Part shown: positions 1-62,376 of the stretch, piece by piece
Layout: every line of letters starts with the position of its first letter
How positions within the stretch are numbered: position 1 is the first letter of the stretch
The notes under the pieces: model-generated
Seen by the model: the letters and a program-made list of their open reading frames with translations, nothing else
What the model was told of the DNA's origin: nothing
The model's database searches: none
Origin: Candidatus Desantisbacteria bacterium CG1_02_49_89
Lineage (GTDB): Bacteria; Desantisbacteria; UBA1551
Assembly: GCA_001871075.1 (NCBI GenBank)
Contig: MNUP01000143.1
Location: 1-62,376 of the forward strand
Reading direction: 5' to 3'
Length of the DNA: 62,376 nt
Position numbers and translations under genes: made by a program

Positions 1-226
1 CTCGCAATGACAACTCAAAGCAGAATCAAATGTCAAGGGATTTATGTGACACCATACTAGTGTGGTGTCTCTAACAGTTCTTTACATTTGGGCTGTCATT
101 GCGAGGAGTGTTAACGACGAAGCAATCTCGACCTAAAAATCGAGATTGCCACGCTCCCTTTGGTCGCTCGCAATGACAACTCAAAGCAGAATCAAATGTC
201 AAGGGATTTATGCGACACCATACTAG
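1..226. repeat. 60-bp direct repeat pair (1..60 and 167..226) enclosing two perfect palindromes
   Basis: The two copies differ at one base (tgtgac vs tgcgac). Palindromes gacacca-N8-tggtgtc (48..69) and gcaatctcga-N8-tcgagattgc (122..149) lie between them. Copy 1 may extend left of the window. Confidence 0.85.
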
Positions 227-302
227 AAACTGTTAAGCAAAGAATTTCCACGAAAACACTGAAGTACGGAAGCACAGAGAACTAATTCTTGGCTTCATAC
301 TT

Positions 303-372
303 GACACTTGATACTAACAAGATCATGAAACAAACAATCAAGCATTTTACAGGGATCTTCGATAGAGATTTA
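303..372 (+). repeat. 70-bp repeat, copy 1 (identical to 2811..2880)
   Basis: gacacttgatactaacaagatcatgaaacaaacaatcaagcattttacagggatcttcgatagagattta occurs twice in the same orientation. The 3' part is the TTTTACAGGGAT...GATTTA unit. Confidence 0.9.
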
Positions 373-462
373 CAATGCTTTTGATTAAAGCAAAAAAAAA
401 GGTATTTTGAATCCCGCTGGATCACTGTAAAGGCCTGCCATCCAGGTTTTTATTTCTTAGCC

Positions 463-509
463 ATTGCCGATAAATTGGTAATGTATTGCCGATAAATTGC
501 CGATAAACC
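463..509. repeat. Tandem word array (ATTGCCGATAAA x3) just 3' of the fic stop
   Basis: attgccgataaatt / attgccgataaatt / ttgccgataaacc read directly from the sequence. Confidence 0.8.
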
Positions 510-585
510 GTAGGTTCTTGCCCTTGCACGGAAATCAGCGGATGTAGACGAATTGGCAATATTACTGCAAAAGCCCGAAATAGAA

Positions 586-1488
586 TTAGACATAGATTAG
601 CGCAGATTCCTGCGGTTCGGTAGAAATCCCTTTCCTGGCATAACGAAGGGTTTCTTTCTTTGCTTCGTTAAAAACCTTTGACAACAATACGATAAAATAT
701 TCCATCCAGGGCGTCAGATCAGCTTTGTTCCTGCCTTCATAATAATTATGGCCTGCATTCACCGTCAGGGCATTATAATAACCTTCTAATTCCCTGGCGT
801 GATGCTCTTCCAGTGAAAAAAATCCGTTTAATCCATAGCCGTCCCGCTGCAGGATAAAAGTTGCCAGAAGCCTGGCAGTTCTTCCATTGCCGTCATAATA
901 AGGATGAATGGTGACGAACTGATAATGAAGCAACCCCGCGATAACAGGAGCGGGTAATTTTGATCTTTCAGCGTATTTAACCCACCCGGCTAATTCAGAC
1001 ATAAGTTTCGGCACATCCTTTGCAGCGGGAGGGAGATACACGATCGCATTAGTAACAGAATCTTTTACCGCGTTCTGTTCGGTTCTGTAGGGAGTCGGTT
1101 TTGCCCGCGCACCCCTTTCCACCAGGGCATGCAGGCGGCGGATCAAGCTTTCAGTGAGCGGTGCTTTCAGGGCAGCCCAGTCTTCCACCCGCAATAAAGC
1201 GTTCCAATAATTACGGACTTCACTTATATCTCTTTCTCTGCCATGAAATTTTACACGCTTTTGCCTGATAGCCTGTTCGGCCTGTTTTAATGTCAGCTTA
1301 TTGCCCTCAATGCGCGTGGAATAGTGTGTTGATCTCACGCGTGCCTTATTCCTCAGCTCCAGCGCTACAACAGGCGCAAGCAAGGTATTTTCTACCACAG
1401 CCCTGGCAGACTCTATTTCCATTAAACTGCGGGCGATCGCGGAAGTAATATTATAAATTGGTTTCCAAATTAAACATTTTTTTGGCAT
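586..1488 (-). CDS. Fic family protein (AMPylase-type Fido domain)
   Basis: ORF 586..1590 trimmed to the ATG at codon 35 (MPKKCLIW...). Canonical Fic motif HPYYDGNGRTARLL is present. The 34 upstream codons are translated repeat DNA. Confidence 0.85.
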   Translation of the reverse strand: MPKKCLIWKPIYNITSAIARSLMEIESARAVVENTLLAPVVALELRNKARVRSTHYSTRIEGNKLTLKQAEQAIRQKRVKFHGRERDISEVRNYWNALLRVEDWAALKAPLTESLIRRLHALVERGARAKPTPYRTEQNAVKDSVTNAIVYLPPAAKDVPKLMSELAGWVKYAERSKLPAPVIAGLLHYQFVTIHPYYDGNGRTARLLATFILQRDGYGLNGFFSLEEHHARELEGYYNALTVNAGHNYYEGRNKADLTPWMEYFIVLLSKVFNEAKKETLRYARKGISTEPQESALIYV

Positions 1489-1504
1489 ACTCAATTCCTT
1501 AGTT

Positions 1505-1850
1505 AACCCCCTGCAGTCCGATGCAACATCGGACTCAATGCAGGGGCCTGCGCCCGCCAATATTCGTGGCGGGCTGCGGCACGAAAGCACTCCGCCCGAT
1601 GGCCATCGGGGCGGGTGAAAGCGTGCGATGAATCACGCCCCTACAAAGGGCGGGCAAGCCCGCCCTTACGTAAAAATGTCCCGATGAATCGGGACCGCTA
1701 CAGAAACACGCAAGCCTACCCCCGCAGACCTCCCTCCTAAAAGATTTGCACCTTAAATATTGGCGCATCCGCCAATTCTTAAGGCGGAGGCGGGCTGGGC
1801 GGGGGTCTTCGAAAAGCCCTGAGTTACGAAATCTCTTTGATTTGACACTT
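1505..1850 (-). repeat. REP/BIME-like mosaic of nested palindromes and GTAG+hairpin units
   Basis: Contains the 95-bp module also found at 2622..2709 and hairpin+CTAC/TTAC units at 1621..1644, 1648..1669 and 1678..1701. It also holds a ~90-bp palindromic module (1725..1816) repeated in inverse orientation at 7601..7686. Confidence 0.8.
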
Positions 1851-1851
1851 G

Positions 1852-2220
1852 TCATTTGGCACTATCTTTGTTCCTTCTATATAAAGCTGTATTCTCATAT
1901 ATAATTTTGCCGTTCTTTTTTATTTCTCCCAAAATATCCATATCATCAGCTTTTTTATATTCTTTTTCTGTGAATCCAAGCGCCTCAATTTCTGTTGTTT
2001 TGGTTTTCCATGCAATAGTTCCAAGCGCTACTAACCTGTCGAAATAATTCATGTTCTTAAAACCGTCAGAAACCACAGCTAAATCAATATCGCTGTATTT
2101 CTTATACCGGCCGTCAACGAATGATCCAAACAGCACAACCCTTTTTATAGCGAAGCGCTTATTAGTTTCTTTGATAAATTTATCTATAGTTTTTATAAGC
2201 TTAGTTTTTTCAGCAGCCAT
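1852..2220 (-). CDS. Minimal nucleotidyltransferase (MNT) of a HEPN/MNT pair
   Basis: LFGSFVDGRYKKYSDIDLAV matches the GS-X9-DxD nucleotidyltransferase signature. The gene overlaps the upstream HEPN gene by 28 nt. Confidence 0.8.
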   Translation of the reverse strand: MAAEKTKLIKTIDKFIKETNKRFAIKRVVLFGSFVDGRYKKYSDIDLAVVSDGFKNMNYFDRLVALGTIAWKTKTTEIEALGFTEKEYKKADDMDILGEIKKNGKIIYENTALYRRNKDSAK

Positions 2221-2591
2221 CTATATATCTCCATTGTATCAGAAATAATACCTGCGGCAATTTTGTAGCTTGAAATGTTCATCGCTTTTTTATATACCGG
2301 ATAACGCGTTATAATATAATATTTGTCAATTTTTATGATTTTGCTTATAATTTGTTTTGAAGGTTCAAGTTTAAGGATCTGGCATAATCTTTCTAATTTG
2401 TGAATATATGGCGGAACGGTTTTTTCGCGTTTGACGTAACCTGCCTTCAAGCATTTTTCCAGAGCTTGCTGGCATATAAAAGCACACCAGGTGTATCTGT
2501 GAGCCTTTAGCATAGCTTCAGCAGAAATTAAATCTTCTTTTGACATTTCCAACCAATATTTATAAACTAATTCAGGATTAATATTTTCCAT
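2193..2591 (-). CDS. HEPN domain protein (partner of MNT)
   Basis: 132-aa helical protein that overlaps the MNT gene. Size, context and AT-rich composition are typical of HEPN/MNT modules. Confidence 0.6.
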   Translation of the reverse strand: MENINPELVYKYWLEMSKEDLISAEAMLKAHRYTWCAFICQQALEKCLKAGYVKREKTVPPYIHKLERLCQILKLEPSKQIISKIIKIDKYYIITRYPVYKKAMNISSYKIAAGIISDTMEIYRWLLKKLSL

Positions 2592-2621
2592 TTTTTTGGC
2601 TTTTACAAATGACTACCTTTT

Positions 2622-2709
2622 AACCCCCTGCAGCTGCTGCGCAGCTCAATGCAGGGGCCTGCGCCCGCCAATAATCGTGGCGGGCTACGGCACGAAAGCA
2701 CTCCGCCCG
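2622..2709 (-). repeat. Second copy of the ~90-bp upstream module (compare 1505..1599)
   Basis: aaccccctgcag-[inner hairpin]-tcaatgcaggggcctgcgcccgccaatNNtcgtggcgggctNcggcacgaaagcactccgcccg is shared by both copies. Only the inner hairpin differs. Each copy sits 17-30 nt upstream of a start codon (fic, HEPN). Confidence 0.85.
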
Positions 2710-2810
2710 TCTTTCAGCGGGCGAGACTTCGCCCACCTGAAAGGATGGGCGAGGAAAGCACGAAAAAAGACATTTTTGGCTTCTCTTACAGAGCCTACGT
2801 CGGCAAACTG

Positions 2811-2880
2811 GACACTTGATACTAACAAGATCATGAAACAAACAATCAAGCATTTTACAGGGATCTTCGATAGAGATTTA
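2811..2880 (+). repeat. 70-bp repeat, copy 2 (identical to 303..372)
   Basis: Exact match read from the sequence. Confidence 0.9.
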
Positions 2881-2928
2881 GACTACTATATCTTGCCTTT
2901 TAAATCTCATTAAATCCCTGTGAAAAAG
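2851..2928. mobile_element. MITE-like inverted pair of TTTTACAGGGAT...GATTTA units
   Basis: cattttacagggatcttcgatagagattta (2851..2880) faces ttttaaatctcattaaatccctgtgaaaaag (2898..2928). Confidence 0.6.
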
Positions 2929-3031
2929 CATATCTTTTAACAGGGATCCTGCTACGCTCTTCGAGCTTTCTACTACGCTAAAGCTTCGAAGAACAAGTCG
3001 AAGGGTAAATTATTAAAAGAGATTAAAAACA

Positions 3032-3200
3032 TTTTTTACAGGGATCTTCGATAGAGATTTAAAATACAGTCATTTGTCCCACCCAGTAAGATTTCCTCCT
3101 TAAAGACTGGCGGACAAGGACGGGCAGGCATTAGTCATTTGTCATGAGTAAAAAACCATGGCTGAAACTATTAAATCTCTTTCGTAAGATCACTGAAAAG
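3032..3200. mobile_element. MITE-like inverted pair of TTTTACAGGGAT units with ~110-bp interior
   Basis: ttttttacagggatcttcgatagagatttaa (left) faces ttaaatctctttcgtaagatcactgaaaag (right, 3171..3200). The interior carries agtcatttgtc words twice. Confidence 0.55.
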
Positions 3201-3239
3201 AAAGGTGGTTTAACTCCTGACACCCAAATTTTACAAATC

Positions 3240-3524
3240 TTAGTAAGATTCCCCTCTTTCCTTAACAGTGAGCATAGATAGTATTTTTTCTTTTTCGTCA
3301 ATGGAATAAAAAAATCGCCAATCTCCAATGCGATATCTCCATACTTCATTATACTTGCCATGGAGTTTTTTTATGTTAAGGCCATAGTGGGGTTCTTCCT
3401 TTAATTGAGGATAAACATATTCAGCAAGCTTAAGTTTAATTTTTTCTTTGCGTCCTTTAAAGCCTTGGTGCTCTAACTTTTCAAGGAATTGGCTGGTTTC
3501 AAAAATTCTATACCTACCGCTCAT
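3240..3524 (-). CDS. RelE/ParE family toxin
   Basis: 94 aa. The C-terminal WRYRIGDWRFFYSIDEKEKILSMLTVKERGESY resembles RelE/ParE toxins. It overlaps the upstream antitoxin gene by 4 nt. Confidence 0.75.
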   Translation of the reverse strand: MSGRYRIFETSQFLEKLEHQGFKGRKEKIKLKLAEYVYPQLKEEPHYGLNIKKLHGKYNEVWRYRIGDWRFFYSIDEKEKILSMLTVKERGESY

Positions 3525-3760
3525 ACAAACCTGCCTTTTCTTTCTTTTGCCTGCCTTAAACCAGTATTTAATTCCCCGATTAGTTTTTTATCCTTCTCTA
3601 TTTCTGCCATCTCCGCTGAATCAACAAAAATCTCTTCTTCAAGTTTCCTTAATGCCAGTGTAGTGATAAAATTACTAATAGAGCGGTGGTCCCTTTTCGC
3701 TCCAATTACAAATTTTTTATAAACTTCCCCGGGCAGCGCTAATGTAATATTCTTGCTCAT
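3521..3760 (-). CDS. RHH/CopG-like antitoxin
   Basis: ATG at 3760 is preceded by AGGAGG (3765..3770). The N-terminus MSKNITLALPGEVYKKF is ribbon-helix-helix-like. The gene is translationally coupled to the RelE gene. Confidence 0.7.
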   Translation of the reverse strand: MSKNITLALPGEVYKKFVIGAKRDHRSISNFITTLALRKLEEEIFVDSAEMAEIEKDKKLIGELNTGLRQAKERKGRFV

Positions 3761-3781
3761 GTTTCCTCCTTGTTTATACTT

Positions 3782-3809
3782 ATTATACATAGAAATAAGT
3801 TTTTGTCAA
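3782..3809 (-). promoter_or_regulatory. Sigma70-type promoter of the RHH-RelE operon
   Basis: On the minus strand: TTGACA (3809..3804), 16-nt spacer, TATAAT (3787..3782), about 20 nt upstream of the ATG at 3760. Confidence 0.6.
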
Positions 3810-3977
3810 ATATGGGATATTAAATTCCAGTACAATCCTGTTAAAGACTTTTTTACAGGGAACTTAAGAGAACTTAGATTGCTTTTAAATCACTGTGAAA
3901 AGCCTTTAAAGCATTTACAGGGATCTTCGAACGGGATTTAGACTGCTGTTTTCAGGGCTCCCACCTTAAGAATACAT

Positions 3978-4246
3978 CAGGGCTGAAGCCCTGAGTTACG
4001 AAATACGCGGGCTTGATAAATCAAGCCCCTACAAACGTGCGATGAATCGCACCGCTACAAAGGGCGGGTGAAATATCCGGGCTCAATGAATTGAGCACCT
4101 ACATACACGCAGGCTTAAGCCTGCGGCTACAAAGGGCGGGCAACCGCCCATGAGATGGGCGAGTTCTCTGAAGCCCGCCCCTACGTAAAAATGTCCCGAT
4201 GAATCTTATCCCTGCAGCGCCTCCGGCGCTTAATGCAGGGACCTAC
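3978..4246 (-). repeat. Head-to-tail array of 7 GTAG+hairpin (REP/BIME-like) units
   Basis: Seven different GC-rich stem-loops are each followed on the + strand by CTAC/TTAC (unit ends near 3999, 4032, 4058, 4102, 4130, 4184 and 4246). Confidence 0.8.
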
Positions 4247-6228
4247 GAATCAGAACGGGGTTGATGATTCTCCGGGGATTTTTTCTTCTTACGGTGTCTT
4301 TTGCCGGAGAAGAATCTTTTAATTTTATGCCACCAGGTCCTTTCGCCTTGTTCCTCGCCGTTACTGTAATTATAGTCGTAGTAATAGTTGTAATACTTGT
4401 TATAATAATACTTGTTCGTTGCCCCGCTCTTTGTTTCGTTAAGGACCACCCCGAGTATCGGCGTTTTTATTTTTTTAAGCTGTTCCACAGCCCTGTTCAG
4501 CATCCCCTTGGCGACTTTGCCTACCTGATAAACCAAGACGACCCCATCCGATATTTCGCTTAACAGGATGGCGTCGCTGACAGGAAAAATGGGAGGCGAA
4601 TCAAGGACAACAAGGTCAAACTTAGACCTTACGGTTCCGATCAATTCCTTGAAATCCTTTGAATTTATTAAATTGCTGGGGTTGTAGGGAATTGTCCCGC
4701 AGGTAATAACCTTCAGGTTGCTGCGGACAAGTGTGTTTTCCTGCGAGCTTACGTTAAGCCTGCCTTTTATCTCTTTAAAATGGCTATTGATATCACTGGA
4801 ATTTACTACTAAATCCGTCAGGCCGGGTTCGCGCTCAACCCCGAACATCTGGTGTATAGCCGGCTTCCTGAAATCCGTTTCAAGAAGGAGGACTTTCAGG
4901 TTTGACTGTGCGCAGATGATCGCGAAGTTTGAAGCGGTAAGCGTCTTGCCCTCACCTGAGATGGTGCTTGTGAACAGGACAACCTTGCTCGCGCCTTCTT
5001 TTATGCCGGAAACCCTCATACTCACCTGGAACCTGCGGTAAGCTTCCGCGAACACGGATGTCGGGCTGTAGAGAATAAGATTCCTGCTGATGAGTTCATT
5101 ACTCTCGTCTTTATCCGGATCTCCGTTACCTTTCCCGTTTATGCTTATGAAAGGGATCATTCCAAGGACAGGAAGATGCAGGTATCCTTCCACTTCCTCG
5201 ATCGTGCCCATTGAAGTATCAAGGTTATCCCGGATGCTTGCAAAGCCTAAACCTGCCATCAGGCCCGCTATGATCCCGACCATCATATTCAACGGCTTGT
5301 TGGGAATAACCGGGTTTTCAGGCGTCATAGGGAAATTGATAACGGTCACAGGGGAGAAATTCTGCGCTTCGGATATAAGGGCTTCCTTATACCTCGTATT
5401 GAGCGTAATTATTTCATTCTCAGCCATAGTAACTTCCATTTTCAATCTTTCCTTCTCCGCTTCCAGCACCGGGAGTTTCTTTAAGGTGCCCTCGATCTCT
5501 TTTATCTGTTTTCTCTGGTTGATCACAGAAAGGTGATTTTCCGTGTATTTGTCTATAAGGACAGGCAGCTGCATTTGTAAATTGGCAAGCTTAGATTTCA
5601 ACAGTTCCCCGGATTCAATGGCGCGCGCCTTTTCCGACTCTTGAAACTTGATCAAGTCCTGCTGGGCTTTATCCCGCGATCCCTTTGCCAGGACGATCTG
5701 GTTTTCCACAAAACGCCGGACTTCCACGGCTTCCCGGCTCTGTTCCTGGAAGCTTGCCTCTTTATAAACCTCGATAAGGGTGTTTGCCAGAAAAACAGCG
5801 TTTTCAGGTTTTCTACCGGCAAAATCTATCTTTACAAGATCTTTTGTCCCCTTCTGGGAAACAACGGTTATTCTGGAATTTAAATATGCGATGCTCTTTT
5901 CAACATCTAAAGGAGAGGAATCAACGCCGATAAGCCCCATTCTCAAGGCCGTGTTTTTCAACACGCCTGAGCTTGTTATTGATTTCAGCTCGCTTTCCAG
6001 GTTCTGGTCCCTGGAAGAAAAGAAATCCTCTATTGACCTGGGCGCCGAAGCGAATTTTATCCTTATTATCGCGGAAGCCTTATAAACGGGGATCTTGTAC
6101 TCGGTATAGATAAAAGTCAGGGCAACAGCCGCAGCCAGGCAGCAGACTATCGTCCATCTCTGCCTGGAAAAGATCCTCAGGTATTCGGTGATATCCATTT
6201 CTTTGTCAGGCGATCCGGTTTCCAGCAT
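4243..6228 (-). CDS. Polysaccharide co-polymerase / BY-kinase (Wzc/GumC-like tyrosine autokinase)
   Basis: N-terminal chain-length-determinant region with TM segments, a P-loop (TSTISGEGKT) and a terminal Tyr cluster (NKYYYNKYYNYYYDYNY). AGGAGG lies 8 nt before the ATG. Confidence 0.85.
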   Translation of the reverse strand: MLETGSPDKEMDITEYLRIFSRQRWTIVCCLAAAVALTFIYTEYKIPVYKASAIIRIKFASAPRSIEDFFSSRDQNLESELKSITSSGVLKNTALRMGLIGVDSSPLDVEKSIAYLNSRITVVSQKGTKDLVKIDFAGRKPENAVFLANTLIEVYKEASFQEQSREAVEVRRFVENQIVLAKGSRDKAQQDLIKFQESEKARAIESGELLKSKLANLQMQLPVLIDKYTENHLSVINQRKQIKEIEGTLKKLPVLEAEKERLKMEVTMAENEIITLNTRYKEALISEAQNFSPVTVINFPMTPENPVIPNKPLNMMVGIIAGLMAGLGFASIRDNLDTSMGTIEEVEGYLHLPVLGMIPFISINGKGNGDPDKDESNELISRNLILYSPTSVFAEAYRRFQVSMRVSGIKEGASKVVLFTSTISGEGKTLTASNFAIICAQSNLKVLLLETDFRKPAIHQMFGVEREPGLTDLVVNSSDINSHFKEIKGRLNVSSQENTLVRSNLKVITCGTIPYNPSNLINSKDFKELIGTVRSKFDLVVLDSPPIFPVSDAILLSEISDGVVLVYQVGKVAKGMLNRAVEQLKKIKTPILGVVLNETKSGATNKYYYNKYYNYYYDYNYSNGEEQGERTWWHKIKRFFSGKRHRKKKKSPENHQPRSDS

Positions 6229-6385
6229 GTTTGAAATCCTCCTTTCCTTTTAGAAGATGATTACAGCGATTAAAGACCGATGTCAGCGATAAAAACATTT
6301 TTTACAGGGATCTTCGAACGGGATTTAAACTACTGATATCAGGGCTGAAGCCCTGAGTTACGAAAGCTGTAACTGTAATAAATCA

Positions 6386-7351
6386 TCAGGGCAAATCCAT
6401 GACTTCCTTGATTATGTAGTTCAGGTAATAGATCACCTGCAAAGGCGGCAGGATCTGCGACGCAAAGGTTGTGACATTACCGAGAACGGAACGCGGCACG
6501 TAAACAATATCCCCGGAAAGCAGAGCGATGTCTTCCTTCGGGCCGGGGCGGGAAAGAGCCCTGTCAAAATTCGCGTGGATCGTTTTCGGGTTCACGTCTC
6601 CCCTTACAACCCTGATGGATGAAGGGGACGCGGACGCCTTGAGCCCCCCGGCGCAGGCGATAAGCGCAAGCAGGGTGGGCGCTCTCCTCTCGTCGTATAA
6701 CCCGGGCTGTGGAACCTCCCCGAAAATAAACACCCCTCTTGACTTTGTCAGTTCGGGCACATAAACAACATCCCCGGGCTGCAGCTGCACATTCCTGCTC
6801 TGTGTGTCCGCGGAGAGCAGGTCTTCAAAATCTACAAGTTCAATGCCGGAAGTGTTTTTCCGGAATATCTTTACCTCGCCGGGAGAAGCCTCTCTTGTCA
6901 GGCCGCCTGCCTCTGACAGGGCTTCAAGGAGGCCTTCTCCCTGCATGTGGGCATAAGAACCGGGCGCCCTTACGCTGCCCAGCAGGAAAACCTTCTTATC
7001 CCCAGTTTTTTTGAGTATTATGGTAACCTTCGGCTTTTTAACGTATTCCGAGATCCTGGCTTGTATCGACGCTGCCAGCGAAACAGGCGTCTGGTTTTTC
7101 GCGGCTATGTCGCCGACAAGAATGTATGATATCTTCCCGTCAGGCCGCACAATTACATCACGGGTAAGTTCATCGTAACCCCACACGGAAATTTCCAGTA
7201 TGTCTCCGGCATCAATAAGGTATTCATAAACAGGCCCTTGCGCGGATGTGTCTGACTGCGGCTGCCCGGTAACCGCGGCAGGCATTTCACCTGCCTGCAG
7301 GCACACGGCTGTGAAAAGAATGAAACAGAATATAAACAATTTGCGAAGCAT
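6386..7351 (-). CDS. Polysaccharide export protein (Wza-like, Poly_export + SLBB)
   Basis: Signal peptide MLRKLFIFCFILFTAVCLQA. Repeated GD(I/V)(L/V)xV(P/W) export/SLBB motifs. AGGAGG SD. Confidence 0.8.
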   Translation of the reverse strand: MLRKLFIFCFILFTAVCLQAGEMPAAVTGQPQSDTSAQGPVYEYLIDAGDILEISVWGYDELTRDVIVRPDGKISYILVGDIAAKNQTPVSLAASIQARISEYVKKPKVTIILKKTGDKKVFLLGSVRAPGSYAHMQGEGLLEALSEAGGLTREASPGEVKIFRKNTSGIELVDFEDLLSADTQSRNVQLQPGDVVYVPELTKSRGVFIFGEVPQPGLYDERRAPTLLALIACAGGLKASASPSSIRVVRGDVNPKTIHANFDRALSRPGPKEDIALLSGDIVYVPRSVLGNVTTFASQILPPLQVIYYLNYIIKEVMDLP

Positions 7352-7410
7352 ACTGCCTCCTTTGTAGTGTCAGAGTATCAAAGTGAAAAAAAGTGATAAT
7401 ATTGTATACT

Positions 7411-7439
7411 ATTATATACTAAAAAATAAGAAAAGTCAA
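7411..7439 (-). promoter_or_regulatory. Sigma70-type promoter of the wza-wzc operon
   Basis: On the minus strand: TTGACT (7439..7434), 17-nt spacer, TATAAT (7416..7411), about 60 nt upstream of the wza ATG. Confidence 0.6.
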
Positions 7440-7440
7440 G

Positions 7441-7858
7441 TTTCGCGGGTAGCGAACCCTTGTATCGTGCATCGTAACATCGTAGCATCGCCCGCCCCGA
7501 TGGTCCTCGGGGCGAGGTCTCGCCCCAAAGGGGCGGATAACATCGTTTTTTAGATACATCAGGGCTGAAGCCCTGAGTTACGCAAACTGTAACTATAACT
7601 CAGACCTTTTCGAAGACCCGCCTCCGCCTTAAGAATTGGCGGATGCGCCAATATTTAAGGTGCAAATCTTTAAGGATGGAGGTCTGATAAATACATCAGG
7701 GCGAGCCCTCGCCCCTTTGGGGCGGGCGAAATACGCGGGCTTGATAAATCAAGCCCCTACACCGCAAAGTTACCCCCGCAGACCTCCCTCCTAATAAAAC
7801 TGGCGGGTCTTCGAAAAGGTCTGCCCTACGAAAACACGCAAAGCTACTACGAAAGATG
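7441..7858 (-). repeat. REP/BIME-like mosaic (word array, GC hairpins, inverted copy of the 1725..1816 module)
   Basis: Contains atcgt words (7462..7490), the hairpin family copy at 7560..7582, the palindromic module at 7601..7686 and hairpin+CTAC units at 7737..7760 and 7819..7829. Confidence 0.8.
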
Positions 7859-9598
7859 TTATGGGGCTGAAGCCCCTACTCCCAAAACTGCGGCTTTAAG
7901 GAAAGATTCGACTTCACCTGCCGTGGAAAAATTCATTGCTTTTTCAGCGATAATTTTCGCTTCGCTTAGTTTCGTATTGTTAATGACCTGCTTTACCGCC
8001 GGTATCGAGAACGGGCCCATGCTGAACTCGTCCAGACCCATACCGACAAGCAAGGGCACGAAAAACGGGTCACCCGCCATCTCACCGCACATGCTGACCT
8101 TTATGCCCGCGTTATGCCCGCCTGCTATCACCCTCTGCACAAGGCGCAGGACCGCGGGATGCAGGGGCTCGTAAAGATAGGCTATTTTTTCATTTACCCT
8201 GTCTATGCCAAGCGCGTACTGGATAAGGTCATTTGTCCCGATGCTGAAAAATTTCGCTTCCTTTGCCAGCAGGTCGGCTATCATAACCGCGGACGGGACC
8301 TCTATCATAACCCCGACCTCCAGGCCCCGGTTGAATTCAACGCCTTGCGAAGAAAGCTCCTCCCTCACGGAATCCAGGATGCGGTTTGCCCTCCTGAGCT
8401 CATCCATGCCCGAGATCAGCGGGTACATTATTTTTAGATTACCGAACGCGCTCGCGCGCAGGATCGCGCGCAGCTGGACCCTGAAAATATCCGCAAGTTC
8501 CAGGCACAGCCTGATGCCCCTGAATCCGAGCGACGGGTTTATCTCCTGGGACAGGTTCAGCTGGGAAAGGAATTTATCGCCGCCCAGGTCAAGGGTCCTT
8601 ATAGTCAGCGGGCGGGGGTCCATCAACCGCGCAACGTTCCTGTATGCCTCAAACTGTTCCTCCTCGTCAGGCAGGTCGTTACGGTTAAGGAACAGGAATT
8701 CAGTGCGGTACAGGCCTATGCCTTCCGCTCCGTATTGCAGGGCTGATCCAACCTCTTCCGGCACTTCTATGTTCGCCATCAGGCTGACCCTGTGCCCGTC
8801 AACGGTTATCGCGGGCTGCTCCCTCAGCTGGGAAAGCCCGGTTGATATTTCAATGAACTTTTCCCTGTCCTGCTTATACCTTAAGAGGACGTCTTCGCCG
8901 GGATTTACCAGGACGGTCCCGGTGTTGCCGTCCACAACAATGATGTCACCGGGATCAGCCTTTTGTGTGATATCCTTCAGGCCGACAACCGCCGGGATCT
9001 CGAGAGAACGCGCCATTATGGCGGTATGCGATGTCCTCCCGCCCATGTCGGTCACAAACGCGATAACCTTCTCCCTGCGCATCTGCGCGGTGTCCGACGG
9101 GGCAAGGTCTGCCGCAACCACTATCGTCTCTTCCTTCAGGTCCGCCAGTATTTCCCTTTCCCTGCCCAGGAGCTTATGCAGTATCCTTCTTCCGACATCA
9201 TGGATGTCAGCCGCCCTTTCCTGCAGGAACTGGTCTTTTGACCTCAGGAAGCTATCCGTGATCTCCTCTGTTGCCTCCCACACGGCAGCTTCCACGTTGC
9301 AGCGGCTGGCCTTTATGGTCCTGCGGATCTTGTCTATGAATATCGGGTCACCGAGCAGAAGGAGGTGTGCCTCGAATATCCGGGCGTTCTTAAGCCCGAT
9401 GGACCTCACCATTTTCTCCCTCAGCTCGTTCAGCTCTTTTCTTGAATCCCTCAGAGCGGCATCGAGCCGGGAAAATTCCTGTTTTATCCCTGCCTTGGGA
9501 ACAGTGTATCTCTTGATCGCAAAGTCTTCCTTATCCAGGAAAAAGGCTTTGCCGATCGCTATCCCGGGAGAAGCGGCTATCCCTTTCAATTCTAACAT
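7859..9598 (-). CDS. ptsI: Phosphoenolpyruvate-protein phosphotransferase (PTS enzyme I)
   Basis: MLELKGIAASPGIAIGKAF N-terminus, phospho-His region GGRTSHTAIMARSLEIPAVVG and a PEP-utilizer C-terminal domain. Start moved from the ORF start to the ATG at 9598. Confidence 0.9.
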   Translation of the reverse strand: MLELKGIAASPGIAIGKAFFLDKEDFAIKRYTVPKAGIKQEFSRLDAALRDSRKELNELREKMVRSIGLKNARIFEAHLLLLGDPIFIDKIRRTIKASRCNVEAAVWEATEEITDSFLRSKDQFLQERAADIHDVGRRILHKLLGREREILADLKEETIVVAADLAPSDTAQMRREKVIAFVTDMGGRTSHTAIMARSLEIPAVVGLKDITQKADPGDIIVVDGNTGTVLVNPGEDVLLRYKQDREKFIEISTGLSQLREQPAITVDGHRVSLMANIEVPEEVGSALQYGAEGIGLYRTEFLFLNRNDLPDEEEQFEAYRNVARLMDPRPLTIRTLDLGGDKFLSQLNLSQEINPSLGFRGIRLCLELADIFRVQLRAILRASAFGNLKIMYPLISGMDELRRANRILDSVREELSSQGVEFNRGLEVGVMIEVPSAVMIADLLAKEAKFFSIGTNDLIQYALGIDRVNEKIAYLYEPLHPAVLRLVQRVIAGGHNAGIKVSMCGEMAGDPFFVPLLVGMGLDEFSMGPFSIPAVKQVINNTKLSEAKIIAEKAMNFSTAGEVESFLKAAVLGVGASAP

Positions 9599-9610
9599 AG
9601 ATTCCTCTGT

Positions 9611-9667
9611 GATTACGGTGATTTCTAAAAAAATGATTACAGTGATTATTAGAAGATGATTACGGTG
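9611..9667 (-). promoter_or_regulatory. Three direct CACYGTAATC words immediately upstream of the ptsI SD
   Basis: gattacggtg (9611), gattacagtg (9635) and gattacggtg (9658) on the + strand, spaced 23-24 bp. Confidence 0.5.
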
Positions 9668-9800
9668 TTGAAACTTTTTACAGGGATTCAAAGAGATTTA
9701 AACTGCCGTTTTCAGGGCTAAAGCCCTGAGTTACTTATGTATGACGTACAGCTTGCCCGCCAATTTTACTGGGCGGGACTTACGACGCTCGACGGCATTA

Positions 9801-10064
9801 CTATTCTTCACCGAATTTGTCTTTTATGAGCTTTTCAAGTTCTTCCAGCGCCTGTTCTTCGTCAGGTCCCGCGGCCTTTATCGTTATGCTGCTGCCGGAC
9901 GTGGCGCCCAGCATCATCATTCCCAGGATGCTCTTCCCGTTCACCTCAATGTCACCCTTCCTGACCTTGACATTGGACTGGAACTTACCCGCCAGCTGCA
10001 CAAAGGTGGCCGCGGAACGGGCGTGTAATCCCGCTTTATTAGTGATCTTGACGGTGGTTTGCAT
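9801..10064 (-). CDS. ptsH: Phosphocarrier protein HPr
   Basis: GLHARSAA (His15 site) and NGKSILGMM (Ser46 site) motifs. 87 aa. Confidence 0.9.
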   Translation of the reverse strand: MQTTVKITNKAGLHARSAATFVQLAGKFQSNVKVRKGDIEVNGKSILGMMMLGATSGSSITIKAAGPDEEQALEELEKLIKDKFGEE

Positions 10065-10076
10065 TGAATACCTTAT

Positions 10077-10165
10077 TTATGAATTATGAATCAAAAACAA
10101 GGATTTTTTATTTAAAATTAACTCCTTGCAGTTAATTCATAACTCATAATTCATAACTCATAATT
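10077..10165 (-). mobile_element. Short member of the ATTATGA-arm MITE-like family
   Basis: ttatgaattatgaatc (10077..10092) is complementary to attcataa words in 10134..10165. The core caaaaacaagg resembles caacaacaagg in other copies. The element covers the GH57 stop codon. Confidence 0.6.
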
Positions 10166-12230
10166 TTTTTATTTCAAGGATGATCTCGTTCTCCCACTTT
10201 CCCCCCGGGGGGATCGAGATCTTCCAGTGCGGCAGGATAGTTGAACCCTGGTACGTCTGTTCTATGCCGCTCTCCGACTGAGTAACCGTGTAGATCGGGA
10301 AGCGCCACACAACCGGTTTTTCCCTGAACGACAGCGAAAGGCACAATCCCTGCCAGCCGTCTATAAGCCTGACCTCGCCTGCACCTGCCGTCTCGCCGGT
10401 TGAGGCAAGGCTGCTGTCCTCCAGGGCCGCTCCCGGTATCTCGAAATATCTTTTCGGGTCATTGCCCGCGAGAAGCGTAAGGTTAAACTCAACGCCGAAA
10501 ATAAAGTGCTTCTCTTCCCGGGCCCGGTTTGAAATAATATAGCCCGCGCTTAACGCGGACCCCTGCTTGCCCAGCATGACTGTTTTTTCAACGCTGATGC
10601 CGCCTTCTTCCCTGGACATTTCCACTCCGGCGCCATTCCTGTCTTTTTTTATCCTGTACGCGTACGGCGAGAAAATAAAACCCGTGACCGGCGGCGAATC
10701 CCTGAATGCCGGTATATCCATGCCTTCCCGCAGGAAATGGTCTATCAGAGAAACTCTCCTGTACAGGTCATATTTCAACAGCTCCTCAAGACCCTCTGTC
10801 TTGAGCTTGAACATCTCGTGGATGCTCTTTACGCCGCCTTCCCTGCCGCCGCGCGCAGACTCTCTTATCTTCGCGTGGTATTCTTCAAAACGCCGCGTCA
10901 TTGTGTCCGTAAAATTAAAATAAGGGCCCGCCTTGTAATCCAGCTCGAACATCTGGCCGCCCGAGAACGGGCTTATCACCGCGCTGAGCGCGCTGTTTGA
11001 CAGGATGACCTCAGGCTTACCGTCCTTGTTGAGATCGGTCTCCTCAACGCTCACCCAGTCTTCCCGGCCGCCGCGCAGCTCTTTGTCCGCTATGGCTTCG
11101 GCATGGATCAGGTGCGAATAGCAGGCGCCGCGCAGGTAATTAAGGTACAGCCCGCCGAAGATCCCGTGCCAGTAAGGGTCGTTGCACTGGCCCTGCAGCA
11201 GCTCGTCCCGCGCCTGCCTGAACGCCGCGTTTCCCGGCAGATCCTTCAGTTCCCTGACCTTCGCGCTGACGAAAAGCATCTTCTTGTGAAGGTTGTTTGA
11301 TTCCGGGTATTTTACCAGGAAATTCCGCCAGAATCCTTTTGACCACTCAAGCATTTCCTTGTATGAACCGGGCGGCAGGTATATCATGCCTCTTGAAAGA
11401 TGCTTGCGCATTGCTTCTGAAAGGGTCAGCGTCCTTATCCAGGGGTTTTCATCCAGGAGCTGAAGGAATTTTACAAGCCATCCTTCCTCGTAAACCCACT
11501 TGTGGGTCCCGGGCCACACGCCGAACTTTTCCCCGTCATCCACCAGGGTTATGAGCCTGGGATCCCCGTTTTCCTCGCTCTGCGAGCCATGCCGAAGGTC
11601 CTGCCGAAGGTCCTGGCGAAGTGTCTGCTCAAAAAACTCAAGGACCTGGTCTATGCCCTTGAACGGAACAAGGTACCTGAGCTTTTCATTTATGGGGAAA
11701 ATGCTGAGGGGCATCCCCTCTTCCTCAGTTGTGAAATAACCGTGTATATCTCGGTCGTTAAGCCCTGCCAGCCTGAAATGGTGGTCATCCACCAGCGTAA
11801 AATCAATGCCCGCCGCGCGCAATGCCCTGGGCAGGTGCGGCTCCCAGACCCTTTCGGCAAGCCAGGCTCCCTTCGGGCTGCATCCCAGTTTCTCCCTGAG
11901 GAGAGAGGACATCAGCCGTATCTGCGCGGCCTGGTCTTCCTCGGGTATGGACGGCAGTATGGGCTCGTAAATGCCGCCGCCTATCGCCTCTGCCTGGCCG
12001 GAATCCACCATTTCCTTCAGCATCCGCAGAAATTCCGGGTGATTCTCGCCGAACCATTTCAGAAGTATGCCGCAGTAGTGGAACGATATCCTGATCCCGG
12101 GGTGTTTCCTCACCATTTCGATGAAAGGAAGATATGACTTCCTGTAACAATCCTCGAAGACGTGGCTGAAATTCCCCACCGGCTGGTGGCAGTGGATGCC
12201 GAATACGAAGTCTATCTTCTTATTATCCAT
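10158..12230 (-). CDS. GH57 family glycoside hydrolase (alpha-amylase / 4-alpha-glucanotransferase type)
   Basis: FVFGIHCHQPVGNF N-terminal GH57 signature in a ~690-aa architecture. ATG 12230 is preferred over the TTG at 12242. Confidence 0.8.
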   Translation of the reverse strand: MDNKKIDFVFGIHCHQPVGNFSHVFEDCYRKSYLPFIEMVRKHPGIRISFHYCGILLKWFGENHPEFLRMLKEMVDSGQAEAIGGGIYEPILPSIPEEDQAAQIRLMSSLLREKLGCSPKGAWLAERVWEPHLPRALRAAGIDFTLVDDHHFRLAGLNDRDIHGYFTTEEEGMPLSIFPINEKLRYLVPFKGIDQVLEFFEQTLRQDLRQDLRHGSQSEENGDPRLITLVDDGEKFGVWPGTHKWVYEEGWLVKFLQLLDENPWIRTLTLSEAMRKHLSRGMIYLPPGSYKEMLEWSKGFWRNFLVKYPESNNLHKKMLFVSAKVRELKDLPGNAAFRQARDELLQGQCNDPYWHGIFGGLYLNYLRGACYSHLIHAEAIADKELRGGREDWVSVEETDLNKDGKPEVILSNSALSAVISPFSGGQMFELDYKAGPYFNFTDTMTRRFEEYHAKIRESARGGREGGVKSIHEMFKLKTEGLEELLKYDLYRRVSLIDHFLREGMDIPAFRDSPPVTGFIFSPYAYRIKKDRNGAGVEMSREEGGISVEKTVMLGKQGSALSAGYIISNRAREEKHFIFGVEFNLTLLAGNDPKRYFEIPGAALEDSSLASTGETAGAGEVRLIDGWQGLCLSLSFREKPVVWRFPIYTVTQSESGIEQTYQGSTILPHWKISIPPGGKWENEIILEIKKL

Positions 12231-12323
12231 TGCAAAAGTCAAAATGTCCCTAAGGGATTCCTGCGTTTAGATTTCATAAAAATCTGCGGGAACAAATTGC
12301 AAAATTTAAAAGTAAAAAATAAA

Positions 12324-12400
12324 CCACGGAGACACGGAGGCACAGAGAATCAATTTCTTGCTTTCAACTTTTAACCTTTAACATTTAACTTTCAACTATT
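12324..12400. repeat. CCACGGAGACACGGAGGCACAGAGAA module followed by a TTAAC/TTCAAC word array
   Basis: The module recurs at 50311..50336, inverted at 20669..20692 and degenerate at 255..282. The word array at 12361..12400 resembles 14444..14487. Confidence 0.75.
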
Positions 12401-12406
12401 GTTTAA

Positions 12407-14059
12407 TCACTCGCGGCACGCGAAAATATTATAATCCAGGTCAGCGAACAGATTGTCCGCGCCGTTTACCCGCGCAACCAGGTTCCCCAGTTCCTCGTCG
12501 CCCGCCCCGGAATCGACAAGCCCGCATATCGCGTCGAAATTCTCGCAGTGCCGGGAAAACCTTTCGCGTCCGTATTCCTTTGCCTGGCCTGTTGTCACCA
12601 GGAAAGGCCAGTCGCTGGACTCAAGCAGGAGGAGTTCCCTTCCGGCCTGGTCCAGGGCATCCTTAAGTATCCCCGCGGCACCGCCGTACCTGGCAACCAT
12701 CTCCTCCATTTTCTTTTCTCTCTCGTGGATATGCACCCACATCTTCTCTGTCTCTGAATTCAGCCACACGTGATGGTAACCGCCGGCCCCCCAGGAAGTT
12801 TCGGGAAGCTTGATGGCCTGCTGCGGCGGGTGCTTTTCCAGATAACCGCCCAGTGTGGTAATCTCTATGCCGTTTTCCGCGAGCGAAAGCGCCCTGAGGG
12901 CCTTTTCCAGGAACATAACGCCCTCAAACCACCAGTGGCCGAAAAGCTCCGAGTCATAAGGGGCAACAACTATGCCGAACGCGCCGCCTCCGGCTGAGCT
13001 GAAATCCGAAAGCATCCGGCCCACCATTCCCGTGAGATGCGAAGCATTCTCACAGACCCTGGAATATATTTTTTCCCTGGCGTAAATTTCTTTCTCTCCC
13101 AGCCCCGCTTTCGCGTTCGTGATCTTCCAGTATTGCAGCCCTGACTCTGAATCCTTTTTATGGAATTCCCGGTAATTGCCGTCTCCCGGGTAGCCGTATT
13201 CACCCGACCAAACCTGCATGCCTGTCCGGCGGTTCCTGGCAAAAACGCTGCATTCCGATCCAAGGACGTAGGGAAGCAGGCTGGTCCTGGACCCGGGCTC
13301 CCCCTTCTGTTCCAGCGTGAATTTCTTCGCTCCCGGTGCAGACGTGCGGCTTGCCGGGAAACTTTCGCCGCCTTCGAAAGCGTGCGTATCAACTATAAAA
13401 AAATCTATGCCGGCAGACCTCAGGAACTCATCGATCCCCTTCTTCAGGCGGGAACTGCCGTCCTCGCGCATTTCGTAGGAAGGGCGGTAAGCGCATTCGG
13501 GAAGCCAGAAACCTTTCGGTTTCCTGCCAAGGTATTTTTCATAGGTCCTGACCCCTGTTTCCACCTGGGCGTATATGGAAGAATCCCTGATAAGAAGCGG
13601 CAGGTAGCCGTGCGTTGCCGCGCTCGCTATGATCTCAAGATAGCCGGCATCCTGTAGATCCCTGAACGCGCCCGTAACATTTCCCCTGTAAACTGAATCG
13701 AAGCTCCTGAGCGTTGAAGAGTAAAACTCCCTGTAGAACCGCGCTATTTTCAGCATCGCCGCGTCTGACGAGAATCTTTTTATGTCGGATTCGGCGCGGC
13801 TTATCCTGTCGGCAACATATACCCTGAACTGCGAAAGCATGTATTCGTCCGCCATCTGCTCCAAAAGAACCGGCGTCAGGCTGATCGTCAGGCTTGCCCT
13901 GCACCCGTCCCTCCTGAGGCTGTTTAGCATGTCAAGTATGGGAATATATGTTTCTGCCATCGCCTCGTAGAACCATTCTTCCCCGAACGGCCATACCCCG
14001 GCTTTGCGGACGAAAGGCAGGTGGGTATGCAGGACAAAAGCGAACGCTCCTTTTTTCAT
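12407..14059 (-). CDS. GH57 1,4-alpha-glucan branching enzyme
   Basis: MKKGAFAFVLHTHLPFVRK N-terminus and ~550-aa length are typical of GH57 branching enzymes. Confidence 0.75.
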   Translation of the reverse strand: MKKGAFAFVLHTHLPFVRKAGVWPFGEEWFYEAMAETYIPILDMLNSLRRDGCRASLTISLTPVLLEQMADEYMLSQFRVYVADRISRAESDIKRFSSDAAMLKIARFYREFYSSTLRSFDSVYRGNVTGAFRDLQDAGYLEIIASAATHGYLPLLIRDSSIYAQVETGVRTYEKYLGRKPKGFWLPECAYRPSYEMREDGSSRLKKGIDEFLRSAGIDFFIVDTHAFEGGESFPASRTSAPGAKKFTLEQKGEPGSRTSLLPYVLGSECSVFARNRRTGMQVWSGEYGYPGDGNYREFHKKDSESGLQYWKITNAKAGLGEKEIYAREKIYSRVCENASHLTGMVGRMLSDFSSAGGGAFGIVVAPYDSELFGHWWFEGVMFLEKALRALSLAENGIEITTLGGYLEKHPPQQAIKLPETSWGAGGYHHVWLNSETEKMWVHIHEREKKMEEMVARYGGAAGILKDALDQAGRELLLLESSDWPFLVTTGQAKEYGRERFSRHCENFDAICGLVDSGAGDEELGNLVARVNGADNLFADLDYNIFACRE

Positions 14060-14091
14060 TGAAAATCCTTTTTAACCACAGAGAAATACAC

Positions 14092-14298
14092 TTTTTTACA
14101 GGGATTCACGAGATTCATAATGCCGTCGTGCGTCATGCGTCGAACGTCTTACGTAAATACCGTCGTATGTCGTAGGTCATACGTTTAAAAGATTCATGCG
14201 CACGACGCAAGACGTACGACGTTCGACGTGAAACGAACGACGTACGACTTACGACGTAAGACGGAATCTAAATCTCTTTCGAAGATCACTGTAAAAAG
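14092..14298. mobile_element. MITE-like element: TTTTACAGGGAT-type inverted termini around a CGTACGACG-word hairpin
   Basis: ttttttacagggattcacgagattcataa (14092..14120) faces ggaatctaaatctctttcgaagatcactgtaaaaag (14263..14298). The interior is an imperfect palindrome of cgtacgacg/cgtcgtatg words. Confidence 0.6.
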
Positions 14299-14487
14299 CT
14301 TTTACAGGGATCCTGCGAGCGGGATTTAAACTGCTGTTCCAGGGCTGAAACCCTGAGTTACATTGCAAACCTAAAGGTTTGCCCTACGAAAACTAATAGC
14401 AGAGCAAGCTCTGCCACTACCAAAACACGCAGACCTTCTGGTTTTCAACCTTTAACTTTTAACCTTTAACCTTCAACGTTCAACCGT
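14299..14487 (-). repeat. Solo TTTTACAGGGAT unit, three hairpin+CTAC units and a TTCAAC word array covering the hprK stop
   Basis: Unit at 14299..14331. Hairpin units at 14340..14361, 14365..14387 and 14399..14420. Words at 14444..14487. Confidence 0.75.
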
Positions 14488-15421
14488 TATCGGACTGCAG
14501 CGCGCGCCTTTTTAGGCTCTCGTTGAGCTCGAAGGCGCTGAGCACGCCCATTTTTTTCAGGCGGTAATTCATTGCCGCGACCTCAATAATAATTGCCAGG
14601 TTCCTTCCGGGCCTGACAGGTATTATTAATTTAGGAAGCTGTATCCCCAGGATCGAACACTTGCTATCTTTCAGGCCCAGCCTTTCATAGGACTTGCCCT
14701 TTTTCCATTCCTCCAGGAAAACCACCAGCTCTATTCTTTTCTTGTCTCTGATACCCCTTGTCCCGAAAAGGTTCTTGATATCTATTATGCCAAGCCCCCT
14801 GATCTCCATATGATGGCCTATCATGTCGTTTGAACTGCCGCTCAGGGTCCTTCCGGGCTCTGCTTTCATCTTTATCACGTCGTCGGCTACCAGCCTGTGC
14901 CCCCTTTCGATCAGTTCCAGGGCAGTCTCGCTCTTCCCCATTCCGCTGTTGCCCTGTATAAGGACCCCCACTCCGTACACCTCAACAAGGTCGCCGTGGC
15001 ACGTGTAAACCGGGGCAAGCTCTGACGCAAGCGAAAAGGTCAGCTTGCTTATGAATTCCTGTGTCTCCATGTCCGTCGAAAATAACGGAGTGGAGTATTT
15101 CTCGCAGAATTTCAGTATATCGGGCGGCGGCTTAAGGTTTTTCGTCATTATAATGCAGGGCAGGTTTGTGGAAAAAAATTCGCGCAGGCGCTCCCTGCGT
15201 GTTCCGGGTTTCAGTCCGCGCAGGTACGAAAATTCGGTCATACCCAGTATCTGCATCCTTTTCGAAGGGAAATACTGGAAATAACCGCTGAAAGCCAGGC
15301 CTGGACGGTTTATTTCGGAAAAAACAACCTTGCTGCCAAGCCCCTTCCCGCCGGCTACCAGCCTGAGCCTGAGGTTTTTTTTCTCACTTTCAAAAATATC
15401 GCGGACGGTAAGCTGTGCCAT
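14480..15421 (-). CDS. hprK: HPr kinase/phosphorylase
   Basis: P-loop and signature GVGVLIQGNSGMGKSETALELIERGHRLVADD. 313 aa. Confidence 0.9.
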   Translation of the reverse strand: MAQLTVRDIFESEKKNLRLRLVAGGKGLGSKVVFSEINRPGLAFSGYFQYFPSKRMQILGMTEFSYLRGLKPGTRRERLREFFSTNLPCIIMTKNLKPPPDILKFCEKYSTPLFSTDMETQEFISKLTFSLASELAPVYTCHGDLVEVYGVGVLIQGNSGMGKSETALELIERGHRLVADDVIKMKAEPGRTLSGSSNDMIGHHMEIRGLGIIDIKNLFGTRGIRDKKRIELVVFLEEWKKGKSYERLGLKDSKCSILGIQLPKLIIPVRPGRNLAIIIEVAAMNYRLKKMGVLSAFELNESLKRRALQSDNG

Positions 15422-15530
15422 CCCACCCCCTATAAATCCAGTGTCCAGTCAAAACAATTATAAATGTAAAACAGATTCCTTCATTTTACATTTTTAATTT
15501 TAAATTTTTAATTGAACATTGTCACTGCAG

Positions 15531-15998
15531 TTAAATAAGCGTGTCTTCTTCTGCTATTACCTTCACTACTTCCTGCGTATTTGCCGCTTTGCGGAGAACC
15601 GACCTGAAATATTTATGCTTCAGCAGCCTCGAGATCTTCGCAAGCGCCTTTATGTGCAGGCTCGAGGCATCCGTCGGTGCCACCAGGAGAAACAGCAGGT
15701 ATACGGGCTTTCCGTCAAGAGCGTCAAACGCAACGCCGTCATTGGACTTGCCGAAAGCAGCCACTACTTCCTTGACCGCGTCGGTCTTTGCGTGGGGGAT
15801 CGCTATCCCCTGCCCTATACCCGTGGAGCCCAGCTCTTCCCTTTCAAGAAGGACCTTTATAACCTTCTCACTTTCAGACGGCTCCAGCTTCTTTGATCTT
15901 ACAAGAAGCTCCACTAACTCCTGGATCGCTTCCTTCTTCGTTTTACTGGCAAGCTCGACCGAGATTGCCTCCTTCGGTAGAAAATCCAATATCTTCAT
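15531..15998 (-). CDS. ptsN: PTS EIIA(Ntr)-type regulatory protein
   Basis: EIIA fructose/Ntr fold with the active-site GQGIAIPHAK. 155 aa. It sits between hpf and hprK. Confidence 0.85.
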   Translation of the reverse strand: MKILDFLPKEAISVELASKTKKEAIQELVELLVRSKKLEPSESEKVIKVLLEREELGSTGIGQGIAIPHAKTDAVKEVVAAFGKSNDGVAFDALDGKPVYLLFLLVAPTDASSLHIKALAKISRLLKHKYFRSVLRKAANTQEVVKVIAEEDTLI

Positions 15999-16025
15999 GC
16001 ATCACCCTCCTTTTTACTTAAATAT

Positions 16026-16056
16026 GATTCCAGTGATTATTAAAGAGATTACGGTG
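16026..16056 (-). promoter_or_regulatory. Two direct CACYGKAATC words upstream of the ptsN SD
   Basis: gattccagtg (16026) and gattacggtg (16047) on the + strand, 21 bp apart. Confidence 0.45.
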
Positions 16057-16063
16057 TTAAAGC

Positions 16064-16140
16064 TTTTTTACAGGGATTTAAAGAGATTTAAGAGGCTGAA
16101 ATACATTACAGTTTAAATCCCGTTGAATCCCTGTTAAAAA
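16064..16140. mobile_element. Minimal MITE-like hairpin of TTTTACAGGGAT units
   Basis: ttttttacagggatttaaagagatttaag faces gtttaaatcccgttgaatccctgttaaaaa across an ~18-nt loop. Confidence 0.6.
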
Positions 16141-16210
16141 TTTCTTTGCATCGAATAGACCTAAATTTTACATTTTACAATTTGCATTTTACATTTTGCA
16201 ATGATTCAGT

Positions 16211-16777
16211 TTATGGTTCTAAAAGCCCGTATTTCCCGTCCTTGCGCTTGTAAATTATATTAAGCCTGTAATTATCCGCGTTCTGAAAAACCAGAAAGAT
16301 ATTCCCGGAAAGGTCAAGCTGCGCCTTCGCTTCGTCCACGGTCATCGGCTTGGTTACCGGTATTTTTTTAACTACGACGCCTTCGGGCGCGCCCTCGCCC
16401 GGGCCCGGCGCGTATCCTGCGCCTGAAGCGGCAAGCATTTCTTCTTTATCATGTGTCGCGCCAAGCATTGATCTTCTTTTCTTTTCGCTTTTGAGCTTAT
16501 CCTTGAATTTCCTGGCCTGTTTTTCAAGCTTTTCTTTTACCGCGTCAATTGAAGCGTACATGTCAGACGTTGAAGCCTGGGCGTAAATAACCGTTCCCTT
16601 CCCGGTCCCGCCTATAGTGACTTCCGCGAGGAACATTTCCCTTTCCGCGCCGAGGATCGCGTTAGCCCAGTCGCCATCCCTTCTGAAATATTTTTCGAGG
16701 GACAAGATCCTTTTTCTGATATAAGCCTTGATGGGGTCCGTGAGCTCAATGTGCTTTCCGGTGATCGAAATGTCCAT
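16211..16777 (-). CDS. hpf: Ribosome hibernation promoting factor (long HPF)
   Basis: RaiA/sigma54-modulation N-domain plus a C-terminal dimerisation domain (NADNYRLNIIYKRKDGKYGLLEP). Strong SD. Confidence 0.85.
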   Translation of the reverse strand: MDISITGKHIELTDPIKAYIRKRILSLEKYFRRDGDWANAILGAEREMFLAEVTIGGTGKGTVIYAQASTSDMYASIDAVKEKLEKQARKFKDKLKSEKKRRSMLGATHDKEEMLAASGAGYAPGPGEGAPEGVVVKKIPVTKPMTVDEAKAQLDLSGNIFLVFQNADNYRLNIIYKRKDGKYGLLEP

Positions 16778-16796
16778 GCCCTCTCCTTTGAACAGA

Positions 16797-16905
16797 AATT
16801 ATGAATCAGGGCTAAAGCCCTGAGTTATCCGCCCCGATGTCCATCGGGGCGAGACCTCGCCCCGAAGGGGCGGGCAATAGAAATCCTTGTTGTTGATTCA
16901 TAATT
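16797..16905 (-). mobile_element. ATTATGA-arm MITE-like element forming the 3' end of nnr
   Basis: An 11-bp perfect inverted repeat, aattatgaatc (16797..16807) and gattcataatt (16895..16905), encloses the 22-nt hairpin (16807..16828) and a GC palindrome also seen at 7490..7540. Confidence 0.65.
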
Positions 16906-18428
16906 GATTTAATGGCGTAAGGCACTTTTTCGGCGATATCGGAGGCGATAACGCCTATTTCGCCTTTTTCTTCAGCCGCAAGGTCTCCGGCAAGGCCGTG
17001 GATATACACGCTGGTTTTAGCTGATCCAAGCGCGCTTATTTTCTGCCCCAGCAAAGCGGCCATGATACCGGCCAGCACGTCCCCGCTGCCCCCGGTCGCC
17101 ATACCCGGATTACCTGTAAGGTTAATCCACACGTTTCCTTCCGGGCACGCGATCACTGTCCTCGCGCCCTTCAGGACCGTGACAACCCCGTATTCAGCGG
17201 AAAAATCCTTTGCTGCCTCGATCCTGCGGGACTGGATCTCCCCGATCGTTTTTCCTGTCAGGAACGCCATCTCCCCGGGGTGCGGGGTGATTATCGTCGT
17301 AGATGCTTTTCTTTTTTTGAGTATTTCCGCGTTCCCCTTCAGCGCGAATATCGCATCAGCATCTATGACCATCGGTTTCCCGATGCCTTCTATTATCTCT
17401 ACTGCCAGCCTGCAGGTTTTGCCGGCCCTGGAAAGCCCGGGCCCTACGGCAACAGCGTCAGTTTCTTCCGAGAACCTGAGTATTTCTCCGAAAGCTTCTT
17501 CGCCAAGCGACCGGTTCTCGGTCTCCGGCAGGGGTTTCGTCATTGCCTCTGTCAGTTTTATTTCAAGTATGTTATTAAGGCTTGCGGGCACACCCGCTGT
17601 TACAAGCCCCGCGCCGCTCCGCAGCGCTCCCAGGCATGCCAGCGTTGTCGCGCCCGTCATCCCGGCTGAACCTGAAATTATGAAAACGCGCCCGTACGTG
17701 CCTTTGTGCGTGTCCTGTTTCCTTGGTTCCAAAACTGAAGCCGCGTCTTCCCGGGTTATCATATTCAACCAGGATGTACCAACCAGGCCCCGCGGTATAC
17801 CGATATCAAGCACCTTTATTTTTCCCGCGTATTCCGCTCCCGGAAAAAGCATCAGGCCTTTTTTCGGCAGTCCCAGGGTAAAAGTGTGATCCGCCGCGAC
17901 GCAGGCGCCGTTCACTTCTCCGTTATCCGCGTTAAGGCCGGACGGGACGTCAATGGAGATCTTCAGGGAATCAGTGCTGTTCAGTAAACTTATTGCTTCC
18001 GCTTCTATTCCTTTTATCTCTCCCCTGAAACCGGTCCCGAACAGCGCGTCGATAACCGCGCCGCAATCCCGCAGGTCCCGCGCTAATCCACCGGTTGCCT
18101 TCACGCTATGGACGTTGCCGCCGGACTTCCTGAGCAGGCCAAGGTTCTTCTTCGCGAGGGGTGAGAGATCTTTTACGTCATTAAAAATAAACACTTCAGG
18201 GCTGGTCCCTCTTTCCCCGAGGTGCCTTGCCGCCACAAAACCGTCTCCGCCGTTGTTGCCCTTTCCGCACAGGACGCATATTTTCTTCCTTTTAAAGCCG
18301 GGCAGCAGCTTTATGGCCTCGAGCGCCGCGTTCCTGCCGGCGTTTTCCATCATCTGGGCGCGGCTCACCCCGTGCTTTTCAGCCGCTTCCTCGATCCCGG
18401 CCATTTCTTTTGCGGTTACTACTCTCAT
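16812..18428 (-). CDS. nnr: Bifunctional NAD(P)H-hydrate repair enzyme (epimerase + ADP-dependent dehydratase)
   Basis: YjeF_N motif GKGNNGGDG and dehydratase motif GGSGDVLAGI. The last ~30 codons (QQQGFLLPAPSGRGLAPMDIGADNSGL) are encoded by repeat DNA. Confidence 0.85.
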   Translation of the reverse strand: MRVVTAKEMAGIEEAAEKHGVSRAQMMENAGRNAALEAIKLLPGFKRKKICVLCGKGNNGGDGFVAARHLGERGTSPEVFIFNDVKDLSPLAKKNLGLLRKSGGNVHSVKATGGLARDLRDCGAVIDALFGTGFRGEIKGIEAEAISLLNSTDSLKISIDVPSGLNADNGEVNGACVAADHTFTLGLPKKGLMLFPGAEYAGKIKVLDIGIPRGLVGTSWLNMITREDAASVLEPRKQDTHKGTYGRVFIISGSAGMTGATTLACLGALRSGAGLVTAGVPASLNNILEIKLTEAMTKPLPETENRSLGEEAFGEILRFSEETDAVAVGPGLSRAGKTCRLAVEIIEGIGKPMVIDADAIFALKGNAEILKKRKASTTIITPHPGEMAFLTGKTIGEIQSRRIEAAKDFSAEYGVVTVLKGARTVIACPEGNVWINLTGNPGMATGGSGDVLAGIMAALLGQKISALGSAKTSVYIHGLAGDLAAEEKGEIGVIASDIAEKVPYAIKSIMNQQQGFLLPAPSGRGLAPMDIGADNSGL

Positions 18429-18512
18429 TTCTTTTCCTTAAAAAAGATACTGGATCCTGGATACTGGATGTCCCAAAGGTCCCAAGGGGATCCCTTTGGA
18501 AGATCCCTTCGG

Positions 18513-18641
18513 GAAATGATGAAATTCGAAAACATTCTGTAAAACTGCACAAGAATGTTGCCCGAAGGGCAAAGTTATGAGTCAGGGCTAAAGCCCTGAG
18601 TTACGATTTAAAGCCTTGTTATTAATTCATAACTCATAATT
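18513..18641 (-). mobile_element. ~129-bp composite intergenic module (copy of 54743..54869, same orientation relative to transcription)
   Basis: The reverse complement aligns with 54743..54869 apart from a few mismatches and one hairpin loop (cttgtgcagttttacag vs ctcgtgtggcttgctg). It starts at the acpS stop codon. Confidence 0.8.
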
Positions 18642-19014
18642 ATTTTTTAAAAATAATTGCATTGGCGACCGCGTAATCCTTGCAGTGCGATATGCTGACC
18701 AGCACCTTCCTGCCTCTCAATCTTTTCTTTTGCCTTTCGCCCACCCTGACTTCAGCCACGCCGTCGCCGTTATTTATTATTTCAAAATCGGTCCACTTCA
18801 ATCCCTTGCGCCAGAAACCTGTTTTAAGCGCTTTGGCTATCGCCTCTTTCGCGGCGAATCTTCCGGCGAAATGCAGGAGCGGGAACCTTTTAGATCCGCA
18901 GTATTTCTTTTCATTCCCGGTAAAAACCTTCTTAAGGAAGCCATCTCCCCATTTCCTGAGCGCCGCCCTGATCTTTTTTACCTCAACGATGTCTATTCCG
19001 ATCCCTTCGATCAT
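18640..19014 (-). CDS. acpS: Holo-[acyl-carrier-protein] synthase
   Basis: MIEGIGIDIVEV N-terminus. 124-aa 4'-phosphopantetheinyl transferase. Confidence 0.85.
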   Translation of the reverse strand: MIEGIGIDIVEVKKIRAALRKWGDGFLKKVFTGNEKKYCGSKRFPLLHFAGRFAAKEAIAKALKTGFWRKGLKWTDFEIINNGDGVAEVRVGERQKKRLRGRKVLVSISHCKDYAVANAIIFKK

Positions 19015-19056
19015 TTCCTCTTCTTTGCCGCGAAGGCGCTAAATTACAAAAATATT

Positions 19057-19998
19057 TTATCCTTTATTGTTCGCGCTGTATTGCTCGTATGCCCGTACGA
19101 TCTTCTGGACGAGTTCGTGGCGGACAACGTCCTCCTGGGTGAGGTACGCGAAGGATATGCCTTTAATGCCTTTCAGGACTCCCTGGATCTGCACCAGCCC
19201 CGATTCCTTGTCATCCTCAAGGTCCACCTGCGTTATGTCCCCGGTGATAACCGCCCTGGAACCGAAACCCAGCCTTGTCAGGAACATCTTCATCTGTTCC
19301 CGCGTCGTGTTCTGCGCCTCGTCAAGAATTATGAAAGAATCGTTCAGGGTCCTGCCGCGCATGAAAGCCAGCGGAGCTATTTCAATTATGCCCTTTTCTA
19401 TGAAGTTTGTAAGCTTCTCCACTTCCATCATTTCATACAGCGCGTCATAAAGAGGCCTGAAATACGGGTCCACCTTCGCGTTGATGTCTCCGGGGAGGAA
19501 TCCGAGTTTTTCTCCTGCTTCAACAACAGGGCGCGTAAGTATGATCCTCCCTATCTCCCTGCCGAGAAGGGATTTGACAGCCATTGCCATGGCAAGGTAC
19601 GTCTTGCCGGTTCCCGCGGGCCCTATGCTGAAAATAAGGTCGTTTTCCTGGATCGATTGCAGGTATTTCTGCTGGCCGGCGGTTTTGGGGTGTATAACCT
19701 TTTTCTGCGTGGGTATTTCGTATTCCGCCGCGCGTTTTAGCGCAGGGCCCGGCATGGTGTTGGACCTTACCGTGTTCCCTACGTCCCTTTCCTCCACTTC
19801 CCTGCCGCTTTTCGCTATGTCAATGAGCTGGAGCACTATCCGCGACGCGTTTTCAACATCATCCTTCTCGCCTCTGATTATTAGTTCATTTCCGCGGGGT
19901 ATCAGTTTCACGGAAGTAAGCTGCTGGTTAAGCATCCTTACGTTGCGGTCGTTCTGCCCGAAGAGCTTCAGGCTTTCATCAACACTCCCTATTACCAT
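19057..19998 (-). CDS. phoH: PhoH family ATPase (YbeZ-like)
   Basis: Walker A GPAGTGKTYLAMA and PhoH-like length. The start is uncertain (ATG 19998 vs TTG 20010). Confidence 0.8.
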   Translation of the reverse strand: MVIGSVDESLKLFGQNDRNVRMLNQQLTSVKLIPRGNELIIRGEKDDVENASRIVLQLIDIAKSGREVEERDVGNTVRSNTMPGPALKRAAEYEIPTQKKVIHPKTAGQQKYLQSIQENDLIFSIGPAGTGKTYLAMAMAVKSLLGREIGRIILTRPVVEAGEKLGFLPGDINAKVDPYFRPLYDALYEMMEVEKLTNFIEKGIIEIAPLAFMRGRTLNDSFIILDEAQNTTREQMKMFLTRLGFGSRAVITGDITQVDLEDDKESGLVQIQGVLKGIKGISFAYLTQEDVVRHELVQKIVRAYEQYSANNKG

Positions 19999-20101
19999 CC
20001 TGTTTTCCAAACCGCCCCCCGTCCCTTCCTTGCTTCAGTATCAAGTATCAAGTATCAGGTATCAAGTTTAATACTAAAATTCAAATCTTCAGACGGGACA
20101 C

Positions 20102-20572
20102 TTATTTTAATTTGACTGCGGCGACCGCGATGCATGCTATCGCCCTGCCCCTGCCTATTGACCCCAGCTTTTTCGCGGTAGTTGACTTTACGCTGACTGC
20201 CGATATTTTGATGCCAAGCACCCCTGAAATATTTTTTCTCATCTGCGCCAGGAAAGGCGACAGCCTGGGAGATTCAGCGATAACCGTCGCGTCAATATTG
20301 CCTGCCCTGTATTTTTTCCGCGAAAGCATCTTCCTGACTTTTCCCAGCAGGACCAGGCTTGATATGCCCTTATACTCCCTGGTGGAGGGAAAATGACGGC
20401 CTATGTCCCCGAGAGCGCATGCCCCCAGCAGCGCATCGCACACCGAATGGACAAGCGCGTCACCGTCTGAATGGCCTTCCAGGCCGAGGCTGAAAGGCAC
20501 AGCCACGCCTCCGAGTATGAGCTTCCTGCCCCGCATAAGCGGGTGCATGTCAAAACCTATCCCGACCCTCAT
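20102..20572 (-). CDS. ispF: 2-C-methyl-D-erythritol 2,4-cyclodiphosphate synthase
   Basis: MRVGIGFDMHPL N-terminus and the HSDGDALVHS motif. Start set to the ATG at 20572 (GGAG SD). Confidence 0.85.
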   Translation of the reverse strand: MRVGIGFDMHPLMRGRKLILGGVAVPFSLGLEGHSDGDALVHSVCDALLGACALGDIGRHFPSTREYKGISSLVLLGKVRKMLSRKKYRAGNIDATVIAESPRLSPFLAQMRKNISGVLGIKISAVSVKSTTAKKLGSIGRGRAIACIAVAAVKLK

Positions 20573-20755
20573 TACGCTTCGCTCCATATTACGGATGCAT
20601 ACGGATGAGATGATCGGATGCAAACGAATATTATACAGAGTCAGAGAGTCATAGAGTCAGAGTAAATACTCTGTGCCTCCGTGTCTCCGTGGTAATTTTT
20701 AAAATCCGTATCAATCCGATCTTCCTTCGGTCTGTTTGAATCCGCTACCCGTATT

Positions 20756-21808
20756 TTAAATGCTTTGGCGCAGGCTGGACACGTTGCTCGCTTTTGCTAT
20801 AGCCACCGTATAACTTATCAGGCCTTCCTGGTAAAGGTTTTTAAGGGAATCGTCCATTGTCTGCATCCCGTATTTTCCCCCGGTCTGCATAGCGTTCATG
20901 AGCTGGTGGGTCTTGGCCTCTCTTATCAAAGTTCCCACCGCTGAATTGTTTATCAGTATCTCGCACGCTACAACCAGGCCCCTGCCGTCCTGCCTTGAAA
21001 GAAGCTGCTGGCTTACTATGCACTCCAGGGAACCCGCAAGCTGCGCGCGGACCTGCTGCTGCTGCTCCGCGGGGAAAACGTCTATTATGCGGTTCGCGCT
21101 CTGCGCCGCGTCAAGGGTATGCAGGGTGGCAAGCACGAGGTGCCCTGTTTCAGCCGCTGTAAGGGCGAGCGCTATGGTTTCCATGTCCCTCATTTCACCC
21201 ACGAGTATTACGTCCGGGTCCTGGCGCAGCGCGTATTTCAGGGCGTTCGCGAAAGAAAGCGTGTCTATACCCAACTCCCTTTGCGAAATTATGCTCAGTT
21301 TATCCTTGTGCACGTATTCGATGGGGTCCTCTATGGTGACAATATGGGCTTTACGCTCGCTGTTTATCAGGTCCAGCATAGCGGCAAGCGTGGTTGATTT
21401 TCCCATACCCGCGGGCCCGGTTACAAGCACAAACCCCTTCTGCTTCCTTGCGACGTCAAAAAGAACCTTGGGCAGCCCAAGTTTAGAAAGTTGCGGGACT
21501 TCCGAGGGAATGACCCTCAGCGCGACCGAAACGTAGCCCCTCTGCCAGAAAGCGTTGCCCCTGAACCTGTATTTGCCGTGCTCGTAAGAAAAATCCAGCT
21601 CCCTGTTCTCCTCAAGCTTTTTCTGCTGGTATTCCCTGATCATGCTGTAAACAAGGCCCTTCGCCTCCGGGCCGGACAGCGGCGGGTCATCCGTAGCAGT
21701 GAGCTCTTTCTGTATGCGCAGTATGGGCGGCTTCCCTACGGTAATATGGACATCCGTGGCATCCCTTCCGGTAGCTTCCTCCAGAATATCGTCTATCGTC
21801 TTCGTCAT
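20756..21808 (-). CDS. pilT: Type IV pilus retraction ATPase PilT
   Basis: 350-aa secretion ATPase with Walker A GPAGMGKSTTLAAM and Walker B ILVGEMRD. GGAGG SD. Confidence 0.85.
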   Translation of the reverse strand: MTKTIDDILEEATGRDATDVHITVGKPPILRIQKELTATDDPPLSGPEAKGLVYSMIREYQQKKLEENRELDFSYEHGKYRFRGNAFWQRGYVSVALRVIPSEVPQLSKLGLPKVLFDVARKQKGFVLVTGPAGMGKSTTLAAMLDLINSERKAHIVTIEDPIEYVHKDKLSIISQRELGIDTLSFANALKYALRQDPDVILVGEMRDMETIALALTAAETGHLVLATLHTLDAAQSANRIIDVFPAEQQQQVRAQLAGSLECIVSQQLLSRQDGRGLVVACEILINNSAVGTLIREAKTHQLMNAMQTGGKYGMQTMDDSLKNLYQEGLISYTVAIAKASNVSSLRQSI

Positions 21809-21971
21809 TCTTTACCTCCGTAAATACAGTCATTAGTCATTTGAAAAAGATAATTATGAATTATGAATTATGAATCAACAGCAAGGTTTTTATTTCAACT
21901 GTATTAATCCGTTGTATTAATCCGTGGGTATCCGTGGCTGAATGTAGTTCTCCGGGAACTCTGTGGTTTGG

Positions 21972-23072
21972 TCAGAAGATGGTTTCTTCGGTTTCCTTGT
22001 TAAAAACGTGGCATTTGTCCATGTTGAAAACGGCTTCAACTGCCTGGCTGACCTCAGTCTTGTCGTGGGACTGTGTCTTGATAATAAATGAATTCTTCCC
22101 CGTGTTGAGGTACATGCAGATCTCGGAACCCATCGGCTCAACGACTTCCGCAACGGCTTTCACTATATTGTCCGCGCTGCCGGAAAAATATATTTTATTG
22201 TAAATATCCTCCGGCCTTATCCCCAGGGTCACTGTCCTGCCGGCAAAAGCATTCATGGGCTGAGCCTTATCTTCCGGCACTTTTACTTTAAATGACCCTT
22301 CATCCAGCAGGATCCCGCTCCCCGGATCTTCGACCGCGCAGTCAAAAAAGTTCATGGGGGGCGTTCCTATGAATCCGGCCACGAATTTATTTTTCGGGCT
22401 GTCATAAAGCGTTATGGGGTCCGCTATCTGCTGGATCAGGCCGTCCTTCATCACGACTATCCTGTCACCCATGGTCATCGCCTCCACCTGGTCGTGGGTC
22501 ACGTATACCATCGTTGTCTGCAGCTTGTCGTGAAGCTTGCTCAGTTCCGCCCTCATCTGCACCCTCATCTTGGCGTCCAGGTTGGAAAGCGGTTCGTCGA
22601 ACAGGAACACCTTGGGTTTGCGCACTATACACCTTCCCACCGCAACCCTCTGCTTCTGCCCTCCGGAAAGCTCGCCCGGCTTCCTGTGTAAAAGCTCGCT
22701 GATGCCCAATATTGCTGCCGCTTCCTGGACCCTGGCGTCTATTTCTTCTTTTCTGTATTTGCGCAGGCGCAGGCCGAACGCCATATTCTCATAAACGTTC
22801 ATGTGGGGATAAAGGGCGTAGTTCTGGAAAACCATCGCTATGTCCCTGTCCTTAGCCGGTATGTCATTCACCAGGACATCCCCTATATAGACTTCGCCCG
22901 AGGTTATCTCTTCTAATCCTGCCACCATGCGGAGGGTCGTGCTCTTGCCGCAACCCGAAGGGCCGACAAGCACCATGAATTCCTTGTCCTCCACCCGGAA
23001 CGACACATCGTTGACCGCCTTCACGTCTTTGCCGAAAACTTTGGTTACGTTCCTGAAAATTACCCCGGCCAA
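21972..23072 (-). CDS. Sugar-type ABC transporter ATP-binding protein (MalK/UgpC/MsmK-like), orphan
   Basis: Walker A GPSGCGKST, signature LSGGQKQR, Walker B VFLFDEPLS and a MalK-type C-terminal domain. TTG start 6 nt after AGGAGG. No permease or binding-protein gene is adjacent. Confidence 0.85.
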   Translation of the reverse strand: MAGVIFRNVTKVFGKDVKAVNDVSFRVEDKEFMVLVGPSGCGKSTTLRMVAGLEEITSGEVYIGDVLVNDIPAKDRDIAMVFQNYALYPHMNVYENMAFGLRLRKYRKEEIDARVQEAAAILGISELLHRKPGELSGGQKQRVAVGRCIVRKPKVFLFDEPLSNLDAKMRVQMRAELSKLHDKLQTTMVYVTHDQVEAMTMGDRIVVMKDGLIQQIADPITLYDSPKNKFVAGFIGTPPMNFFDCAVEDPGSGILLDEGSFKVKVPEDKAQPMNAFAGRTVTLGIRPEDIYNKIYFSGSADNIVKAVAEVVEPMGSEICMYLNTGKNSFIIKTQSHDKTEVSQAVEAVFNMDKCHVFNKETEETIF

Positions 23073-23129
23073 CTTCTTCCTCCTGTAATCTATATAATAA
23101 ACTCTAATATATTTAGTGGTGAAATTTAT

Positions 23130-23158
23130 ATTATACCATAATAATTATTTTTTGTCAA
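23130..23158 (-). promoter_or_regulatory. Consensus sigma70 promoter of the ABC ATPase gene
   Basis: On the minus strand: TTGACA (23158..23153), 17-nt spacer, TATAAT (23135..23130). Confidence 0.6.
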
Positions 23159-23161
23159 GTA

Positions 23162-24064
23162 TTATTTGCACGCATGCGCACGCAGCAGGTACATAAAATA
23201 TTCGTCCAGATACCTTCGGCCTGAAAATTCAAATTTAATGGCGCTCCTGAGTTTTTCATTGCTTATTATAAAAGGTTTTATCCCCGCGCCGAAATCCGAG
23301 ATCTTACACTTTAAATTACCCAGTTCAGCTATGCGCCTCGCCCCCTCCACTGTCTCAAGGTAGAAATCCACAAGGTTGTAGGTCTCCCCGCCAGTGTTTT
23401 CCTTTCCCAGGGAGAGCGAAACCGCATCCGCAACGTCGTTCGCGCTTACCACCATTATGCCGGCGCCGCGCGGCAGCCTCAACTCCCCTCCTGCGCGTTG
23501 CGCACGCAGCGCTTCTATGATCTCGGGCCAGGTATGGTGTTTTTTACGGATCTCTCCGAACACAGCGGCCAGCCTGAATACGGAAGTGTTCATGCCATAA
23601 CGCAGGTGGTAATACCGGCAATACTCTTCTACCGCGGCCTTATAAACTCCCGCCTGTTCCCTTGGGAACAAAGGATGTTTCTCGTCAACGGGTATATACA
23701 GCGGCTTCTCCAGCCCGTACACGAGGATCGAGCTTATGAAAATGAACTGCTTTACTCCGGCAGAGCGTGATCTCTCAAGCAGGAGGAAGCTGCCCAGCGT
23801 ATTCGACCTGAAAAAAAGCTCCTCCTCCGCCTCGGAAGGAAGGCCCCCGCAATGGACCACCGCCTCCATTCCCCGGACGCATTCCGAAAGGGACGTTCCG
23901 CCATCCAGCAGGTCTGACCTGAAAGGCTCAGCGCCAGCTTTGGCCGCCTTCTCCGCGTCCGCGTCCGAACGGACCATCGCCCTCACAGAGTGCCCGCAGG
24001 CAGTAAGTTTCCTCAGCAGGTACCCGCCTACAAATCCGGTAGCGCCGGTAAGCAGGATCTTCAT
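23162..24064 (-). CDS. NAD-dependent epimerase/dehydratase family protein
   Basis: MKILLTGATGFVGGYL Rossmann motif. 300-aa extended SDR. Confidence 0.8.
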   Translation of the reverse strand: MKILLTGATGFVGGYLLRKLTACGHSVRAMVRSDADAEKAAKAGAEPFRSDLLDGGTSLSECVRGMEAVVHCGGLPSEAEEELFFRSNTLGSFLLLERSRSAGVKQFIFISSILVYGLEKPLYIPVDEKHPLFPREQAGVYKAAVEEYCRYYHLRYGMNTSVFRLAAVFGEIRKKHHTWPEIIEALRAQRAGGELRLPRGAGIMVVSANDVADAVSLSLGKENTGGETYNLVDFYLETVEGARRIAELGNLKCKISDFGAGIKPFIISNEKLRSAIKFEFSGRRYLDEYFMYLLRAHACK

Positions 24065-24252
24065 TTTGTCTTTTTAGTGCCCTCCATTTCTACTAGTTTT
24101 GCCCCTCACCCCATCCTCCGAAGGAGTCCGCATGACTCTTCGGAGAGTCCTTCGGACCTCTCCCTCCCTCCACCAAGATCGGCAGCTTGCCCGCCAGTCA
24201 TTTTGGCGGGGGTCTTCGACAAGGGGCGAGGGTAATTTTTTTGATTTTATTC

Positions 24253-26607
24253 TTAAGGGATCCTTGAAAGAAGGCTGCGCGCGTAACCTGCCTGGGGAGA
24301 ATTGGCAGGGGCGATCTCCAGCGTTTTCTGGAATTGCGCCTTCGCTTCAGGGTACATCCTGGCAACGTAATAAACGCTTCCCAGATTGTTATAGGCATCG
24401 ACATATCCCGGGTTTGACGCGATAGCCTTTTTATAGGTCTCTATGGCTTTAGGGAACATGCGCTTCTGGTAATACGCGTTCGCAAGGTTGTTAAAGGCGT
24501 CCACGTTGTTGCTGTCAACCTCCAGCGCCCTGAAATAGATCTCAATGGCCCTGTCATACATGCCTTTCGCGTAATACGCGTTCCCCAGGTTTATCAGGGA
24601 CTGGATCGTCTTAGGGTTTATCTTAAGCGCCTCCTCGTATTCCTGTATCGCCTTATCCACCATTCCCCGCTCCTTATAAAGCAGGCCCAGCTGGTTATGG
24701 AAAAGCTCGGCTTCAGAATAAGAACTGAGCGCGATCGCCTTTTTCAGCCTTTCTTCTGATCTCTCTATGAACTTGTTGTCGTAAGCCATCCCGTAGAACA
24801 GGTATGACTGCCCGGAATTGTAATAATATCCCGCGTAATAAGGGCATAAAGCAAGCGCCTTGTCAAAGTTATCCACTGCCGCCTGCATATATTCCTTTTT
24901 TTCCTGCTCGGTTATCCAGAGCTCCCTGCCCAGATTGCCGCAGAAAGTGCCGACCTTTGTGTAATAGATATCGTTCAATTTTTCTTTCTGTATCGCTTTC
25001 CTGTATTCTTTAATTGCCGCGCTTACGTAAATCCTTTTCTGATTTACGTCCTGCGTTCTTTCATAGGACCGCTCCAGCCTTACCCCCCTGTTGTAGTGGA
25101 TATTCCCCAGGAAAGGATCAAGCGTAAAAACCGTCATAAAAGGTATCAGCACCGCCGCGCCGACCGCAGGTGCCGCGACTTTTAACCATCCCTTCGGGAG
25201 TCTGAGAATTACTGTATCCTCTGCGCCCTGCGCCTGACGAGCGGCCTTATCCTGTCCGGGGTCCTTGCCCGGGTCCTGAAGCGCCTGGGCGCGCAGCCTT
25301 TGCGGCATGACCGCTATTATAGCCGGCATCAGCCAGAACGCGAGCGTTGTTTCCGGGCGGTAAAACGGAAAATCAAAGACCATCTGCACCAGTATCCCGC
25401 CCAGCGAACACATCGCCCCTGTTGCCAGCCACTTCCAGAACGTGTCTTTCGATGCCTTCAGGATACGGATCCCTTCCGCGAAAAAGACGAACAGCATCCA
25501 CGCGAAAGCAGCCAGGCCTACCAGCCCGGTCTCAGAACCTATCTGCAGAAAATCGTTATGCGCGTAACGGGGTGTTTCCACGAAAGTGAAAACTTCCTTC
25601 ATCTCGGGGACCCTGTATCCCGGGTAAACGTTATAAAAAGTGCCTGTCCCCGTCCCGGTCAGCGGGTGGTCCTTAAGGATATTGGCTGTTGATTTATAGC
25701 ACAGGAGCCTGAACCGGATATTCGTGCTTTTAAGATTGGCGCTCTCCCTTATGCGGCTCATTGTTGTTCCTGTCACAAAAGAAAGGGCTATCATAATGAC
25801 TACCGCGGCAGCTGATATGGAAATGATCCAGGTCTTTACCGTTTTCTTCAGCTCGCCTGATATGAGAATAAAGAACATGAAGAGCAGGAGCGAAAACACA
25901 AAACCCAGGAATCCGGCCCTGGACTGCGTCATGAACAGGAACGCTACACCCATAACAACCAGTATCCCAAGCACAGACCTCCACTCCCTCCTCGCGACAG
26001 ATATGAACACGAGTATGACGGGTATCAAAGCCACAAGGTATCCGGCGTAGAAATCAGGGTTGCCCAGAGTTGAATCCACTCCTGTCCTTCCGCCTGCCGG
26101 GGCAAGCATGTCTATCTGGAACCTCTGAAGCAGGCCGTAGAAATTTACGGCGCTGAAAGCCACGGACAAAATTATAAGCGCAAGCGTCATTTCCTTCTTT
26201 GTTCTCACAAAATTGGCGAACAGGAAGAAAAACAGCACGTAGAAGAAGATCCTGTACAGATCAGCAAGTGAAATCAGCCTGTCCATGCTGGCTATCACCG
26301 AAACAGCGCCTGCCGCAAGAACTGCCAGCACCGGAAGGTTCAGCGGTGTTTTCGACCACCTGAATTCTCCTGTTACAATTGACTTTATTATTAATATAGC
26401 AAGTGCAATGATAAGAGGCATTTGTGTGAAGAATATCTTAATAGGAAAAAACAGCTCGTGCCCTCCCCTGAACCACGGCGAGAACACGGCCGGGACAGCG
26501 GCAAGAACAGTAAAAAGGCAAGCTCGGATCGCGCTGTCAAACGCCGCGCCCGGCTGTTCCGCTTTTTGCCGCTGCAATTGTTTTTTAGGCTGGTTTTTCG
26601 CCTGCAT
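24253..26607 (-). CDS. O-antigen ligase (Wzy_C)-like polytopic membrane protein with C-terminal TPR repeats
   Basis: About 10 hydrophobic segments followed by multiple 34-aa TPR repeats (AxxNLGxxYxxxGxxxxAIxxYxxAL). Start moved to ATG 26607 (AGGAG SD). The first 30 ORF codons are word-array DNA. Confidence 0.75.
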   Translation of the reverse strand: MQAKNQPKKQLQRQKAEQPGAAFDSAIRACLFTVLAAVPAVFSPWFRGGHELFFPIKIFFTQMPLIIALAILIIKSIVTGEFRWSKTPLNLPVLAVLAAGAVSVIASMDRLISLADLYRIFFYVLFFFLFANFVRTKKEMTLALIILSVAFSAVNFYGLLQRFQIDMLAPAGGRTGVDSTLGNPDFYAGYLVALIPVILVFISVARREWRSVLGILVVMGVAFLFMTQSRAGFLGFVFSLLLFMFFILISGELKKTVKTWIISISAAAVVIMIALSFVTGTTMSRIRESANLKSTNIRFRLLCYKSTANILKDHPLTGTGTGTFYNVYPGYRVPEMKEVFTFVETPRYAHNDFLQIGSETGLVGLAAFAWMLFVFFAEGIRILKASKDTFWKWLATGAMCSLGGILVQMVFDFPFYRPETTLAFWLMPAIIAVMPQRLRAQALQDPGKDPGQDKAARQAQGAEDTVILRLPKGWLKVAAPAVGAAVLIPFMTVFTLDPFLGNIHYNRGVRLERSYERTQDVNQKRIYVSAAIKEYRKAIQKEKLNDIYYTKVGTFCGNLGRELWITEQEKKEYMQAAVDNFDKALALCPYYAGYYYNSGQSYLFYGMAYDNKFIERSEERLKKAIALSSYSEAELFHNQLGLLYKERGMVDKAIQEYEEALKINPKTIQSLINLGNAYYAKGMYDRAIEIYFRALEVDSNNVDAFNNLANAYYQKRMFPKAIETYKKAIASNPGYVDAYNNLGSVYYVARMYPEAKAQFQKTLEIAPANSPQAGYARSLLSRIP

Positions 26608-26620
26608 TGCTTCTCCTGAT

Positions 26621-26710
26621 GAGAATCGTTGAACTTCGTTGTAACATCGTTTTAAAATCGTTAACGATTTTAAAACGACTCTATAACGATTTAACAACGA
26701 TTTAACGTTG
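26621..26710. repeat. ATCGTT / AACGAT word-array palindrome between the rtcB stop and the downstream gene start
   Basis: Four atcgtt-type words, then the perfect palindrome aaaatcgttaacgatttt, then four aacgat-type words. Confidence 0.8.
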
Positions 26711-29686
26711 TCAGCCTTTAATAACCCCTATCGGCCTCATTTTCGCGACCTTCCTTGAAAGGCCGGCTCCGTGCACGACATTCACGACGTCGTTCACGTT
26801 CTTATACGCTTCCGGGATCTCCTCCATAAGGGTTTCTATCTCGGCCGAACGCACGATAATGCCCTTTTCTGAGAATTCCTTCAGGAGCGGCCTTTCGCGG
26901 CTTGCCCTGATGGCAGCGTGCCTTGACATCAACCTTCCCGCGCCGTGGCATACCGTGCCGAAAGTTTCTTTCATCGCAAGCTCGGTCCCGGCCAGCACGT
27001 ATGAATTCCTTCCCATGTCCCCGGGGATCAGCACCGGCTGGCCGGTTTTCGCGTAGAGCCCGGGAAGTCCAGGGCTTCCTGACGGGAAAGCCCTGGTCGC
27101 GCCTTTCCTGTGGACGCATACCTTCTGCTTTTTCCCGGATACATAGTGCTCCTCGAACTTCGCGACATTGTGAGCGACGTCATATACCTGCTTCATACCA
27201 AGCGATTCCGCGCTTTCCCCAAAAACTTCCTCGAAGACCTTCCTTGTCCAGTGGGTTATGCACTGCCTGTTCGTCCAGGCGTAATTGGCAGCCGAAGCCA
27301 TTGCCTCGAAATAGTCCCTGCCCTCCTTTGAACTAATGGGAGCGCAGGCAAGCTGCTTGTCCGGGAGCTGTATCCTGTATTTCTGGACCGCGCCCTGCAT
27401 AACGACTATGTAGTCGTCGCAGACCTGGTACCCGAAACCCCTGGAACCGGTATGGATCATCACGACTATCTGGTCCTTTTCGATCCCGAAAACTTCCGCG
27501 GTTTCCGGCTCAAAGATCTCCTCCACTACCTGCACCTCCAGGAAATGGTTTCCCGCGCCCAGGGTCCCAAGCTGTTTAAGCCCCCTGTCCGTGGCTTTTT
27601 TGCTTACTTTGTCCGGGTTGGCTCCCTGCATAGAACCGTTCTCCTCAGTGAATTCAAGGTCTTCCTTCCACCCGTATCCCCTGTCAACCGCCCATTTCGC
27701 GCCCTTTGTCATAACCTTCGCTGCTTCGGAATAATCAAGGTGTATGCCGCCCTTTGAACCGACGCCTGAAGGTATCGCGCTGAAAAGAGCGTCTACAAGA
27801 ATTCCCACCTTATCCTTAACGTCTTTAATGTGGAGATCGGTCCGCAGCAGCCTGACGCCGCAGTTTGAAACAACAAAATTATTTGCAGTGAAATTGTGGT
27901 CCCTGTGATCCACGGTAAAGTCATAGACATAACCGCTGAAATCTACCTTTTCGATCTTCTCGATCCTGTCCCATACATAGACAGTGCGCTCCAGCCCCGC
28001 CGAGATCTCTTTTTTATAACCAGAATACCCCGGGAAATTGAGCGCGATCCTCGGTTTTTCTCTCCCCTCGTAAAGCGACCTTTCCAGAAATCTTCTGTTG
28101 ACGAATTCCGAACTTAGCTCAGAATAGATCCTTGAAGGACCTTCGCCGGCCTGATGCATTGCCAAAGCCGTCCGCGCCGCGAAATCCCTTTTTCTGACCA
28201 CTTTGCCTTTGACCCTCAGATACTGAACCACGGCGTTACTTTCATCTCTCTTGTTTTTGTTATATTCAAAATTCACGGTTTCGTAGAACCTTATCAAATT
28301 TTCCGCGTCATTGCTGACAACAAGGCGCAGGCGATGCGAAATATCTCTGTTCTTGTTTATATGTTCTTCTCTTTCACCTATTTTTTGCAGTGTGACCCCG
28401 AACCCTGAAAGAAGTAATCCGATCTGCCCGAGAAAACGCCTGGCATTATCCGAGAGTTCCTTCAATTTATTCATAGAGACGCAGGGGGAATGAAAATTAA
28501 ACTGGTTCGGGATAGGTTTCGGGCTTGACATTTCCGCGCCAAAAAATGAAGCAAGGAACAACCGTTTCTGCCAGAGAGGCGCGTTAAAGATCCACTGCGG
28601 AACTTCATATTCCTGGCTGACTTTTTTCCCCTGAGGCACGCCCAGTGAAACCAGCAGGCCCGCAAAAACTGTTCCGACAACCTTTATCATATGTTCATTA
28701 TGGACAAATTCATAATGGTCATAGGAAGTATCTATTTTGCAGTTCCTGACACGGGTGTAGACCCTGGAAGGGGTAAACCCGAGTTTCAGAATATCCCTGC
28801 GTATATCTTCAAGGTCCTCGGGCTTGCCGTAGAATTGCGTCACTCCCTTGCCTGTTTTGTGCTGGAAATATATCGTTCCGTCCCCGAACACATAGCCCAT
28901 AATCTTTAACAGGTACGGAACCTGCGGAGAATTATACCTGATCGGCATGCAGTTCCTTTTCCCGAGAAACGTCATTGCCTGTCTCAACCCGGAACCCCGC
29001 AGGCCTTTGCCGAATCTCATAAGCACGGTTTTGATCTTTTGTTCATTAATAATGATTTTTTCACCCGGATCCTCGTAAGGCACGCCTGTAAAATGCCGGA
29101 CAGCAACGGTGTCCCCGCCTGCCAGGTCTTTTATCGGCACCATTCCGTCGGGAGTCCAGAAAGGATGGTCCGCGGTTGCCGTTACCTCCCTGCCGCTGCA
29201 GGTTTTTAGCCTGTAAATCTGGTTTTGTGGTTTTATTTTAATAAATCTGCCGATAGAAGCAACCGCTGCCGAAGATTCAGCGAGAACCACGGAACTCAGG
29301 CTTATCTCTCTCCATTTTTTTTCGAACTCTTCTATCGGCATATAGTAACCATGCTCGCACGTGATCTTCGTATCGCCCGGGAGGCAGTTTATGTCATAAC
29401 CCACCCCGCCAGGAGAAATGACCCCCTGTTCGGGATCCGTGGCTGCAACTCCCCCTATCGCGAATCCGTAACCCCAGTGTATATCCGGCATGCCAAAAGA
29501 GAAATTTATTATTCCGGGAAGATAAGCAACATTCCTAACCTGGTTCAGGCTCTGCTCTTTCCTGATATCAGCCATGAGTTTCTCGTCCGCGTACACAATG
29601 CCAGGGACGCGCATCCCTTCTTCCTTCGGGAGGCGCCATCTGTACTCATCCATTTTTTCTATTTTACCCTGCCATTGTTCACCCAT
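26711..29686 (-). CDS. rtcB: RNA-splicing ligase RtcB, interrupted by an in-frame intein
   Basis: The RtcB motif GGVGYDIN-C...SN-CGVRLL is split. Exteins of 100 + 383 aa give a normal ~483-aa RtcB. ATG at 29686 follows GGAGG. Confidence 0.9.
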   Translation of the reverse strand: MGEQWQGKIEKMDEYRWRLPKEEGMRVPGIVYADEKLMADIRKEQSLNQVRNVAYLPGIINFSFGMPDIHWGYGFAIGGVAATDPEQGVISPGGVGYDINCLPGDTKITCEHGYYMPIEEFEKKWREISLSSVVLAESSAAVASIGRFIKIKPQNQIYRLKTCSGREVTATADHPFWTPDGMVPIKDLAGGDTVAVRHFTGVPYEDPGEKIIINEQKIKTVLMRFGKGLRGSGLRQAMTFLGKRNCMPIRYNSPQVPYLLKIMGYVFGDGTIYFQHKTGKGVTQFYGKPEDLEDIRRDILKLGFTPSRVYTRVRNCKIDTSYDHYEFVHNEHMIKVVGTVFAGLLVSLGVPQGKKVSQEYEVPQWIFNAPLWQKRLFLASFFGAEMSSPKPIPNQFNFHSPCVSMNKLKELSDNARRFLGQIGLLLSGFGVTLQKIGEREEHINKNRDISHRLRLVVSNDAENLIRFYETVNFEYNKNKRDESNAVVQYLRVKGKVVRKRDFAARTALAMHQAGEGPSRIYSELSSEFVNRRFLERSLYEGREKPRIALNFPGYSGYKKEISAGLERTVYVWDRIEKIEKVDFSGYVYDFTVDHRDHNFTANNFVVSNCGVRLLRTDLHIKDVKDKVGILVDALFSAIPSGVGSKGGIHLDYSEAAKVMTKGAKWAVDRGYGWKEDLEFTEENGSMQGANPDKVSKKATDRGLKQLGTLGAGNHFLEVQVVEEIFEPETAEVFGIEKDQIVVMIHTGSRGFGYQVCDDYIVVMQGAVQKYRIQLPDKQLACAPISSKEGRDYFEAMASAANYAWTNRQCITHWTRKVFEEVFGESAESLGMKQVYDVAHNVAKFEEHYVSGKKQKVCVHRKGATRAFPSGSPGLPGLYAKTGQPVLIPGDMGRNSYVLAGTELAMKETFGTVCHGAGRLMSRHAAIRASRERPLLKEFSEKGIIVRSAEIETLMEEIPEAYKNVNDVVNVVHGAGLSRKVAKMRPIGVIKG
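27863..29386 (-). mobile_element. Intein (508 codons) with LAGLIDADG homing-endonuclease domain
   Basis: Block A CLPGDTKI, block B TATADHPFW, LAGLIDADG-like IMGYVFGDGT and LFLASFFGAE, and terminal VYDFTVDHRDHNFTANNFVVSN followed by Cys+1. Confidence 0.85.
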
Positions 29687-29960
29687 TTCTCCTCCACTGC
29701 GTATCAACGTATCAACGTGTCAACGTGTCAGAGTTTTTACTCGTACATCGTTCTTCGTGCATCGTGCATCGCAAACAATTCTCTGTGCCGTAGGGTCATT
29801 GACCTGGTTCTGACCCGAAGGTCCCTGCGTTATAGCTCCGGCTTCATCGGAGCTGCAGGGAACTCAGTGCCTCCGTGGTATATCATTTATTCGTATGCAT
29901 CCCGCCTCTTCGGCGGATCGCCGTAGTGGCGACCGTCTGCATTTATACAATCCGTCTGAA

Positions 29961-32024
29961 TCAGAAAAAAGTAAGCATGTTCGACCTGAAGCTCCAGTAG
30001 CCGATCACGGAAAAGCCCGAGGGGGCTTTCAGGAAAGCAAGATCAAACCCCCAAAGCCCTAAAGAAGTGTTTATGAGGAACGTATCCGGCGTAAACAGGG
30101 GAAAAGAAGCCTCTATCGCGAATTTTTTCGTGCCCCAGGGAACGTTCATGTCAAACCCGACGAACAGCGCGTGCGAATCGCTCCCGATGCTCCAGTTCTT
30201 CGAGAGTTGGCCCTGATTGGTTCTGTCGGCATAATGGATCTCTTTCAGAAAACTGTTTAAGAAACTCCCGTACAGGTAGCCGAAATGAAAGCCAAAATCA
30301 CCCACCTGTTTGCTTCCCACAGCGTAAAAATCCATTATCCAGGGAGCGCCTGAAAGCTCCATCAGATCGAACGATTCGCCTATTGATTTGAACAGCCAGC
30401 CCCTTGTGCCGAAAGCGATCGTAGGCATCCAGTCTTTCTTATCGAACTCAAGCGGCAGTCTCCTTATAAAAAGAGAGGAGCCGCCCAGCTGCTCCTGCAG
30501 TTCAGGCCTTAAAGGCGGCATCGGCAAAGACTGTTCTCCGCCGAACAGGAGCAGTAAAAAATGCGTGAATTCTTCAAGTATGGGTTTTGCAAAAGAATAT
30601 TTAACGTCCGCGCCGAACATAAAGATCCTGTAGGGAGTAAAAAAGGAAGGTTGCTTATTAGCGTATCCGAAAATTTCTCCTATATAAAAATTGAAAAGAA
30701 AATCTGCGTTAAAACCTGTTTCCCAGTCATGCTTAGGGCTCATCCTGACGTACGCGGTGGGCATCAGGGAAAGCCCCGCCCTTAGCGGAGGAATATAAGC
30801 CGGAATAACCGGCGGAACGGTTTCCTTTGCAGCGGTTACACCCGCAGCTCTCTCCACTATTTGCGCGTAATCCAGCCCGGAGATCCTGTAAGCAATATTC
30901 CTGGCAGAAATACGCAGGCTGTCCCCGCTGGTTCCCGTGCATTGTTCGGTCTCTTCTTTTTCAACCAGGCCTGACTGGACATCTATAAGCTGAAGGGTAA
31001 TAACGGAAGTTTCGCCGGTTTTTTCCAGGGAACCCGCGAACATTTTTTTCGCGTTGAGAAGCCTGCCCGCCTCCAAAATACACTCCAGTGAAATGCAGCC
31101 GGCAAGCTGGAACGACTTACCCCTCAGGATCTCCTGCATATCTCCGCGCGCAAGCACCTTATATTTTTTGGCGCTTTCTATCTGAGAACGCAGATGATCT
31201 GACAGGACAAAAGCGGTATCTGCCAGCGAAACATCCTTTGCTTCCAGGTCCATTACCGCGGCAATGACCGCCTGCTGCTGGGCGGCGGCAGTATCAACAA
31301 CGGATTGGATATTAACCCCTTCTTTTGCAGGAAGCCCTGCAATTTTGTTTGCAATATTCCTCACCGAAACAAGAAGGGTGTCTTCCTCGCATTTAGCGCA
31401 CTCTTCAGTCTCTGCCTTTCCTATTTTGCCTGATTCCACATCAATAATTTTAAGAGTTATAACATAGGTAACGCCTATTTTGGTAACTACACCCGCGAAC
31501 ATTTTGCGCACGCCCAAGAGCTGGCCGACTTGGACAACGCATTCGTTACTTGTGCAGCCTGAGAGCTGGAGCTTCTGCTCCTTCAGGAGATCTTCTACAT
31601 TTTCGCGTGTCACGATATCAAACTTCTGCGTGTTGATAAGCTGAACCCTTAGGTAGTCGGACAGAGATTTTGCCACGCCCGCAGAAACTCCTTCCTGCGC
31701 CTCCAAATCCATCACTGCCGCGGTTGTCTTTTGTTCCTGCATGGTAATATGGGTATCCACAACTGAAGCAGTTTCCAGAACCGCGGTTGCCTGGACCGTT
31801 GCCGTATCGAGTGCGGTTTTTATCTGCGCCGTATCCTGTACAAATGCCGCGGCAGTTTCGGATCTCATCTGTTCAGTATCGCCGGCCTGAAAAACGGCTG
31901 TCTCCGGTTTGATGGCAGTTGTCTCCTGAGAAAAACAGGCCCCGGTTGCCAGCATCCAGATTCCGGCTATAGCAGCAAAAACGTATGACGTTCGACGTAT
32001 GACGTTCGACGGTTTTCTATACAT
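29961..32024 (-). CDS. Secreted hypothetical protein with two tandem ~125-aa domains and a C-terminal beta-rich region
   Basis: The N-terminal hydrophobic segment suggests export. Residues ~103-232 and ~256-384 are clear paralogs (AAVMDLEA...SGC.S.EC...G.LL..KKMFAG...ID V.SG). The start overlaps the archease stop. Confidence 0.7.
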   Translation of the reverse strand: MYRKPSNVIRRTSYVFAAIAGIWMLATGACFSQETTAIKPETAVFQAGDTEQMRSETAAAFVQDTAQIKTALDTATVQATAVLETASVVDTHITMQEQKTTAAVMDLEAQEGVSAGVAKSLSDYLRVQLINTQKFDIVTRENVEDLLKEQKLQLSGCTSNECVVQVGQLLGVRKMFAGVVTKIGVTYVITLKIIDVESGKIGKAETEECAKCEEDTLLVSVRNIANKIAGLPAKEGVNIQSVVDTAAAQQQAVIAAVMDLEAKDVSLADTAFVLSDHLRSQIESAKKYKVLARGDMQEILRGKSFQLAGCISLECILEAGRLLNAKKMFAGSLEKTGETSVITLQLIDVQSGLVEKEETEQCTGTSGDSLRISARNIAYRISGLDYAQIVERAAGVTAAKETVPPVIPAYIPPLRAGLSLMPTAYVRMSPKHDWETGFNADFLFNFYIGEIFGYANKQPSFFTPYRIFMFGADVKYSFAKPILEEFTHFLLLLFGGEQSLPMPPLRPELQEQLGGSSLFIRRLPLEFDKKDWMPTIAFGTRGWLFKSIGESFDLMELSGAPWIMDFYAVGSKQVGDFGFHFGYLYGSFLNSFLKEIHYADRTNQGQLSKNWSIGSDSHALFVGFDMNVPWGTKKFAIEASFPLFTPDTFLINTSLGLWGFDLAFLKAPSGFSVIGYWSFRSNMLTFF

Positions 32025-32475
32025 CAAATATTACTCTCACTTTATACGCAAACCGCGTATCCCGCCCAGCAAAATTGGCGGGCAAGCTGCGTATCGCGTA
32101 TCGTTTAATCTCAAGCTGGTAATATGTAACTGCCTTGATCTCGGTTTTTAGGTGATGTTTTACCGGACTTATTTTCTCGCCGCTCGCTTTGCCGGTAAGA
32201 GAATATTTCCCGGAAATTTTGACCCTGAACTTACCGAATAGTATTTCTTCTTTGTTTACCCGGTAGAGCAGTTCGGTCAGCCAGTGGTGCATTAGGTCTT
32301 CAAGCGTCTTCGCCTTAACTCTGACAGCCGTACTTTTCGCCGGCTTCACTTCTGCCGAATCGCATAAAACGGCGAACATGCCGGACGCGGCATTCTCAAA
32401 AAGCCCGTTCAGGTTTTTCCCGTATGCCTCGATCCCGGCGTCAGCCGTATGGTCTATCAGTTTGTATTTTTTCAT
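32017..32475 (-). CDS. Archease (RtcB activator)
   Basis: MKKYKLIDHTADAGIEAYG archease N-terminal signature. 152 aa. Confidence 0.85.
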   Translation of the reverse strand: MKKYKLIDHTADAGIEAYGKNLNGLFENAASGMFAVLCDSAEVKPAKSTAVRVKAKTLEDLMHHWLTELLYRVNKEEILFGKFRVKISGKYSLTGKASGEKISPVKHHLKTEIKAVTYYQLEIKRYAIRSLPANFAGRDTRFAYKVRVIFDV

Positions 32476-32564
32476 ATATTAGATTTCAGCGATAAAAAAT
32501 CCCGATTACATCGATGGAAAAAAAATTAAATTATCGCTGCAATCGTCTTTTGAAATCGCTGTAA

Positions 32565-32852
32565 TCACTCGATTATTCTTGGGACCTTGAAATGCCCCCT
32601 GTCCTTGGCAGGCGCGTTCGAAAGCGCTTCTTCCCCGCTCAGGGACGGGCCGGCTTTGTCCTGCCTGAAAACGTTTTTAAGCCGGACCGCGTGGGTTGTC
32701 GGTTCAACGCCTTTAGTGTCCAGCTCGCTCAGCTTGTCGATGTAAGCGAGTATCTTGTCCAGCTGGGCCGTGAATTCCTCTTTCTCGTCTTCGGTCAGCG
32801 CCAGCCTCGCAAGGTTAGCTATATATTCAACTGCCTTCCTGTCTATCTTCAT
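32565..32852 (-). CDS. gatC: Asp/Glu-tRNA amidotransferase subunit C
   Basis: 95 aa with VEYIANLARLALTEDEKEEFTAQLDKILAYIDKLSELDT, typical of GatC. Confidence 0.85.
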   Translation of the reverse strand: MKIDRKAVEYIANLARLALTEDEKEEFTAQLDKILAYIDKLSELDTKGVEPTTHAVRLKNVFRQDKAGPSLSGEEALSNAPAKDRGHFKVPRIIE

Positions 32853-32864
32853 TTTTAACCTCTT

Positions 32865-34217
32865 TTAAGTCGAATGCATCGCGGTAATATATTTTTTAGG
32901 CCAACTTAGAATCCTCTTTTTCCTGCTGTATGCTTCTTTAAAAGCGTCGTAAAAAGTCTCTAAGGAATCAATATTTTTTTTAAAAATCTTGTCTATCTCG
33001 TAATCCTCTTTAAGACCCATTGATTCTGCAAGGCCTTTTTTCATCGCTGATTTTATCCTGACCGTCCCGAACCTTTCAGACAGAGACGCTCCAAACAACG
33101 TCTCGAATTCGTCCTCAACCGGAAATTCCGGCTCTGAAGGCTTCTCTTTTACGACAACCCCGAATTCAGTCTCCTTTCCATCCCTTTCTATGACAATTTT
33201 TACTGTATCACCGATATTCATCACAAGAATAGCACTCTGCAGCTGCCAGATATTTTTAACCTGCGCACCGTTTATTTTCCTTATTACATCGTATTTCATC
33301 ATGAGCGGTCTAGTGTCAGCCACCGCAGCCACGATTACGCCCTCTTCAACCGTTATATTTTTCTTCTTCTCATCCTTCAGCCAGTCCTTGAGCTCCGTTG
33401 AAATGCAAAGGACCGCGATCCCGATCCAGGGTCTTTTTATCTGTTTAGTTTTTATGCCTTTGATTATTTCAGACGCCAGAGTGGACGGTACGGCAAAATT
33501 CAGGCCTTCGGAGTATTGCTTTGAGTAACCCGTGTAAGTTACTCCTATAACCTCACCTTTAGAATTGAGCAGCGGGCCTCCGATGCTGCCGGGATTTATG
33601 GCAGCATCTGTCTGCAAAAGACCCTCATATTCAAGGTAATCAAAACAGCGGTCTCTGGCGCTTATGATACCGCGCGTAACGGATTTTTCCAGGCCAAGCG
33701 GGTTCCCCACCGCGAACACCTGTTCCCCGACGGTAATATTCTCGGAATTTCCGAGCTTCAACGGAACAAAGGAGCATTCGGTTTCAACCTGCAGCAGGAC
33801 CAGACAGGAGGCATAATCCTGCATAAAAATCCTGGCTCCGTATTCCTTCTTGTCCGACGACATGATCTTGATCTCTTCTATCTCGTCTGTATCGTTGAAA
33901 AATCCATTGCACGTCATAACATAGCATACCGTGTCAATTTTGTCCGCGACAAAACCAGAACCTACATCGGTAAACTGGGATGCTCTCTCCTTTTTAACGC
34001 GTATTCCCACCACGTTCAGCGCTGCATCCCCGATAACTTTGGTCACGCTGCCTTCATCGGTCTTCTGCCCGGCCTGCGTGAGCCTGGCCCCGCAGCCTGT
34101 GCAGAACTTGTTCGCACCGTCGTTTTTCGTCCCGCATTCCGGGCAGAAAGCGGCTAATGCGATCCCCGAAACAAAAATCAAAGTGACCGCAAAAAGAAAC
34201 AGTAGTATTTTCTTCAT
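32865..34217 (-). CDS. HtrA-like pseudoprotease with N-terminal TM + zinc ribbon and PDZ (paralog 1)
   Basis: Aligns with paralogs 2 and 3, but all triad positions are substituted: TNAHV to TCNGF, TDIAVL to SCLVLL, GNSGGP to GSIGGP. Confidence 0.8.
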   Translation of the reverse strand: MKKILLFLFAVTLIFVSGIALAAFCPECGTKNDGANKFCTGCGARLTQAGQKTDEGSVTKVIGDAALNVVGIRVKKERASQFTDVGSGFVADKIDTVCYVMTCNGFFNDTDEIEEIKIMSSDKKEYGARIFMQDYASCLVLLQVETECSFVPLKLGNSENITVGEQVFAVGNPLGLEKSVTRGIISARDRCFDYLEYEGLLQTDAAINPGSIGGPLLNSKGEVIGVTYTGYSKQYSEGLNFAVPSTLASEIIKGIKTKQIKRPWIGIAVLCISTELKDWLKDEKKKNITVEEGVIVAAVADTRPLMMKYDVIRKINGAQVKNIWQLQSAILVMNIGDTVKIVIERDGKETEFGVVVKEKPSEPEFPVEDEFETLFGASLSERFGTVRIKSAMKKGLAESMGLKEDYEIDKIFKKNIDSLETFYDAFKEAYSRKKRILSWPKKYITAMHST

Positions 34218-34251
34218 GTTATTTTCATATTAACTGCCTACCCTGCGGATC

Positions 34252-35712
34252 TCAGGTGGAATTCATGGCAACGTATTCCTGCCTCCACGGGTAATAATAT
34301 TTTGACCATTCACCCCCGTCGTTTTTGTTGAAATATATTTCCCATTCAATATATTTCAATTCATAGTTATAAGCGCTCCTGAAAGCATTATAAAAATTTT
34401 CCACCGAACCCGTTTCAAGCCGGTCCCCGCCCTTTTTCTTATTGACAAGAACCGTCGTTATCTCCCAACCTTCTTTAAGGCCCATGCCCACCGCGAGGCA
34501 TTTGGACCTTACCTTTTCTATTTTGGCTCCGCCGCTGCCCTTGGAGAACGTTGCGCCAAACATGATGTCAACCTCATCTTCAACCGGAAATCTTGCCTGC
34601 AAAGGTTTCTCGGTCATCTTGACCTTGAAATTCATCTCTTTTCCGTTTCTTAGCACGGTTACGCTTAGTTCGTCGCCGATCTTTCTGCCCAGAATTTCTT
34701 TTTGCAAATCCCAGACCTTTTTTATTGACATCTCATCCAGTTTTACAACAATATCTCCCTTCTTAAAAGGAAGCTCCTTGCCTTCGGCAATGGACGCTAT
34801 AAACACCCCGTCTGTCTCGGTAATTTTTCTTTCATGCGCGGCCTCTTCCCATTGCTTCAGATCCGGCGTAAGGTCCTGGACAGCGATCCCGATCCACGGG
34901 CGCTTTACCTTGCCAGCCGGAATGTATTTCATGGTATCCAAGACAAGCGGCGCCGGAATGGCGAAGTTCAAGCCTTCTGTGTACCACTTTGAATAACCCA
35001 GGGAGGTAACACCCACAACTTCCCCCCGCATATTGAAAAGCGGGCCGCCGCTGTTACCGGGATTAACAGCTGCATCCGTCTGGAGAAGACCTTCGTATTC
35101 ATAGCAGCCCAGGTATCTTCCCTTTGCGCTTATTATCCCGGAGGATGTAGATCTTTCAAGCCCTATGGGATTTCCTATCGCGAATACTTTTTCTCCTGAT
35201 TGCAGGATGTCTACATTGCCGAATTTCACGGGAACTATGCCTTCCGCCTGGATCCTCAATACGGCAAGGTCAGCCTGATAATCACAGAGCAGTATCCCTG
35301 CCTCGTATTCTTTCTTGTCCGACATGACAACTTTGACTCCCTCAAGGTCCTCAGGGTCGTCAATCACGTGCGCATTCGTTATAATATAACCTTCCTTGCT
35401 GACTATAAAGCCTGAACCCATATCCTGATACTGAGCGTTAAGCTCGTTTTTGAGCGTGCGGACAAGCACTACGGAGGGAGCGACTTTCTCAACTATCTTC
35501 GGTAATTCGTCATCTGCGTCAGTTTTTGCTTCCTTCCCGGTCTTTGCTGTTCCTTCCGCCTGCTTAAGCTTCGCCCCGCAGCTTGTGCAGAACTTCGCGG
35601 AATCGTCGCATTTGGTTCCGCATTCAGGACAAAAACCGGCGAAGTCCAATGCTGCCGTAAAAATAAACACACTCACCAAAGCAAAAATAATAAAGAACAA
35701 ACGTTTGCCCAC
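34252..35712 (-). CDS. HtrA/DegP-like serine protease with N-terminal TM + zinc ribbon and PDZ (paralog 2)
   Basis: CPECGTKCDDSAKFCTSCG ribbon, triad motifs ITNAHVI, DLAVLRI and NPGNSGGPL, and PDZ region(s). GTG start at 35712, 6 nt after AGGAGG. Confidence 0.8.
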   Translation of the reverse strand: MGKRLFFIIFALVSVFIFTAALDFAGFCPECGTKCDDSAKFCTSCGAKLKQAEGTAKTGKEAKTDADDELPKIVEKVAPSVVLVRTLKNELNAQYQDMGSGFIVSKEGYIITNAHVIDDPEDLEGVKVVMSDKKEYEAGILLCDYQADLAVLRIQAEGIVPVKFGNVDILQSGEKVFAIGNPIGLERSTSSGIISAKGRYLGCYEYEGLLQTDAAVNPGNSGGPLFNMRGEVVGVTSLGYSKWYTEGLNFAIPAPLVLDTMKYIPAGKVKRPWIGIAVQDLTPDLKQWEEAAHERKITETDGVFIASIAEGKELPFKKGDIVVKLDEMSIKKVWDLQKEILGRKIGDELSVTVLRNGKEMNFKVKMTEKPLQARFPVEDEVDIMFGATFSKGSGGAKIEKVRSKCLAVGMGLKEGWEITTVLVNKKKGGDRLETGSVENFYNAFRSAYNYELKYIEWEIYFNKNDGGEWSKYYYPWRQEYVAMNST

Positions 35713-35788
35713 AACACACCTCCTGTCCGTTCTGAACCACTTTCGCCGGACAGTGCCATCCTGCTTACCGAAACTCAAACATGTCTGC

Positions 35789-37228
35789 CTATGTTGATAA
35801 GACTGAAACTATATACTCCTCCCAGTCTTTATAGTAATTGCCTGATCCGGGGCTGTAGCCAAGCTTCCACTCCAGTCGTTTCCTTTCATAATTATAACTG
35901 CTCCTGAATGCCTGCAGAAAATTTTCTACCGAACCCGTCTCAATCTGGCTTCCTCCTGTTTTTTTATTAAACCACACGTACCGAATTTCATATCCCGTTT
36001 TAAAACCAAGATGTTCTATTAAACCATCGGGTTTAACCTCTTCTATCCTGACCCTTCCGTTCTGTTCCTTGAAAACGCCACCCAGTATAATATCGGCTTC
36101 GTCCTCAAGGGGGAATTTTACCTCCAGGGGCTTTTCCGTCAATCCGATCTTGACATTCATTTCTTTGCCGTCGCGTTTTACGGTTAAATTAACCTCGTCC
36201 CCTATTTTCAATTTCAGGATCCCTGTCTGTAAATCCCATATTTTCTTAACAGGAGAACCGTTCAATTTTACTACTATATCACCTTTTTTCAATAACAGGT
36301 TCTTATCTTCCGCGATCGATTTGACAAGGACGCCCTCTGATTCTGTTATTTTCTTCTCGAAGACCGATTCTTCCCATTGCTTATTTGCGGGTGTCAGGTC
36401 CAGAACGGCAATCCCTATCCACGGGCGTTTTATCTTGCCCGATTTTAAGTATTTGAGAACATCCTGCGCGTAAAGGACGGGTATTGCTAGATTCAGGCCC
36501 TCAGTGACGCTTTTAGAATATCCAAGCGAAGTTATGCCTATCACTTCACCCTGCATGTTGAAAAGCGGGCCGCCGCTGTTGCCCGGGTTGATTGCCGCGT
36601 CGGTCTGGAGAAGACCTTCGTATTCATAACAACCCACGTATCTTTCTTTGGCGCTTATTATCCCGTTGGTGGTTGACCTTTCAAGCCCTAAGGGATTCCC
36701 GACCGCAAAAACCTTTTCCCCTGATACAAGCTTCTCAGCATCGCCTAATTTTACCGGAATTAGGTTCGCAGCCTGTATCTTTAATACTGCAATGTCAGTG
36801 GCGTAATCGTTGATAATGAGCTTTGCCTCATATTCTTTTTTATCCGACATAACTACATTTATCTTTTCAAGCTCATCCGGATCTCCAATAACGTGGGCGT
36901 TTGTAATAATATATCCTTCTTTATCCACTACAAAGCCCGAGCCCCTGTCCTGGAACTGGGCATTCAACTCATTTTTCAGAGTTCTCACCAGTATAACTGA
37001 AGGAGCAACCTGCTCAACCATCTTAGAAAGGTCGGCATCGCCTCCGGGTTTGGATGGCTTTTCTGCTTTTCCTTCACCTTCCGCCTGCTTAAGCTTCGCC
37101 CCGCAGCTTGTGCAGAACTTTGCGGAATCATCGCACTTGGTCCCGCATTCAGGGCAGAATCCCGCAAGGACCGTGCCTGCGGCCAGAAGCATACCTAATA
37201 CAAGAACAAAAACCAGGACCTTTTTCAT
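35789..37228 (-). CDS. HtrA/DegP-like serine protease with N-terminal TM + zinc ribbon and PDZ (paralog 3)
   Basis: MKKVLVFVLVLGMLLAAG TM segment, the same zinc ribbon, and ITNAHVI, DIAVLKI and NPGNSGGPL motifs. Start set to ATG 37228. Confidence 0.85.
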   Translation of the reverse strand: MKKVLVFVLVLGMLLAAGTVLAGFCPECGTKCDDSAKFCTSCGAKLKQAEGEGKAEKPSKPGGDADLSKMVEQVAPSVILVRTLKNELNAQFQDRGSGFVVDKEGYIITNAHVIGDPDELEKINVVMSDKKEYEAKLIINDYATDIAVLKIQAANLIPVKLGDAEKLVSGEKVFAVGNPLGLERSTTNGIISAKERYVGCYEYEGLLQTDAAINPGNSGGPLFNMQGEVIGITSLGYSKSVTEGLNLAIPVLYAQDVLKYLKSGKIKRPWIGIAVLDLTPANKQWEESVFEKKITESEGVLVKSIAEDKNLLLKKGDIVVKLNGSPVKKIWDLQTGILKLKIGDEVNLTVKRDGKEMNVKIGLTEKPLEVKFPLEDEADIILGGVFKEQNGRVRIEEVKPDGLIEHLGFKTGYEIRYVWFNKKTGGSQIETGSVENFLQAFRSSYNYERKRLEWKLGYSPGSGNYYKDWEEYIVSVLST

Positions 37229-37335
37229 AACACACCCCCAGGGCAAACCTTTCTGGGTCAGATACGCATGGATATAGATACTTCCAACGATATTTCAATC
37301 TATGAAATCTGTTTTTAAATCGTGTCCCTAAAGGA

Positions 37336-37436
37336 TCCCCGCTTTCTGCTTTCACCCCTAGAAATCGCGAATGCGATTTCAGGGACTCAAGTCCTGGAAA
37401 TGCTTTGCATTTCACAGGGTAAGAAAGCAGCGGGGA
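37336..37436. other. 101-nt four-way-junction palindrome cluster (candidate structured RNA or repeat)
   Basis: The closing stem tccccgc..gctttc / gaaagc.gcgggga encloses three hairpins: gaaatcgc-gaat-gcgatttc, agggac-tcaa-gtcct and gaaatgc-ttt-gcatttc. Confidence 0.3.
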
Positions 37437-37506
37437 TAATCAAGGATGGCATTTTTGTGCCATCTTAAATAATTATATCAGAAATCGACTAAAAGTCAAG
37501 GAAAGG

Positions 37507-37535
37507 TTGATTTTTTTATATATATATGATATATT
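37507..37535 (+). promoter_or_regulatory. Possible mfd promoter
   Basis: TTGATT, 17 nt, TGaTATATT in a very AT-rich stretch, so false-positive risk is high. Confidence 0.3.
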
Positions 37536-37628
37536 TAATATATACCCTTAAAATACAATTATGAGTTATGAGTGAGTACACTAATGAAGGAATTTCATTA
37601 TTTAACAATATAATTTAAAGGCTCTGAT

Positions 37629-40600
37629 ATGAACAATATAATTTCATTATTAAAGGATAGGGCGCAGTTCAAAGCCCTTTCAAAGATCATGGGGTCCGGA
37701 TCCGCGGTCCGGATCTCAGGCATGTGGGGAAGCTCCGGCTCCTGCCTTGCCGCGGCATTGAAGGAAAAAACCGGCAGAAGCCTGGTGATCGTAGTGCCCG
37801 AAGAAGAGATCGAGGAGGTCAGCCTTGATCTTGCCGCGCTGGGCTTTGATGATATACTTCTTTTCCCCCAGAAGGAAGTGCTGGAAAATGAGAACCTGCC
37901 GGAATATTCAGAAATAACAAGCCGGCGCATCAGCACTCTTGCGGCCCTCTCAGAAAAAACCTTTTCCGCGAAAAATTCTTTCACCATAGTGACATCCCCG
38001 AAAGCGATCCAGGAAAAACTGCCGCGGGTTGGAACTTTTGCCGGAACTGTCAGAAAATTCAGTCTCGGGGAAAAGATCAGCCGCGAAGACCTTATAAAAT
38101 ATCTGTCCGGCAGCGGGTACGTAAGATCTCCGCAGGTCATGTTCTCCGGTGATTTCAGCGTGAGGGGCGGGATAATAGACGTTTGCGCCGCCTCGCGGGA
38201 AAAACCTGTCAGGATAGAAATGCTGGGTGACGAGATCGTTTCCCTGCGGGAATTTGACATTGAAACACAGACATCCGTCAGAAAGATCAGCGAGATAATA
38301 ATCCCGCCCGCGGCGGAAACTCAGCCGGGAGACGAGTGGCAGATCCTTCTCGACTACATCCCGCAGGACAGCACCGTAATGATCCACGAACCGTTTTCAG
38401 CCGATAGCGGCGGGGTAAGCCAGGCCCTTAAAAATCACAGGGCGGTATACCTTAACCGCTCCGCGTCTGACGAACCCGGCGTAATAAATTTCAACATGCA
38501 GCCCGTGCCCCTGGTCTATCAGCCGGACAGCGGGTACAAAGAAAACCGTATTTCTTCCCTTATATCCGAGATCAAGAATTTCCACAAAATAAACTGTTCC
38601 GTCCTGCTCCTCGCGGAATACCGGGGGCAGGCAGAAAGAATGGTTGAACTTCTGAAAGAATATGACATCATCGCGGGACTATCCCCTCACCTCAATCCTC
38701 TCCCTCATACAACACCCCCATCTCAATCTTCCCCCATTGAAGGGGGAAGAAGAATTAGGAATAATGAAGTTAACGGGGCGAGGAAGAATAAGGAAGAAAC
38801 GATCATAAACGTGCTGGATATATCGCACGGGTGGGTGGACCCGGGCTGCGGGATCGCGGTAATAGTCCTTAAGGAGATCTTCGGGGTTTCCAGGGTAAGA
38901 AAACATAAAAACATCTCCCGGAAGGATTTCCTGGCAAAGGGCTGGTCTGATTCCGAGCCCGCTGACTCCTTCCTGCGGGGCGATTACATAGTCCACATCA
39001 ATTACGGCATAGGGCTGTTCGGCGGGATGAAAACGATACCGGTTGAAGGAAGCATGCAGGACCTGTTCATGGTCGAATACGCGGAAGGCAACAAGCTTTA
39101 TGTGCCGCTTGAGCAGATGAACCTTCTGCAGAGATACATCGGAAGGCTTGACCCTCCCCCGCCCCTGAACCACCTCGGCTCAACGCGCTGGCAGAACATA
39201 AGAAAGCGCACAAAAGAATCCGTCCGGGAATACGCGAAGGAACTCCTGGAGCTCTACGCGTGGCGCAAGTCCCTGCAGGGCTATTCGTTCTCGAAGGATT
39301 CTCACTGGCAGCAGGAATTCGAAATGGATTTTCCCTACGAGGAAACCGCGGACCAGCTGCGCACCATACAGGAAGTGAAGGACGACATGGAAAAGGACGT
39401 GCCGATGGACCGGGTGGTCTGCGGCGACGTGGGATACGGAAAAACAGAGGTCGCGATGAGGGCCGCCTTCAAATCCGTTACCGACGGAAAGCAGGCGGCG
39501 ATCCTGGTCCCCACCACAATACTGGCAGAGCAGCACTTCCAGACGTTCTCCGAAAGAATGGCGCCCTACCCCGTCAGGATAGGAATGCTGAGCAGGTTCA
39601 ATTCAGGGGAAGAACAGGAAAAAATACTGAAGGAGATCTCAGAAGGCAAAATAGACATAGTCATAGGCACTCACCGCCTGATCCAGAGCGACGTGAAATT
39701 CCCCAACCTCGGGCTCCTGGTGGTGGACGAGGAACAGCGCTTCGGCGTGGCGCAGAAAGAATATCTGAAGAAAGTGAAGAAAAACGTGGACGTGCTCTCG
39801 CTGAGCGCGACCCCCATCCCCCGCACTCTTTATATGTCCGTGCACGGCGTCAGGGACATGAGCATAATCGGCACTCCCCCTCCCGAACGCCTTTCCATCA
39901 AAACATTCGTGACTGAATTCAGCCCGCAGGCGGTCAGGACCGCGATCCTCAGGGAAATGGAAAGGAAGGGACAGGTATTTTACGTGCACAACCGCATCAG
40001 GACCATAGACGTGCACCTCCGCAACCTGCAAAACCTTGTGCCTGACGCCCGCATCGCGGTCGCGCACGGCCAGATGGACGAGGAGAAACTGGAACAGATA
40101 ATGCTGAAATTCCTCAGCCGCGAATACGACGTCCTCCTGTCAACGGATATCGTCGGCGCGGGGCTTGACATAGCGAACGCGAACACCATCATCGTCACGG
40201 ACTGCCAGGATTTCGGCCTTGCCCAGCTCTACCAGCTCAGGGGGCGGGTCGGGAGGACCGGCCACCAGGCATACGCCTACATTTTCTACAACCCGGCCAA
40301 GGTCGCGACTGAATCCGCCCGCAGGCGGCTGAAGGCGGTCTCGGAATTCGTCCAGCTCGGTTCAGGCCTGCGGCTCGCGATGAGGGACCTTGAAATAAGA
40401 GGCGCGGGCAACCTTCTGGGCAAAGAACAGCACGGCCATATCCAGAGGGTCGGGCTTGAGCTTTACTGCAAAATGCTGGAGGACGCGGTATCTGAATTAA
40501 AAGGAGAACCGGCAGAGGAAGAAATTGAACCTGTTCTGAACCTGAAGATAGATGCCTTCCTGCCGGATGAATATATAGGGAGCAGCGAGCAGAAAACTGT

Positions 40601-40919
40601 TTTGTATAAGCGCATGGTTTGCGCAAGAAACCTTGAGGAAATAAACGATTTTAGAAATGAGATGAAAGACAGGTACGGCGAACCGCCAAAACAGGTCCTC
40701 CGGCTCATGGAACTGCTGGAAATAAGGATTCTTGCAAGAAACGCAGGCGTTAAATCTGTTGAATTAAAGGAAAATTATATATTATTTACAACAGACGCAG
40801 AAAATTTTAAATTTGAAATTCCGCGGAATTCAAACACGCTTGACCAGGCAAAAAAACACCTGCTTGCCCTGCCCCGGACCGTCAAAAACAGGAGTGACGC
40901 GAAAAAAAATCAGTCTTGA
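37629..40919 (+). CDS. mfd: Transcription-repair coupling factor
   Basis: 1096 aa. UvrB-homology N-region, CarD-like RID ([12 protein letters not shown]), and SF2 helicase motifs ([22 protein letters not shown]) with a TRG/C-terminal domain. Confidence 0.9.
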
Positions 40920-40970
40920 TTTTCATCTCTATTGCATAATATTTGATTTATATAATTTAAACCACGAAAT

Positions 40971-40998
40971 TTGACATTTATAGAAAATGTGATATAAT
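40971..40998 (+). promoter_or_regulatory. Near-consensus extended -10 sigma70 promoter of the Wood-Ljungdahl operon
   Basis: TTGACA (40971..40976), 16-nt spacer, TGaTATAAT (40990..40998). About 60-nt leader to the first gene. Confidence 0.6.
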
Positions 40999-41062
40999 AA
41001 AAACGTTATTAGTTATTAAATGGCACCGCTCTCGGGACTGATTGTAATAACAGGAGATGAAA

Positions 41063-43072
41063 ATGGTGGAAATCAAAAAAACCGGACTGAAACCCAAGGA
41101 AGAAATAATTGAATTGCTTGAAGGAAAAAATAAAATATTCGTGATCGCCTGCAACAAATGTTATAAGGAATACACGGACGAAACCAACGAGGAACTGGAT
41201 CAATTCCTCAAGCTCATGCAGGAAAACGGAAAAAACGTTGTGGGGACAGCCCGCATAGATTTTCTCTGCAACGGACAGACCGCCGGGAAGAAAATTTCTG
41301 AATTTAAAAATATGGATGAAGCTGAAACGATATGCGTCGTTTCCTGCGGCATCGGCGCCCAGACCACCATGGCGACGCTTGACGGAAAACCTGTCTACAC
41401 GGTATCTGACTCATTGTCCATAGCCGACAACGCCACCACGCCGCAGGCTTATCACGGAATCTGCATATTCGGGCAGAAGTGCGCTGCCTGCGGGCAGTGT
41501 TACTTGAACTTCACGGGCGGGATATGCCCTATCGTCGAATGTTCCAAGAGCCTGATAAACGGGCCGTGCGGGGGCGCGAAAAACGGCAAATGCGAGATTT
41601 CCAAGGAGCATGACTGCGCCTGGGAGAAAATATATGAAAGGCTTTCAAAGCAAAACAGGGTGCAGGATTTCATCTTCCTTCAGGTAAACGTCAATGATTT
41701 TTCAAAACCGACCGTTGAACAGACGAACGCGCTGATAAAGGCAGTCAGGGACAAAAGGGATGAAAATTTCTACGGCGGGCTCCACCCGTATTCAAACAAG
41801 GATTCCACCACAGACCTTCCCATAACCGCTTTTCCTGAACCGGAAACCGTTGCGATACTCCTGAGCCAGCATACAGGCAGGATATGCGAGCCGCTTGTAA
41901 AAGCAGGCGAAAAAGTCAAATACGGCCAGAAAATCGGAGAGGCAGGCGCGCCGGTATCCGCCCCAGTCCATTCAAGCGTGAGCGGCGAGGTCATTGCAGT
42001 GGAACCCCTCCTCCATCCTGCTCTAAAAAAAGAAGTGCCCGCAATCATAATAAAATCCGACGGCAAAAACACGCCGCATGAATCAATCGTGCCAAACGAC
42101 CCCGAGAAACTGCCTGCTGAAAAACTGCTTGAAATCATCCGCGAAAAAGGAATCGTCGGGCTGGGCGGCGCGATGTTCCCCACCCACATCAAGCTCAAAC
42201 CCCCGAAACCCGTAGATATCCTGATGATAAACGGCTGCGAGTGCGAGCCCTACCTGACAGCGGACGAAAGGGTCATAATCGAACGGACCGAAAAGGTGTT
42301 TTCAGGCATCCACATAATAGCTAAAATACTGCAGGTAAAAAAGGTGTATTTCGCAGTTGAAGACCATTCACAGAAAGCTATTGCAAAAATAAGGGATTAC
42401 ATCATGCAGAACCCGATGGAGGAAGACCTTTCACTTGTGGAATTAAAAACCAAATACCCGCAGGGGGCTGAAAGGATGCTGATAAAGAAAATCACGGGCC
42501 GCGAAGTGCCCCGTGGAGGGCTTCCCTTTGAAGTGGGAGTCGTTGTAAGCAACGTGGGGACATGCGCCGCGGTATCAGACGCTGTAAGAGAAGGAATGCC
42601 GCTCGTAAAAAGAGTTATAACGGTCGCCGGGGAAAATATCGGGAAACCCGGCAACTACGAAGTGAAAATCGGGACCAGCGTAAAGGACATAATAGCATAC
42701 TGCTCGGGTTCCTTGTCCGGCTTTGATTTCATCTCCTACGTGCTGAAGATGGGAGGACCGATGATGGGCGTCCAGCAGCAGACCCTTGACGTGCCGGTCA
42801 TTAAGGGCACTTCAGGAATTGTAGTCTTCAAGAAAGCCGATATAGAACAAGACATAGCCCGCCAGTGCATACAGTGCGGCAGGTGCGTGGACGTCTGCCC
42901 CATGGAACTGTCTCCCCTGCATTTCATATTCTGCGCAAAACAGGAGAAATGGGAAAATACGGCTGCATACAACGTGAAGGATTGCATAGAATGCGGCTGC
43001 TGCGATTACATATGCCCGTCAAAACTGCCGATAGTGGAAATAGTGAAAAAAGCGAAGCAAAAAATAAAATAG
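41063..43072 (+). CDS. MetV-like domain fused to RnfC-like NADH/FMN/Fe-S protein (RnfC2-type MTHFR subunit)
   Basis: The N-terminal ~215 aa are paralogous to the next gene (LNFTGGICPIVECSKSLINGPCGGAKNGKCEISKEHDCAWEKIY). The remainder has RnfC motifs GLGGAMFPTHIKL and NGCECEPYLTAD plus two CxxCxxCxxxCP clusters. Confidence 0.8.
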   Translation: MVEIKKTGLKPKEEIIELLEGKNKIFVIACNKCYKEYTDETNEELDQFLKLMQENGKNVVGTARIDFLCNGQTAGKKISEFKNMDEAETICVVSCGIGAQTTMATLDGKPVYTVSDSLSIADNATTPQAYHGICIFGQKCAACGQCYLNFTGGICPIVECSKSLINGPCGGAKNGKCEISKEHDCAWEKIYERLSKQNRVQDFIFLQVNVNDFSKPTVEQTNALIKAVRDKRDENFYGGLHPYSNKDSTTDLPITAFPEPETVAILLSQHTGRICEPLVKAGEKVKYGQKIGEAGAPVSAPVHSSVSGEVIAVEPLLHPALKKEVPAIIIKSDGKNTPHESIVPNDPEKLPAEKLLEIIREKGIVGLGGAMFPTHIKLKPPKPVDILMINGCECEPYLTADERVIIERTEKVFSGIHIIAKILQVKKVYFAVEDHSQKAIAKIRDYIMQNPMEEDLSLVELKTKYPQGAERMLIKKITGREVPRGGLPFEVGVVVSNVGTCAAVSDAVREGMPLVKRVITVAGENIGKPGNYEVKIGTSVKDIIAYCSGSLSGFDFISYVLKMGGPMMGVQQQTLDVPVIKGTSGIVVFKKADIEQDIARQCIQCGRCVDVCPMELSPLHFIFCAKQEKWENTAAYNVKDCIECGCCDYICPSKLPIVEIVKKAKQKIK

Positions 43073-43085
43073 CGGGAGCCCCAAA

Positions 43086-43706
43086 ATGTTCATACTTGAA
43101 ACAAAACCGAAGGAAGAACTGGAAAAACTTTTAAAGCCCGGGGTCTGCGTCATAAAATGCATAGGCTGCCGGGAGATAAGCCTGCCTGAAGAAAAAATAG
43201 AGGAATTGTTGAAAAACCTGGAGCTGGATGCAAAAGACGTGCTCGCGGTGGATTACCTGTGCAACGCCGATTTCACGAAGAGCCGCCTTCTGAAATACAA
43301 AAGCGAGATCGATAAATGCAATTCAATACTTGTTTTTTCCTGCGGGGTCGGGCTCCAGGTGCTTGCCGGCATGCTTGAGGAAAAAAGCGCGGTCCAGGGC
43401 TTAAACACGATATATATAAGCGGGCGCGGTCTGGCACCCTCTGATTACGACTGCGACCAGTGCGGGGAATGCCTACTGAACCTTACGGGGGGAATCTGCC
43501 CGGTGACGCAGTGCAGCAAGGGACTCCTCAACGGTCCCTGCGGCGGGGCTAAAAACGGAAAGTGCGAAATTTCAAAGGACCTGGATTGCGCCTGGGAAAA
43601 AATATACAAAAAGCTCGAAGCATCGGGAAGGCTGGACAGTTATTTCAGGAAAATGAAAGTAAGGGATTACTCGAAAGCGCTTGCCAAACCCAAACAACCT
43701 GTGTAA
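43086..43706 (+). CDS. metV: Methylenetetrahydrofolate reductase small (zinc-ribbon) subunit MetV
   Basis: LNLTGGICPVTQCSKGLLNGPCGGAKNGKCEISKDLDCAWEKIY MTHFR_C-type motif. 206 aa. Confidence 0.8.
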   Translation: MFILETKPKEELEKLLKPGVCVIKCIGCREISLPEEKIEELLKNLELDAKDVLAVDYLCNADFTKSRLLKYKSEIDKCNSILVFSCGVGLQVLAGMLEEKSAVQGLNTIYISGRGLAPSDYDCDQCGECLLNLTGGICPVTQCSKGLLNGPCGGAKNGKCEISKDLDCAWEKIYKKLEASGRLDSYFRKMKVRDYSKALAKPKQPV

Positions 43707-43771
43707 CCAGGCAGCAATAATCCGCATAACCGGAATTTAAATCCGCGCAATCACCTGAAGGGAGGCACGAG

Positions 43772-44653
43772 ATGAAGCTCACGGAACTGATTAAAAAGAA
43801 GAATTTCGTCGTAACGTCGGAAATAGGCCCGCCCAAGGGCTGGCAGGTGGAGCATCACCTGGATGAAGCAAAGAAATATTTTGCCGGAATCGTGGATGCG
43901 GTAAACGTCACTGACAACCAGTCGTCTGTGATGAGGTTCGGTTCCCTTGCCACCTGCCATATGCTGAAAGACAGGGGTATGGAACCCGTGTTTCAGGTTA
44001 CATGCCGCGACAGGAACAGGCTTGCGCTCCAGTCAGACATACTCAGCGCAGCAGGGCTGGGAATTGAAAACCTCCTCCTGCTGACAGGAGACCACCCGAA
44101 ACTCGGTGACCACCCCGGCTCAAAGCCGGTGTTCGACCTGGACTCAGTGTCCCTCACCCATGCTGTCAGACAGATGGAGAGCGGCGTTGACCTCGCGGGC
44201 AACAAGCTTGACGGCGACCCGCCGAAGTTCTGCAAGGGCGCGGTCGTATCGCCGTGCGCAGAGCCGCTTGAACCCCAGCTGATGAAAATGGAAAAGAAAA
44301 TCAATGCCGGGACGGAATTCTTCCAGACCCAGGCAGTGTATGAACCCGAAAAGTTCGCCAGGTTCATGGAAAAAATCAAGGGCTGGAACGTGCCGGTGCT
44401 CGTGGGCATAGTGATACTGAAATCCGTGGGGATGGCGAAATTCATGAACGAAAACGTTGCCGGCGTTTTTGTCCCCGACCCTCTCATAGAAGAACTGAGG
44501 AAAGACAAGGAGAAGACGAAATCAGGGCAGACCGGGGTGGAGATCGCGGCAAGGCTGATAAAAGAGATGAAGTCCATGTGCCAGGGCGTGCATATCATGC
44601 CGCTGGGCTGGGACCAGCATGTTCCGGCGATACTGGACGCGGCTGGATTATAA
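43772..44653 (+). CDS. metF: Methylenetetrahydrofolate reductase
   Basis: 293-aa MTHFR TIM-barrel family (SEIGPPKG..., TCRDRNR, LLLTGD). GGGAGG SD. Confidence 0.85.
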   Translation: MKLTELIKKKNFVVTSEIGPPKGWQVEHHLDEAKKYFAGIVDAVNVTDNQSSVMRFGSLATCHMLKDRGMEPVFQVTCRDRNRLALQSDILSAAGLGIENLLLLTGDHPKLGDHPGSKPVFDLDSVSLTHAVRQMESGVDLAGNKLDGDPPKFCKGAVVSPCAEPLEPQLMKMEKKINAGTEFFQTQAVYEPEKFARFMEKIKGWNVPVLVGIVILKSVGMAKFMNENVAGVFVPDPLIEELRKDKEKTKSGQTGVEIAARLIKEMKSMCQGVHIMPLGWDQHVPAILDAAGL

Positions 44654-44656
44654 AAA

Positions 44657-45418
44657 ATGAAGATAGCGATAAGCGGGAAAGGCGGAGTCGGGAAAACCAC
44701 CCTTGCCGCCCTTCTTGCTAAAATCTACTCTGACGGCGGGAAGAAGGTTTTTGCCATAGACGCTGACCCGGACGCGAACCTTGCGATGACGCTCGGCTTT
44801 CCGGACCCGTCAAAGATCGTCCCCCTGGTCCTGATGAAAGAACTGATTGAGGAAAGAACGGGAGCGAAGCCCGGGGCATCCTCTCCCCTCTTCAAGCTCA
44901 ACCCCAGAGTGGACGACATCCCCGATAAATATTTCGCGGAGCACGACGGGATAAAGCTCGCCGTGATGGGAACCGTCAGGGGCGGAGGGCTGGGATGCAC
45001 CTGCCCGGAGAACGCGTTCCTGAAAGCCCTTCTTAGACACCTTATCGTTGACCGCGAAGAGGTCGTTATAATAGATACGGAAGCCGGGATAGAGCATCTG
45101 GGCAGGGGAACCGTGGAGGCAATAGATAAGCTCATTGTGGTCGCAGAGCCCGGCTTAAAGAGCATAGAAACGGCGCACAGGATAAAAAAACTGGCTCAGG
45201 ATATAGGAATAAGGAACATTGCTGTTGCCGGAAATAAAATACGCAACCTCCCGGACAGAAAATTCATAGAGGACAACCTGAAGGATTTTGACATTCTCGG
45301 CTATATCCCTTATGATGAAAAGATAATACAGGCAGACATGGACAAGGCAGCGGCGTTTGAATACGCGCCCGAAATACTCGAAGACGCCAAAAAAATACTC
45401 GCCAACCTCCGGGCATAA
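44657..45418 (+). CDS. cooC: CODH/ACS nickel-insertion ATPase (CooC/AcsF)
   Basis: Deviant Walker A ISGKGGVGKTT and the CxC metal motif GCTCPEN. 253 aa. Confidence 0.85.
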   Translation: MKIAISGKGGVGKTTLAALLAKIYSDGGKKVFAIDADPDANLAMTLGFPDPSKIVPLVLMKELIEERTGAKPGASSPLFKLNPRVDDIPDKYFAEHDGIKLAVMGTVRGGGLGCTCPENAFLKALLRHLIVDREEVVIIDTEAGIEHLGRGTVEAIDKLIVVAEPGLKSIETAHRIKKLAQDIGIRNIAVAGNKIRNLPDRKFIEDNLKDFDILGYIPYDEKIIQADMDKAAAFEYAPEILEDAKKILANLRA

Positions 45419-45430
45419 TCTGTGAAATCA

Positions 45431-45931
45431 ATGAAAAAAATAATATTCGTGGATGTGAAAAAGTGCCTTGGGTGCAGGACCTGCGAGCTGGAATGCGCGG
45501 TGGCACATTCAAAATCAAAAGACCTGCTCGGGGCAACCAAAGAAAGTTCCCCTCCCCGCCACAATATTGACGTGGAAAAGATAAACGAGTTCATAGTGCC
45601 CCTGCAGTGCAGGCACTGCGAGGACGCCCCCTGCGCAAAGATATGCCCTACCCGCGCGATTGAAAGGCTCGGTGAAGACGAACCCGTCCTCTTTAATAAG
45701 GACAAGTGCATAGGGTGCAAGTGGTGCATCGTCGCCTGCCCGTTCGGGATCCTGAAAATGGACAGGAAGGGAAAAGTAATCATAAAGTGCGACTTCTGCG
45801 CCGAGCGGCTCAAAAAGGGAGAGGAGCCTGCATGCACGTCCTCCTGCCCCACCGGGGCGCTGAAGTTTGTGTCCCCTGACGAAATCAGGAAAGAACGCAA
45901 AAAGAAATATTTAGTTGAACTGACGGGATAA
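45431..45931 (+). CDS. CooF/HycB-like 4x[4Fe-4S] ferredoxin
   Basis: Four Cys clusters (CLGCRTCELEC, CRHCEDAPCAKICP, CIGCKWCIVACP, CDFC...CTSSCP). The start could also be the GTG at 45422. Confidence 0.8.
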   Translation: MKKIIFVDVKKCLGCRTCELECAVAHSKSKDLLGATKESSPPRHNIDVEKINEFIVPLQCRHCEDAPCAKICPTRAIERLGEDEPVLFNKDKCIGCKWCIVACPFGILKMDRKGKVIIKCDFCAERLKKGEEPACTSSCPTGALKFVSPDEIRKERKKKYLVELTG

Positions 45932-45949
45932 CCGCAATCAAGGAATAAG

Positions 45950-46444
45950 ATGGAAGATAAGAAAGCAAGGGAAATTCTGGAGCATTATAAATACGAGCAG
46001 AACCAGCTGATACACATACTGCAGGACATCCAGACCGAATACAGGTACCTGCCCAGGGAAACGCTCTCTTTTGTTTCGCGCGAGCTGAAAATTCCCCTGT
46101 CAAGGGTTTACAGCGTGGGGAATTTCTACAACGCGTTCAGTTTAAAACCAAAAGGCAGGCACCTGATAAGCGTATGCCTTGGAACGGCCTGCCACGTAAG
46201 GGGCGGGAAAAGAATCTCCGAGGAAATAGAAAGAGTGCTCAATGTAAAATCCGGGGGGACTACGCCGGACCAGGAATACACCCTTGAAACCGTCAACTGC
46301 GTCGGCGCATGCGCCCTTGGACCCGTCATAGTCGTTGACGGGAAATACCACGGGCAGATGACCTCCGCCAAGGCAAAAAAACTGCTGTCCGCAATGAAGG
46401 ACAGCGGCGGGAACGGCAAGAATGGAAAGAATAAAAAATCCTGA
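45950..46444 (+). CDS. NuoE/HydC-like [2Fe-2S] thioredoxin-fold subunit
   Basis: [12 protein letters not shown] ... [10 protein letters not shown] NuoE-type cysteine pattern. Confidence 0.85.
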
Positions 46445-48275
46445 AGAACTTGAAGCCCTGAGAGGTTCTCTCGCTAAAGCAGAGAAACCGGAAACGGTCT
46501 GCATCTCGGTGTGCCTCGGCACAGGATGCCAGGCATACGGCAGCGCGACAGTCGCGGAAGCACTGGACCAGGAAATCAGGAAACAGGGATTGTCAGAAAA
46601 AATAAAGGTGAAAAATACCGGGTGCCACGGTTTCTGCGAGAGAGGACCGATCCTCGTCATAAGGCCCCGGGGAATATTCTACCAGAAAGTCAAACCGGAA
46701 GACGCACCCGAGATAATCGGCAAAACCGTCCTCGGGGGAGAAATCATTGAAAGACTGCTCTATGTAGAGCCGGGCACAGAGAAAAAAGTTATTTATGAAA
46801 AAGACGTTCCCTTCTACAGGAAGCAGAGCCGAATTATTTTCGGGAACAACGGCTCCATTGACCCCGCAAGCATCGCAGACTATATCCGCATAGGCGGCTA
46901 CTCAGCCCTTTCAAAAGCGCTCTTCAAAATGTCACCCGACGGGATAATCGAGGAAATAAAAAAATCAAACCTCCGGGGCAGGGGCGGCGGCGGGTTCCCG
47001 ACTGGCGTGAAATGGGAAAGCTGCAGGAAGGCGCGCGGGGAACCGAAATACGTTCTGTGCAACGCTGACGAAGGCGATCCGGGAGCGTTCATGGACCGCA
47101 GCCTGCTTGAGGGCAACCCCCACAGCGTGCTGGAAGGAATGATAATCGGCGCTTTCGCCATCGGTGCAAGCGAAGGGTACATTTACGTCAGGATGGAGTA
47201 TCCCCTTGCAGTTGAAAGGCTGAGGACAGCAATCGCCCAGGCAGAGGAATGCGGCATGCTCGGGAAGAACATACTCGGCTCGGGTTTCAGCTTCACGGTT
47301 AAAATCAACCGCGGAGGCGGGGCTTTCGTGTGCGGGGAATCCACCGCGCTCATGGCGTCCATAGAAGGAAGAGTCGGTGAGCCCAGGACAAAATACATAC
47401 ACACTGCCGAAAGCGGGTTGTGGGAAAAACCATCAAACCTGAATAACGTGGAAACATGGGCAAATGTCCCATTGATTATCAACAGCGGTGCGGACTGGTT
47501 TACAAAAATAGGCACTGCGGGCAGCAAGGGCACGAAGATATTCTCCCTGGTCGGCAAAATAAATAACACGGGGCTGATTGAAATACCCATGGGAATGACC
47601 CTCAAGGAAATCATTTACGACATAGGCGGCGGGATTCCCGGAGGGAAGAAATTCAAGGCTGTCCAGACAGGCGGTCCTTCGGGCGGCTGCATTCCCGAAA
47701 AGTTCATAGACCTGCCTGTTGATTACGACGAATTGACGAAAGTCGGCTCAATGATGGGCTCGGGCGGCATGATTGTGATGGATGAAGGCACGTGCATGGT
47801 GGATCTTGCAAAATATTTCCTGACATTCCTCGCAGACGAATCCTGCGGTAAATGCGTTCCCTGCAGGGAAGGAGTGCACAGGATGCTGGAAATCGTCACT
47901 GAAATCACAGAAGGCAATGGAAAGGAAGAAGACGTCCCACTCCTGGAAGAAATGTCAAAGACCATTGTGGATACGTCGCTGTGCGCCCTTGGCGGAACAG
48001 CTCCAAACCCTGTAATGAGCACGATAAAGTATTTCAGGAATGAATACGAGGTACATATAAAAGACAAAAAATGCCCTGCCGGAGTATGCAGGGCGCTGAT
48101 TATTTACGACGTACTCGGGGATAAATGCACCGGGTGCGGCGCCTGCCTGAAAGCCTGCCCTCAGGAAGCAATCTCCGGCGAAAAGAAAAAACCGCATAAG
48201 ATTGACCGGAAGAAATGCATAAAATGCGGCATATGCAAAGATATCTGCAGATTTGACGCGGTTCAGATAAAATAG
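46422..48275 (+). CDS. NuoF/HydB-like NADH-binding FMN/Fe-S subunit
   Basis: [17 protein letters not shown] site, [17 protein letters not shown] site, an N-terminal 2Fe-2S domain and two C-terminal ferredoxin-type clusters. Confidence 0.85.
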
Positions 48276-48296
48276 CAGAGCAGATATAGAGGTTTT

Positions 48297-49067
48297 ATGT
48301 TAAAGGTAACGATTGACGGGATTGAGGCAGAGGCTGACAAAGAAATAACAATACTCCAGCTTGCCAAAAAGCTCGGGGTAGAAATCCCTACCCTGTGCCA
48401 CCACGACGCCATAACCACATACGGCGCCTGCCGTGTCTGCACGGTTGAAGCGGGCATCCCCCGCTCGGACGGAAAGCTGCGCGTGCGCATGGTGACTGCG
48501 TGCAACTACCCCATCAGGGACAACGGCATAGTCATAAACACGAAATCCGAAAGGGTGCTTGCGAACCGCAGGATGATCCTGGAACTGCTCCTTGCGCGCT
48601 GCCCCAACGCAAAAAAGATAAAAGACCTTGCAGCTGAATACGGAGTTTTAAAATCAAGGTTCCCCTCTGAGAATCCTGAGGAGGAATGCATACTCTGCGG
48701 CCTGTGCACCAGGGTCTGCCAGGAAATTATAGGCAAGAGCGCCATAAGCCTTGTCGGGCGCGGATTTGAAAGGAAAGTGCTGGCGCCCTTTGACGAACCG
48801 TCCCAAGACTGCATTGCGTGCGGCGCCTGCGCGTATATCTGCCCCACCGGCGCAATAAAAATAGAGATTGAAGACGGAAAACTCCTTATTAAAAACTGGA
48901 AGACAAGCCGCGAGCTTGCAAAGTGCCTTATATGCGGGGAATACGCGGGTCCAGAAGCAGTCCTGCAGTATATAAAGGAAAAAGCGGCTTTGCCTGACGA
49001 TATTTACCTGCTGTGCGACAAATGCAGGAGAAAAAAACTGCAAAAGGAACTGATTGCCTCTGCTTGA
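48297..49067 (+). CDS. Truncated NuoG/HydA-N-terminal-like Fe-S protein (2Fe-2S + two 4Fe-4S, no catalytic domain)
   Basis: MLKVTIDGIEAEADKEITILQLA...CHH...CRVCTV 2Fe-2S fold, CILCGLCTRVC and CIACGACAYICP clusters, and a C-terminal CxxC...CxxC. Only 256 aa. Confidence 0.75.
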   Translation: MLKVTIDGIEAEADKEITILQLAKKLGVEIPTLCHHDAITTYGACRVCTVEAGIPRSDGKLRVRMVTACNYPIRDNGIVINTKSERVLANRRMILELLLARCPNAKKIKDLAAEYGVLKSRFPSENPEEECILCGLCTRVCQEIIGKSAISLVGRGFERKVLAPFDEPSQDCIACGACAYICPTGAIKIEIEDGKLLIKNWKTSRELAKCLICGEYAGPEAVLQYIKEKAALPDDIYLLCDKCRRKKLQKELIASA

Positions 49068-49088
49068 GCTGCAGCGTGGAGGGAAAAA

Positions 49089-49268
49089 ATGGAAGAAAAA
49101 AAGGAAATACTCGGGGAGACTTATGAACCTGGAAAACCAACGGAACCGTATAACTGGCGTAAAAAAATAAAAGGCAGGGATGAAATGCTCAGGTACCTGG
49201 CGGCCAGCGAACGGTACTGGTACTCAAAGGAATGGTTCGGCAGCGAAAAGCGCAAAAATCCCGCGTAG
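49089..49268 (+). CDS. Candidate 59-aa small protein (not in the ORF track)
   Basis: ATG lies 5 nt after GGAGGG. Translation is MEEKKEILGETYEPGKPTEPYNWRKKIKGRDEMLRYLAASERYWYSKEWFGSEKRKNPA. It sits inside the operon between the NuoG'-like gene and acsD. Confidence 0.45.
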   Translation: MEEKKEILGETYEPGKPTEPYNWRKKIKGRDEMLRYLAASERYWYSKEWFGSEKRKNPA

Positions 49269-49328
49269 CTGCAGTCCATGGTCCATAGACCATAGTCCAT
49301 AGCAAACAAACAATTTTTATTTGCTTAA

Positions 49329-49361
49329 CACCGTAATCGTTAGTTAATAATCACCGTAATC
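49329..49361 (+). promoter_or_regulatory. Two direct CACCGTAATC words upstream of the acsD SD
   Basis: caccgtaatc at 49329..49338 and 49352..49361 (23 bp apart), followed by atatttttaaggagg. Confidence 0.5.
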
Positions 49362-49380
49362 ATATTTTTAAGGAGGAAAA

Positions 49381-50310
49381 GTGGACATACCCAAAATAAA
49401 ATATTCCGGCAGAATAAAAGAAATCAGCGTGGCGGGAGGCGCCGTTACGGTCGGGGGTGAAACCTCCTACCCCTTCCACCTTTTCGAAGGCGAAATGCCT
49501 CACAGGCCTATGATCGCTATGGAAGTTTTTGACTCGCCGCAGGACGAATGGCCCCAGGCCTGCCTTGAGCCTTTCACAGACGTGATGAGATCCCCTTCTG
49601 CCTGGGCTAAAAAATGCGTTGAAAAATTCGGAGCTGAAATGATATGCCTGCAGCTGGCAGGCGCTGACCCCAACGGGCTGAACAGGGCGGCCGGTGAACT
49701 GATCCCTGCCGTAAAGGAAGTCGCGGCGTCAGTAAACGTGCCGGTCATAGTCTGGGGATGCGAGAATGACGACAAGGACGCTGAGGTCCTGCCCAAAGTC
49801 GCCGAATCGATCCAGGACAAGAAGATCATCATAGGGCCTGCGACAGACAAAAATTACAAAAAAGTCGGCGCGGCCTGCATAGCGTACGGCCACACGGTTG
49901 TCGCTTCCACCCCCATCGACATCAACCTCGCGAAACAGCTCAACATACTCCTGGGGGACCTGGGGGTCCCCGATTCGCAGATAATAATTGACCTTAACAT
50001 AGGCGGCTGCACTATAGGCTACGGGCTTGAATACACCTATTCTGTCATGGAAAGGCAGAAACAGGCCGCTCTTTCCCAGCAGGACGAAAAACTCCAGTTC
50101 CCGGTCCTGTGCAATTTCGCCCGCGATGTCTGGAAGAAAAGGGAGATCACGCTCGATGACGAAAAACTCGGGGACAAAAAGAAACGCGGCATACTTTTCG
50201 AGGCGATGACCGGGTGCATGCTGGCGATCGCCGGAGCCGACATACTCGTGATGCGCCACCCCGAAGCGGTCAGGCTTCTTAAGAACATGATAAACAACCT
50301 TACAAAATAA
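49381..50310 (+). CDS. acsD: Corrinoid iron-sulfur protein small subunit (CODH/ACS delta)
   Basis: AcsD/CdhD-like TIM-barrel protein of 309 aa. GTG start 4 nt after AGGAGG. Wood-Ljungdahl context. Confidence 0.8.
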   Translation: MDIPKIKYSGRIKEISVAGGAVTVGGETSYPFHLFEGEMPHRPMIAMEVFDSPQDEWPQACLEPFTDVMRSPSAWAKKCVEKFGAEMICLQLAGADPNGLNRAAGELIPAVKEVAASVNVPVIVWGCENDDKDAEVLPKVAESIQDKKIIIGPATDKNYKKVGAACIAYGHTVVASTPIDINLAKQLNILLGDLGVPDSQIIIDLNIGGCTIGYGLEYTYSVMERQKQAALSQQDEKLQFPVLCNFARDVWKKREITLDDEKLGDKKKRGILFEAMTGCMLAIAGADILVMRHPEAVRLLKNMINNLTK

Positions 50311-50384
50311 CCACGGAGGCACGGAGACACAGAGAAATCTGTTCTGGTTATAAACTTGACACTTGATACTTGACTCTTGATACT
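50311..50384. repeat. CCACGGAGGCACGGAGACACAGAGAA module followed by a TTGATAC word array
   Basis: It starts directly after the acsD stop. The module is shared with 12324..12349 and 20669..20692, and the words gacacttgatacttgactcttgatac resemble 303..316. Confidence 0.75.
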
Positions 50385-50393
50385 AAAAATAAT

Positions 50394-50425
50394 CACCGTA
50401 ATCGCATTTTGAAATCACCGTAATC
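50394..50425 (+). promoter_or_regulatory. Two direct CACCGTAATC words upstream of the acsA SD
   Basis: caccgtaatc at 50394..50403 and 50416..50425 (22 bp apart). Confidence 0.5.
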
Positions 50426-50441
50426 ATGAAACGGAGAAAAT

Positions 50442-52376
50442 ATGAGCGAAAAAAGCGCGGACAATTCAATGGGACCACTTATAGACAAGGCAAAAGCGGA
50501 TAAAGCGGAGATCTGCTGGGACAGGCTGGACGAGCAATCGCCCCAGTGCGGGTTCGGAAAGCTCGGCATCTGCTGCAGAATCTGTGCAATGGGCCCCTGC
50601 AGGATAGACCCATTCGGCGAAGAGGCTGACTGCGGCGTATGCGGAGCAACGGCGGATACCATCGCGGCCAGGAATTTCGCGCGGATGATCGCGGGCGGGG
50701 CAGCGGCGCATTCGGACCACGGCAGGGCTGTTGCGGAACTTTTTATCGCCGCGGCGCAGGGCAAGGCGCCGGGATACGAAATAAAGGACGAACAGAAACT
50801 GCTGCAGGTCGCGATGGACTTCGGGATACCCGTTGAGAACCGCACTATCCGGGATATAGCGCTTGACATAGGGAAAACCGCGCTTTCCCAGTTCGGCCAG
50901 CAGGAAGGAGAACTGCTGTTCGTCAAAAAAGCTCCTCTTAAAAGGCAGGCGGTATGGAAGGAAAACGGCGTCACTCCGCGCGGGATAGACAGGGAGATCG
51001 TCGAGGTTATGCACCGCACGCACATGGGAGTTGACCAGGACCACAGGAATGTACTGCTGCAGGGAACCCGCTGCGCCCTGGCTGACGGATGGGGCGGCTC
51101 TATGATCGGGACAGAGCTGCAGGACATACTTTTCGGAGCCCCTGTGCCGGTTATAGGAAAAGTCAATCTCGGCGTCCTTAAGGAAGACGAGGTGAATATA
51201 ATAATCCACGGCCACGAACCCCTGCTGTCTGAAATGATAGTCAACGTGGCGCAGGACAAAGAAATGCTTGAATACGCAAAAACAAAAGGCGCGAAAGGCA
51301 TCAACCTCGCAGGCATCTGCTGCACCGCAAACGAACTTCTGATGCGCCGCGGCATACCCATCGCAGGCAATTTCCTCCAGCAGGAACTGGCGATAGTCAC
51401 GGGTGCGGTGGAAGCGATGGTTGTTGACGTGCAGTGCCTTATGCAGTCTTTACCAATAGTAGCGCAGTGCTACCATACGCAGATCATAACAACTTCGCCG
51501 AAAGCGAAAATACCCGGCGCGATACATATTGAGTTCAGCGAGCGCGACGCGCCCGGGTCCGCGAAGGAAATAGTGCGCAGGGCGATAGATAATTTCCCCA
51601 GAAGGAAAGGCAAACCGAATATCCCCAAGGAACAAATGGACCTGATAGCCGGTTTTTCGCACGAAACGATCAACTACCTGCTCGGCGGGAAATTTCGCGG
51701 CTCATACAGGCCTTTGAATGAAAATATCATAAACGGCAGGATACGCGGGGTTGCGGGAGTTGTAGGCTGCAATAACCCGAAGGTCCCCCACGACGAACTC
51801 CACGTCGCGATGGTGAAGGAACTCATAAAGAACGACGTGCTGGTCCTGCAGACAGGGTGCGCGGCAATAGCCTGCGCGAAAGCAGGACTGCTCCTGCCTG
51901 AAGCCGCAAAACAGTATGCCGGCTCGGGCCTTGCTGAAGTATGCGAAGCTGTAGGCATACCGCCTGTCATCCATATGGGTTCATGCGTTGACAACTCAAG
52001 GATACTGATCGCAGCGGCCGCCATGGTCAAGGAAGGCGGGCTTGGCGACGACATCTCCGACCTTCCTGTCGCGGGAGCGGCGCCCGAATGGATGAGCGAA
52101 AAAGCCATTTCGATAGGTCATTATTTCGTTGCTTCAGGAGTTTTCACCGTGTTCGGGGTCACCTGGCCCACCCTGGGCAGCCAGGCGCTGACAAAAACAC
52201 TTTTTGAAGAATACGAGCAGACCTTCAGGGGAAAATGGGCTTTTGAGCCTGACCCGGTGAAGGCCGCGAAAATGATGATCGAGCATATAGACAAAAAACG
52301 CAAGGCTCTCGGCATAGACAAGGCGCGCGAAAGAGTGCTGTTCGACATGCAGAAACGCAGGGAGCTTGGCAGTTAA
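50442..52376 (+). CDS. acsA: Anaerobic Ni-Fe carbon monoxide dehydrogenase catalytic subunit
   Basis: N-terminal cluster motif CGFGKLGICCRICAMGPCRI. 644-aa CooS family. Confidence 0.9.
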   Translation: MSEKSADNSMGPLIDKAKADKAEICWDRLDEQSPQCGFGKLGICCRICAMGPCRIDPFGEEADCGVCGATADTIAARNFARMIAGGAAAHSDHGRAVAELFIAAAQGKAPGYEIKDEQKLLQVAMDFGIPVENRTIRDIALDIGKTALSQFGQQEGELLFVKKAPLKRQAVWKENGVTPRGIDREIVEVMHRTHMGVDQDHRNVLLQGTRCALADGWGGSMIGTELQDILFGAPVPVIGKVNLGVLKEDEVNIIIHGHEPLLSEMIVNVAQDKEMLEYAKTKGAKGINLAGICCTANELLMRRGIPIAGNFLQQELAIVTGAVEAMVVDVQCLMQSLPIVAQCYHTQIITTSPKAKIPGAIHIEFSERDAPGSAKEIVRRAIDNFPRRKGKPNIPKEQMDLIAGFSHETINYLLGGKFRGSYRPLNENIINGRIRGVAGVVGCNNPKVPHDELHVAMVKELIKNDVLVLQTGCAAIACAKAGLLLPEAAKQYAGSGLAEVCEAVGIPPVIHMGSCVDNSRILIAAAAMVKEGGLGDDISDLPVAGAAPEWMSEKAISIGHYFVASGVFTVFGVTWPTLGSQALTKTLFEEYEQTFRGKWAFEPDPVKAAKMMIEHIDKKRKALGIDKARERVLFDMQKRRELGS

Positions 52377-52533
52377 TCAAGTTAAAATTCAAATTGCAAA
52401 ATGTCCCTAAGGGATTCCCGCATCTTGTCCAGATAGGTAATCGGGACTGCGGGAATAAAAGTCAAATTTAGCAGGAATTCCATAAATTTAAAATTTGAAA
52501 TTTGAAATTTGAAATATTTTTAAAGGAGAAAAC

Positions 52534-54738
52534 GTGTCCAAGATAATCGCATCGGCCGCGATAAGAGGCGCTTACAAACTGGTTGAAAAAGCTGAAAAAA
52601 AATATAGGGAAGCGGCCGGCAGGTTCGGCCCTAAAAAGGAAGTGGGATTTCCGAATACCGCCTACTATCTTCCGATCATATACGGAATAACCGGGATACC
52701 CGTGAAAACCGTCGCGGACATGGAAACCGTCCTGAAAGAGTGCCGCAGCCTGCTCCCGCCCTTCGTTAAAGAAGACCATCCCCTCCCCTATCTCGCCCCG
52801 GCATTAGACGCGGGAATGGCAGCGCTCTTCGCCGAGGAAATAATAGAAGCTGTCAGGTACCTCGAACAACCGGACTTCTACACGAAGGGAGAAGACCCGG
52901 CGGAAGGAAAGATCTGGCTTGGCGCCGCGGACGACGTAATAATGAGGAAGCGCGGAGTGGAATTCGTTGACGGCACGGCTCCCGGATTTGCGGCAATAGC
53001 GGGAGCCGCCCCTGACCCCAAAACAGCGGCAAAGATAGCGCAGGAACTGCAGGAAAAAAATCTCTACGTATTCATGTGCGCCGAGCACAACGGGAAAAGG
53101 TTTTCGGAACAGCTGGCAGAGGCAGGCGTGCAGGTGGGCTGGCCTACAAGGCTGGTGCCATTCGGGCCTGAAATCTCCGCTGCGGTCTTCGCGATAGGCT
53201 TCGCGACAAGGGCCGCAATGTCGTTCGGCGGGGTGAAACCCGGAGAATACAGGAAAATACTTATTTATAATAAGGACAGGATCTTCGCTTTCGTGCTGGC
53301 ACTTGGATATGTTTCCGAAGAGTGGTACGCGACCGCTGCCGGAGCCATCAACTGGGGTTTTCCCACTATAGCCGACACCCCTATCCCCCAGGTCCTTCCA
53401 ACCGGGATATGCACCTATGAACATGTCGTTTCAAACGTTCCCCTTGACCAGATAGTTGCCAAGGCGATAGAAGTAAGGGGCTTAAAAGTAACACAGGCGG
53501 AAGTTCCCATACCCGTGGCATACGGTCCCGCGTTTGAGGGAGAAAGGGTCAGGAAGGAAGACCTTTACGCGGAAGCCAGGGGCGGCGTGACAACCGTGTG
53601 CGAATGGGTCACTTCCGGGGCGATGGACGAAATTGAGGACGGAAAGATCGAAGTCATAGGCCCTGACCTGGACGCCATTCCCGCCGGCTCGCAGTTCAGC
53701 ATGGCAGTTGTCGCGGAGGTCGCGGGCAGGAAGATGCAGGAGGATTTTGAGCCCATACTGGAACGCCAGATCCACCATTTGACAAACTACGCCCAGGGAA
53801 TAATGCACATCGGCCAGAGGGACATCGCGTGGCTGCGCGTAGGAAAAGCAGCGAAGGAAAAAGGATTCATGCTGAAACACATAGGTTCCATCCTGCACGC
53901 CAAGTTCCACCAGGACTTCGGCAGGATATTCGACAAGGTCCAGGTAAAAATATACACCGACGAGAAAAAAGTAAAGGAGATCATCGGGCAGGCACGTGAA
54001 GTATACAAGAAAAGGGACGCGAGGATCGAGGGAATGACGGACGAAACAACGGAAGTGTATTATTCATGCACGCTCTGCCAGTCTTTCGCCCCTTCGCACG
54101 TGTGCATGGTAAGCCCCGAAAGGACCGGCCTTTGCGGCGCGTATAACTGGATGGACTGCAAGGCGTCCAACGAGATCAACCCGACCGGGCCCAACCAGCC
54201 GGTGGAAAAAGGCGAAACGCTGGACGCGAAGTTCGGGCAGTGGAAGGGCGTGAACGAATTCGTGCAGAAGGCTTCGAGGGGTAAAATAGACCACTACAAT
54301 TTTTACAGCGTTGTCAACGACCCGATGACGACCTGCGGCTGCTGCGAGTGCATCTGCGTGATCCTGCCGATGTGCAACGGGGTAATGACCGTGAACCGCG
54401 AGTTTGACGGCATGACGCCCTGCGGGATGAAATTCACGACTCTCGCGGGCACCATAGGCGGGGGCCTGCAGACAGCGGGCTTCGTGGGCCATTCAAAATA
54501 CAATATCTGCCAGAGGAAATTCATAACCGGGGACGGCGGCATAAAAAGGATCGTGTGGATGCCGAAAATGCTCAAGGAAGAAATAAGGGAAAGGCTTATA
54601 AAGCGCGGGGAGGAGGCCGGGATGCCGGACCTTATCGACAGGATCGCTGACGAAACCATAGGCACTACCGAGGAAGCGATACTTCCGTTCCTGCAGGAAA
54701 AAAAGCACCCCGCGCTTGAAATGGATGCTCTTATATAA
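52534..54738 (+). CDS. acsB: Acetyl-CoA synthase (CODH/ACS A-cluster subunit)
   Basis: 734-aa AcsB/CdhC family with the A-cluster region CTLCQSFAPSHVCMVSPERTGLCG ... CGCCECI. GTG start 5 nt after AAGGAG. Confidence 0.9.
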   Translation: MSKIIASAAIRGAYKLVEKAEKKYREAAGRFGPKKEVGFPNTAYYLPIIYGITGIPVKTVADMETVLKECRSLLPPFVKEDHPLPYLAPALDAGMAALFAEEIIEAVRYLEQPDFYTKGEDPAEGKIWLGAADDVIMRKRGVEFVDGTAPGFAAIAGAAPDPKTAAKIAQELQEKNLYVFMCAEHNGKRFSEQLAEAGVQVGWPTRLVPFGPEISAAVFAIGFATRAAMSFGGVKPGEYRKILIYNKDRIFAFVLALGYVSEEWYATAAGAINWGFPTIADTPIPQVLPTGICTYEHVVSNVPLDQIVAKAIEVRGLKVTQAEVPIPVAYGPAFEGERVRKEDLYAEARGGVTTVCEWVTSGAMDEIEDGKIEVIGPDLDAIPAGSQFSMAVVAEVAGRKMQEDFEPILERQIHHLTNYAQGIMHIGQRDIAWLRVGKAAKEKGFMLKHIGSILHAKFHQDFGRIFDKVQVKIYTDEKKVKEIIGQAREVYKKRDARIEGMTDETTEVYYSCTLCQSFAPSHVCMVSPERTGLCGAYNWMDCKASNEINPTGPNQPVEKGETLDAKFGQWKGVNEFVQKASRGKIDHYNFYSVVNDPMTTCGCCECICVILPMCNGVMTVNREFDGMTPCGMKFTTLAGTIGGGLQTAGFVGHSKYNICQRKFITGDGGIKRIVWMPKMLKEEIRERLIKRGEEAGMPDLIDRIADETIGTTEEAILPFLQEKKHPALEMDALI

Positions 54739-54742
54739 ATAA

Positions 54743-54882
54743 AATTATGAGTTATGAATTAACAACAAGGCTTTAAATCGTAACTCAGGGCTTTAGCCCT
54801 GACTCATAACTTTGCCCTTCGGGCAACATTCTCGTGTGGCTTGCTGAATGTTTTCGAATTCCATCATTCATAATTCATAATT
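54743..54882 (+). mobile_element. Full-length ATTATGA-arm MITE-like module between acsB and acsC
   Basis: Arms aattatgagttatgaatt (54743..) and attcataattcataatt (54866..54882) are near-complementary. The interior matches 18513..18641 and includes the 22-nt hairpin at 54780..54801. Confidence 0.7.
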
Positions 54883-54900
54883 AATCTTCGGAGGGAAACA

Positions 54901-56247
54901 ATGGCTTTGACAGGGATTGAAATTTTCAAGAAACTGCCCAAGACCAACTGCGGGAAATGCGGGGTTCCGACCTGCCTTGCTTTCGCGATGCAGCTGGCCG
55001 CGGGCAAGGCGGAACTCAGCGCCTGCCCGTTCGTGAGCGACGCGGTAAAAACCGAGCTTTCCGAGGCGTCAGCGCCGCCGATACGGCAGGTCGTTATAGG
55101 GACCGGGGACAGCGCCGTTAAAACCGGGGGCGAGACCGTGCTTTTCCGCCATGAAAAGACTTTCGTCAACCCCGCGGCTCTTGCTGTCCTTATTTCAGAT
55201 GAAATGAACGACGCGCAGGTTGAGGAAAGAATAAAAAAGTTCAGCGAACTTCGCTACGAAAGGGTCGGGCTGACCCTTAAACCGGACCTTATAGCCGTAA
55301 AAGACACGAAGGGAGATCCCGGGGCGTTCGCGGCCCTTGTAAGCAGGATCACGGGCAGAACAAATGCCGCCCTGATCCTGATGAGCCTGAAACCTGAAGT
55401 CATTTCCGCCGGAGTGAAAGCCTGCGCAGGCCAGAAACCCCTTATTTACGCCGCTACCGGGGATAACGCGGAAGCTATGGCAGGGATCGCGAAGGAAAAC
55501 TCCTGCCCTCTCGCTGTCCGCGGCAGGGACCTGGACGAAACTGCCGGGCTTACGCAGAAACTCGAAGCTGCGGGGATCAGGGATATGGTGATCGACCCCG
55601 GCTCAAGAAGCGCGAGGCAGGCCCTGGAGGATGAGGTCGCGGCAAGGCGCGCTCCCCTGCTGAATAAATTCCGCCCTCTCGGGTTCCCGACAATAACATT
55701 CCCCTGCGAGATGACGCAGGACCCGATGGAAGAAGCGCTTATCGCGTCAATCCTGATCGCGAAATACGCAGGCATAATAGTCCTTTCCGATCTGGCAGGC
55801 GAAAGCCTCTTTCCCCTGCTCGTCACAAGGCTCAATATATTCACAGACCCGCAAAGGCCGATGGCCACCAGGGAAGGTATTTACGAAATCGGCAAGCCCG
55901 GCGATAACTCCCCGGTCCTTGTCACGACCAATTTTTCGCTCACCTACTTCATAGTTTCCGGTGAGATCGAAACAAGCCGGGTCCCCTCCTGGCTCCTTGT
56001 CCAGGACGCTGAGGGACTTTCAGTGCTCACGGCCTGGGCCGCGGACAAGTTCGTCGCGGAGACCATCGCGGCGCTTGTGAAAAAAACCGGGATAGCGGAT
56101 AAAATAAAACATAAAAAGCTCGTGATACCCGGAGCGGTGGCGAGGATATCCGGGGAACTTGAGGAGGAACTGCCGGGATGGGAAATAATAATTGGGCCGC
56201 GCGAAGCGGCCCACATACCCGCGTTCCTGAGGCAGTGGAAAACATAA
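54901..56247 (+). CDS. acsC: Corrinoid iron-sulfur protein large subunit (CODH/ACS gamma)
   Basis: N-terminal [4Fe-4S] motif CGKCGVPTCLAFAMQLA. 448 aa. Confidence 0.9.
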   Translation: MALTGIEIFKKLPKTNCGKCGVPTCLAFAMQLAAGKAELSACPFVSDAVKTELSEASAPPIRQVVIGTGDSAVKTGGETVLFRHEKTFVNPAALAVLISDEMNDAQVEERIKKFSELRYERVGLTLKPDLIAVKDTKGDPGAFAALVSRITGRTNAALILMSLKPEVISAGVKACAGQKPLIYAATGDNAEAMAGIAKENSCPLAVRGRDLDETAGLTQKLEAAGIRDMVIDPGSRSARQALEDEVAARRAPLLNKFRPLGFPTITFPCEMTQDPMEEALIASILIAKYAGIIVLSDLAGESLFPLLVTRLNIFTDPQRPMATREGIYEIGKPGDNSPVLVTTNFSLTYFIVSGEIETSRVPSWLLVQDAEGLSVLTAWAADKFVAETIAALVKKTGIADKIKHKKLVIPGAVARISGELEEELPGWEIIIGPREAAHIPAFLRQWKT

Positions 56248-56252
56248 TTTCA

Positions 56253-57104
56253 ATGGAGAATAAAAAATTCCACAATCTTGCGGTGGTATTAAAAAAATAC
56301 TTAGCGTGGAATTCCTTTATAATTGTGGTAAAAGAATGCGCGACCTGGTGGTGGATGGTGCTGGAGTTCTGCGACGCTTTCCAGATGCTTAAAAATATGC
56401 AGGTATTGTTCAAGACCCGGAACGGAGCGAAGTATCTTGTAAAATTCCATTACATACACATCCCGACCATATATGAGATCTACATTATGGGTGTTTACAA
56501 CAGGGGCTTGCAAAATATTACGACCGGCGGGGTCGTAATAGACATCGGGGCGCATATAGGTATATTTTCCGCGCTTGCGGCAAAAACCGCGCGGAATGTC
56601 AGGGTTTACGCGTATGAACCGGCGCGGAACAATTACCGGACGCTTCTAAAGAATATGGAGTTGAGCGGCCTTTCATCAACCGTTACGGCGTATAACCTTG
56701 CGGTATACGGCAGAAAAGGGAAAGTGACGATCTTCAACGATCTAAGCACCGGACATTCCATCACGTTCAACCAGTACGGGAAATACTCGGAAGAGATTGA
56801 GGCTGTGACACTGGCGGACATTTTTGAAAGCAACGGAATTGCTGCCTGCGATCTTCTTAAGATCGACTGCGAGGGAGCTGAATTCGACATTTTGGGCGCG
56901 GCTGGAGCGGATACCTTCGGAAAGATCAAGAACATTATAATGGAATACCATATAACCGAGGAAGAGTTTTCGAAGGCAAAAGATAAAAAAATAATTGATC
57001 TGAAAAAAATGCTGGAGGGGTTCGGGTTCATTGCTGACATGGAAACACCTGTTCTTTTCTGGGGATTGTACGCCGGCCACCTCTACGCCCATAAAATGAT
57101 TTAA
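56253..57104 (+). CDS. FkbM family SAM-dependent methyltransferase
   Basis: VIDIGAHIGIFS (motif I) and LLKIDCEGAEFDILG, typical of FkbM. Start set to ATG 56253, 5 nt after the acsC stop. The gene is visibly more AT-rich than its neighbours. Confidence 0.75.
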   Translation: MENKKFHNLAVVLKKYLAWNSFIIVVKECATWWWMVLEFCDAFQMLKNMQVLFKTRNGAKYLVKFHYIHIPTIYEIYIMGVYNRGLQNITTGGVVIDIGAHIGIFSALAAKTARNVRVYAYEPARNNYRTLLKNMELSGLSSTVTAYNLAVYGRKGKVTIFNDLSTGHSITFNQYGKYSEEIEAVTLADIFESNGIAACDLLKIDCEGAEFDILGAAGADTFGKIKNIIMEYHITEEEFSKAKDKKIIDLKKMLEGFGFIADMETPVLFWGLYAGHLYAHKMI

Positions 57105-57105
57105 T

Positions 57106-57137
57106 CACCGTAATCTGTTTTTAAAATCACCGTAATC
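57106..57137 (+). promoter_or_regulatory. Two direct CACCGTAATC words upstream of the acsE SD
   Basis: caccgtaatc at 57106..57115 and 57128..57137 (22 bp apart). The first word abuts the FkbM stop codon. Confidence 0.5.
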
Positions 57138-57161
57138 ATATTTAAAAAAAGGAGAACGAAA

Positions 57162-58034
57162 ATGATCATAATAGGAGAAAACCTGAACGTTATGTCTTCG
57201 GTCCTTGGGCCGGCTATAAAGAACCGCGACGCAGGCCCTGTCACTGAAATGGCTCTGAAAGAAAAAAACGCGGGTGTTGATTACATAGACCTGAACATGG
57301 GCCCGGCAAGGAAACAGGGCCCTGAAACAATGGAATGGCTGGTTAAAACCGTCCAGGAAGCGGTGGACACCCCCCTTTTCCTCGACACGATGAACACCGA
57401 GGCGATAGAGGCGGGACTGAAAGCATGCAGGGGTGAAGCCGTCATCAATTCCATATCTCTTAAACCCGAGGTTATCAAAGCGCTGCTGCCGCTGGCATCG
57501 AAATACAACGCAGGTTTTGTGGGGCTCCTGCTCAGTTCTGACGGGATACCCAGGGACGCGAACGAAAGAGCCGCCCTGGCAGTTGAGCTTATGACAAAGG
57601 CCGCCGAGGCCGGCATTTCCCCTGAAAGGATATGGCTGGACCCCATAGTGCTGCCCGTGTCTTCCCAGCAGGACCAGGTCAAAGGATGCACGGGCTTCAT
57701 GGAAATATTCAGGGACATTGCGCCGGGATGCAGGTCCACCTGCGGGCTTTCCAACGTTTCAAACGGAGCCCCTCCGAAACTGCGCCCCATCCTTAACAGG
57801 ACATACCTTATGATCCTTGAGAAATACGGGATGTATTCCGCCATAGCGGATTCTTTCGACGGGGAACTGAACCGGATAGCGAATGGCAAAAGAAACGATG
57901 CCGGAAAGATCGTGCGGGAGATCATGGAAGGCAGGGAACCCTCCCCCGCGAACCAGGAGGAAACCGACTACGTAAAAACTGCAAAAGTGCTCCTGGGGCA
58001 GTCTCTTTACTCGCATTCCTGGCTTAAACTTTAA
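57162..58034 (+). CDS. acsE: Methyltetrahydrofolate:corrinoid/iron-sulfur protein methyltransferase
   Basis: 290-aa pterin-binding TIM-barrel (MIIIGENLN..., DYIDLNMGP, GLSNVSNG). Confidence 0.85.
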   Translation: MIIIGENLNVMSSVLGPAIKNRDAGPVTEMALKEKNAGVDYIDLNMGPARKQGPETMEWLVKTVQEAVDTPLFLDTMNTEAIEAGLKACRGEAVINSISLKPEVIKALLPLASKYNAGFVGLLLSSDGIPRDANERAALAVELMTKAAEAGISPERIWLDPIVLPVSSQQDQVKGCTGFMEIFRDIAPGCRSTCGLSNVSNGAPPKLRPILNRTYLMILEKYGMYSAIADSFDGELNRIANGKRNDAGKIVREIMEGREPSPANQEETDYVKTAKVLLGQSLYSHSWLKL

Positions 58035-58154
58035 ATATGATTTCAGCGATAAAAAATAGATTGCAGCGATAAAAAATTTCTTGGTATTCATCGCTGACAT
58101 CGGCAGTTGAAAATCGATGTAATCATCATTTAATCATATTCGACTGGAAGGAGA

Positions 58155-58754
58155 ATGGAAACATCGCTTGAAATAACGATAGAACAACTTAGAAAGATCG
58201 ACATCGCCGATGCGTGCCGCAAAAGCGGCGCGGACATGGCGGAAGATCCCAAGGGTGACAAGGTCATTACCCTGCCCTATCTCGGCGATGAATATCTGAT
58301 AAGCTTTCCCGGGAGCGAAATTACGCTCGGCGGCGCGAAAATAACGGACGCCGGCATAACGATAACGCTGCTGCATTATCTGATAACCAGCAAGGGAACT
58401 CCTTTGTCAGGCAGACTGATAGACTTTCGCCAGATCCCTGACGGCAATTTCTACTATCCGGCCTTTGAAACTATAGTCCATAAACCTTTTATCAAGGCCT
58501 TCGGCGCAGAACCGGGGAAATTTATCAGTAACGGCATATCGGCGGGCGGCTTGGATGCGGGGCTGAAAGACCTTTCATTGAAATTCATCGCCCTGCCACG
58601 CGTTCCCGTGACAACAGTCATTTACAAAGGCGACGGTGAATTCCCGCCTGATTGCAAATTCCTGTTTGACTCAAGCATCAAAGATTATCTCTCTACGGAA
58701 GCCGTAATGAAAGTATGCGAAAGACTGGTAAAAAAGCTCGGGGGTTCCGGATGA
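58155..58754 (+). CDS. Hypothetical protein, possibly DUF3786-like
   Basis: 199 aa with no catalytic motif recognised. It overlaps the RACo gene (ATGA). The family assignment is from memory only. Confidence 0.5.
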   Translation: METSLEITIEQLRKIDIADACRKSGADMAEDPKGDKVITLPYLGDEYLISFPGSEITLGGAKITDAGITITLLHYLITSKGTPLSGRLIDFRQIPDGNFYYPAFETIVHKPFIKAFGAEPGKFISNGISAGGLDAGLKDLSLKFIALPRVPVTTVIYKGDGEFPPDCKFLFDSSIKDYLSTEAVMKVCERLVKKLGGSG

Positions 58755-60472
58755 AAAATTTCGCCGTAACATTCTATCCGGACGGCAAAAAAATATCGGT
58801 GCCCGAAGGCACGAGCGCGCTCAAGGCTGCAGCCGCGTGCGGCATTTTTTTTCATTCGTCCTGCGGCGGCGAAGGGATATGCGGAAGATGCAGGATACTC
58901 ATAAGGAAAGGCAGCGTTCCACAGTCAGGGGCGGAAGGAAAGATCTCGGAAAAAGACCGCAAAAAAGGATACGTCCTTGCGTGCCGCGCGTCGATACTCA
59001 GCGACGCGGAGATAGAGATCCCCCCAGAATCCAGGCAGGCAAAAGAACAGATACTGACCGAGGAATACGGAAACATTTTCACCACTGAAGAAGCAATAAA
59101 GGAAAAGGACAGGCAGGCGGCATTTCCCCTGTCCCCTCTTGGGGTGGGACCCGGGGATGTGTCTGCCGGGAATTTCGGCATTGCCGCTGACATAGGAACC
59201 ACCTCCGTCGTAACAAAACTCGCTGACCTTTCCACCGGCGAAATCCTGGGCACGAAAGCCGCGCGCAACACCCAGGCAAGGCACGGAGATGATATAATCA
59301 CGCGTATTATCTTCGCCGAAAAAACCGAAGGCCTTGAAGAACTCCACCGCCTTATAATCGATAATTTAAACGGCCTTATATCCGCGCTTGCGGATGAAGC
59401 CGGGATCAAAACTGACGAGATCCGCGCGATCGTATGCGCGGGTAATACGACAATGCTCCACCTTCTCCTGAAGATCAATCCGGCGTATCTGAGGCGGGGA
59501 CCCTGCACTCCCGCAGCCGCATCTATGCCTCTGATAAGAGCATCGGAAACCGGGATCAGGATAAATCCCGGCGGGCTGCTCGCCTGCCTTCCCGGAGTGT
59601 CAAGCTACGTCGGCGCGGACATTGTCGCGGGGGTGCTGGCAAGCGGGATATACGAAGAAAATAATCCGTGCCTCCTCATAGATATGGGGACGAACGGCGA
59701 GATAGCGCTGGGCAGCAAGGAATGGCTTGCCTGCTGCGCGGCTTCCGCAGGCCCTGCCTTTGAGGGAAGCGGGGTGCGCTGCGGCGTGTGGGCTATGGAA
59801 GGCGCGATACAGAAGATCGAAATAAACCCGGTAAACGGCAAAATAAAGTACTCGACGATCGGGGGCGCGAAACCGATCGGCATCTGCGGTTCCGGTTACA
59901 TAGAATGCATCGCTGAAATGCTGAGGTCCGGCATTATAGACAGGTCAGGCAGGATAAAGGAACACGGCATACCCGGGAACGCCCCGACTGACATACGCAA
60001 AGGAACCGACGGCCTGGAGATGGTCCTTGTAAAAGCGAAAGAAAGCGCTTCGGGAAGCGATATAGTGATAACCCAGGCCGACATCACGAACCTGATCCTT
60101 TCAAAAGGCGCGATCTACACCGCGGCAAGCGTGCTGCTCAAAAAAACGAATTTGAAATTCAGCGAGGTCGAGAAAATCTACCTTGCCGGAGGGTTCGGCA
60201 GCTACCTCAGCATCGACAAATCGATCTGTATCGGACTGCTTCCGGACGTGCCGAGGGAAAAATTCAGGTATATCGGCAACAGCTCGCTCGCGGGAGCGAA
60301 ACTCTCCCTGCTGTCAGGCAGGGCGATGGAAGAAGCGGGCGCCATCGCTAAAAAAATGACCTACATAGAATTGAGCACCGAGCCGTCTTTTATGAACGAT
60401 TACACCGGCTCGCTGTTCCTGCCTCATACCGACCTGGACCTGTTCCCCACTTCATGCCTGCTGAAGAAATAA
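58751..60472 (+). CDS. Reductive activator of the corrinoid/Fe-S protein (RACo; 2Fe-2S + ASKHA ATPase)
   Basis: N-terminal plant-type ferredoxin (SSCGGEGICGRCRI), then an ASKHA fold (GIAADIGTTSV, DMGTNGE). Start at ATG 58751. Confidence 0.8.
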   Translation: MKNFAVTFYPDGKKISVPEGTSALKAAAACGIFFHSSCGGEGICGRCRILIRKGSVPQSGAEGKISEKDRKKGYVLACRASILSDAEIEIPPESRQAKEQILTEEYGNIFTTEEAIKEKDRQAAFPLSPLGVGPGDVSAGNFGIAADIGTTSVVTKLADLSTGEILGTKAARNTQARHGDDIITRIIFAEKTEGLEELHRLIIDNLNGLISALADEAGIKTDEIRAIVCAGNTTMLHLLLKINPAYLRRGPCTPAAASMPLIRASETGIRINPGGLLACLPGVSSYVGADIVAGVLASGIYEENNPCLLIDMGTNGEIALGSKEWLACCAASAGPAFEGSGVRCGVWAMEGAIQKIEINPVNGKIKYSTIGGAKPIGICGSGYIECIAEMLRSGIIDRSGRIKEHGIPGNAPTDIRKGTDGLEMVLVKAKESASGSDIVITQADITNLILSKGAIYTAASVLLKKTNLKFSEVEKIYLAGGFGSYLSIDKSICIGLLPDVPREKFRYIGNSSLAGAKLSLLSGRAMEEAGAIAKKMTYIELSTEPSFMNDYTGSLFLPHTDLDLFPTSCLLKK

Positions 60473-60483
60473 TCCCGTGTAAC

Positions 60484-60512
60484 TTGCATTTAATACGATT
60501 TTAGTATATAAT
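60484..60512 (+). promoter_or_regulatory. Sigma70-type promoter of yjbQ
   Basis: TTGCAT (60484..60489), 17-nt spacer, TATAAT (60507..60512), 22 nt before the ATG. Confidence 0.5.
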
Positions 60513-60533
60513 ATCTAATATAGTAGGTGCAAT

Positions 60534-60941
60534 ATGGGATTTCTGACAATAAAAGCAAATTCTCACAAAAAAGAAGAGATCGTCAAAATAACAGAAGCCG
60601 TCGCGCAAGAAGTCGGGAAAGCCGGCGTTGAAAACGGCGTTTGCATACTTTTTGTGCCGCACACTACCTGCGGGCTTATTATCAACGAGAACGCGGACCC
60701 GGCTGTACCCAGGGATATGATAATAGGGATCAATGCTTTTCTGCCCCACGATGCGATCAGCGAATTCCGCCACGTGGAGGGAAACTCCCCTGCCCATATC
60801 AAGACCAGCCTTGTGGGACAGTCCCAGATACTGCTGATCGAAAACGGGAACCTTGTGCTGGGCACCTGGCAGGGTATTTTCCTGGCTGAATTCGACGGGC
60901 CCAAAGAAAGAAAGATATTGATCAAGATAATAAAAGAATGA
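60534..60941 (+). CDS. yjbQ: YjbQ/UPF0047 family protein (secondary thiamine-phosphate synthase)
   Basis: 135 aa. The HTTCGLIINENADP and SPAHIKTSLVG motifs are typical of UPF0047. Confidence 0.75.
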   Translation: MGFLTIKANSHKKEEIVKITEAVAQEVGKAGVENGVCILFVPHTTCGLIINENADPAVPRDMIIGINAFLPHDAISEFRHVEGNSPAHIKTSLVGQSQILLIENGNLVLGTWQGIFLAEFDGPKERKILIKIIKE

Positions 60942-61054
60942 TTTTACAGGGAACCCTCCACCAAGATTGGCGGGCAGGCTTAAGAGAACTTAAGAGAACT
61001 TAAAAAAACCTTTTCCACGAAAACACGAAAGTATCACGAAAACACGAAACAAGA

Positions 61055-61178
61055 CTTTTTCACAGGGATTTAAAGAGATTTAAAAAGATTAGCCACGGAT
61101 TCACACGGATCATATTAACGTATGACGCTAGACGCACGACGGTAGTTTAAATCCCGCTCGAAGATCCCTGTAAAAATG
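61055..61178. mobile_element. MITE-like inverted pair of TTTTACAGGGAT units with a word-array interior
   Basis: ctttttcacagggatttaaagagatttaaaaag faces gtttaaatcccgctcgaagatccctgtaaaaatg. The interior has cacggat and cgtatgacg words. Confidence 0.6.
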
Positions 61179-61208
61179 TTTGTCTTATAATATGATTAAG
61201 GAGCTTGC

Positions 61209-61616
61209 ATGAATAAGATCATGGTGTCGGGAAATCTTGTCAGGGACGCGGAACTCAGGTACACGCCTAACGGCACGGCAGTGGCCGAATTCAGGATGGG
61301 CATCAGGGACGATCTGCTCAAGAAAAGGGAGAACCGCACGGTGTTTATAGACGTAGTCCTTTTCGGCCAGCGCGCCGAGGCTTTGCACAAGTACCTGATG
61401 AAAGGCAAATCGATGATGGTTGAAGGAAGGCTTGACATCAGGATCAACAAGAACCAGGACGGGCGGACCTTCACCAACATTCAGGTATACGCGAACAGCC
61501 TTGAATTCCTGGGCAAAAAAGACGAAGTAACTGAGCAGACAGAAGAAGCAACGGTTGAAGAATCCGTTCCCGAACCTGAAACCCACGAACAGCCGCCCGA
61601 GGACGCCCAACAATAA
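61209..61616 (+). CDS. ssb: Single-stranded DNA-binding protein
   Basis: OB-fold N-terminus (MNKIMVSGNLVRDAELRYTPNGTAVAEF) and an acidic C-terminal tail. AAGGAG SD. Confidence 0.85.
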   Translation: MNKIMVSGNLVRDAELRYTPNGTAVAEFRMGIRDDLLKKRENRTVFIDVVLFGQRAEALHKYLMKGKSMMVEGRLDIRINKNQDGRTFTNIQVYANSLEFLGKKDEVTEQTEEATVEESVPEPETHEQPPEDAQQ

Positions 61617-61691
61617 ATGCTTTGAACCACGGGTAAACACTGTTGTAACTCAAGGCTTTAGCCTTGATACAAATTTTCCAGGAGGCACAAG

Positions 61692-62376
61692 ATGAAAAGA
61701 GCAAATGCAGGACCTAAGTTGTTACTGCTCTTCACTTTTTTCCTTCTGCTATCTACCGCATCGCTTGCCGCAGACTCATTCACGTTGCCCATGAACATTA
61801 TTGATGTAGGTCCCAGGGCACAAGGTTTTTCAGGTGCTTTCACCGGAATAGCAGATGACGCATCCGCATTCTACTGGAACCCCGCCGGATACAGATTTTT
61901 TGAAAGATACGGTATATCTTCTTCTCACACCTCCGGTCTTAGTTACTGGAGAGGATATGTTACCTACAACTATCCCCTGGGCGCCATTACCGCGGTCCGT
62001 TCCGCATCAGGCTTAAGCTGGGACGGAATAGATGGAAAAGGAACCGCAGACCTGTTCATATTTACGCAAGCGCTGCCTTTGGGCGATGTATTTTCCGTGG
62101 GGTTCAACCTTAAGGGATTAAGCCAGGACAACGGAGAATCCTTAGGTTACGGCTGCGACCTTGGCGCTCTGCTGAGAACGCAGTATTTCCGCCTCGGGTT
62201 TACAGCCCAGGACCTTGTATCCTACGTGGGAAAAACAAAATCTAATCCGGTATACAGGATCGGCGTCGGCATAGGGCCATTCAGCACGGTTATGATCGGC
62301 GCCCAGGTTGACCTGATAGACCTCAGCGCCTTTCAGGCAGGCATGTTCCTGCCCCAGATACGCACCGGAATTGAAG
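61692..62376 (+). CDS. Putative outer-membrane beta-barrel protein (3' end outside the window)
   Basis: ATG follows GGAGG. Signal peptide MKRANAGPKLLLLFTFFLLLSTASLAA. The motif GFSGAFTGIADDASAFYWNPAGY is typical of PorV/FadL-like barrels. My hand translation is open to the window edge. Confidence 0.6.
   Translation, partial: MKRANAGPKLLLLFTFFLLLSTASLAADSFTLPMNIIDVGPRAQGFSGAFTGIADDASAFYWNPAGYRFFERYGISSSHTSGLSYWRGYVTYNYPLGAITAVRSASGLSWDGIDGKGTADLFIFTQALPLGDVFSVGFNLKGLSQDNGESLGYGCDLGALLRTQYFRLGFTAQDLVSYVGKTKSNPVYRIGVGIGPFSTVMIGAQVDLIDLSAFQAGMFLPQIRTGIE

Follow-up and report, generated by a model that had tools for sequence, protein, structure and literature searches.

The window analysed here is the whole 62,376-nt stretch of contig MNUP01000143.1, from Candidatus Desantisbacteria bacterium CG1_02_49_89. 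Between wzc and an RHH antitoxin gene, its minus strand reads from 4246 to 3971 as eight units in an uninterrupted run, each of which has a GC-rich hairpin behind a GTAG tag (in one case GTAAC). The initial annotation had reported this run, which is indeed present, but had divided it into seven units, overlooking a truncated GTCCCGA copy (4185–4209) that abuts the "ccctgca" unit. The run begins at the wzc stop codon (TAG, 4245–4243), which lies inside the GTAG at 4246–4243 as that annotation had pointed out. Beyond the array, a TTGACA-16-TATAAT sequence at 3809–3782 constitutes a perfect predicted promoter of the sigma-70 type for the downstream antitoxin/ParE pair. With the wzc stop codon in its first GTAG and this promoter on its far side, the array thus represents the 3′ spacer of wzc. 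The general plan is a unit of 22–35 nt with an unpaired 5′ tag (GTAG or GTAAC), a GC-rich stem of 5–9 bp, a TTYA loop and a short T-rich tail. In the order of the minus strand, the array comprises:

4210–4246, minus strand: unit 1, GTAG(GT) and a CCCTGCA...TGCAGGG hairpin, the loop of which holds an inner hairpin, GCGCC-GGA-GGCGC
4185–4209, minus strand: truncated unit, GTCCCGA-TTCA-TCGGGAC without its 5′ end and with the tail ATTTTTAC; the complete copy is at 1670–1701
4131–4184, minus strand: interrupted unit, GTAG-GGGCGGGC-TT...GCCCGCCC-TTT, its loop split by a 29-nt insert
4142–4170, minus strand: the 29-nt insert, CAGAGAACTCGCCCATCTCATGGGCGGTT, itself a hairpin and nested within the GGGCGGGC loop, its boundary made ambiguous by the flanking TTs
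4103–4130, minus strand: unit GTAG-C-CGCAGGC-TTAA-GCCTGCG-TGTAT
4059–4102, minus strand: unit GTAG-GT-GCTCAA-TTCA-TTGAGC, followed by CACCCGCCCTTT, a 3′ remnant of a GGGCGGGC unit; family D9/D18
4033–4058, minus strand: unit GTAG-CG-GTGCGA-TTCA-TCGCAC-GTTT
4000–4032, minus strand: unit GTAG-GGGCTTGA-TTTA-TCAAGCCC-GCGTATTTC; family D18
3971–3999, minus strand: unit GTAAC-TCAGGGC-TTCA-GCCCTGA-TGTATTC; family D3, the RAYT-associated GTAAC REP family

Two of these units turned out to be other than first thought. The GGGCGGGC unit had been listed as one stem-loop but carries the nested 29-nt insertion, which is absent in two other assemblies; its uninterrupted form, GTAAGGGCGGGCTTGCCCGCCCTTT, is found at 1645–1669. 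The "TTAC" unit (3971–3999) had been treated as a plain member of the array, and belongs instead to a separate, very widespread GTAAC family. An element, CCCTGCATTRAGC...GCTGCAGGG, that resembles unit 1 is found at about 2600–2650. The stems, which had been called unrelated, are diverse under a constant tag and loop, but three stems share a GA-TTCA-TC top, and the arrays at 1618–1701 and 4131–4209 have a two-unit block of about 55 nt in common.

The same grammar recurs, as had been claimed, in arrays at 1618–1701, 7728–7879 and 14339–14420, and further copies occur singly or within larger repeats:

1618–1701, minus strand: array A, three head-to-tail units (GTCCCGA, GGGCGGGC and GCGTGA), located between the stop of a nucleotidyltransferase gene and a Fic gene
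6339–6361, minus strand: single GTAAC REP in the wzc–wza spacer
7559–7581, minus strand: single GTAAC REP in the ptsI–wza spacer
7601–7829, minus strand: GTAG and a 22-nt inverted repeat, with arms CAGACCTTTTCGAAGACCCGCC at 7823–7802 and its complement at 7622–7601, as read from the sequence
7728–7760, minus strand: second, identical copy of the GGGCTTGA unit
7863–7879, minus strand: unit at the 3′ end of ptsI, GTAG and GGGGC-TTCA-GCCCC, which constitutes the final six codons of ptsI (V G A S A P), as initially described
9712–9734, minus strand: single GTAAC REP in the ptsH–ptsI spacer
14339–14420, minus strand: array D, head-to-tail GTAG-TG-GCAGAG, GTAG-G-GCAAACC and GTAAC-TCAGGGT, in the hprK–GH57 spacer
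18582–18604, minus strand: GTAAC REP within a leader repeat of about 130 nt, between divergent genes
54780–54802, plus strand: GTAAC REP inside the second copy of the leader repeat of about 130 nt, in a plus-strand gene block
61645–61667, plus strand: variant GTAAC-TCAAGGC-TTTA-GCCTTGA, upstream of a plus-strand ORF

Altogether, the window contains 19 tagged intergenic hairpins, spread over ten separate spacers and mostly outside shared blocks, with about 10 GTAAC copies in its 62 kb and about 45 more perfect intergenic hairpins that are untagged. Short repeats of many kinds fill nearly every one of its spacers. The left extension of the window (L001) contains no GTAG arrays. The encoded PtsI is 100% identical to a protein that NCBI assigns to Candidatus Desantisbacteria. 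The same locus is also found in GCA_002323085.1 and several metagenome assemblies, and the contig is likewise part of GCA_002781065.1. Short-read assemblies are broken by the arrays, with contig ends or runs of N at 4143–4171 and 2681–2716.

The array region contains eight perfect hairpins (stem of at least 6), five of them with a minus-strand GTAG/GTAA tag. In 1000 dinucleotide shuffles, the expectation was 0.25 hairpins and 0.006 tagged hairpins (maxima 3 and 1), which places the tagged hairpins at about 800 times the shuffle level. The plus strand at 3961–4250 has six CTAC and no GTAG, where shuffles average 1.3 CTAC with a maximum of five. All nine GTAG-tagged hairpins in the intergenic DNA of the window lie on the minus strand (shuffles, 0.16 for the minus strand and 0.06 for the plus strand), such that the tagging of hairpins with GTAG is strand-specific and enriched about 50-fold.

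The grammar of tag, loop and stem extends beyond the window. Across the 722 kb of DNA retrieved, the 5-mer most often found immediately 5′ of a perfect hairpin is GTAAC (188 occurrences, with the next at 21), a count inflated by the 84 loci that were retrieved with a GTAAC-unit query, and 249 of 306 tagged hairpins have a TTTA or TTCA loop. When GTAAC-N7-TTYA-N7 was examined without pre-selection of hairpins and with the searched stem left out, at least six of seven positions were complementary in 96 of 116 cases, representing 13 distinct 5′ arms; in a control with the 3′ arm shifted by 3 nt, none of the 116 reached this level. The tag and loop are therefore constant while the inner stem covaries. 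The same stems are seen behind either GTAGC or GTAAC, and GTAG-G-GCAAGGC-TTTA parallels GTAAC-TCAAGGC-TTTA; at the level of sequence, the GTAG and GTAAC tags represent variants of a single grammar. The heterogeneity of the stems, initially presented as a departure from classical REPs, is real but falls within what is known of GTAG REPs, for which several families per genome, compensatory stem variation and degenerate tags have already been described (PMC3733652).

Comparison of the surrounding operon among species shows the arrays to be additions. Two loci, L111 and L113 (PtsI 71% and 67% identical), share the operon hpf-ptsN-hprK-GH57-GH57-ptsH-ptsI with spacers of −4 to 57 nt. The corresponding spacers in the window measure 212, 109, 420, 164, 93 and 202 nt, with 507 nt after ptsI. 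Since the spacers of these relatives are short, the arrays are lineage-specific additions and not ancestral regulatory sequence. Further signs of mobility are found within the arrays. The two copies of the D18 unit (4000–4032 and 7728–7760) are 100% identical over 35 nt and have unrelated neighbours. The 29-nt insert (4142–4170) is present in the window and three assemblies and absent in L004 and L097; assemblies also break at this insert. Some units are cut or split by their neighbours, as at 4185–4209 and at the inverted-repeat arms (7823–7802/7622–7601), which enclose other repeats, including the unit at 7728–7760. The block of about 55 nt common to two arrays indicates that blocks, and not just single units, get copied.

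The 23-mer of the last unit of the array, GTAACTCAGGGCTTYAGCCCTGA, was searched in one genome per species and matched exactly at more than 84 loci. Among the matches listed, the hosts are Syntrophaceae, Syntrophorhabdus, other Thermodesulfobacteriota, a Desantisbacteria metagenome-assembled genome (MAG) of 38% GC, and single MAGs named from six further phyla. In most of the genomes bearing it, the sequence is part of an inverted doublet, GTAAC-TCAGGGC-TTTA-GCCCTGA-nnnn-TCAGCCC-TAAA-GGGCTGA-GTTAC, which is REPIN/BIME-like and the two halves of which differ by compensatory flips. The array's GTAG units are, judged by sequence, multi-species families themselves. The unit at 4033–4058 is identical at 21 of 22 bases to a unit in the 38%-GC MAG (L054), which represents a second Desantisbacteria species; there, GTAGCGGTGCGATTCATC[G/A]CAC stands head-to-tail with a GCAGAG unit, and GTAG-TG-GCAGAG is common. 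In deltaproteobacterial MAGs, GTAG-G-GCAAnCC units are paired as classical inverted doublets that have their tags on the outside.

A RAYT gene is associated with the GTAAC branch. Beside a GTAAC cluster in locus L013, a 165-aa protein matches PF01797 (Y1_Tnp) with an E-value of 1e-13; it has 1704 homologues, some of which are named RayT or REP-associated tyrosine transposase by their sources. The RAYT gene is flanked on both sides by GTAAC (or GTAGC) REPs at L013, L091, L092/93, L103/105, L107/108 and L114. These RAYT-flanking GTAAC REPs represent six Syntrophales-type lineages, in which the gene is single-copy, and each of five RAYT hits that were looked up (P0008, P0112, P0018, P0027 and P0091) was traced to a Syntrophales-type locus. 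Wherever a RAYT locus extends to both neighbours, the gene has a P-type ATPase gene (in most cases with a PALP-family gene too) on one side and that of an HtrA-type protease on the other. Such a fixed position corresponds to the pattern described for single-copy, vertically inherited, domesticated RAYTs (PMC5581495). Being bracketed in this way, the GTAAC family is a bona fide RAYT-associated REP family. A metagenome scan with an organism-specific 27-mer retrieved nine loci with about 48 kb of non-redundant new DNA of the window's organism. A profile of 120 RAYT homologues, run against six-frame ORFs of the window and the fetched loci, matched only L013 and L091–93, and no Y1/RAYT ORF was found in the window or in the further 48 kb (about 110 kb in total). 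The cognate enzyme is consequently putative for this genome and for its GTAG-tagged units. The initial link to RAYTs thus holds for the GTAAC branch in related loci, but no RAYT was seen in the 110 kb of this organism.

Neighbouring units are arranged differently in Desantisbacteria and elsewhere. Among tagged hairpins no more than 60 nt apart, the organism of the window has five same-orientation pairs and one inverted pair, the sister Desantisbacteria MAG has 18 and 16, and all other MAGs have 11 and 67. The combined count for Desantisbacteria, 23 same-orientation against 17 inverted pairs, set beside 11 against 67 elsewhere, indicates that head-to-tail packing is a real peculiarity of this phylum. 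The arrangement had been called atypical at the outset; this is borne out by the counts, with the qualification that the same families form ordinary inverted doublets in other genomes.

The stretch is probably a mosaic cluster of REP-type elements, spread as single-stranded DNA hairpins by a RAYT-type Y1 enzyme. The REP/BIME-type identity initially proposed is supported in the sense of elements of a GTAG-tagged superfamily. The enzyme would read the tag, the hairpin shape and the loop, and not the sequence of the stem, and new copies would insert next to hairpins already present or within them. In the Desantisbacteria lineage studied here, insertion in a single orientation would let arrays grow head-to-tail, plausibly since each unit would supply the preferred T-rich/GTAR junction for the next landing, and two-unit blocks would be copied between spacers as well. 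Several observations count against this reading: no Y1 transposase ORF was found in the 110 kb or so of this organism's DNA, where each GTAG unit has no more than one or two copies; head-to-tail is the rare arrangement among known REPs (PMC3733652); and near-perfect stems contain G·T and A·C mismatches in equal numbers (six each). Located in co-transcribed spacers and at 3′ ends, the arrays are expected in mRNAs as stable stem-loops, which, by analogy with the REPs of E. coli, could shield upstream segments from 3′ exonucleases or could attenuate read-through or translation termination at the wzc and ptsI stops.

In unidirectional contexts of the window, the orientation of the units relative to genes is co-oriented to anti-oriented at 11 to 0, and both plus-strand copies sit in a plus-strand gene block. 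This agrees with the initial claim of a strand lock to transcription. Elsewhere the claim failed: the sister Desantisbacteria MAG has about six co-oriented against eight anti-oriented spacers, the other MAGs have 36 against 47, and L099, a locus in which the 27-nt repeat of this organism also occurs, contains one anti-oriented unit. The lock is therefore local, and as a functional property it is unproven. Since two of the arrays share a block, the arrays are not independent of one another, and the lock is not separable from array duplication.

The shared orientation could be a by-product of history and not of function, either through duplication or gene conversion of multi-unit blocks, or through Y1 insertion into single-stranded DNA at the replication fork, which would tie orientation to replication and not to transcription. 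We regard this explanation as possible, if somewhat doubtful. It would account for the two-unit block common to two arrays. GC and AT skew also switch together with tag orientation at about 37.4 kb, and IS608 and ISDra2, which belong to the same enzyme superfamily, are established to target the lagging-strand template (PMC6006769). However, GC skew follows the gene strand in every locus examined and thus carries no information on replication direction, while no DnaA-box cluster was found at the 37.4-kb switch; transcription and replication are for these reasons not separable here. In the sister species, moreover, tags oppose both the gene strand and the skew in at least eight spacers, and the tagged units of the window are spread over ten separate spacers and mostly lie outside shared blocks.

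Alternatively, the units could be selected sense-strand RNA elements (3′-end stabilisers, attenuators or processing sites) in polycistronic mRNAs, in which case the orientation lock would be functional, whatever spreads the units. The 11-to-0 co-orientation and the two plus-strand copies within a plus-strand gene block would fit such a role, as would the units that begin at or overlap stop codons, the T-rich linkers after many hairpins and the three units that were flagged as terminator-like. Nevertheless, we consider it quite unlikely, given that anti-oriented spacers are as frequent as co-oriented ones in the sister MAG, with 36 against 47 in other MAGs, and that the same operon works without the units in relatives. 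The array also folds equally strongly on both strands (z of −7.6 and −7.4 against shuffles), and near-perfect stems have as many G·T as A·C mismatches (six each), which gives no sign of preferential upkeep of one strand's fold. Terminator-like sites are not enriched (10 against 8.2 expected), and Rfam 15 gave no match at gathering thresholds; at permissive thresholds, there were chance-level matches to microRNAs and small RNAs (E ≥ 0.06).

It is very unlikely that the GTAG units of the window are instead independent of RAYTs, being what is left of other small mobile elements, or their ends (miniature inverted-repeat elements, or palindrome-associated elements of the IS200/IS605 type), or palindromes formed locally by template switching, with GTAG a coincidence or a preferred target. 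In favour of this reading, no RAYT was found in the available DNA of the organism, many hairpin families without a tag and inverted-repeat elements lie in the same spacers, and the RAYT flanks examined elsewhere carry GTAAC and GTAGC units, not GTAG units of the GATTCATC type. Against it stand the 50-fold, strand-specific GTAG tagging, the TTYA loop and even the same stems that GTAG and GTAAC units have in common, and the classical inverted doublets that GTAG-G-GCAAnCC makes in deltaproteobacterial MAGs. Chance or ordinary intrinsic terminators are almost certainly not the explanation, as the position of the hairpins downstream of genes, and nothing further, speaks for them, while the eight hairpins and five tags exceed shuffle maxima of three and one, the units recur in other loci and species, and no U-tracts of terminator length follow them.

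Intrinsic terminators, CRISPR arrays and integron attC sites were rejected. For intrinsic terminators, there are 10 terminator-like sites in 1400–8000 against 8.2 ± 2.9 in shuffles, and three units qualify weakly. A CRISPR array does not match units that differ from one another, abut without spacers and have irregular periods of 26–54 nt. Integron attC sites were ruled out on anatomical grounds.

The mosaic of REP-type elements spread by a Y1 enzyme can be extended to a broader proposal, which we consider unlikely: that one RAYT/REP superfamily crossed phyla and in Desantisbacteria gave up inverted doublets for oriented, self-targeting head-to-tail insertion, which would have produced sense-oriented hairpin arrays within operons, with the arrays now used by the host at the RNA level. 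Recognition would be by the tag (GTAG or GTAAC) and the TTYA loop, with the stem free to covary. Syntrophales-type Thermodesulfobacteriota would be the source, and the superfamily would have reached Desantisbacteria and perhaps also anammox Planctomycetota, Methylomirabilota, Zixibacteria and CPR bacteria. If true, this would contradict strictly vertical REPIN–RAYT inheritance and represent a new way for REPs to proliferate.

REPs rank with the most common repeats of bacteria; to our knowledge, work on how they spread and what they do has been confined almost entirely to Proteobacteria. The novelty here lies in the host phylum, in arrays that string mixed families together head-to-tail and contain nested insertions, and in the wide distribution of one REP sequence across phyla. 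REP families are thereby placed in the candidate phylum Desantisbacteria, in an arrangement reported as rare in known surveys. That one and the same 23-nt REP is shared by MAGs whose names point to several phyla bears on the question of horizontal transfer of REP–RAYT systems. The same operon with and without arrays in related species constitutes a natural comparison, which opens tests of whether REP arrays alter operon expression and whether a RAYT reads tag and shape over stem sequence.

Among known systems, the units most resemble the GTAG REPs and BIMEs, which include the palindromic units/BIMEs of E. coli, the REPs of Pseudomonas and the SMAGs of Stenotrophomonas, and of which 24 families were described by Di Nocera et al. 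(2013; PMC3733652). These, too, are short palindromes rich in GC that carry an unpaired GTAG, or a degenerate form of it, at the 5′ end; they are extragenic and mostly downstream of genes, occur as several families per genome with compensatory stem changes within families, and form clustered mosaics that occasionally overlap gene 3′ ends. The units described here are, like REPs in general, palindromes in the range of 20–40 nt that are able to fold (stems of 5–9 bp, units of 22–35 nt, fold z = −7.6), with an unpaired GTAG-type tag at one end and family members in other loci and species. They differ in their head-to-tail packing, the conserved TTYA tetranucleotide loop, a branch with a GTAAC tag and the Desantisbacteria host. 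The inverted pairing typical of BIMEs and REPINs is not the rule in the organism of the window (five same-orientation pairs against one inverted).

As in the REPIN–RAYT systems (Bertels and Rainey, 2011, PMC3116915; Bertels et al., 2017, PMC5581495), inverted doublets flank a single-copy Y1 RAYT gene with fixed synteny in related MAGs. Unlike in those systems, doublets are rare in this organism (one was seen, in L101), singletons and head-to-tail runs dominate, and no RAYT was found in the 110 kb sampled. The sharing of one 23-nt REP, without any difference, by MAGs that are named from several phyla likewise departs from the strictly lineage-bound pattern described for REPINs. IS200/IS605 elements have in common with the putative mechanism the same Y1 HUH superfamily, the recognition of subterminal hairpins together with a short guide or target tetranucleotide, and orientation-specific insertion of single-stranded DNA; the units here are single hairpins of 22–35 nt, with no paired left and right ends around a passenger and no tnpA or tnpB nearby. 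The dRS3/CGTC-1 regions of Neisseria and the GTAG-23 blocks of Thermomicrobium roseum (PMC3733652) likewise consist of many small repeats interleaved in a few intergenic regions, with insertions into repeats. Tags, sequences and host are different in the present case, where it is the internal spacers of a conserved housekeeping operon that have been inflated.

A RAYT gene (PF01797 Y1 transposase) is present in Syntrophales-type DNA at L013, and the same clade recurs at other loci.

L013 2327-2842: RAYT gene
L091, L092, L103, L105, L107, L114: other loci with the RAYT clade

This clade is strongly conserved: its 120 best cluster representatives are 61-94% identical to one another. At all RAYT loci that reach both neighbours, the gene lies between a heavy-metal P-type ATPase on one side and an HtrA-like protease on the other, and at most of these loci the ATPase is accompanied by a PALP-family gene. 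The genomes with this arrangement are of the Syntrophales type. REP doublets with GTAAC/GTAGC tags are found on either side of the RAYT gene.

The exact 23-nt REP GTAACTCAGGGCTTYAGCCCTGA has, among the matches listed (loci L007-L090), host MAGs that carry the names of many phyla: Thermodesulfobacteriota, Desantisbacteria, Zixibacteria, Nitrospinae, Methylomirabilota, Brocadiaceae, Acidobacteriota and Magasanikbacteria. This distribution has one of two explanations: a REP-RAYT system has spread horizontally, or the MAGs represented by a single contig were mis-binned. GC content agrees with the named taxon, locus by locus.

The arrangement of the units also differs between hosts. A GTAG-G-GCAAnCC unit with its gtctttt spacer is common to L098, which has the repeats of the window organism, and to loci L015 and L069, while its partner varies with the host.

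L098 158-215, compared with L015 1037-1100 and with L069: GTAG-G-GCAAnCC unit, spacer and partner

In deltaproteobacterial MAGs the unit and spacer are followed by an inverted partner, whereas in L098 they are followed by a GTAG unit in the same orientation. The comparison of L098 with L015 and L069 is a direct example of the switch from inverted to head-to-tail arrangement.

Another repeat family, TTTACAGGGATCTTCGA(N4)GATTTA, frequently forms inverted pairs around CCCTGTAAAA.

346-391, 2854-2899, 3035-3080, 3914-3959 (window): family sites 1-4
6301-6346, 14302-14347, 61055-61083 (window): family sites 5-7

It is specific to the window organism: no copy is present in 552 kb of other MAG loci and only 9 loci carry it among JGI metagenomes.

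Between assemblies that are otherwise 99.8-100% identical, a 29-nt indel occupies a hairpin loop (4142-4172), and an 11-nt tandem repeat at ~463-507 differs in copy number by 22 nt. Contig ends or N runs fall at 4143-4171 and 2681-2716.

A ~130-nt sequence has near-identical copies upstream of two different genes, and a long palindromic element, tgtcattgcgagcg...cgcaatgaca, stands as two copies side by side at the window's left end.

18429-18684, minus strand: ~130-nt repeat, copy 1
54739-54900, plus strand: ~130-nt repeat, copy 2
57-230 (window) and L101 2864-3034 (another locus): palindromic element

Within the ~130-nt repeat lie heptamer repeats, a GTAAC REP and a TTGCCC-TTC-GGGCAA hairpin. 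It may serve both genes as a leader or regulatory region, or it may be a composite mobile element. The palindromic element has a copy at 97.7% identity at another locus.

Three tandem paralogous genes (~450-510 aa) lie at 32865-37246; their internal segments are 61-77% identical in DNA, and their C-terminal segment is cysteine-rich and conserved. Gene strand, GC skew and AT skew flip together at 37247-37628, an AT-rich divergent spacer with many palindromes. This spacer holds no cluster of DnaA-box-like sites, and therefore nothing marks it as a replication origin.

Period-7 tandem repeats occur in spacers of the window, the heptamer unit differing from spacer to spacer.

10133-10165, 12361-12397, 14202-14263, 14447-14489, 15483-15513 (window): period-7 repeats, first sites
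16165-16197, 18446-18469, 20037-20067, 21852-21875 (window): middle sites
29741-29771, 49273-49302, 50354-50384, 52484-52515 (window): last sites

The STRR repeats of cyanobacteria, which are also heptameric, are similar to these.

Follow-up and report, generated by a model that had tools for sequence, protein, structure and literature searches.

REP, BIME and REPIN sequences of E. coli and Pseudomonas are high-copy, extragenic or intercistronic repeats that form mosaics and often lie just past stop codons, and the Correia elements (CREE) found in Neisseria are marked by ends of a fixed 26 bp together with a TA duplication and an IHF site. Rickettsia palindromic elements reportedly insert in frame inside genes with the downstream frame kept (Ogata et al. 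2000), and cyanobacteria have heptamer repeats known as STRR (Mazel et al. 1990). TAACTGA heptamers form direct repeats at gene boundaries in Beggiatoaceae, Cyanobacteria and Bacteroidetes, and in forward orientation they provide a stop in each of the three frames, in some cases overlapping the stop codon of the upstream gene (PMC4679880). Repeat-derived C-termini are already known from other bacterial repeats. In Coxiella burnetii, wherever QMITE1 or QMITE2 has inserted into a functional gene it has done so at the 3' end, and such insertions supply C-terminal residues and/or the stop codon, and EnhC of the Dugway strain has 33 additional residues from a QMITE (PMC5896051). Similarly, fusion of RU-1 to the E. 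carotovora amidase ECA3499, with loss of the stop codon, adds about 35 residues past the conserved domain (PMC2759123).

Here we describe a family of short palindromic elements with heptameric arms in a 62,376-nucleotide stretch of DNA (hereafter the window) from the uncultivated groundwater bacterium Candidatus Desantisbacteria bacterium CG1_02_49_89, with emphasis on the copy at 16797–16905, at the 3' end of nnr. Our preferred reading, to which we assign a probability of roughly 0.6, is that the family is a dispersed, non-coding, mosaic palindromic repeat that fills the gap between a stop codon and the next ribosome binding site (RBS), and that the nnr copy is read through into a C-terminal tail.

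Architecture and distribution of the ATTATGA-armed elements

The copy at 16797–16905 (minus strand, 109 nt) is a complete short element with the conserved end of nnr on one side and the RBS of hpf on the other, and in mRNA sense it is composed of AATTATGAATCA, ACAACAAGGATTTCTATTG, three hairpins and TGATTCATAATT, all of its parts being described here on the minus strand. The 5' arm (AATTATGAATCA, 16894–16905) is a single heptamer unit whose TGA is out of frame with nnr; it is followed by the family core (ACAACAAGGATTTCTATTG, 16875–16893, with the consensus ATCAAC-N2-CAAGG), by a nested GC-rich double hairpin (CCCGCCCCTTCGGGGCGAGGTCTCGCCCCGATGGACATCGGGGCGG, 16829–16874) and by a REP-like hairpin of the (G/A)TAAC-TCAGGGCTTTAGCCCTGA type (16806–16828), which is present in its ATAAC- form and holds the nnr stop codon in its loop. 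The letters TTCATAATT after the REP-like hairpin complete the 3' arm (TGATTCATAATT in mRNA sense, 16797–16808). The two arms constitute a perfect 12-nt terminal inverted repeat (16797–16808 and 16894–16905), and in the predicted RNA fold they close a three-hairpin junction (-51.8 kcal/mol, z -6.0). The RBS of hpf, AAAGGAGAGG (16780–16789), is retained directly 3' of the element, and hpf itself, the downstream cistron encoding a ribosome hibernation factor, occupies 16211–16777 on the minus strand.

All five modules listed in the earlier note were recovered at the coordinates it gives, and its proposal of a family that is dispersed and combines inverted arms with REP-like hairpins nested between them is borne out, the arm word AATTATGARTTATGAAT giving 10 matches in the window with up to two mismatches against 0.04 expected, a number reached by none of 100 shuffles. 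The copy at 10077–10165 (minus strand) is a minimal symmetric version at the junction between a GH57 amylase gene and the HPr gene, and the GH57 TGA (10158–10160) lies within an ATTATGA unit. Two copies form a long subfamily: a complete one at 54743–54882 (plus strand), which starts 4–5 nt past the acsB TAA (54736–54738) and has the next start codon 18 nt on, and one at 18513–18641 (minus strand), in which the acpS TAA (18640–18642) overlaps the first arm bases. These two are 96% complementary over 100 nt and, by a manual count from the alignment, about 90% identical over the ~129-nt element, with divergence mainly in one hairpin, as had been noted. The expectation that full copies end in a complementary arm holds for those at 16797 and 54743, but the 18513 copy is without its distal arm. 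A one-armed copy with three units and the core (21852–21890, plus strand) is antisense to its flanking genes, with the upstream stop 85 nt and a pilT-like start 43 nt away, and an arm-only fragment (AATTATGAGTTATGAGT, 37557–37573, plus strand) in a divergent promoter region brings the number of loci in the window to six. Predicted RNA folds of the element copies range from -28 to -52 kcal/mol (z -4.9 to -6.2).

Contigs of metagenomes were scanned with the core motif as seed, and genes were called as simple ORFs. The scan gave at least 116 stretches, which after selection for ATTATGA words correspond to at least about 30 non-redundant true copies, the others being chance matches; all of the true copies listed derive from the groundwater/aquifer sample series of the window. 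Arms consist of one to five heptamers in tandem, of the form (A/G)TTATGA at one end of the element and TCATAA(T/C) at the opposite end, with 2–5 units before the core and 2–4 after it in the census copies. Arms of 14–28 nt are found in copies other than that at nnr, and overall lengths are 89–200 nt. The core is followed either by a short AT-rich hairpin (CAAGGAnTT...AAnTCCTTG) or by nested GC hairpins, and an alignment of nine copies resolves into a common backbone with different optional hairpins. Small hairpins are also inserted within the arms of four copies (L111, L123, L154 and L181), and one copy (L125) has the same core hairpin between different heptamer arms.

The interior hairpins (both the GC double hairpin and the REP-like type) also occur elsewhere without arms. 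The double hairpin module is found arm-free at 7492–7536 and 7681–7725, its k-mer depth is 46–74 times the unique depth in three metagenomes, and it is present in identical form within family copies L123, L126 and L127. There are eight copies of the GTAAC-TCAGGGCTTTAGCCCTGA REP-like hairpin within the window, and hairpins of a GTAG type lie at 1591–4242 and 7352–7858. Identical composites are seen at separate loci (W16905, L123, L126 and L127), which argues that composites are copied as units. The nested hairpins, but not the element as a whole, have the characters of REP sequences, being short, GC-rich, high-copy, extragenic imperfect palindromes with a conserved 5' tetranucleotide, and their combination with other conserved motifs is that of a BIME mosaic.

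The earlier note had called the family MITE-like, and on this point the evidence is divided. Inverted ends, small size and several dispersed copies without a transposase gene are all as in MITEs. However, there is no target-site duplication consistent across the ~25 junctions read, the typical junction being TA|ATTATGA...TCATAAT|TG, and presence/absence polymorphism between close relatives is lacking: the same loci are 98–100% identical across samples, the element is present in all same-species contigs, and flank-to-flank BLAST at 205 loci gave neither empty sites nor 7-nt length variants. A Pfam scan of 18 window ORFs identified no transposase domain, RAYT included, and throughout ~440 kb of related contigs the arm pairs are always 50–190 nt apart, with no interval of transposase size that could represent an autonomous partner. 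A variable number of heptamers is also unusual for ends recognised by a transposase. With neither a consistent duplication nor polymorphism, and no transposase among the ORFs scanned, there is no direct sign of mobility; membership among MITEs is not supported, and we file the family as MITE/BIME-like by architecture only. No viral contigs match the element, and Rfam 15 gave no matches at gathering score in the whole window. An integron attC site was considered and rejected, as the element is flanked by housekeeping genes whose order (acpS-nnr-hpf-ptsN-hprK) is conserved across three relatives. Tandem 7-nt units in intergenic positions at gene boundaries are shared with STRR and TAACTGA repeats; the family was not assigned to that type proper, as the word is ATTATGA and not CCCCAGT, TTGGTCA, CAACAGT or TAACTGA, and the source is groundwater.

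The C-terminus of Nnr and its junction in relatives

The nnr gene (16812–18428, minus strand) encodes a bifunctional NAD(P)H-hydrate repair enzyme of 538 residues with YjeF_N and Carb_kinase domains identified by Pfam, and its ORF translation ends ..YAIKSIMNQQQGFLLPAPSGRGLAPMDIGADNSGL (in a longer excerpt, ..AEKVPYAIKSIMNQQQGFLLPAPSGRGLAPMDIGADNSGL). The third base of Ser508 (16905) is where the frame passes into the element, and the first in-frame stop is a TAG at 16812–16814, so that the entry point and the position of the stop in a hairpin loop are as had been described, with the refinement that, in the hairpin TCAGGGC-TTTA-GCCCTGA, the TAG falls where loop and stem meet. Because the 5' arm is a single unit with its TGA out of frame, the frame reads through the element. 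The final 30 codons of nnr and its stop are repeat DNA, with a predicted tail, IMNQQQGFLLPAPSGRGLAPMDIGADNSGL, corresponding to codons 509–538 plus the TAG (16812–16904, minus strand), from which the tryptic peptides SIMNQQQGFLLPAPSGR and GLAPMDIGADNSGL are predicted.

Comparisons with other Nnr proteins agree with the earlier claim that about 30 codons and the stop are repeat-derived. The DNA behind the tail comprises the GC double hairpin and the REP-like hairpin, each of which is also present at other places. The Carb_kinase match stops at residue 503, at profile position 241 of 242, and across 80 species genomes most tblastn matches run out at query residue ~509. The best 120 database relatives have 93–97% query coverage, and the best genome match in a scan of genome contigs is 46% identical. 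When 12 relatives at 44–62% identity were aligned, most stopped 0–8 residues past the ..YAIKSI column, with the exceptions of P0009, which is three residues longer, and P0002, which has its own insert; homology therefore ceases at ~509, and none of the 12 has the tail. In the AlphaFold model (mean pLDDT 85.7), residues 514–538 have pLDDT below 50, such that the tail is predicted to be disordered, and it is probably a neutral, ordinary by-product of the insertion. One metatranscriptome contributes a single 212-nt contig inside nnr, which is uninformative on the tail.

Three relatives keep the gene order ..phoH-acpS-nnr-hpf-ptsN-hprK-GH57-GH57-HPr-ptsI, and their junctions are compact. The nnr product of L086 has the C-terminus ..AFKEV, with the TGA of the gene overlapping the ATG of hpf (GTGATG; GGAGGTGTGATG), and in L088 the nnr/hpf spacer is 56 nt. 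The acpS/nnr and GH57/HPr junctions in relatives are -20 to 27 nt, with the exception of one 99-nt spacer bearing REP hairpins. The third relative, L085, has a different, GC-rich insertion of ~150 nt in nnr, which is read in frame for ~50 codons, with GTGTGATG still at the end, and a related copy of it occupies another spacer of the same contig; the nnr/hpf junction has therefore been invaded independently by two unrelated repeats. The L085 insertion, by contrast with that in the window, lets the native frame resume, keeping GTGTGATG. We also considered an insertion like those of Rickettsia palindromic elements for the window copy, and rejected it because the native nnr frame never resumes and the element gives the stop.

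Judging from their predicted translations, repeat-derived gene ends recur in this lineage: in L086, the REP that ends nnr in the window also gives the GH57 amylase its terminus (..KCNSGL*), and a REP in reverse does so for the branching enzyme (..ASGLKS*). For nnr itself, the only empty sites are in orthologs at 54–62% protein identity, with none in a near relative among the genome contigs scanned, and it is from these orthologs that we infer the ancestral nnr/hpf state. Precise excision of 16797–16905 would fuse nnr in frame to hpf, and the exact ancestral junction is for this reason not reconstructable from this sequence.

Position relative to stop codons and its explanation

The earlier claim that the family always abuts stop codons is correct for complete copies, but not for the window loci at 21852–21890 (85 nt from the stop) and 37557. 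An upstream gene could be called for 28 of the non-redundant copies listed, and in 27 of these the near arm is between -14 and +13 nt from the upstream stop (median 4), and 23 nt from it in the remaining one, such that the stop preference is upheld in the wider census. It is independent of the direction of the core relative to transcription, and in the convergent gene pairs L133 and L181 there is a stop at each arm. All 16 of the listed two-armed copies lie closer to the upstream stop than to the downstream start, and the far arm is separated from the next start by a median of 18.5 nt among listed copies, about the size of an RBS and spacer. The stop is itself the TGA of a heptamer in five copies (W10165, L126, L092, L111 and L168) and overlaps the arm in three others (W18641, L110 and L142). 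The exceptions are one-armed and adjoin start codons (W21852, L092 twice, L123 and L129), together with the promoter fragment at 37557. Three copies of either ATTATGA or TCATAAT contain stops in all three frames, whereas a single unit has a stop in one frame only. Arms with three or more units therefore provide stops in every frame on both strands, and a gene clipped by such an arm would end within a few codons; with its one-unit arms, nnr is the lone read-through case.

Tandem heptamers are not restricted to this family. TRF detected period-7 arrays at 10077, 10133, 21852, 54743 and 54857 and about 15 more of other words. The window carries ~20 arrays of period 7, in which at least 10 other words are represented, as well as period-8 arrays. 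Many of the other-word arrays are also flush with stops, starting 0–13 nt after them; a GGTTGAA/GGTTAAA array (14447–14489) includes the hprK stop, and a CACGGAG array (50312) starts 1 nt past a stop at 50310. Other heptamer arrays sit 10–35 nt upstream of starts. That unrelated arrays are equally stop-flush, and that the junctions in relatives are tiny, suggests gap filling and not stop targeting, as any tolerated insertion into the few nucleotides between stop and RBS must abut the stop. Five spacers of more than 200 nt sit uneasily with this, as the arm is still flush with the stop and a pure small-gap model fits only if the extra DNA came later.

The most likely history is that the family spread as DNA, via some transposase or recombination route, and is now fixed, and that the surviving copies occupy the only permissive slot in compact, translationally coupled operons, which begins with the stop or the final codons of one gene and extends as far as the RBS of the next. 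Multi-unit arms would be tolerated because their stops in every frame end a clipped gene quickly. At nnr, the ancestral stop probably overlapped or just preceded the hpf start, and the inserted copy would have presented one heptamer with its TGA out of frame, such that translation would continue for 30 codons, across the core and two hairpins, until the TAG in the nested REP loop, giving a disordered and probably neutral tail.

Several other explanations were weighed against gap filling. That the extended nnr frame is an artefact of assembly or annotation, with the true protein ending near residue 509, is highly improbable. Assemblies do break in these repeats, with metagenome contig ends at 16778, 16850 and 18581 and depth spikes, but contigs that cross the tail junction do so with zero differences (pieces 13 and 19), there is no in-frame stop from residue 503 to the TAG, and no contig joint removing the element is present among the metagenome contigs mapped to the region. 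At least 16 contigs, with JGI, ENA and NCBI as sources, have the same product called at 538 or 530 aa, which argues that the extended ORF is no assembly accident. A different possibility is that the element actively targets stops or termination regions and that adjacency reflects insertion specificity, with a transposase or recombinase recognising AT-rich DNA containing TAA/TGA, or the ATGA/TAATG overlaps of coupled genes. This would account for the near arms within 13 nt of the stop in all but one of the measured copies, including the convergent pairs, for the arm positions in long spacers that offered alternatives, and for the A/T-rich stop-to-arm spacers, most of which have TA or CA at their end. 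We consider it rather unlikely, as a conserved target motif and a duplication are both absent, arrays lacking stop-like words (CACGGAG at 50312 and those of GATTGCAGCGAT type) are equally flush with stops, one-armed copies adjoin start codons instead, and the ancestral gaps are tiny anyway.

It is also possible, if doubtful, that the element is mainly a host-maintained module acting in RNA and not selfish DNA, with the Nnr tail as a side effect. As the arms are symmetric, the mRNA reads stop-(AUUAUGA)n ... (UCAUAAU)n-RBS in either orientation of the element, and the arrays might be multivalent sites for an RNA-binding protein resembling CspA, S1 or CsrA, an idea already put forward for TAACTGA repeats, or the closed stem might insulate, stabilise or process cistrons. 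The flush and orientation-independent placement, the strong and significant folds (z -4.9 to -6.2), the stability of copies across samples, the many further heptamer arrays at gene boundaries and, by analogy, the TAACTGA repeats that adjoin start codons (PMC4679880) could all be read in this way. Yet the flanking genes are functionally unrelated, nested hairpins with no relation to one another make up the mosaic interiors, some copies are one-armed, antisense or in promoter regions, syntenic relatives do without the elements, and both a terminator signal and an Rfam family are absent. (A role of the elements as intrinsic terminators or promoters was dropped, as the 18 terminator-like sites are near the 15.8 expected and none is convincing for an element.) A broader and more speculative variant, which we regard as improbable, is a lineage-wide punctuation of gene boundaries by a dedicated mechanism, with the ATTATGA element as its most conspicuous piece, in which at least 10 heptamer words lie flush with the stops or RBSs of nearly every expanded spacer. 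The arrays, often inverted pairs around nested hairpins, would then be made or kept, for example, by a repeat-seeding enzyme, or by heptamer-reading RNA-binding regulators that replace translational coupling, and repeat-derived protein tails would be routine by-products.

Comparison with known repeat systems

The nnr copy is a clean example of selfish or structural repeats remodelling a protein C-terminus, and it is well controlled by the overlapping stop and start in a relative, the second repeat at the same junction and the NSGL* ending on another enzyme. It also serves as a warning for annotation, as C-terminal extensions in such metagenome genomes may be repeat-derived, and tandem heptamers with stops in all frames could explain why elements are tolerated at gene ends. 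The heptamer arrays at gene boundaries genome-wide are a more unusual feature than the Nnr tail; they extend a phenomenon of cyanobacteria and Beggiatoaceae to an uncultivated groundwater lineage, and their architecture could serve to test the action of arrays on mRNA.

Like QMITEs, the ATTATGA element is small and non-coding, with inverted ends, stable stems and many copies, but its arms are variable-number tandem heptamers without sequence similarity to QMITE, neither a target duplication nor a cognate IS was found, and copies are flush inside operon junctions. With ERIC and RU-1 of enterobacteria it shares the form of an imperfect palindrome of ~100–130 nt that is co-transcribed between genes (PMC2759123), although the sequences are unrelated with no Rfam match, and ERIC is without heptamer arrays or nested REPs. 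The interior hairpins resemble REP/BIME sequences in being 20–45-nt GC palindromes with a 5' GTAG or GTAAC word (reviewed in PMC3184786), whereas the AT-rich heptamer arms and the CAAGG core do not. Correia elements are similar in their ~100–150 nt length, inverted ends, gene-adjacent and co-transcribed positions and long hairpins (reviewed in PMC10969869), but in the ATTATGA element neither the fixed ends of 26 bp nor the TA duplication or the IHF site is seen. As with Rickettsia palindromic elements, a palindromic repeat is translated within an otherwise conserved protein and is tolerated; here, unlike there, it replaces the C-terminus of Nnr and supplies the stop.

The closest likeness in the arms is to the TAACTGA and STRR repeats, which are also tandem 7-nt units in sets of 2–6, intergenic and adjoining start or stop codons. 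Indels in 7-nt steps are counted as a further likeness; between the same ATTATGA loci across samples there is no 7-nt variant. The ATTATGA arrays differ in being paired, in inverted orientation, on either side of a palindromic element in which hairpins are nested, in coexisting with arrays of at least 10 words in one genome, and in having a stop and not a start on the near side in most cases. It is this combination, of inverted heptamer arrays as the arms of a nested palindromic element that is fitted flush from stop to RBS, in an uncultivated groundwater bacterium with numerous further heptamer words, that seems to be new.

Repeat-derived gene ends in relatives

Gene ends composed of repeats are also found in two contigs with syntenic gene order. 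In L085, from a 62%-identical relative, nnr encodes 558 aa, and the same nnr-hpf junction is occupied by another GC-rich repeat, roughly 150 nt long (L085:11520-11676, with a related copy at L085:5429-5473). The open reading frame continues through this repeat for about 50 codons, and the stop/start overlap GTGTGATG remains in place. In L086, two GH57 genes terminate within REP hairpins (L086:7160-7185 and L086:9240-9330). The tail of the GH57 amylase, ending in NVTQGFSPDGVGVKCNSGL and the stop, corresponds to a tandem pair of REP copies, translated in two frames, and that of the GH57 branching enzyme, ending in ASGLKS and the stop, derives from a reversed REP.

Tandem heptamers and octamers

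The window contains about 20 period-7 tandem arrays built from at least 10 different words, including GGTTAAA, TGTAAAA, ACTTGAT, AAATTTG, AGTCCAT, ACGACGT and GATACTG; such arrays are located at 12361-12397, 14202-14263, 14447-14489, 15483-15513, 16165-16197, 18446-18469, 20037-20067, 29741-29771, 49273-49302, 50354-50384 and 52484-52515. They are accompanied by octamers of the CACGGAGA type, and period-8 arrays are present at 12325, 20637, 20669, 29700, 50312 and 61016. Together these fill the spacers between genes, where most of them directly abut a stop or lie 10-35 nt upstream of a start, and the first GGTTGAA unit contains the TGA stop of hprK. ATTATGA arrays also adjoin long GTGACGACCGTCACG-type arrays in metagenome contig Ga0256406_1000858 (L144:5600-5800), which appears to come from a different organism, and the word may therefore not be restricted to one lineage.

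Dispersed motifs and REP-like hairpins

A second dispersed module, TTTACAGGGATCTTCGA(N)GATTTA, is present in both orientations (346-391, 2854-2899, 3035-3080, 3914-3959, 6301-6346, 9674-9719, 14302-14347, 16063-16091, 61055-61083 and 61131-61176), and the TCAGGGC hairpin is its frequent partner. A paired motif, AATCACCGTAATC-(8-12 nt)-AATCACCGTAATCAT (49327-49370, 50390-50427, 57102-57139), with its variants, GATTGCAGCGATAA among them (6254-6302, 9626-9669, 32531-32568, 58034-58082), lies 10-30 nt upstream of start codons and could be an operator or other regulatory site, or else another repeat class.

Within the window, repeats are densest at 586-3790, where a Fic-domain gene is accompanied by two gene pairs, one HEPN/nucleotidyltransferase and one ParE/RHH (toxin-antitoxin-like), with spacers of 260-650 nt composed of repeats between them. 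Elsewhere, three paralogous genes (450, 508 and 485 aa) lie in tandem at 32865-37246, with 61-75% nucleotide identity across 300-nt blocks.

GC hairpins that resemble REPs and have GTAG or GTAAC in front are densely clustered at 1591-1851, 3791-4242, 7352-7858, 9711-9733 and 14329-14360. Although the scan of 18 window ORFs revealed no gene for a REP-associated Y1 transposase (RAYT), such hairpins are the classic signature of RAYT-associated REPs.
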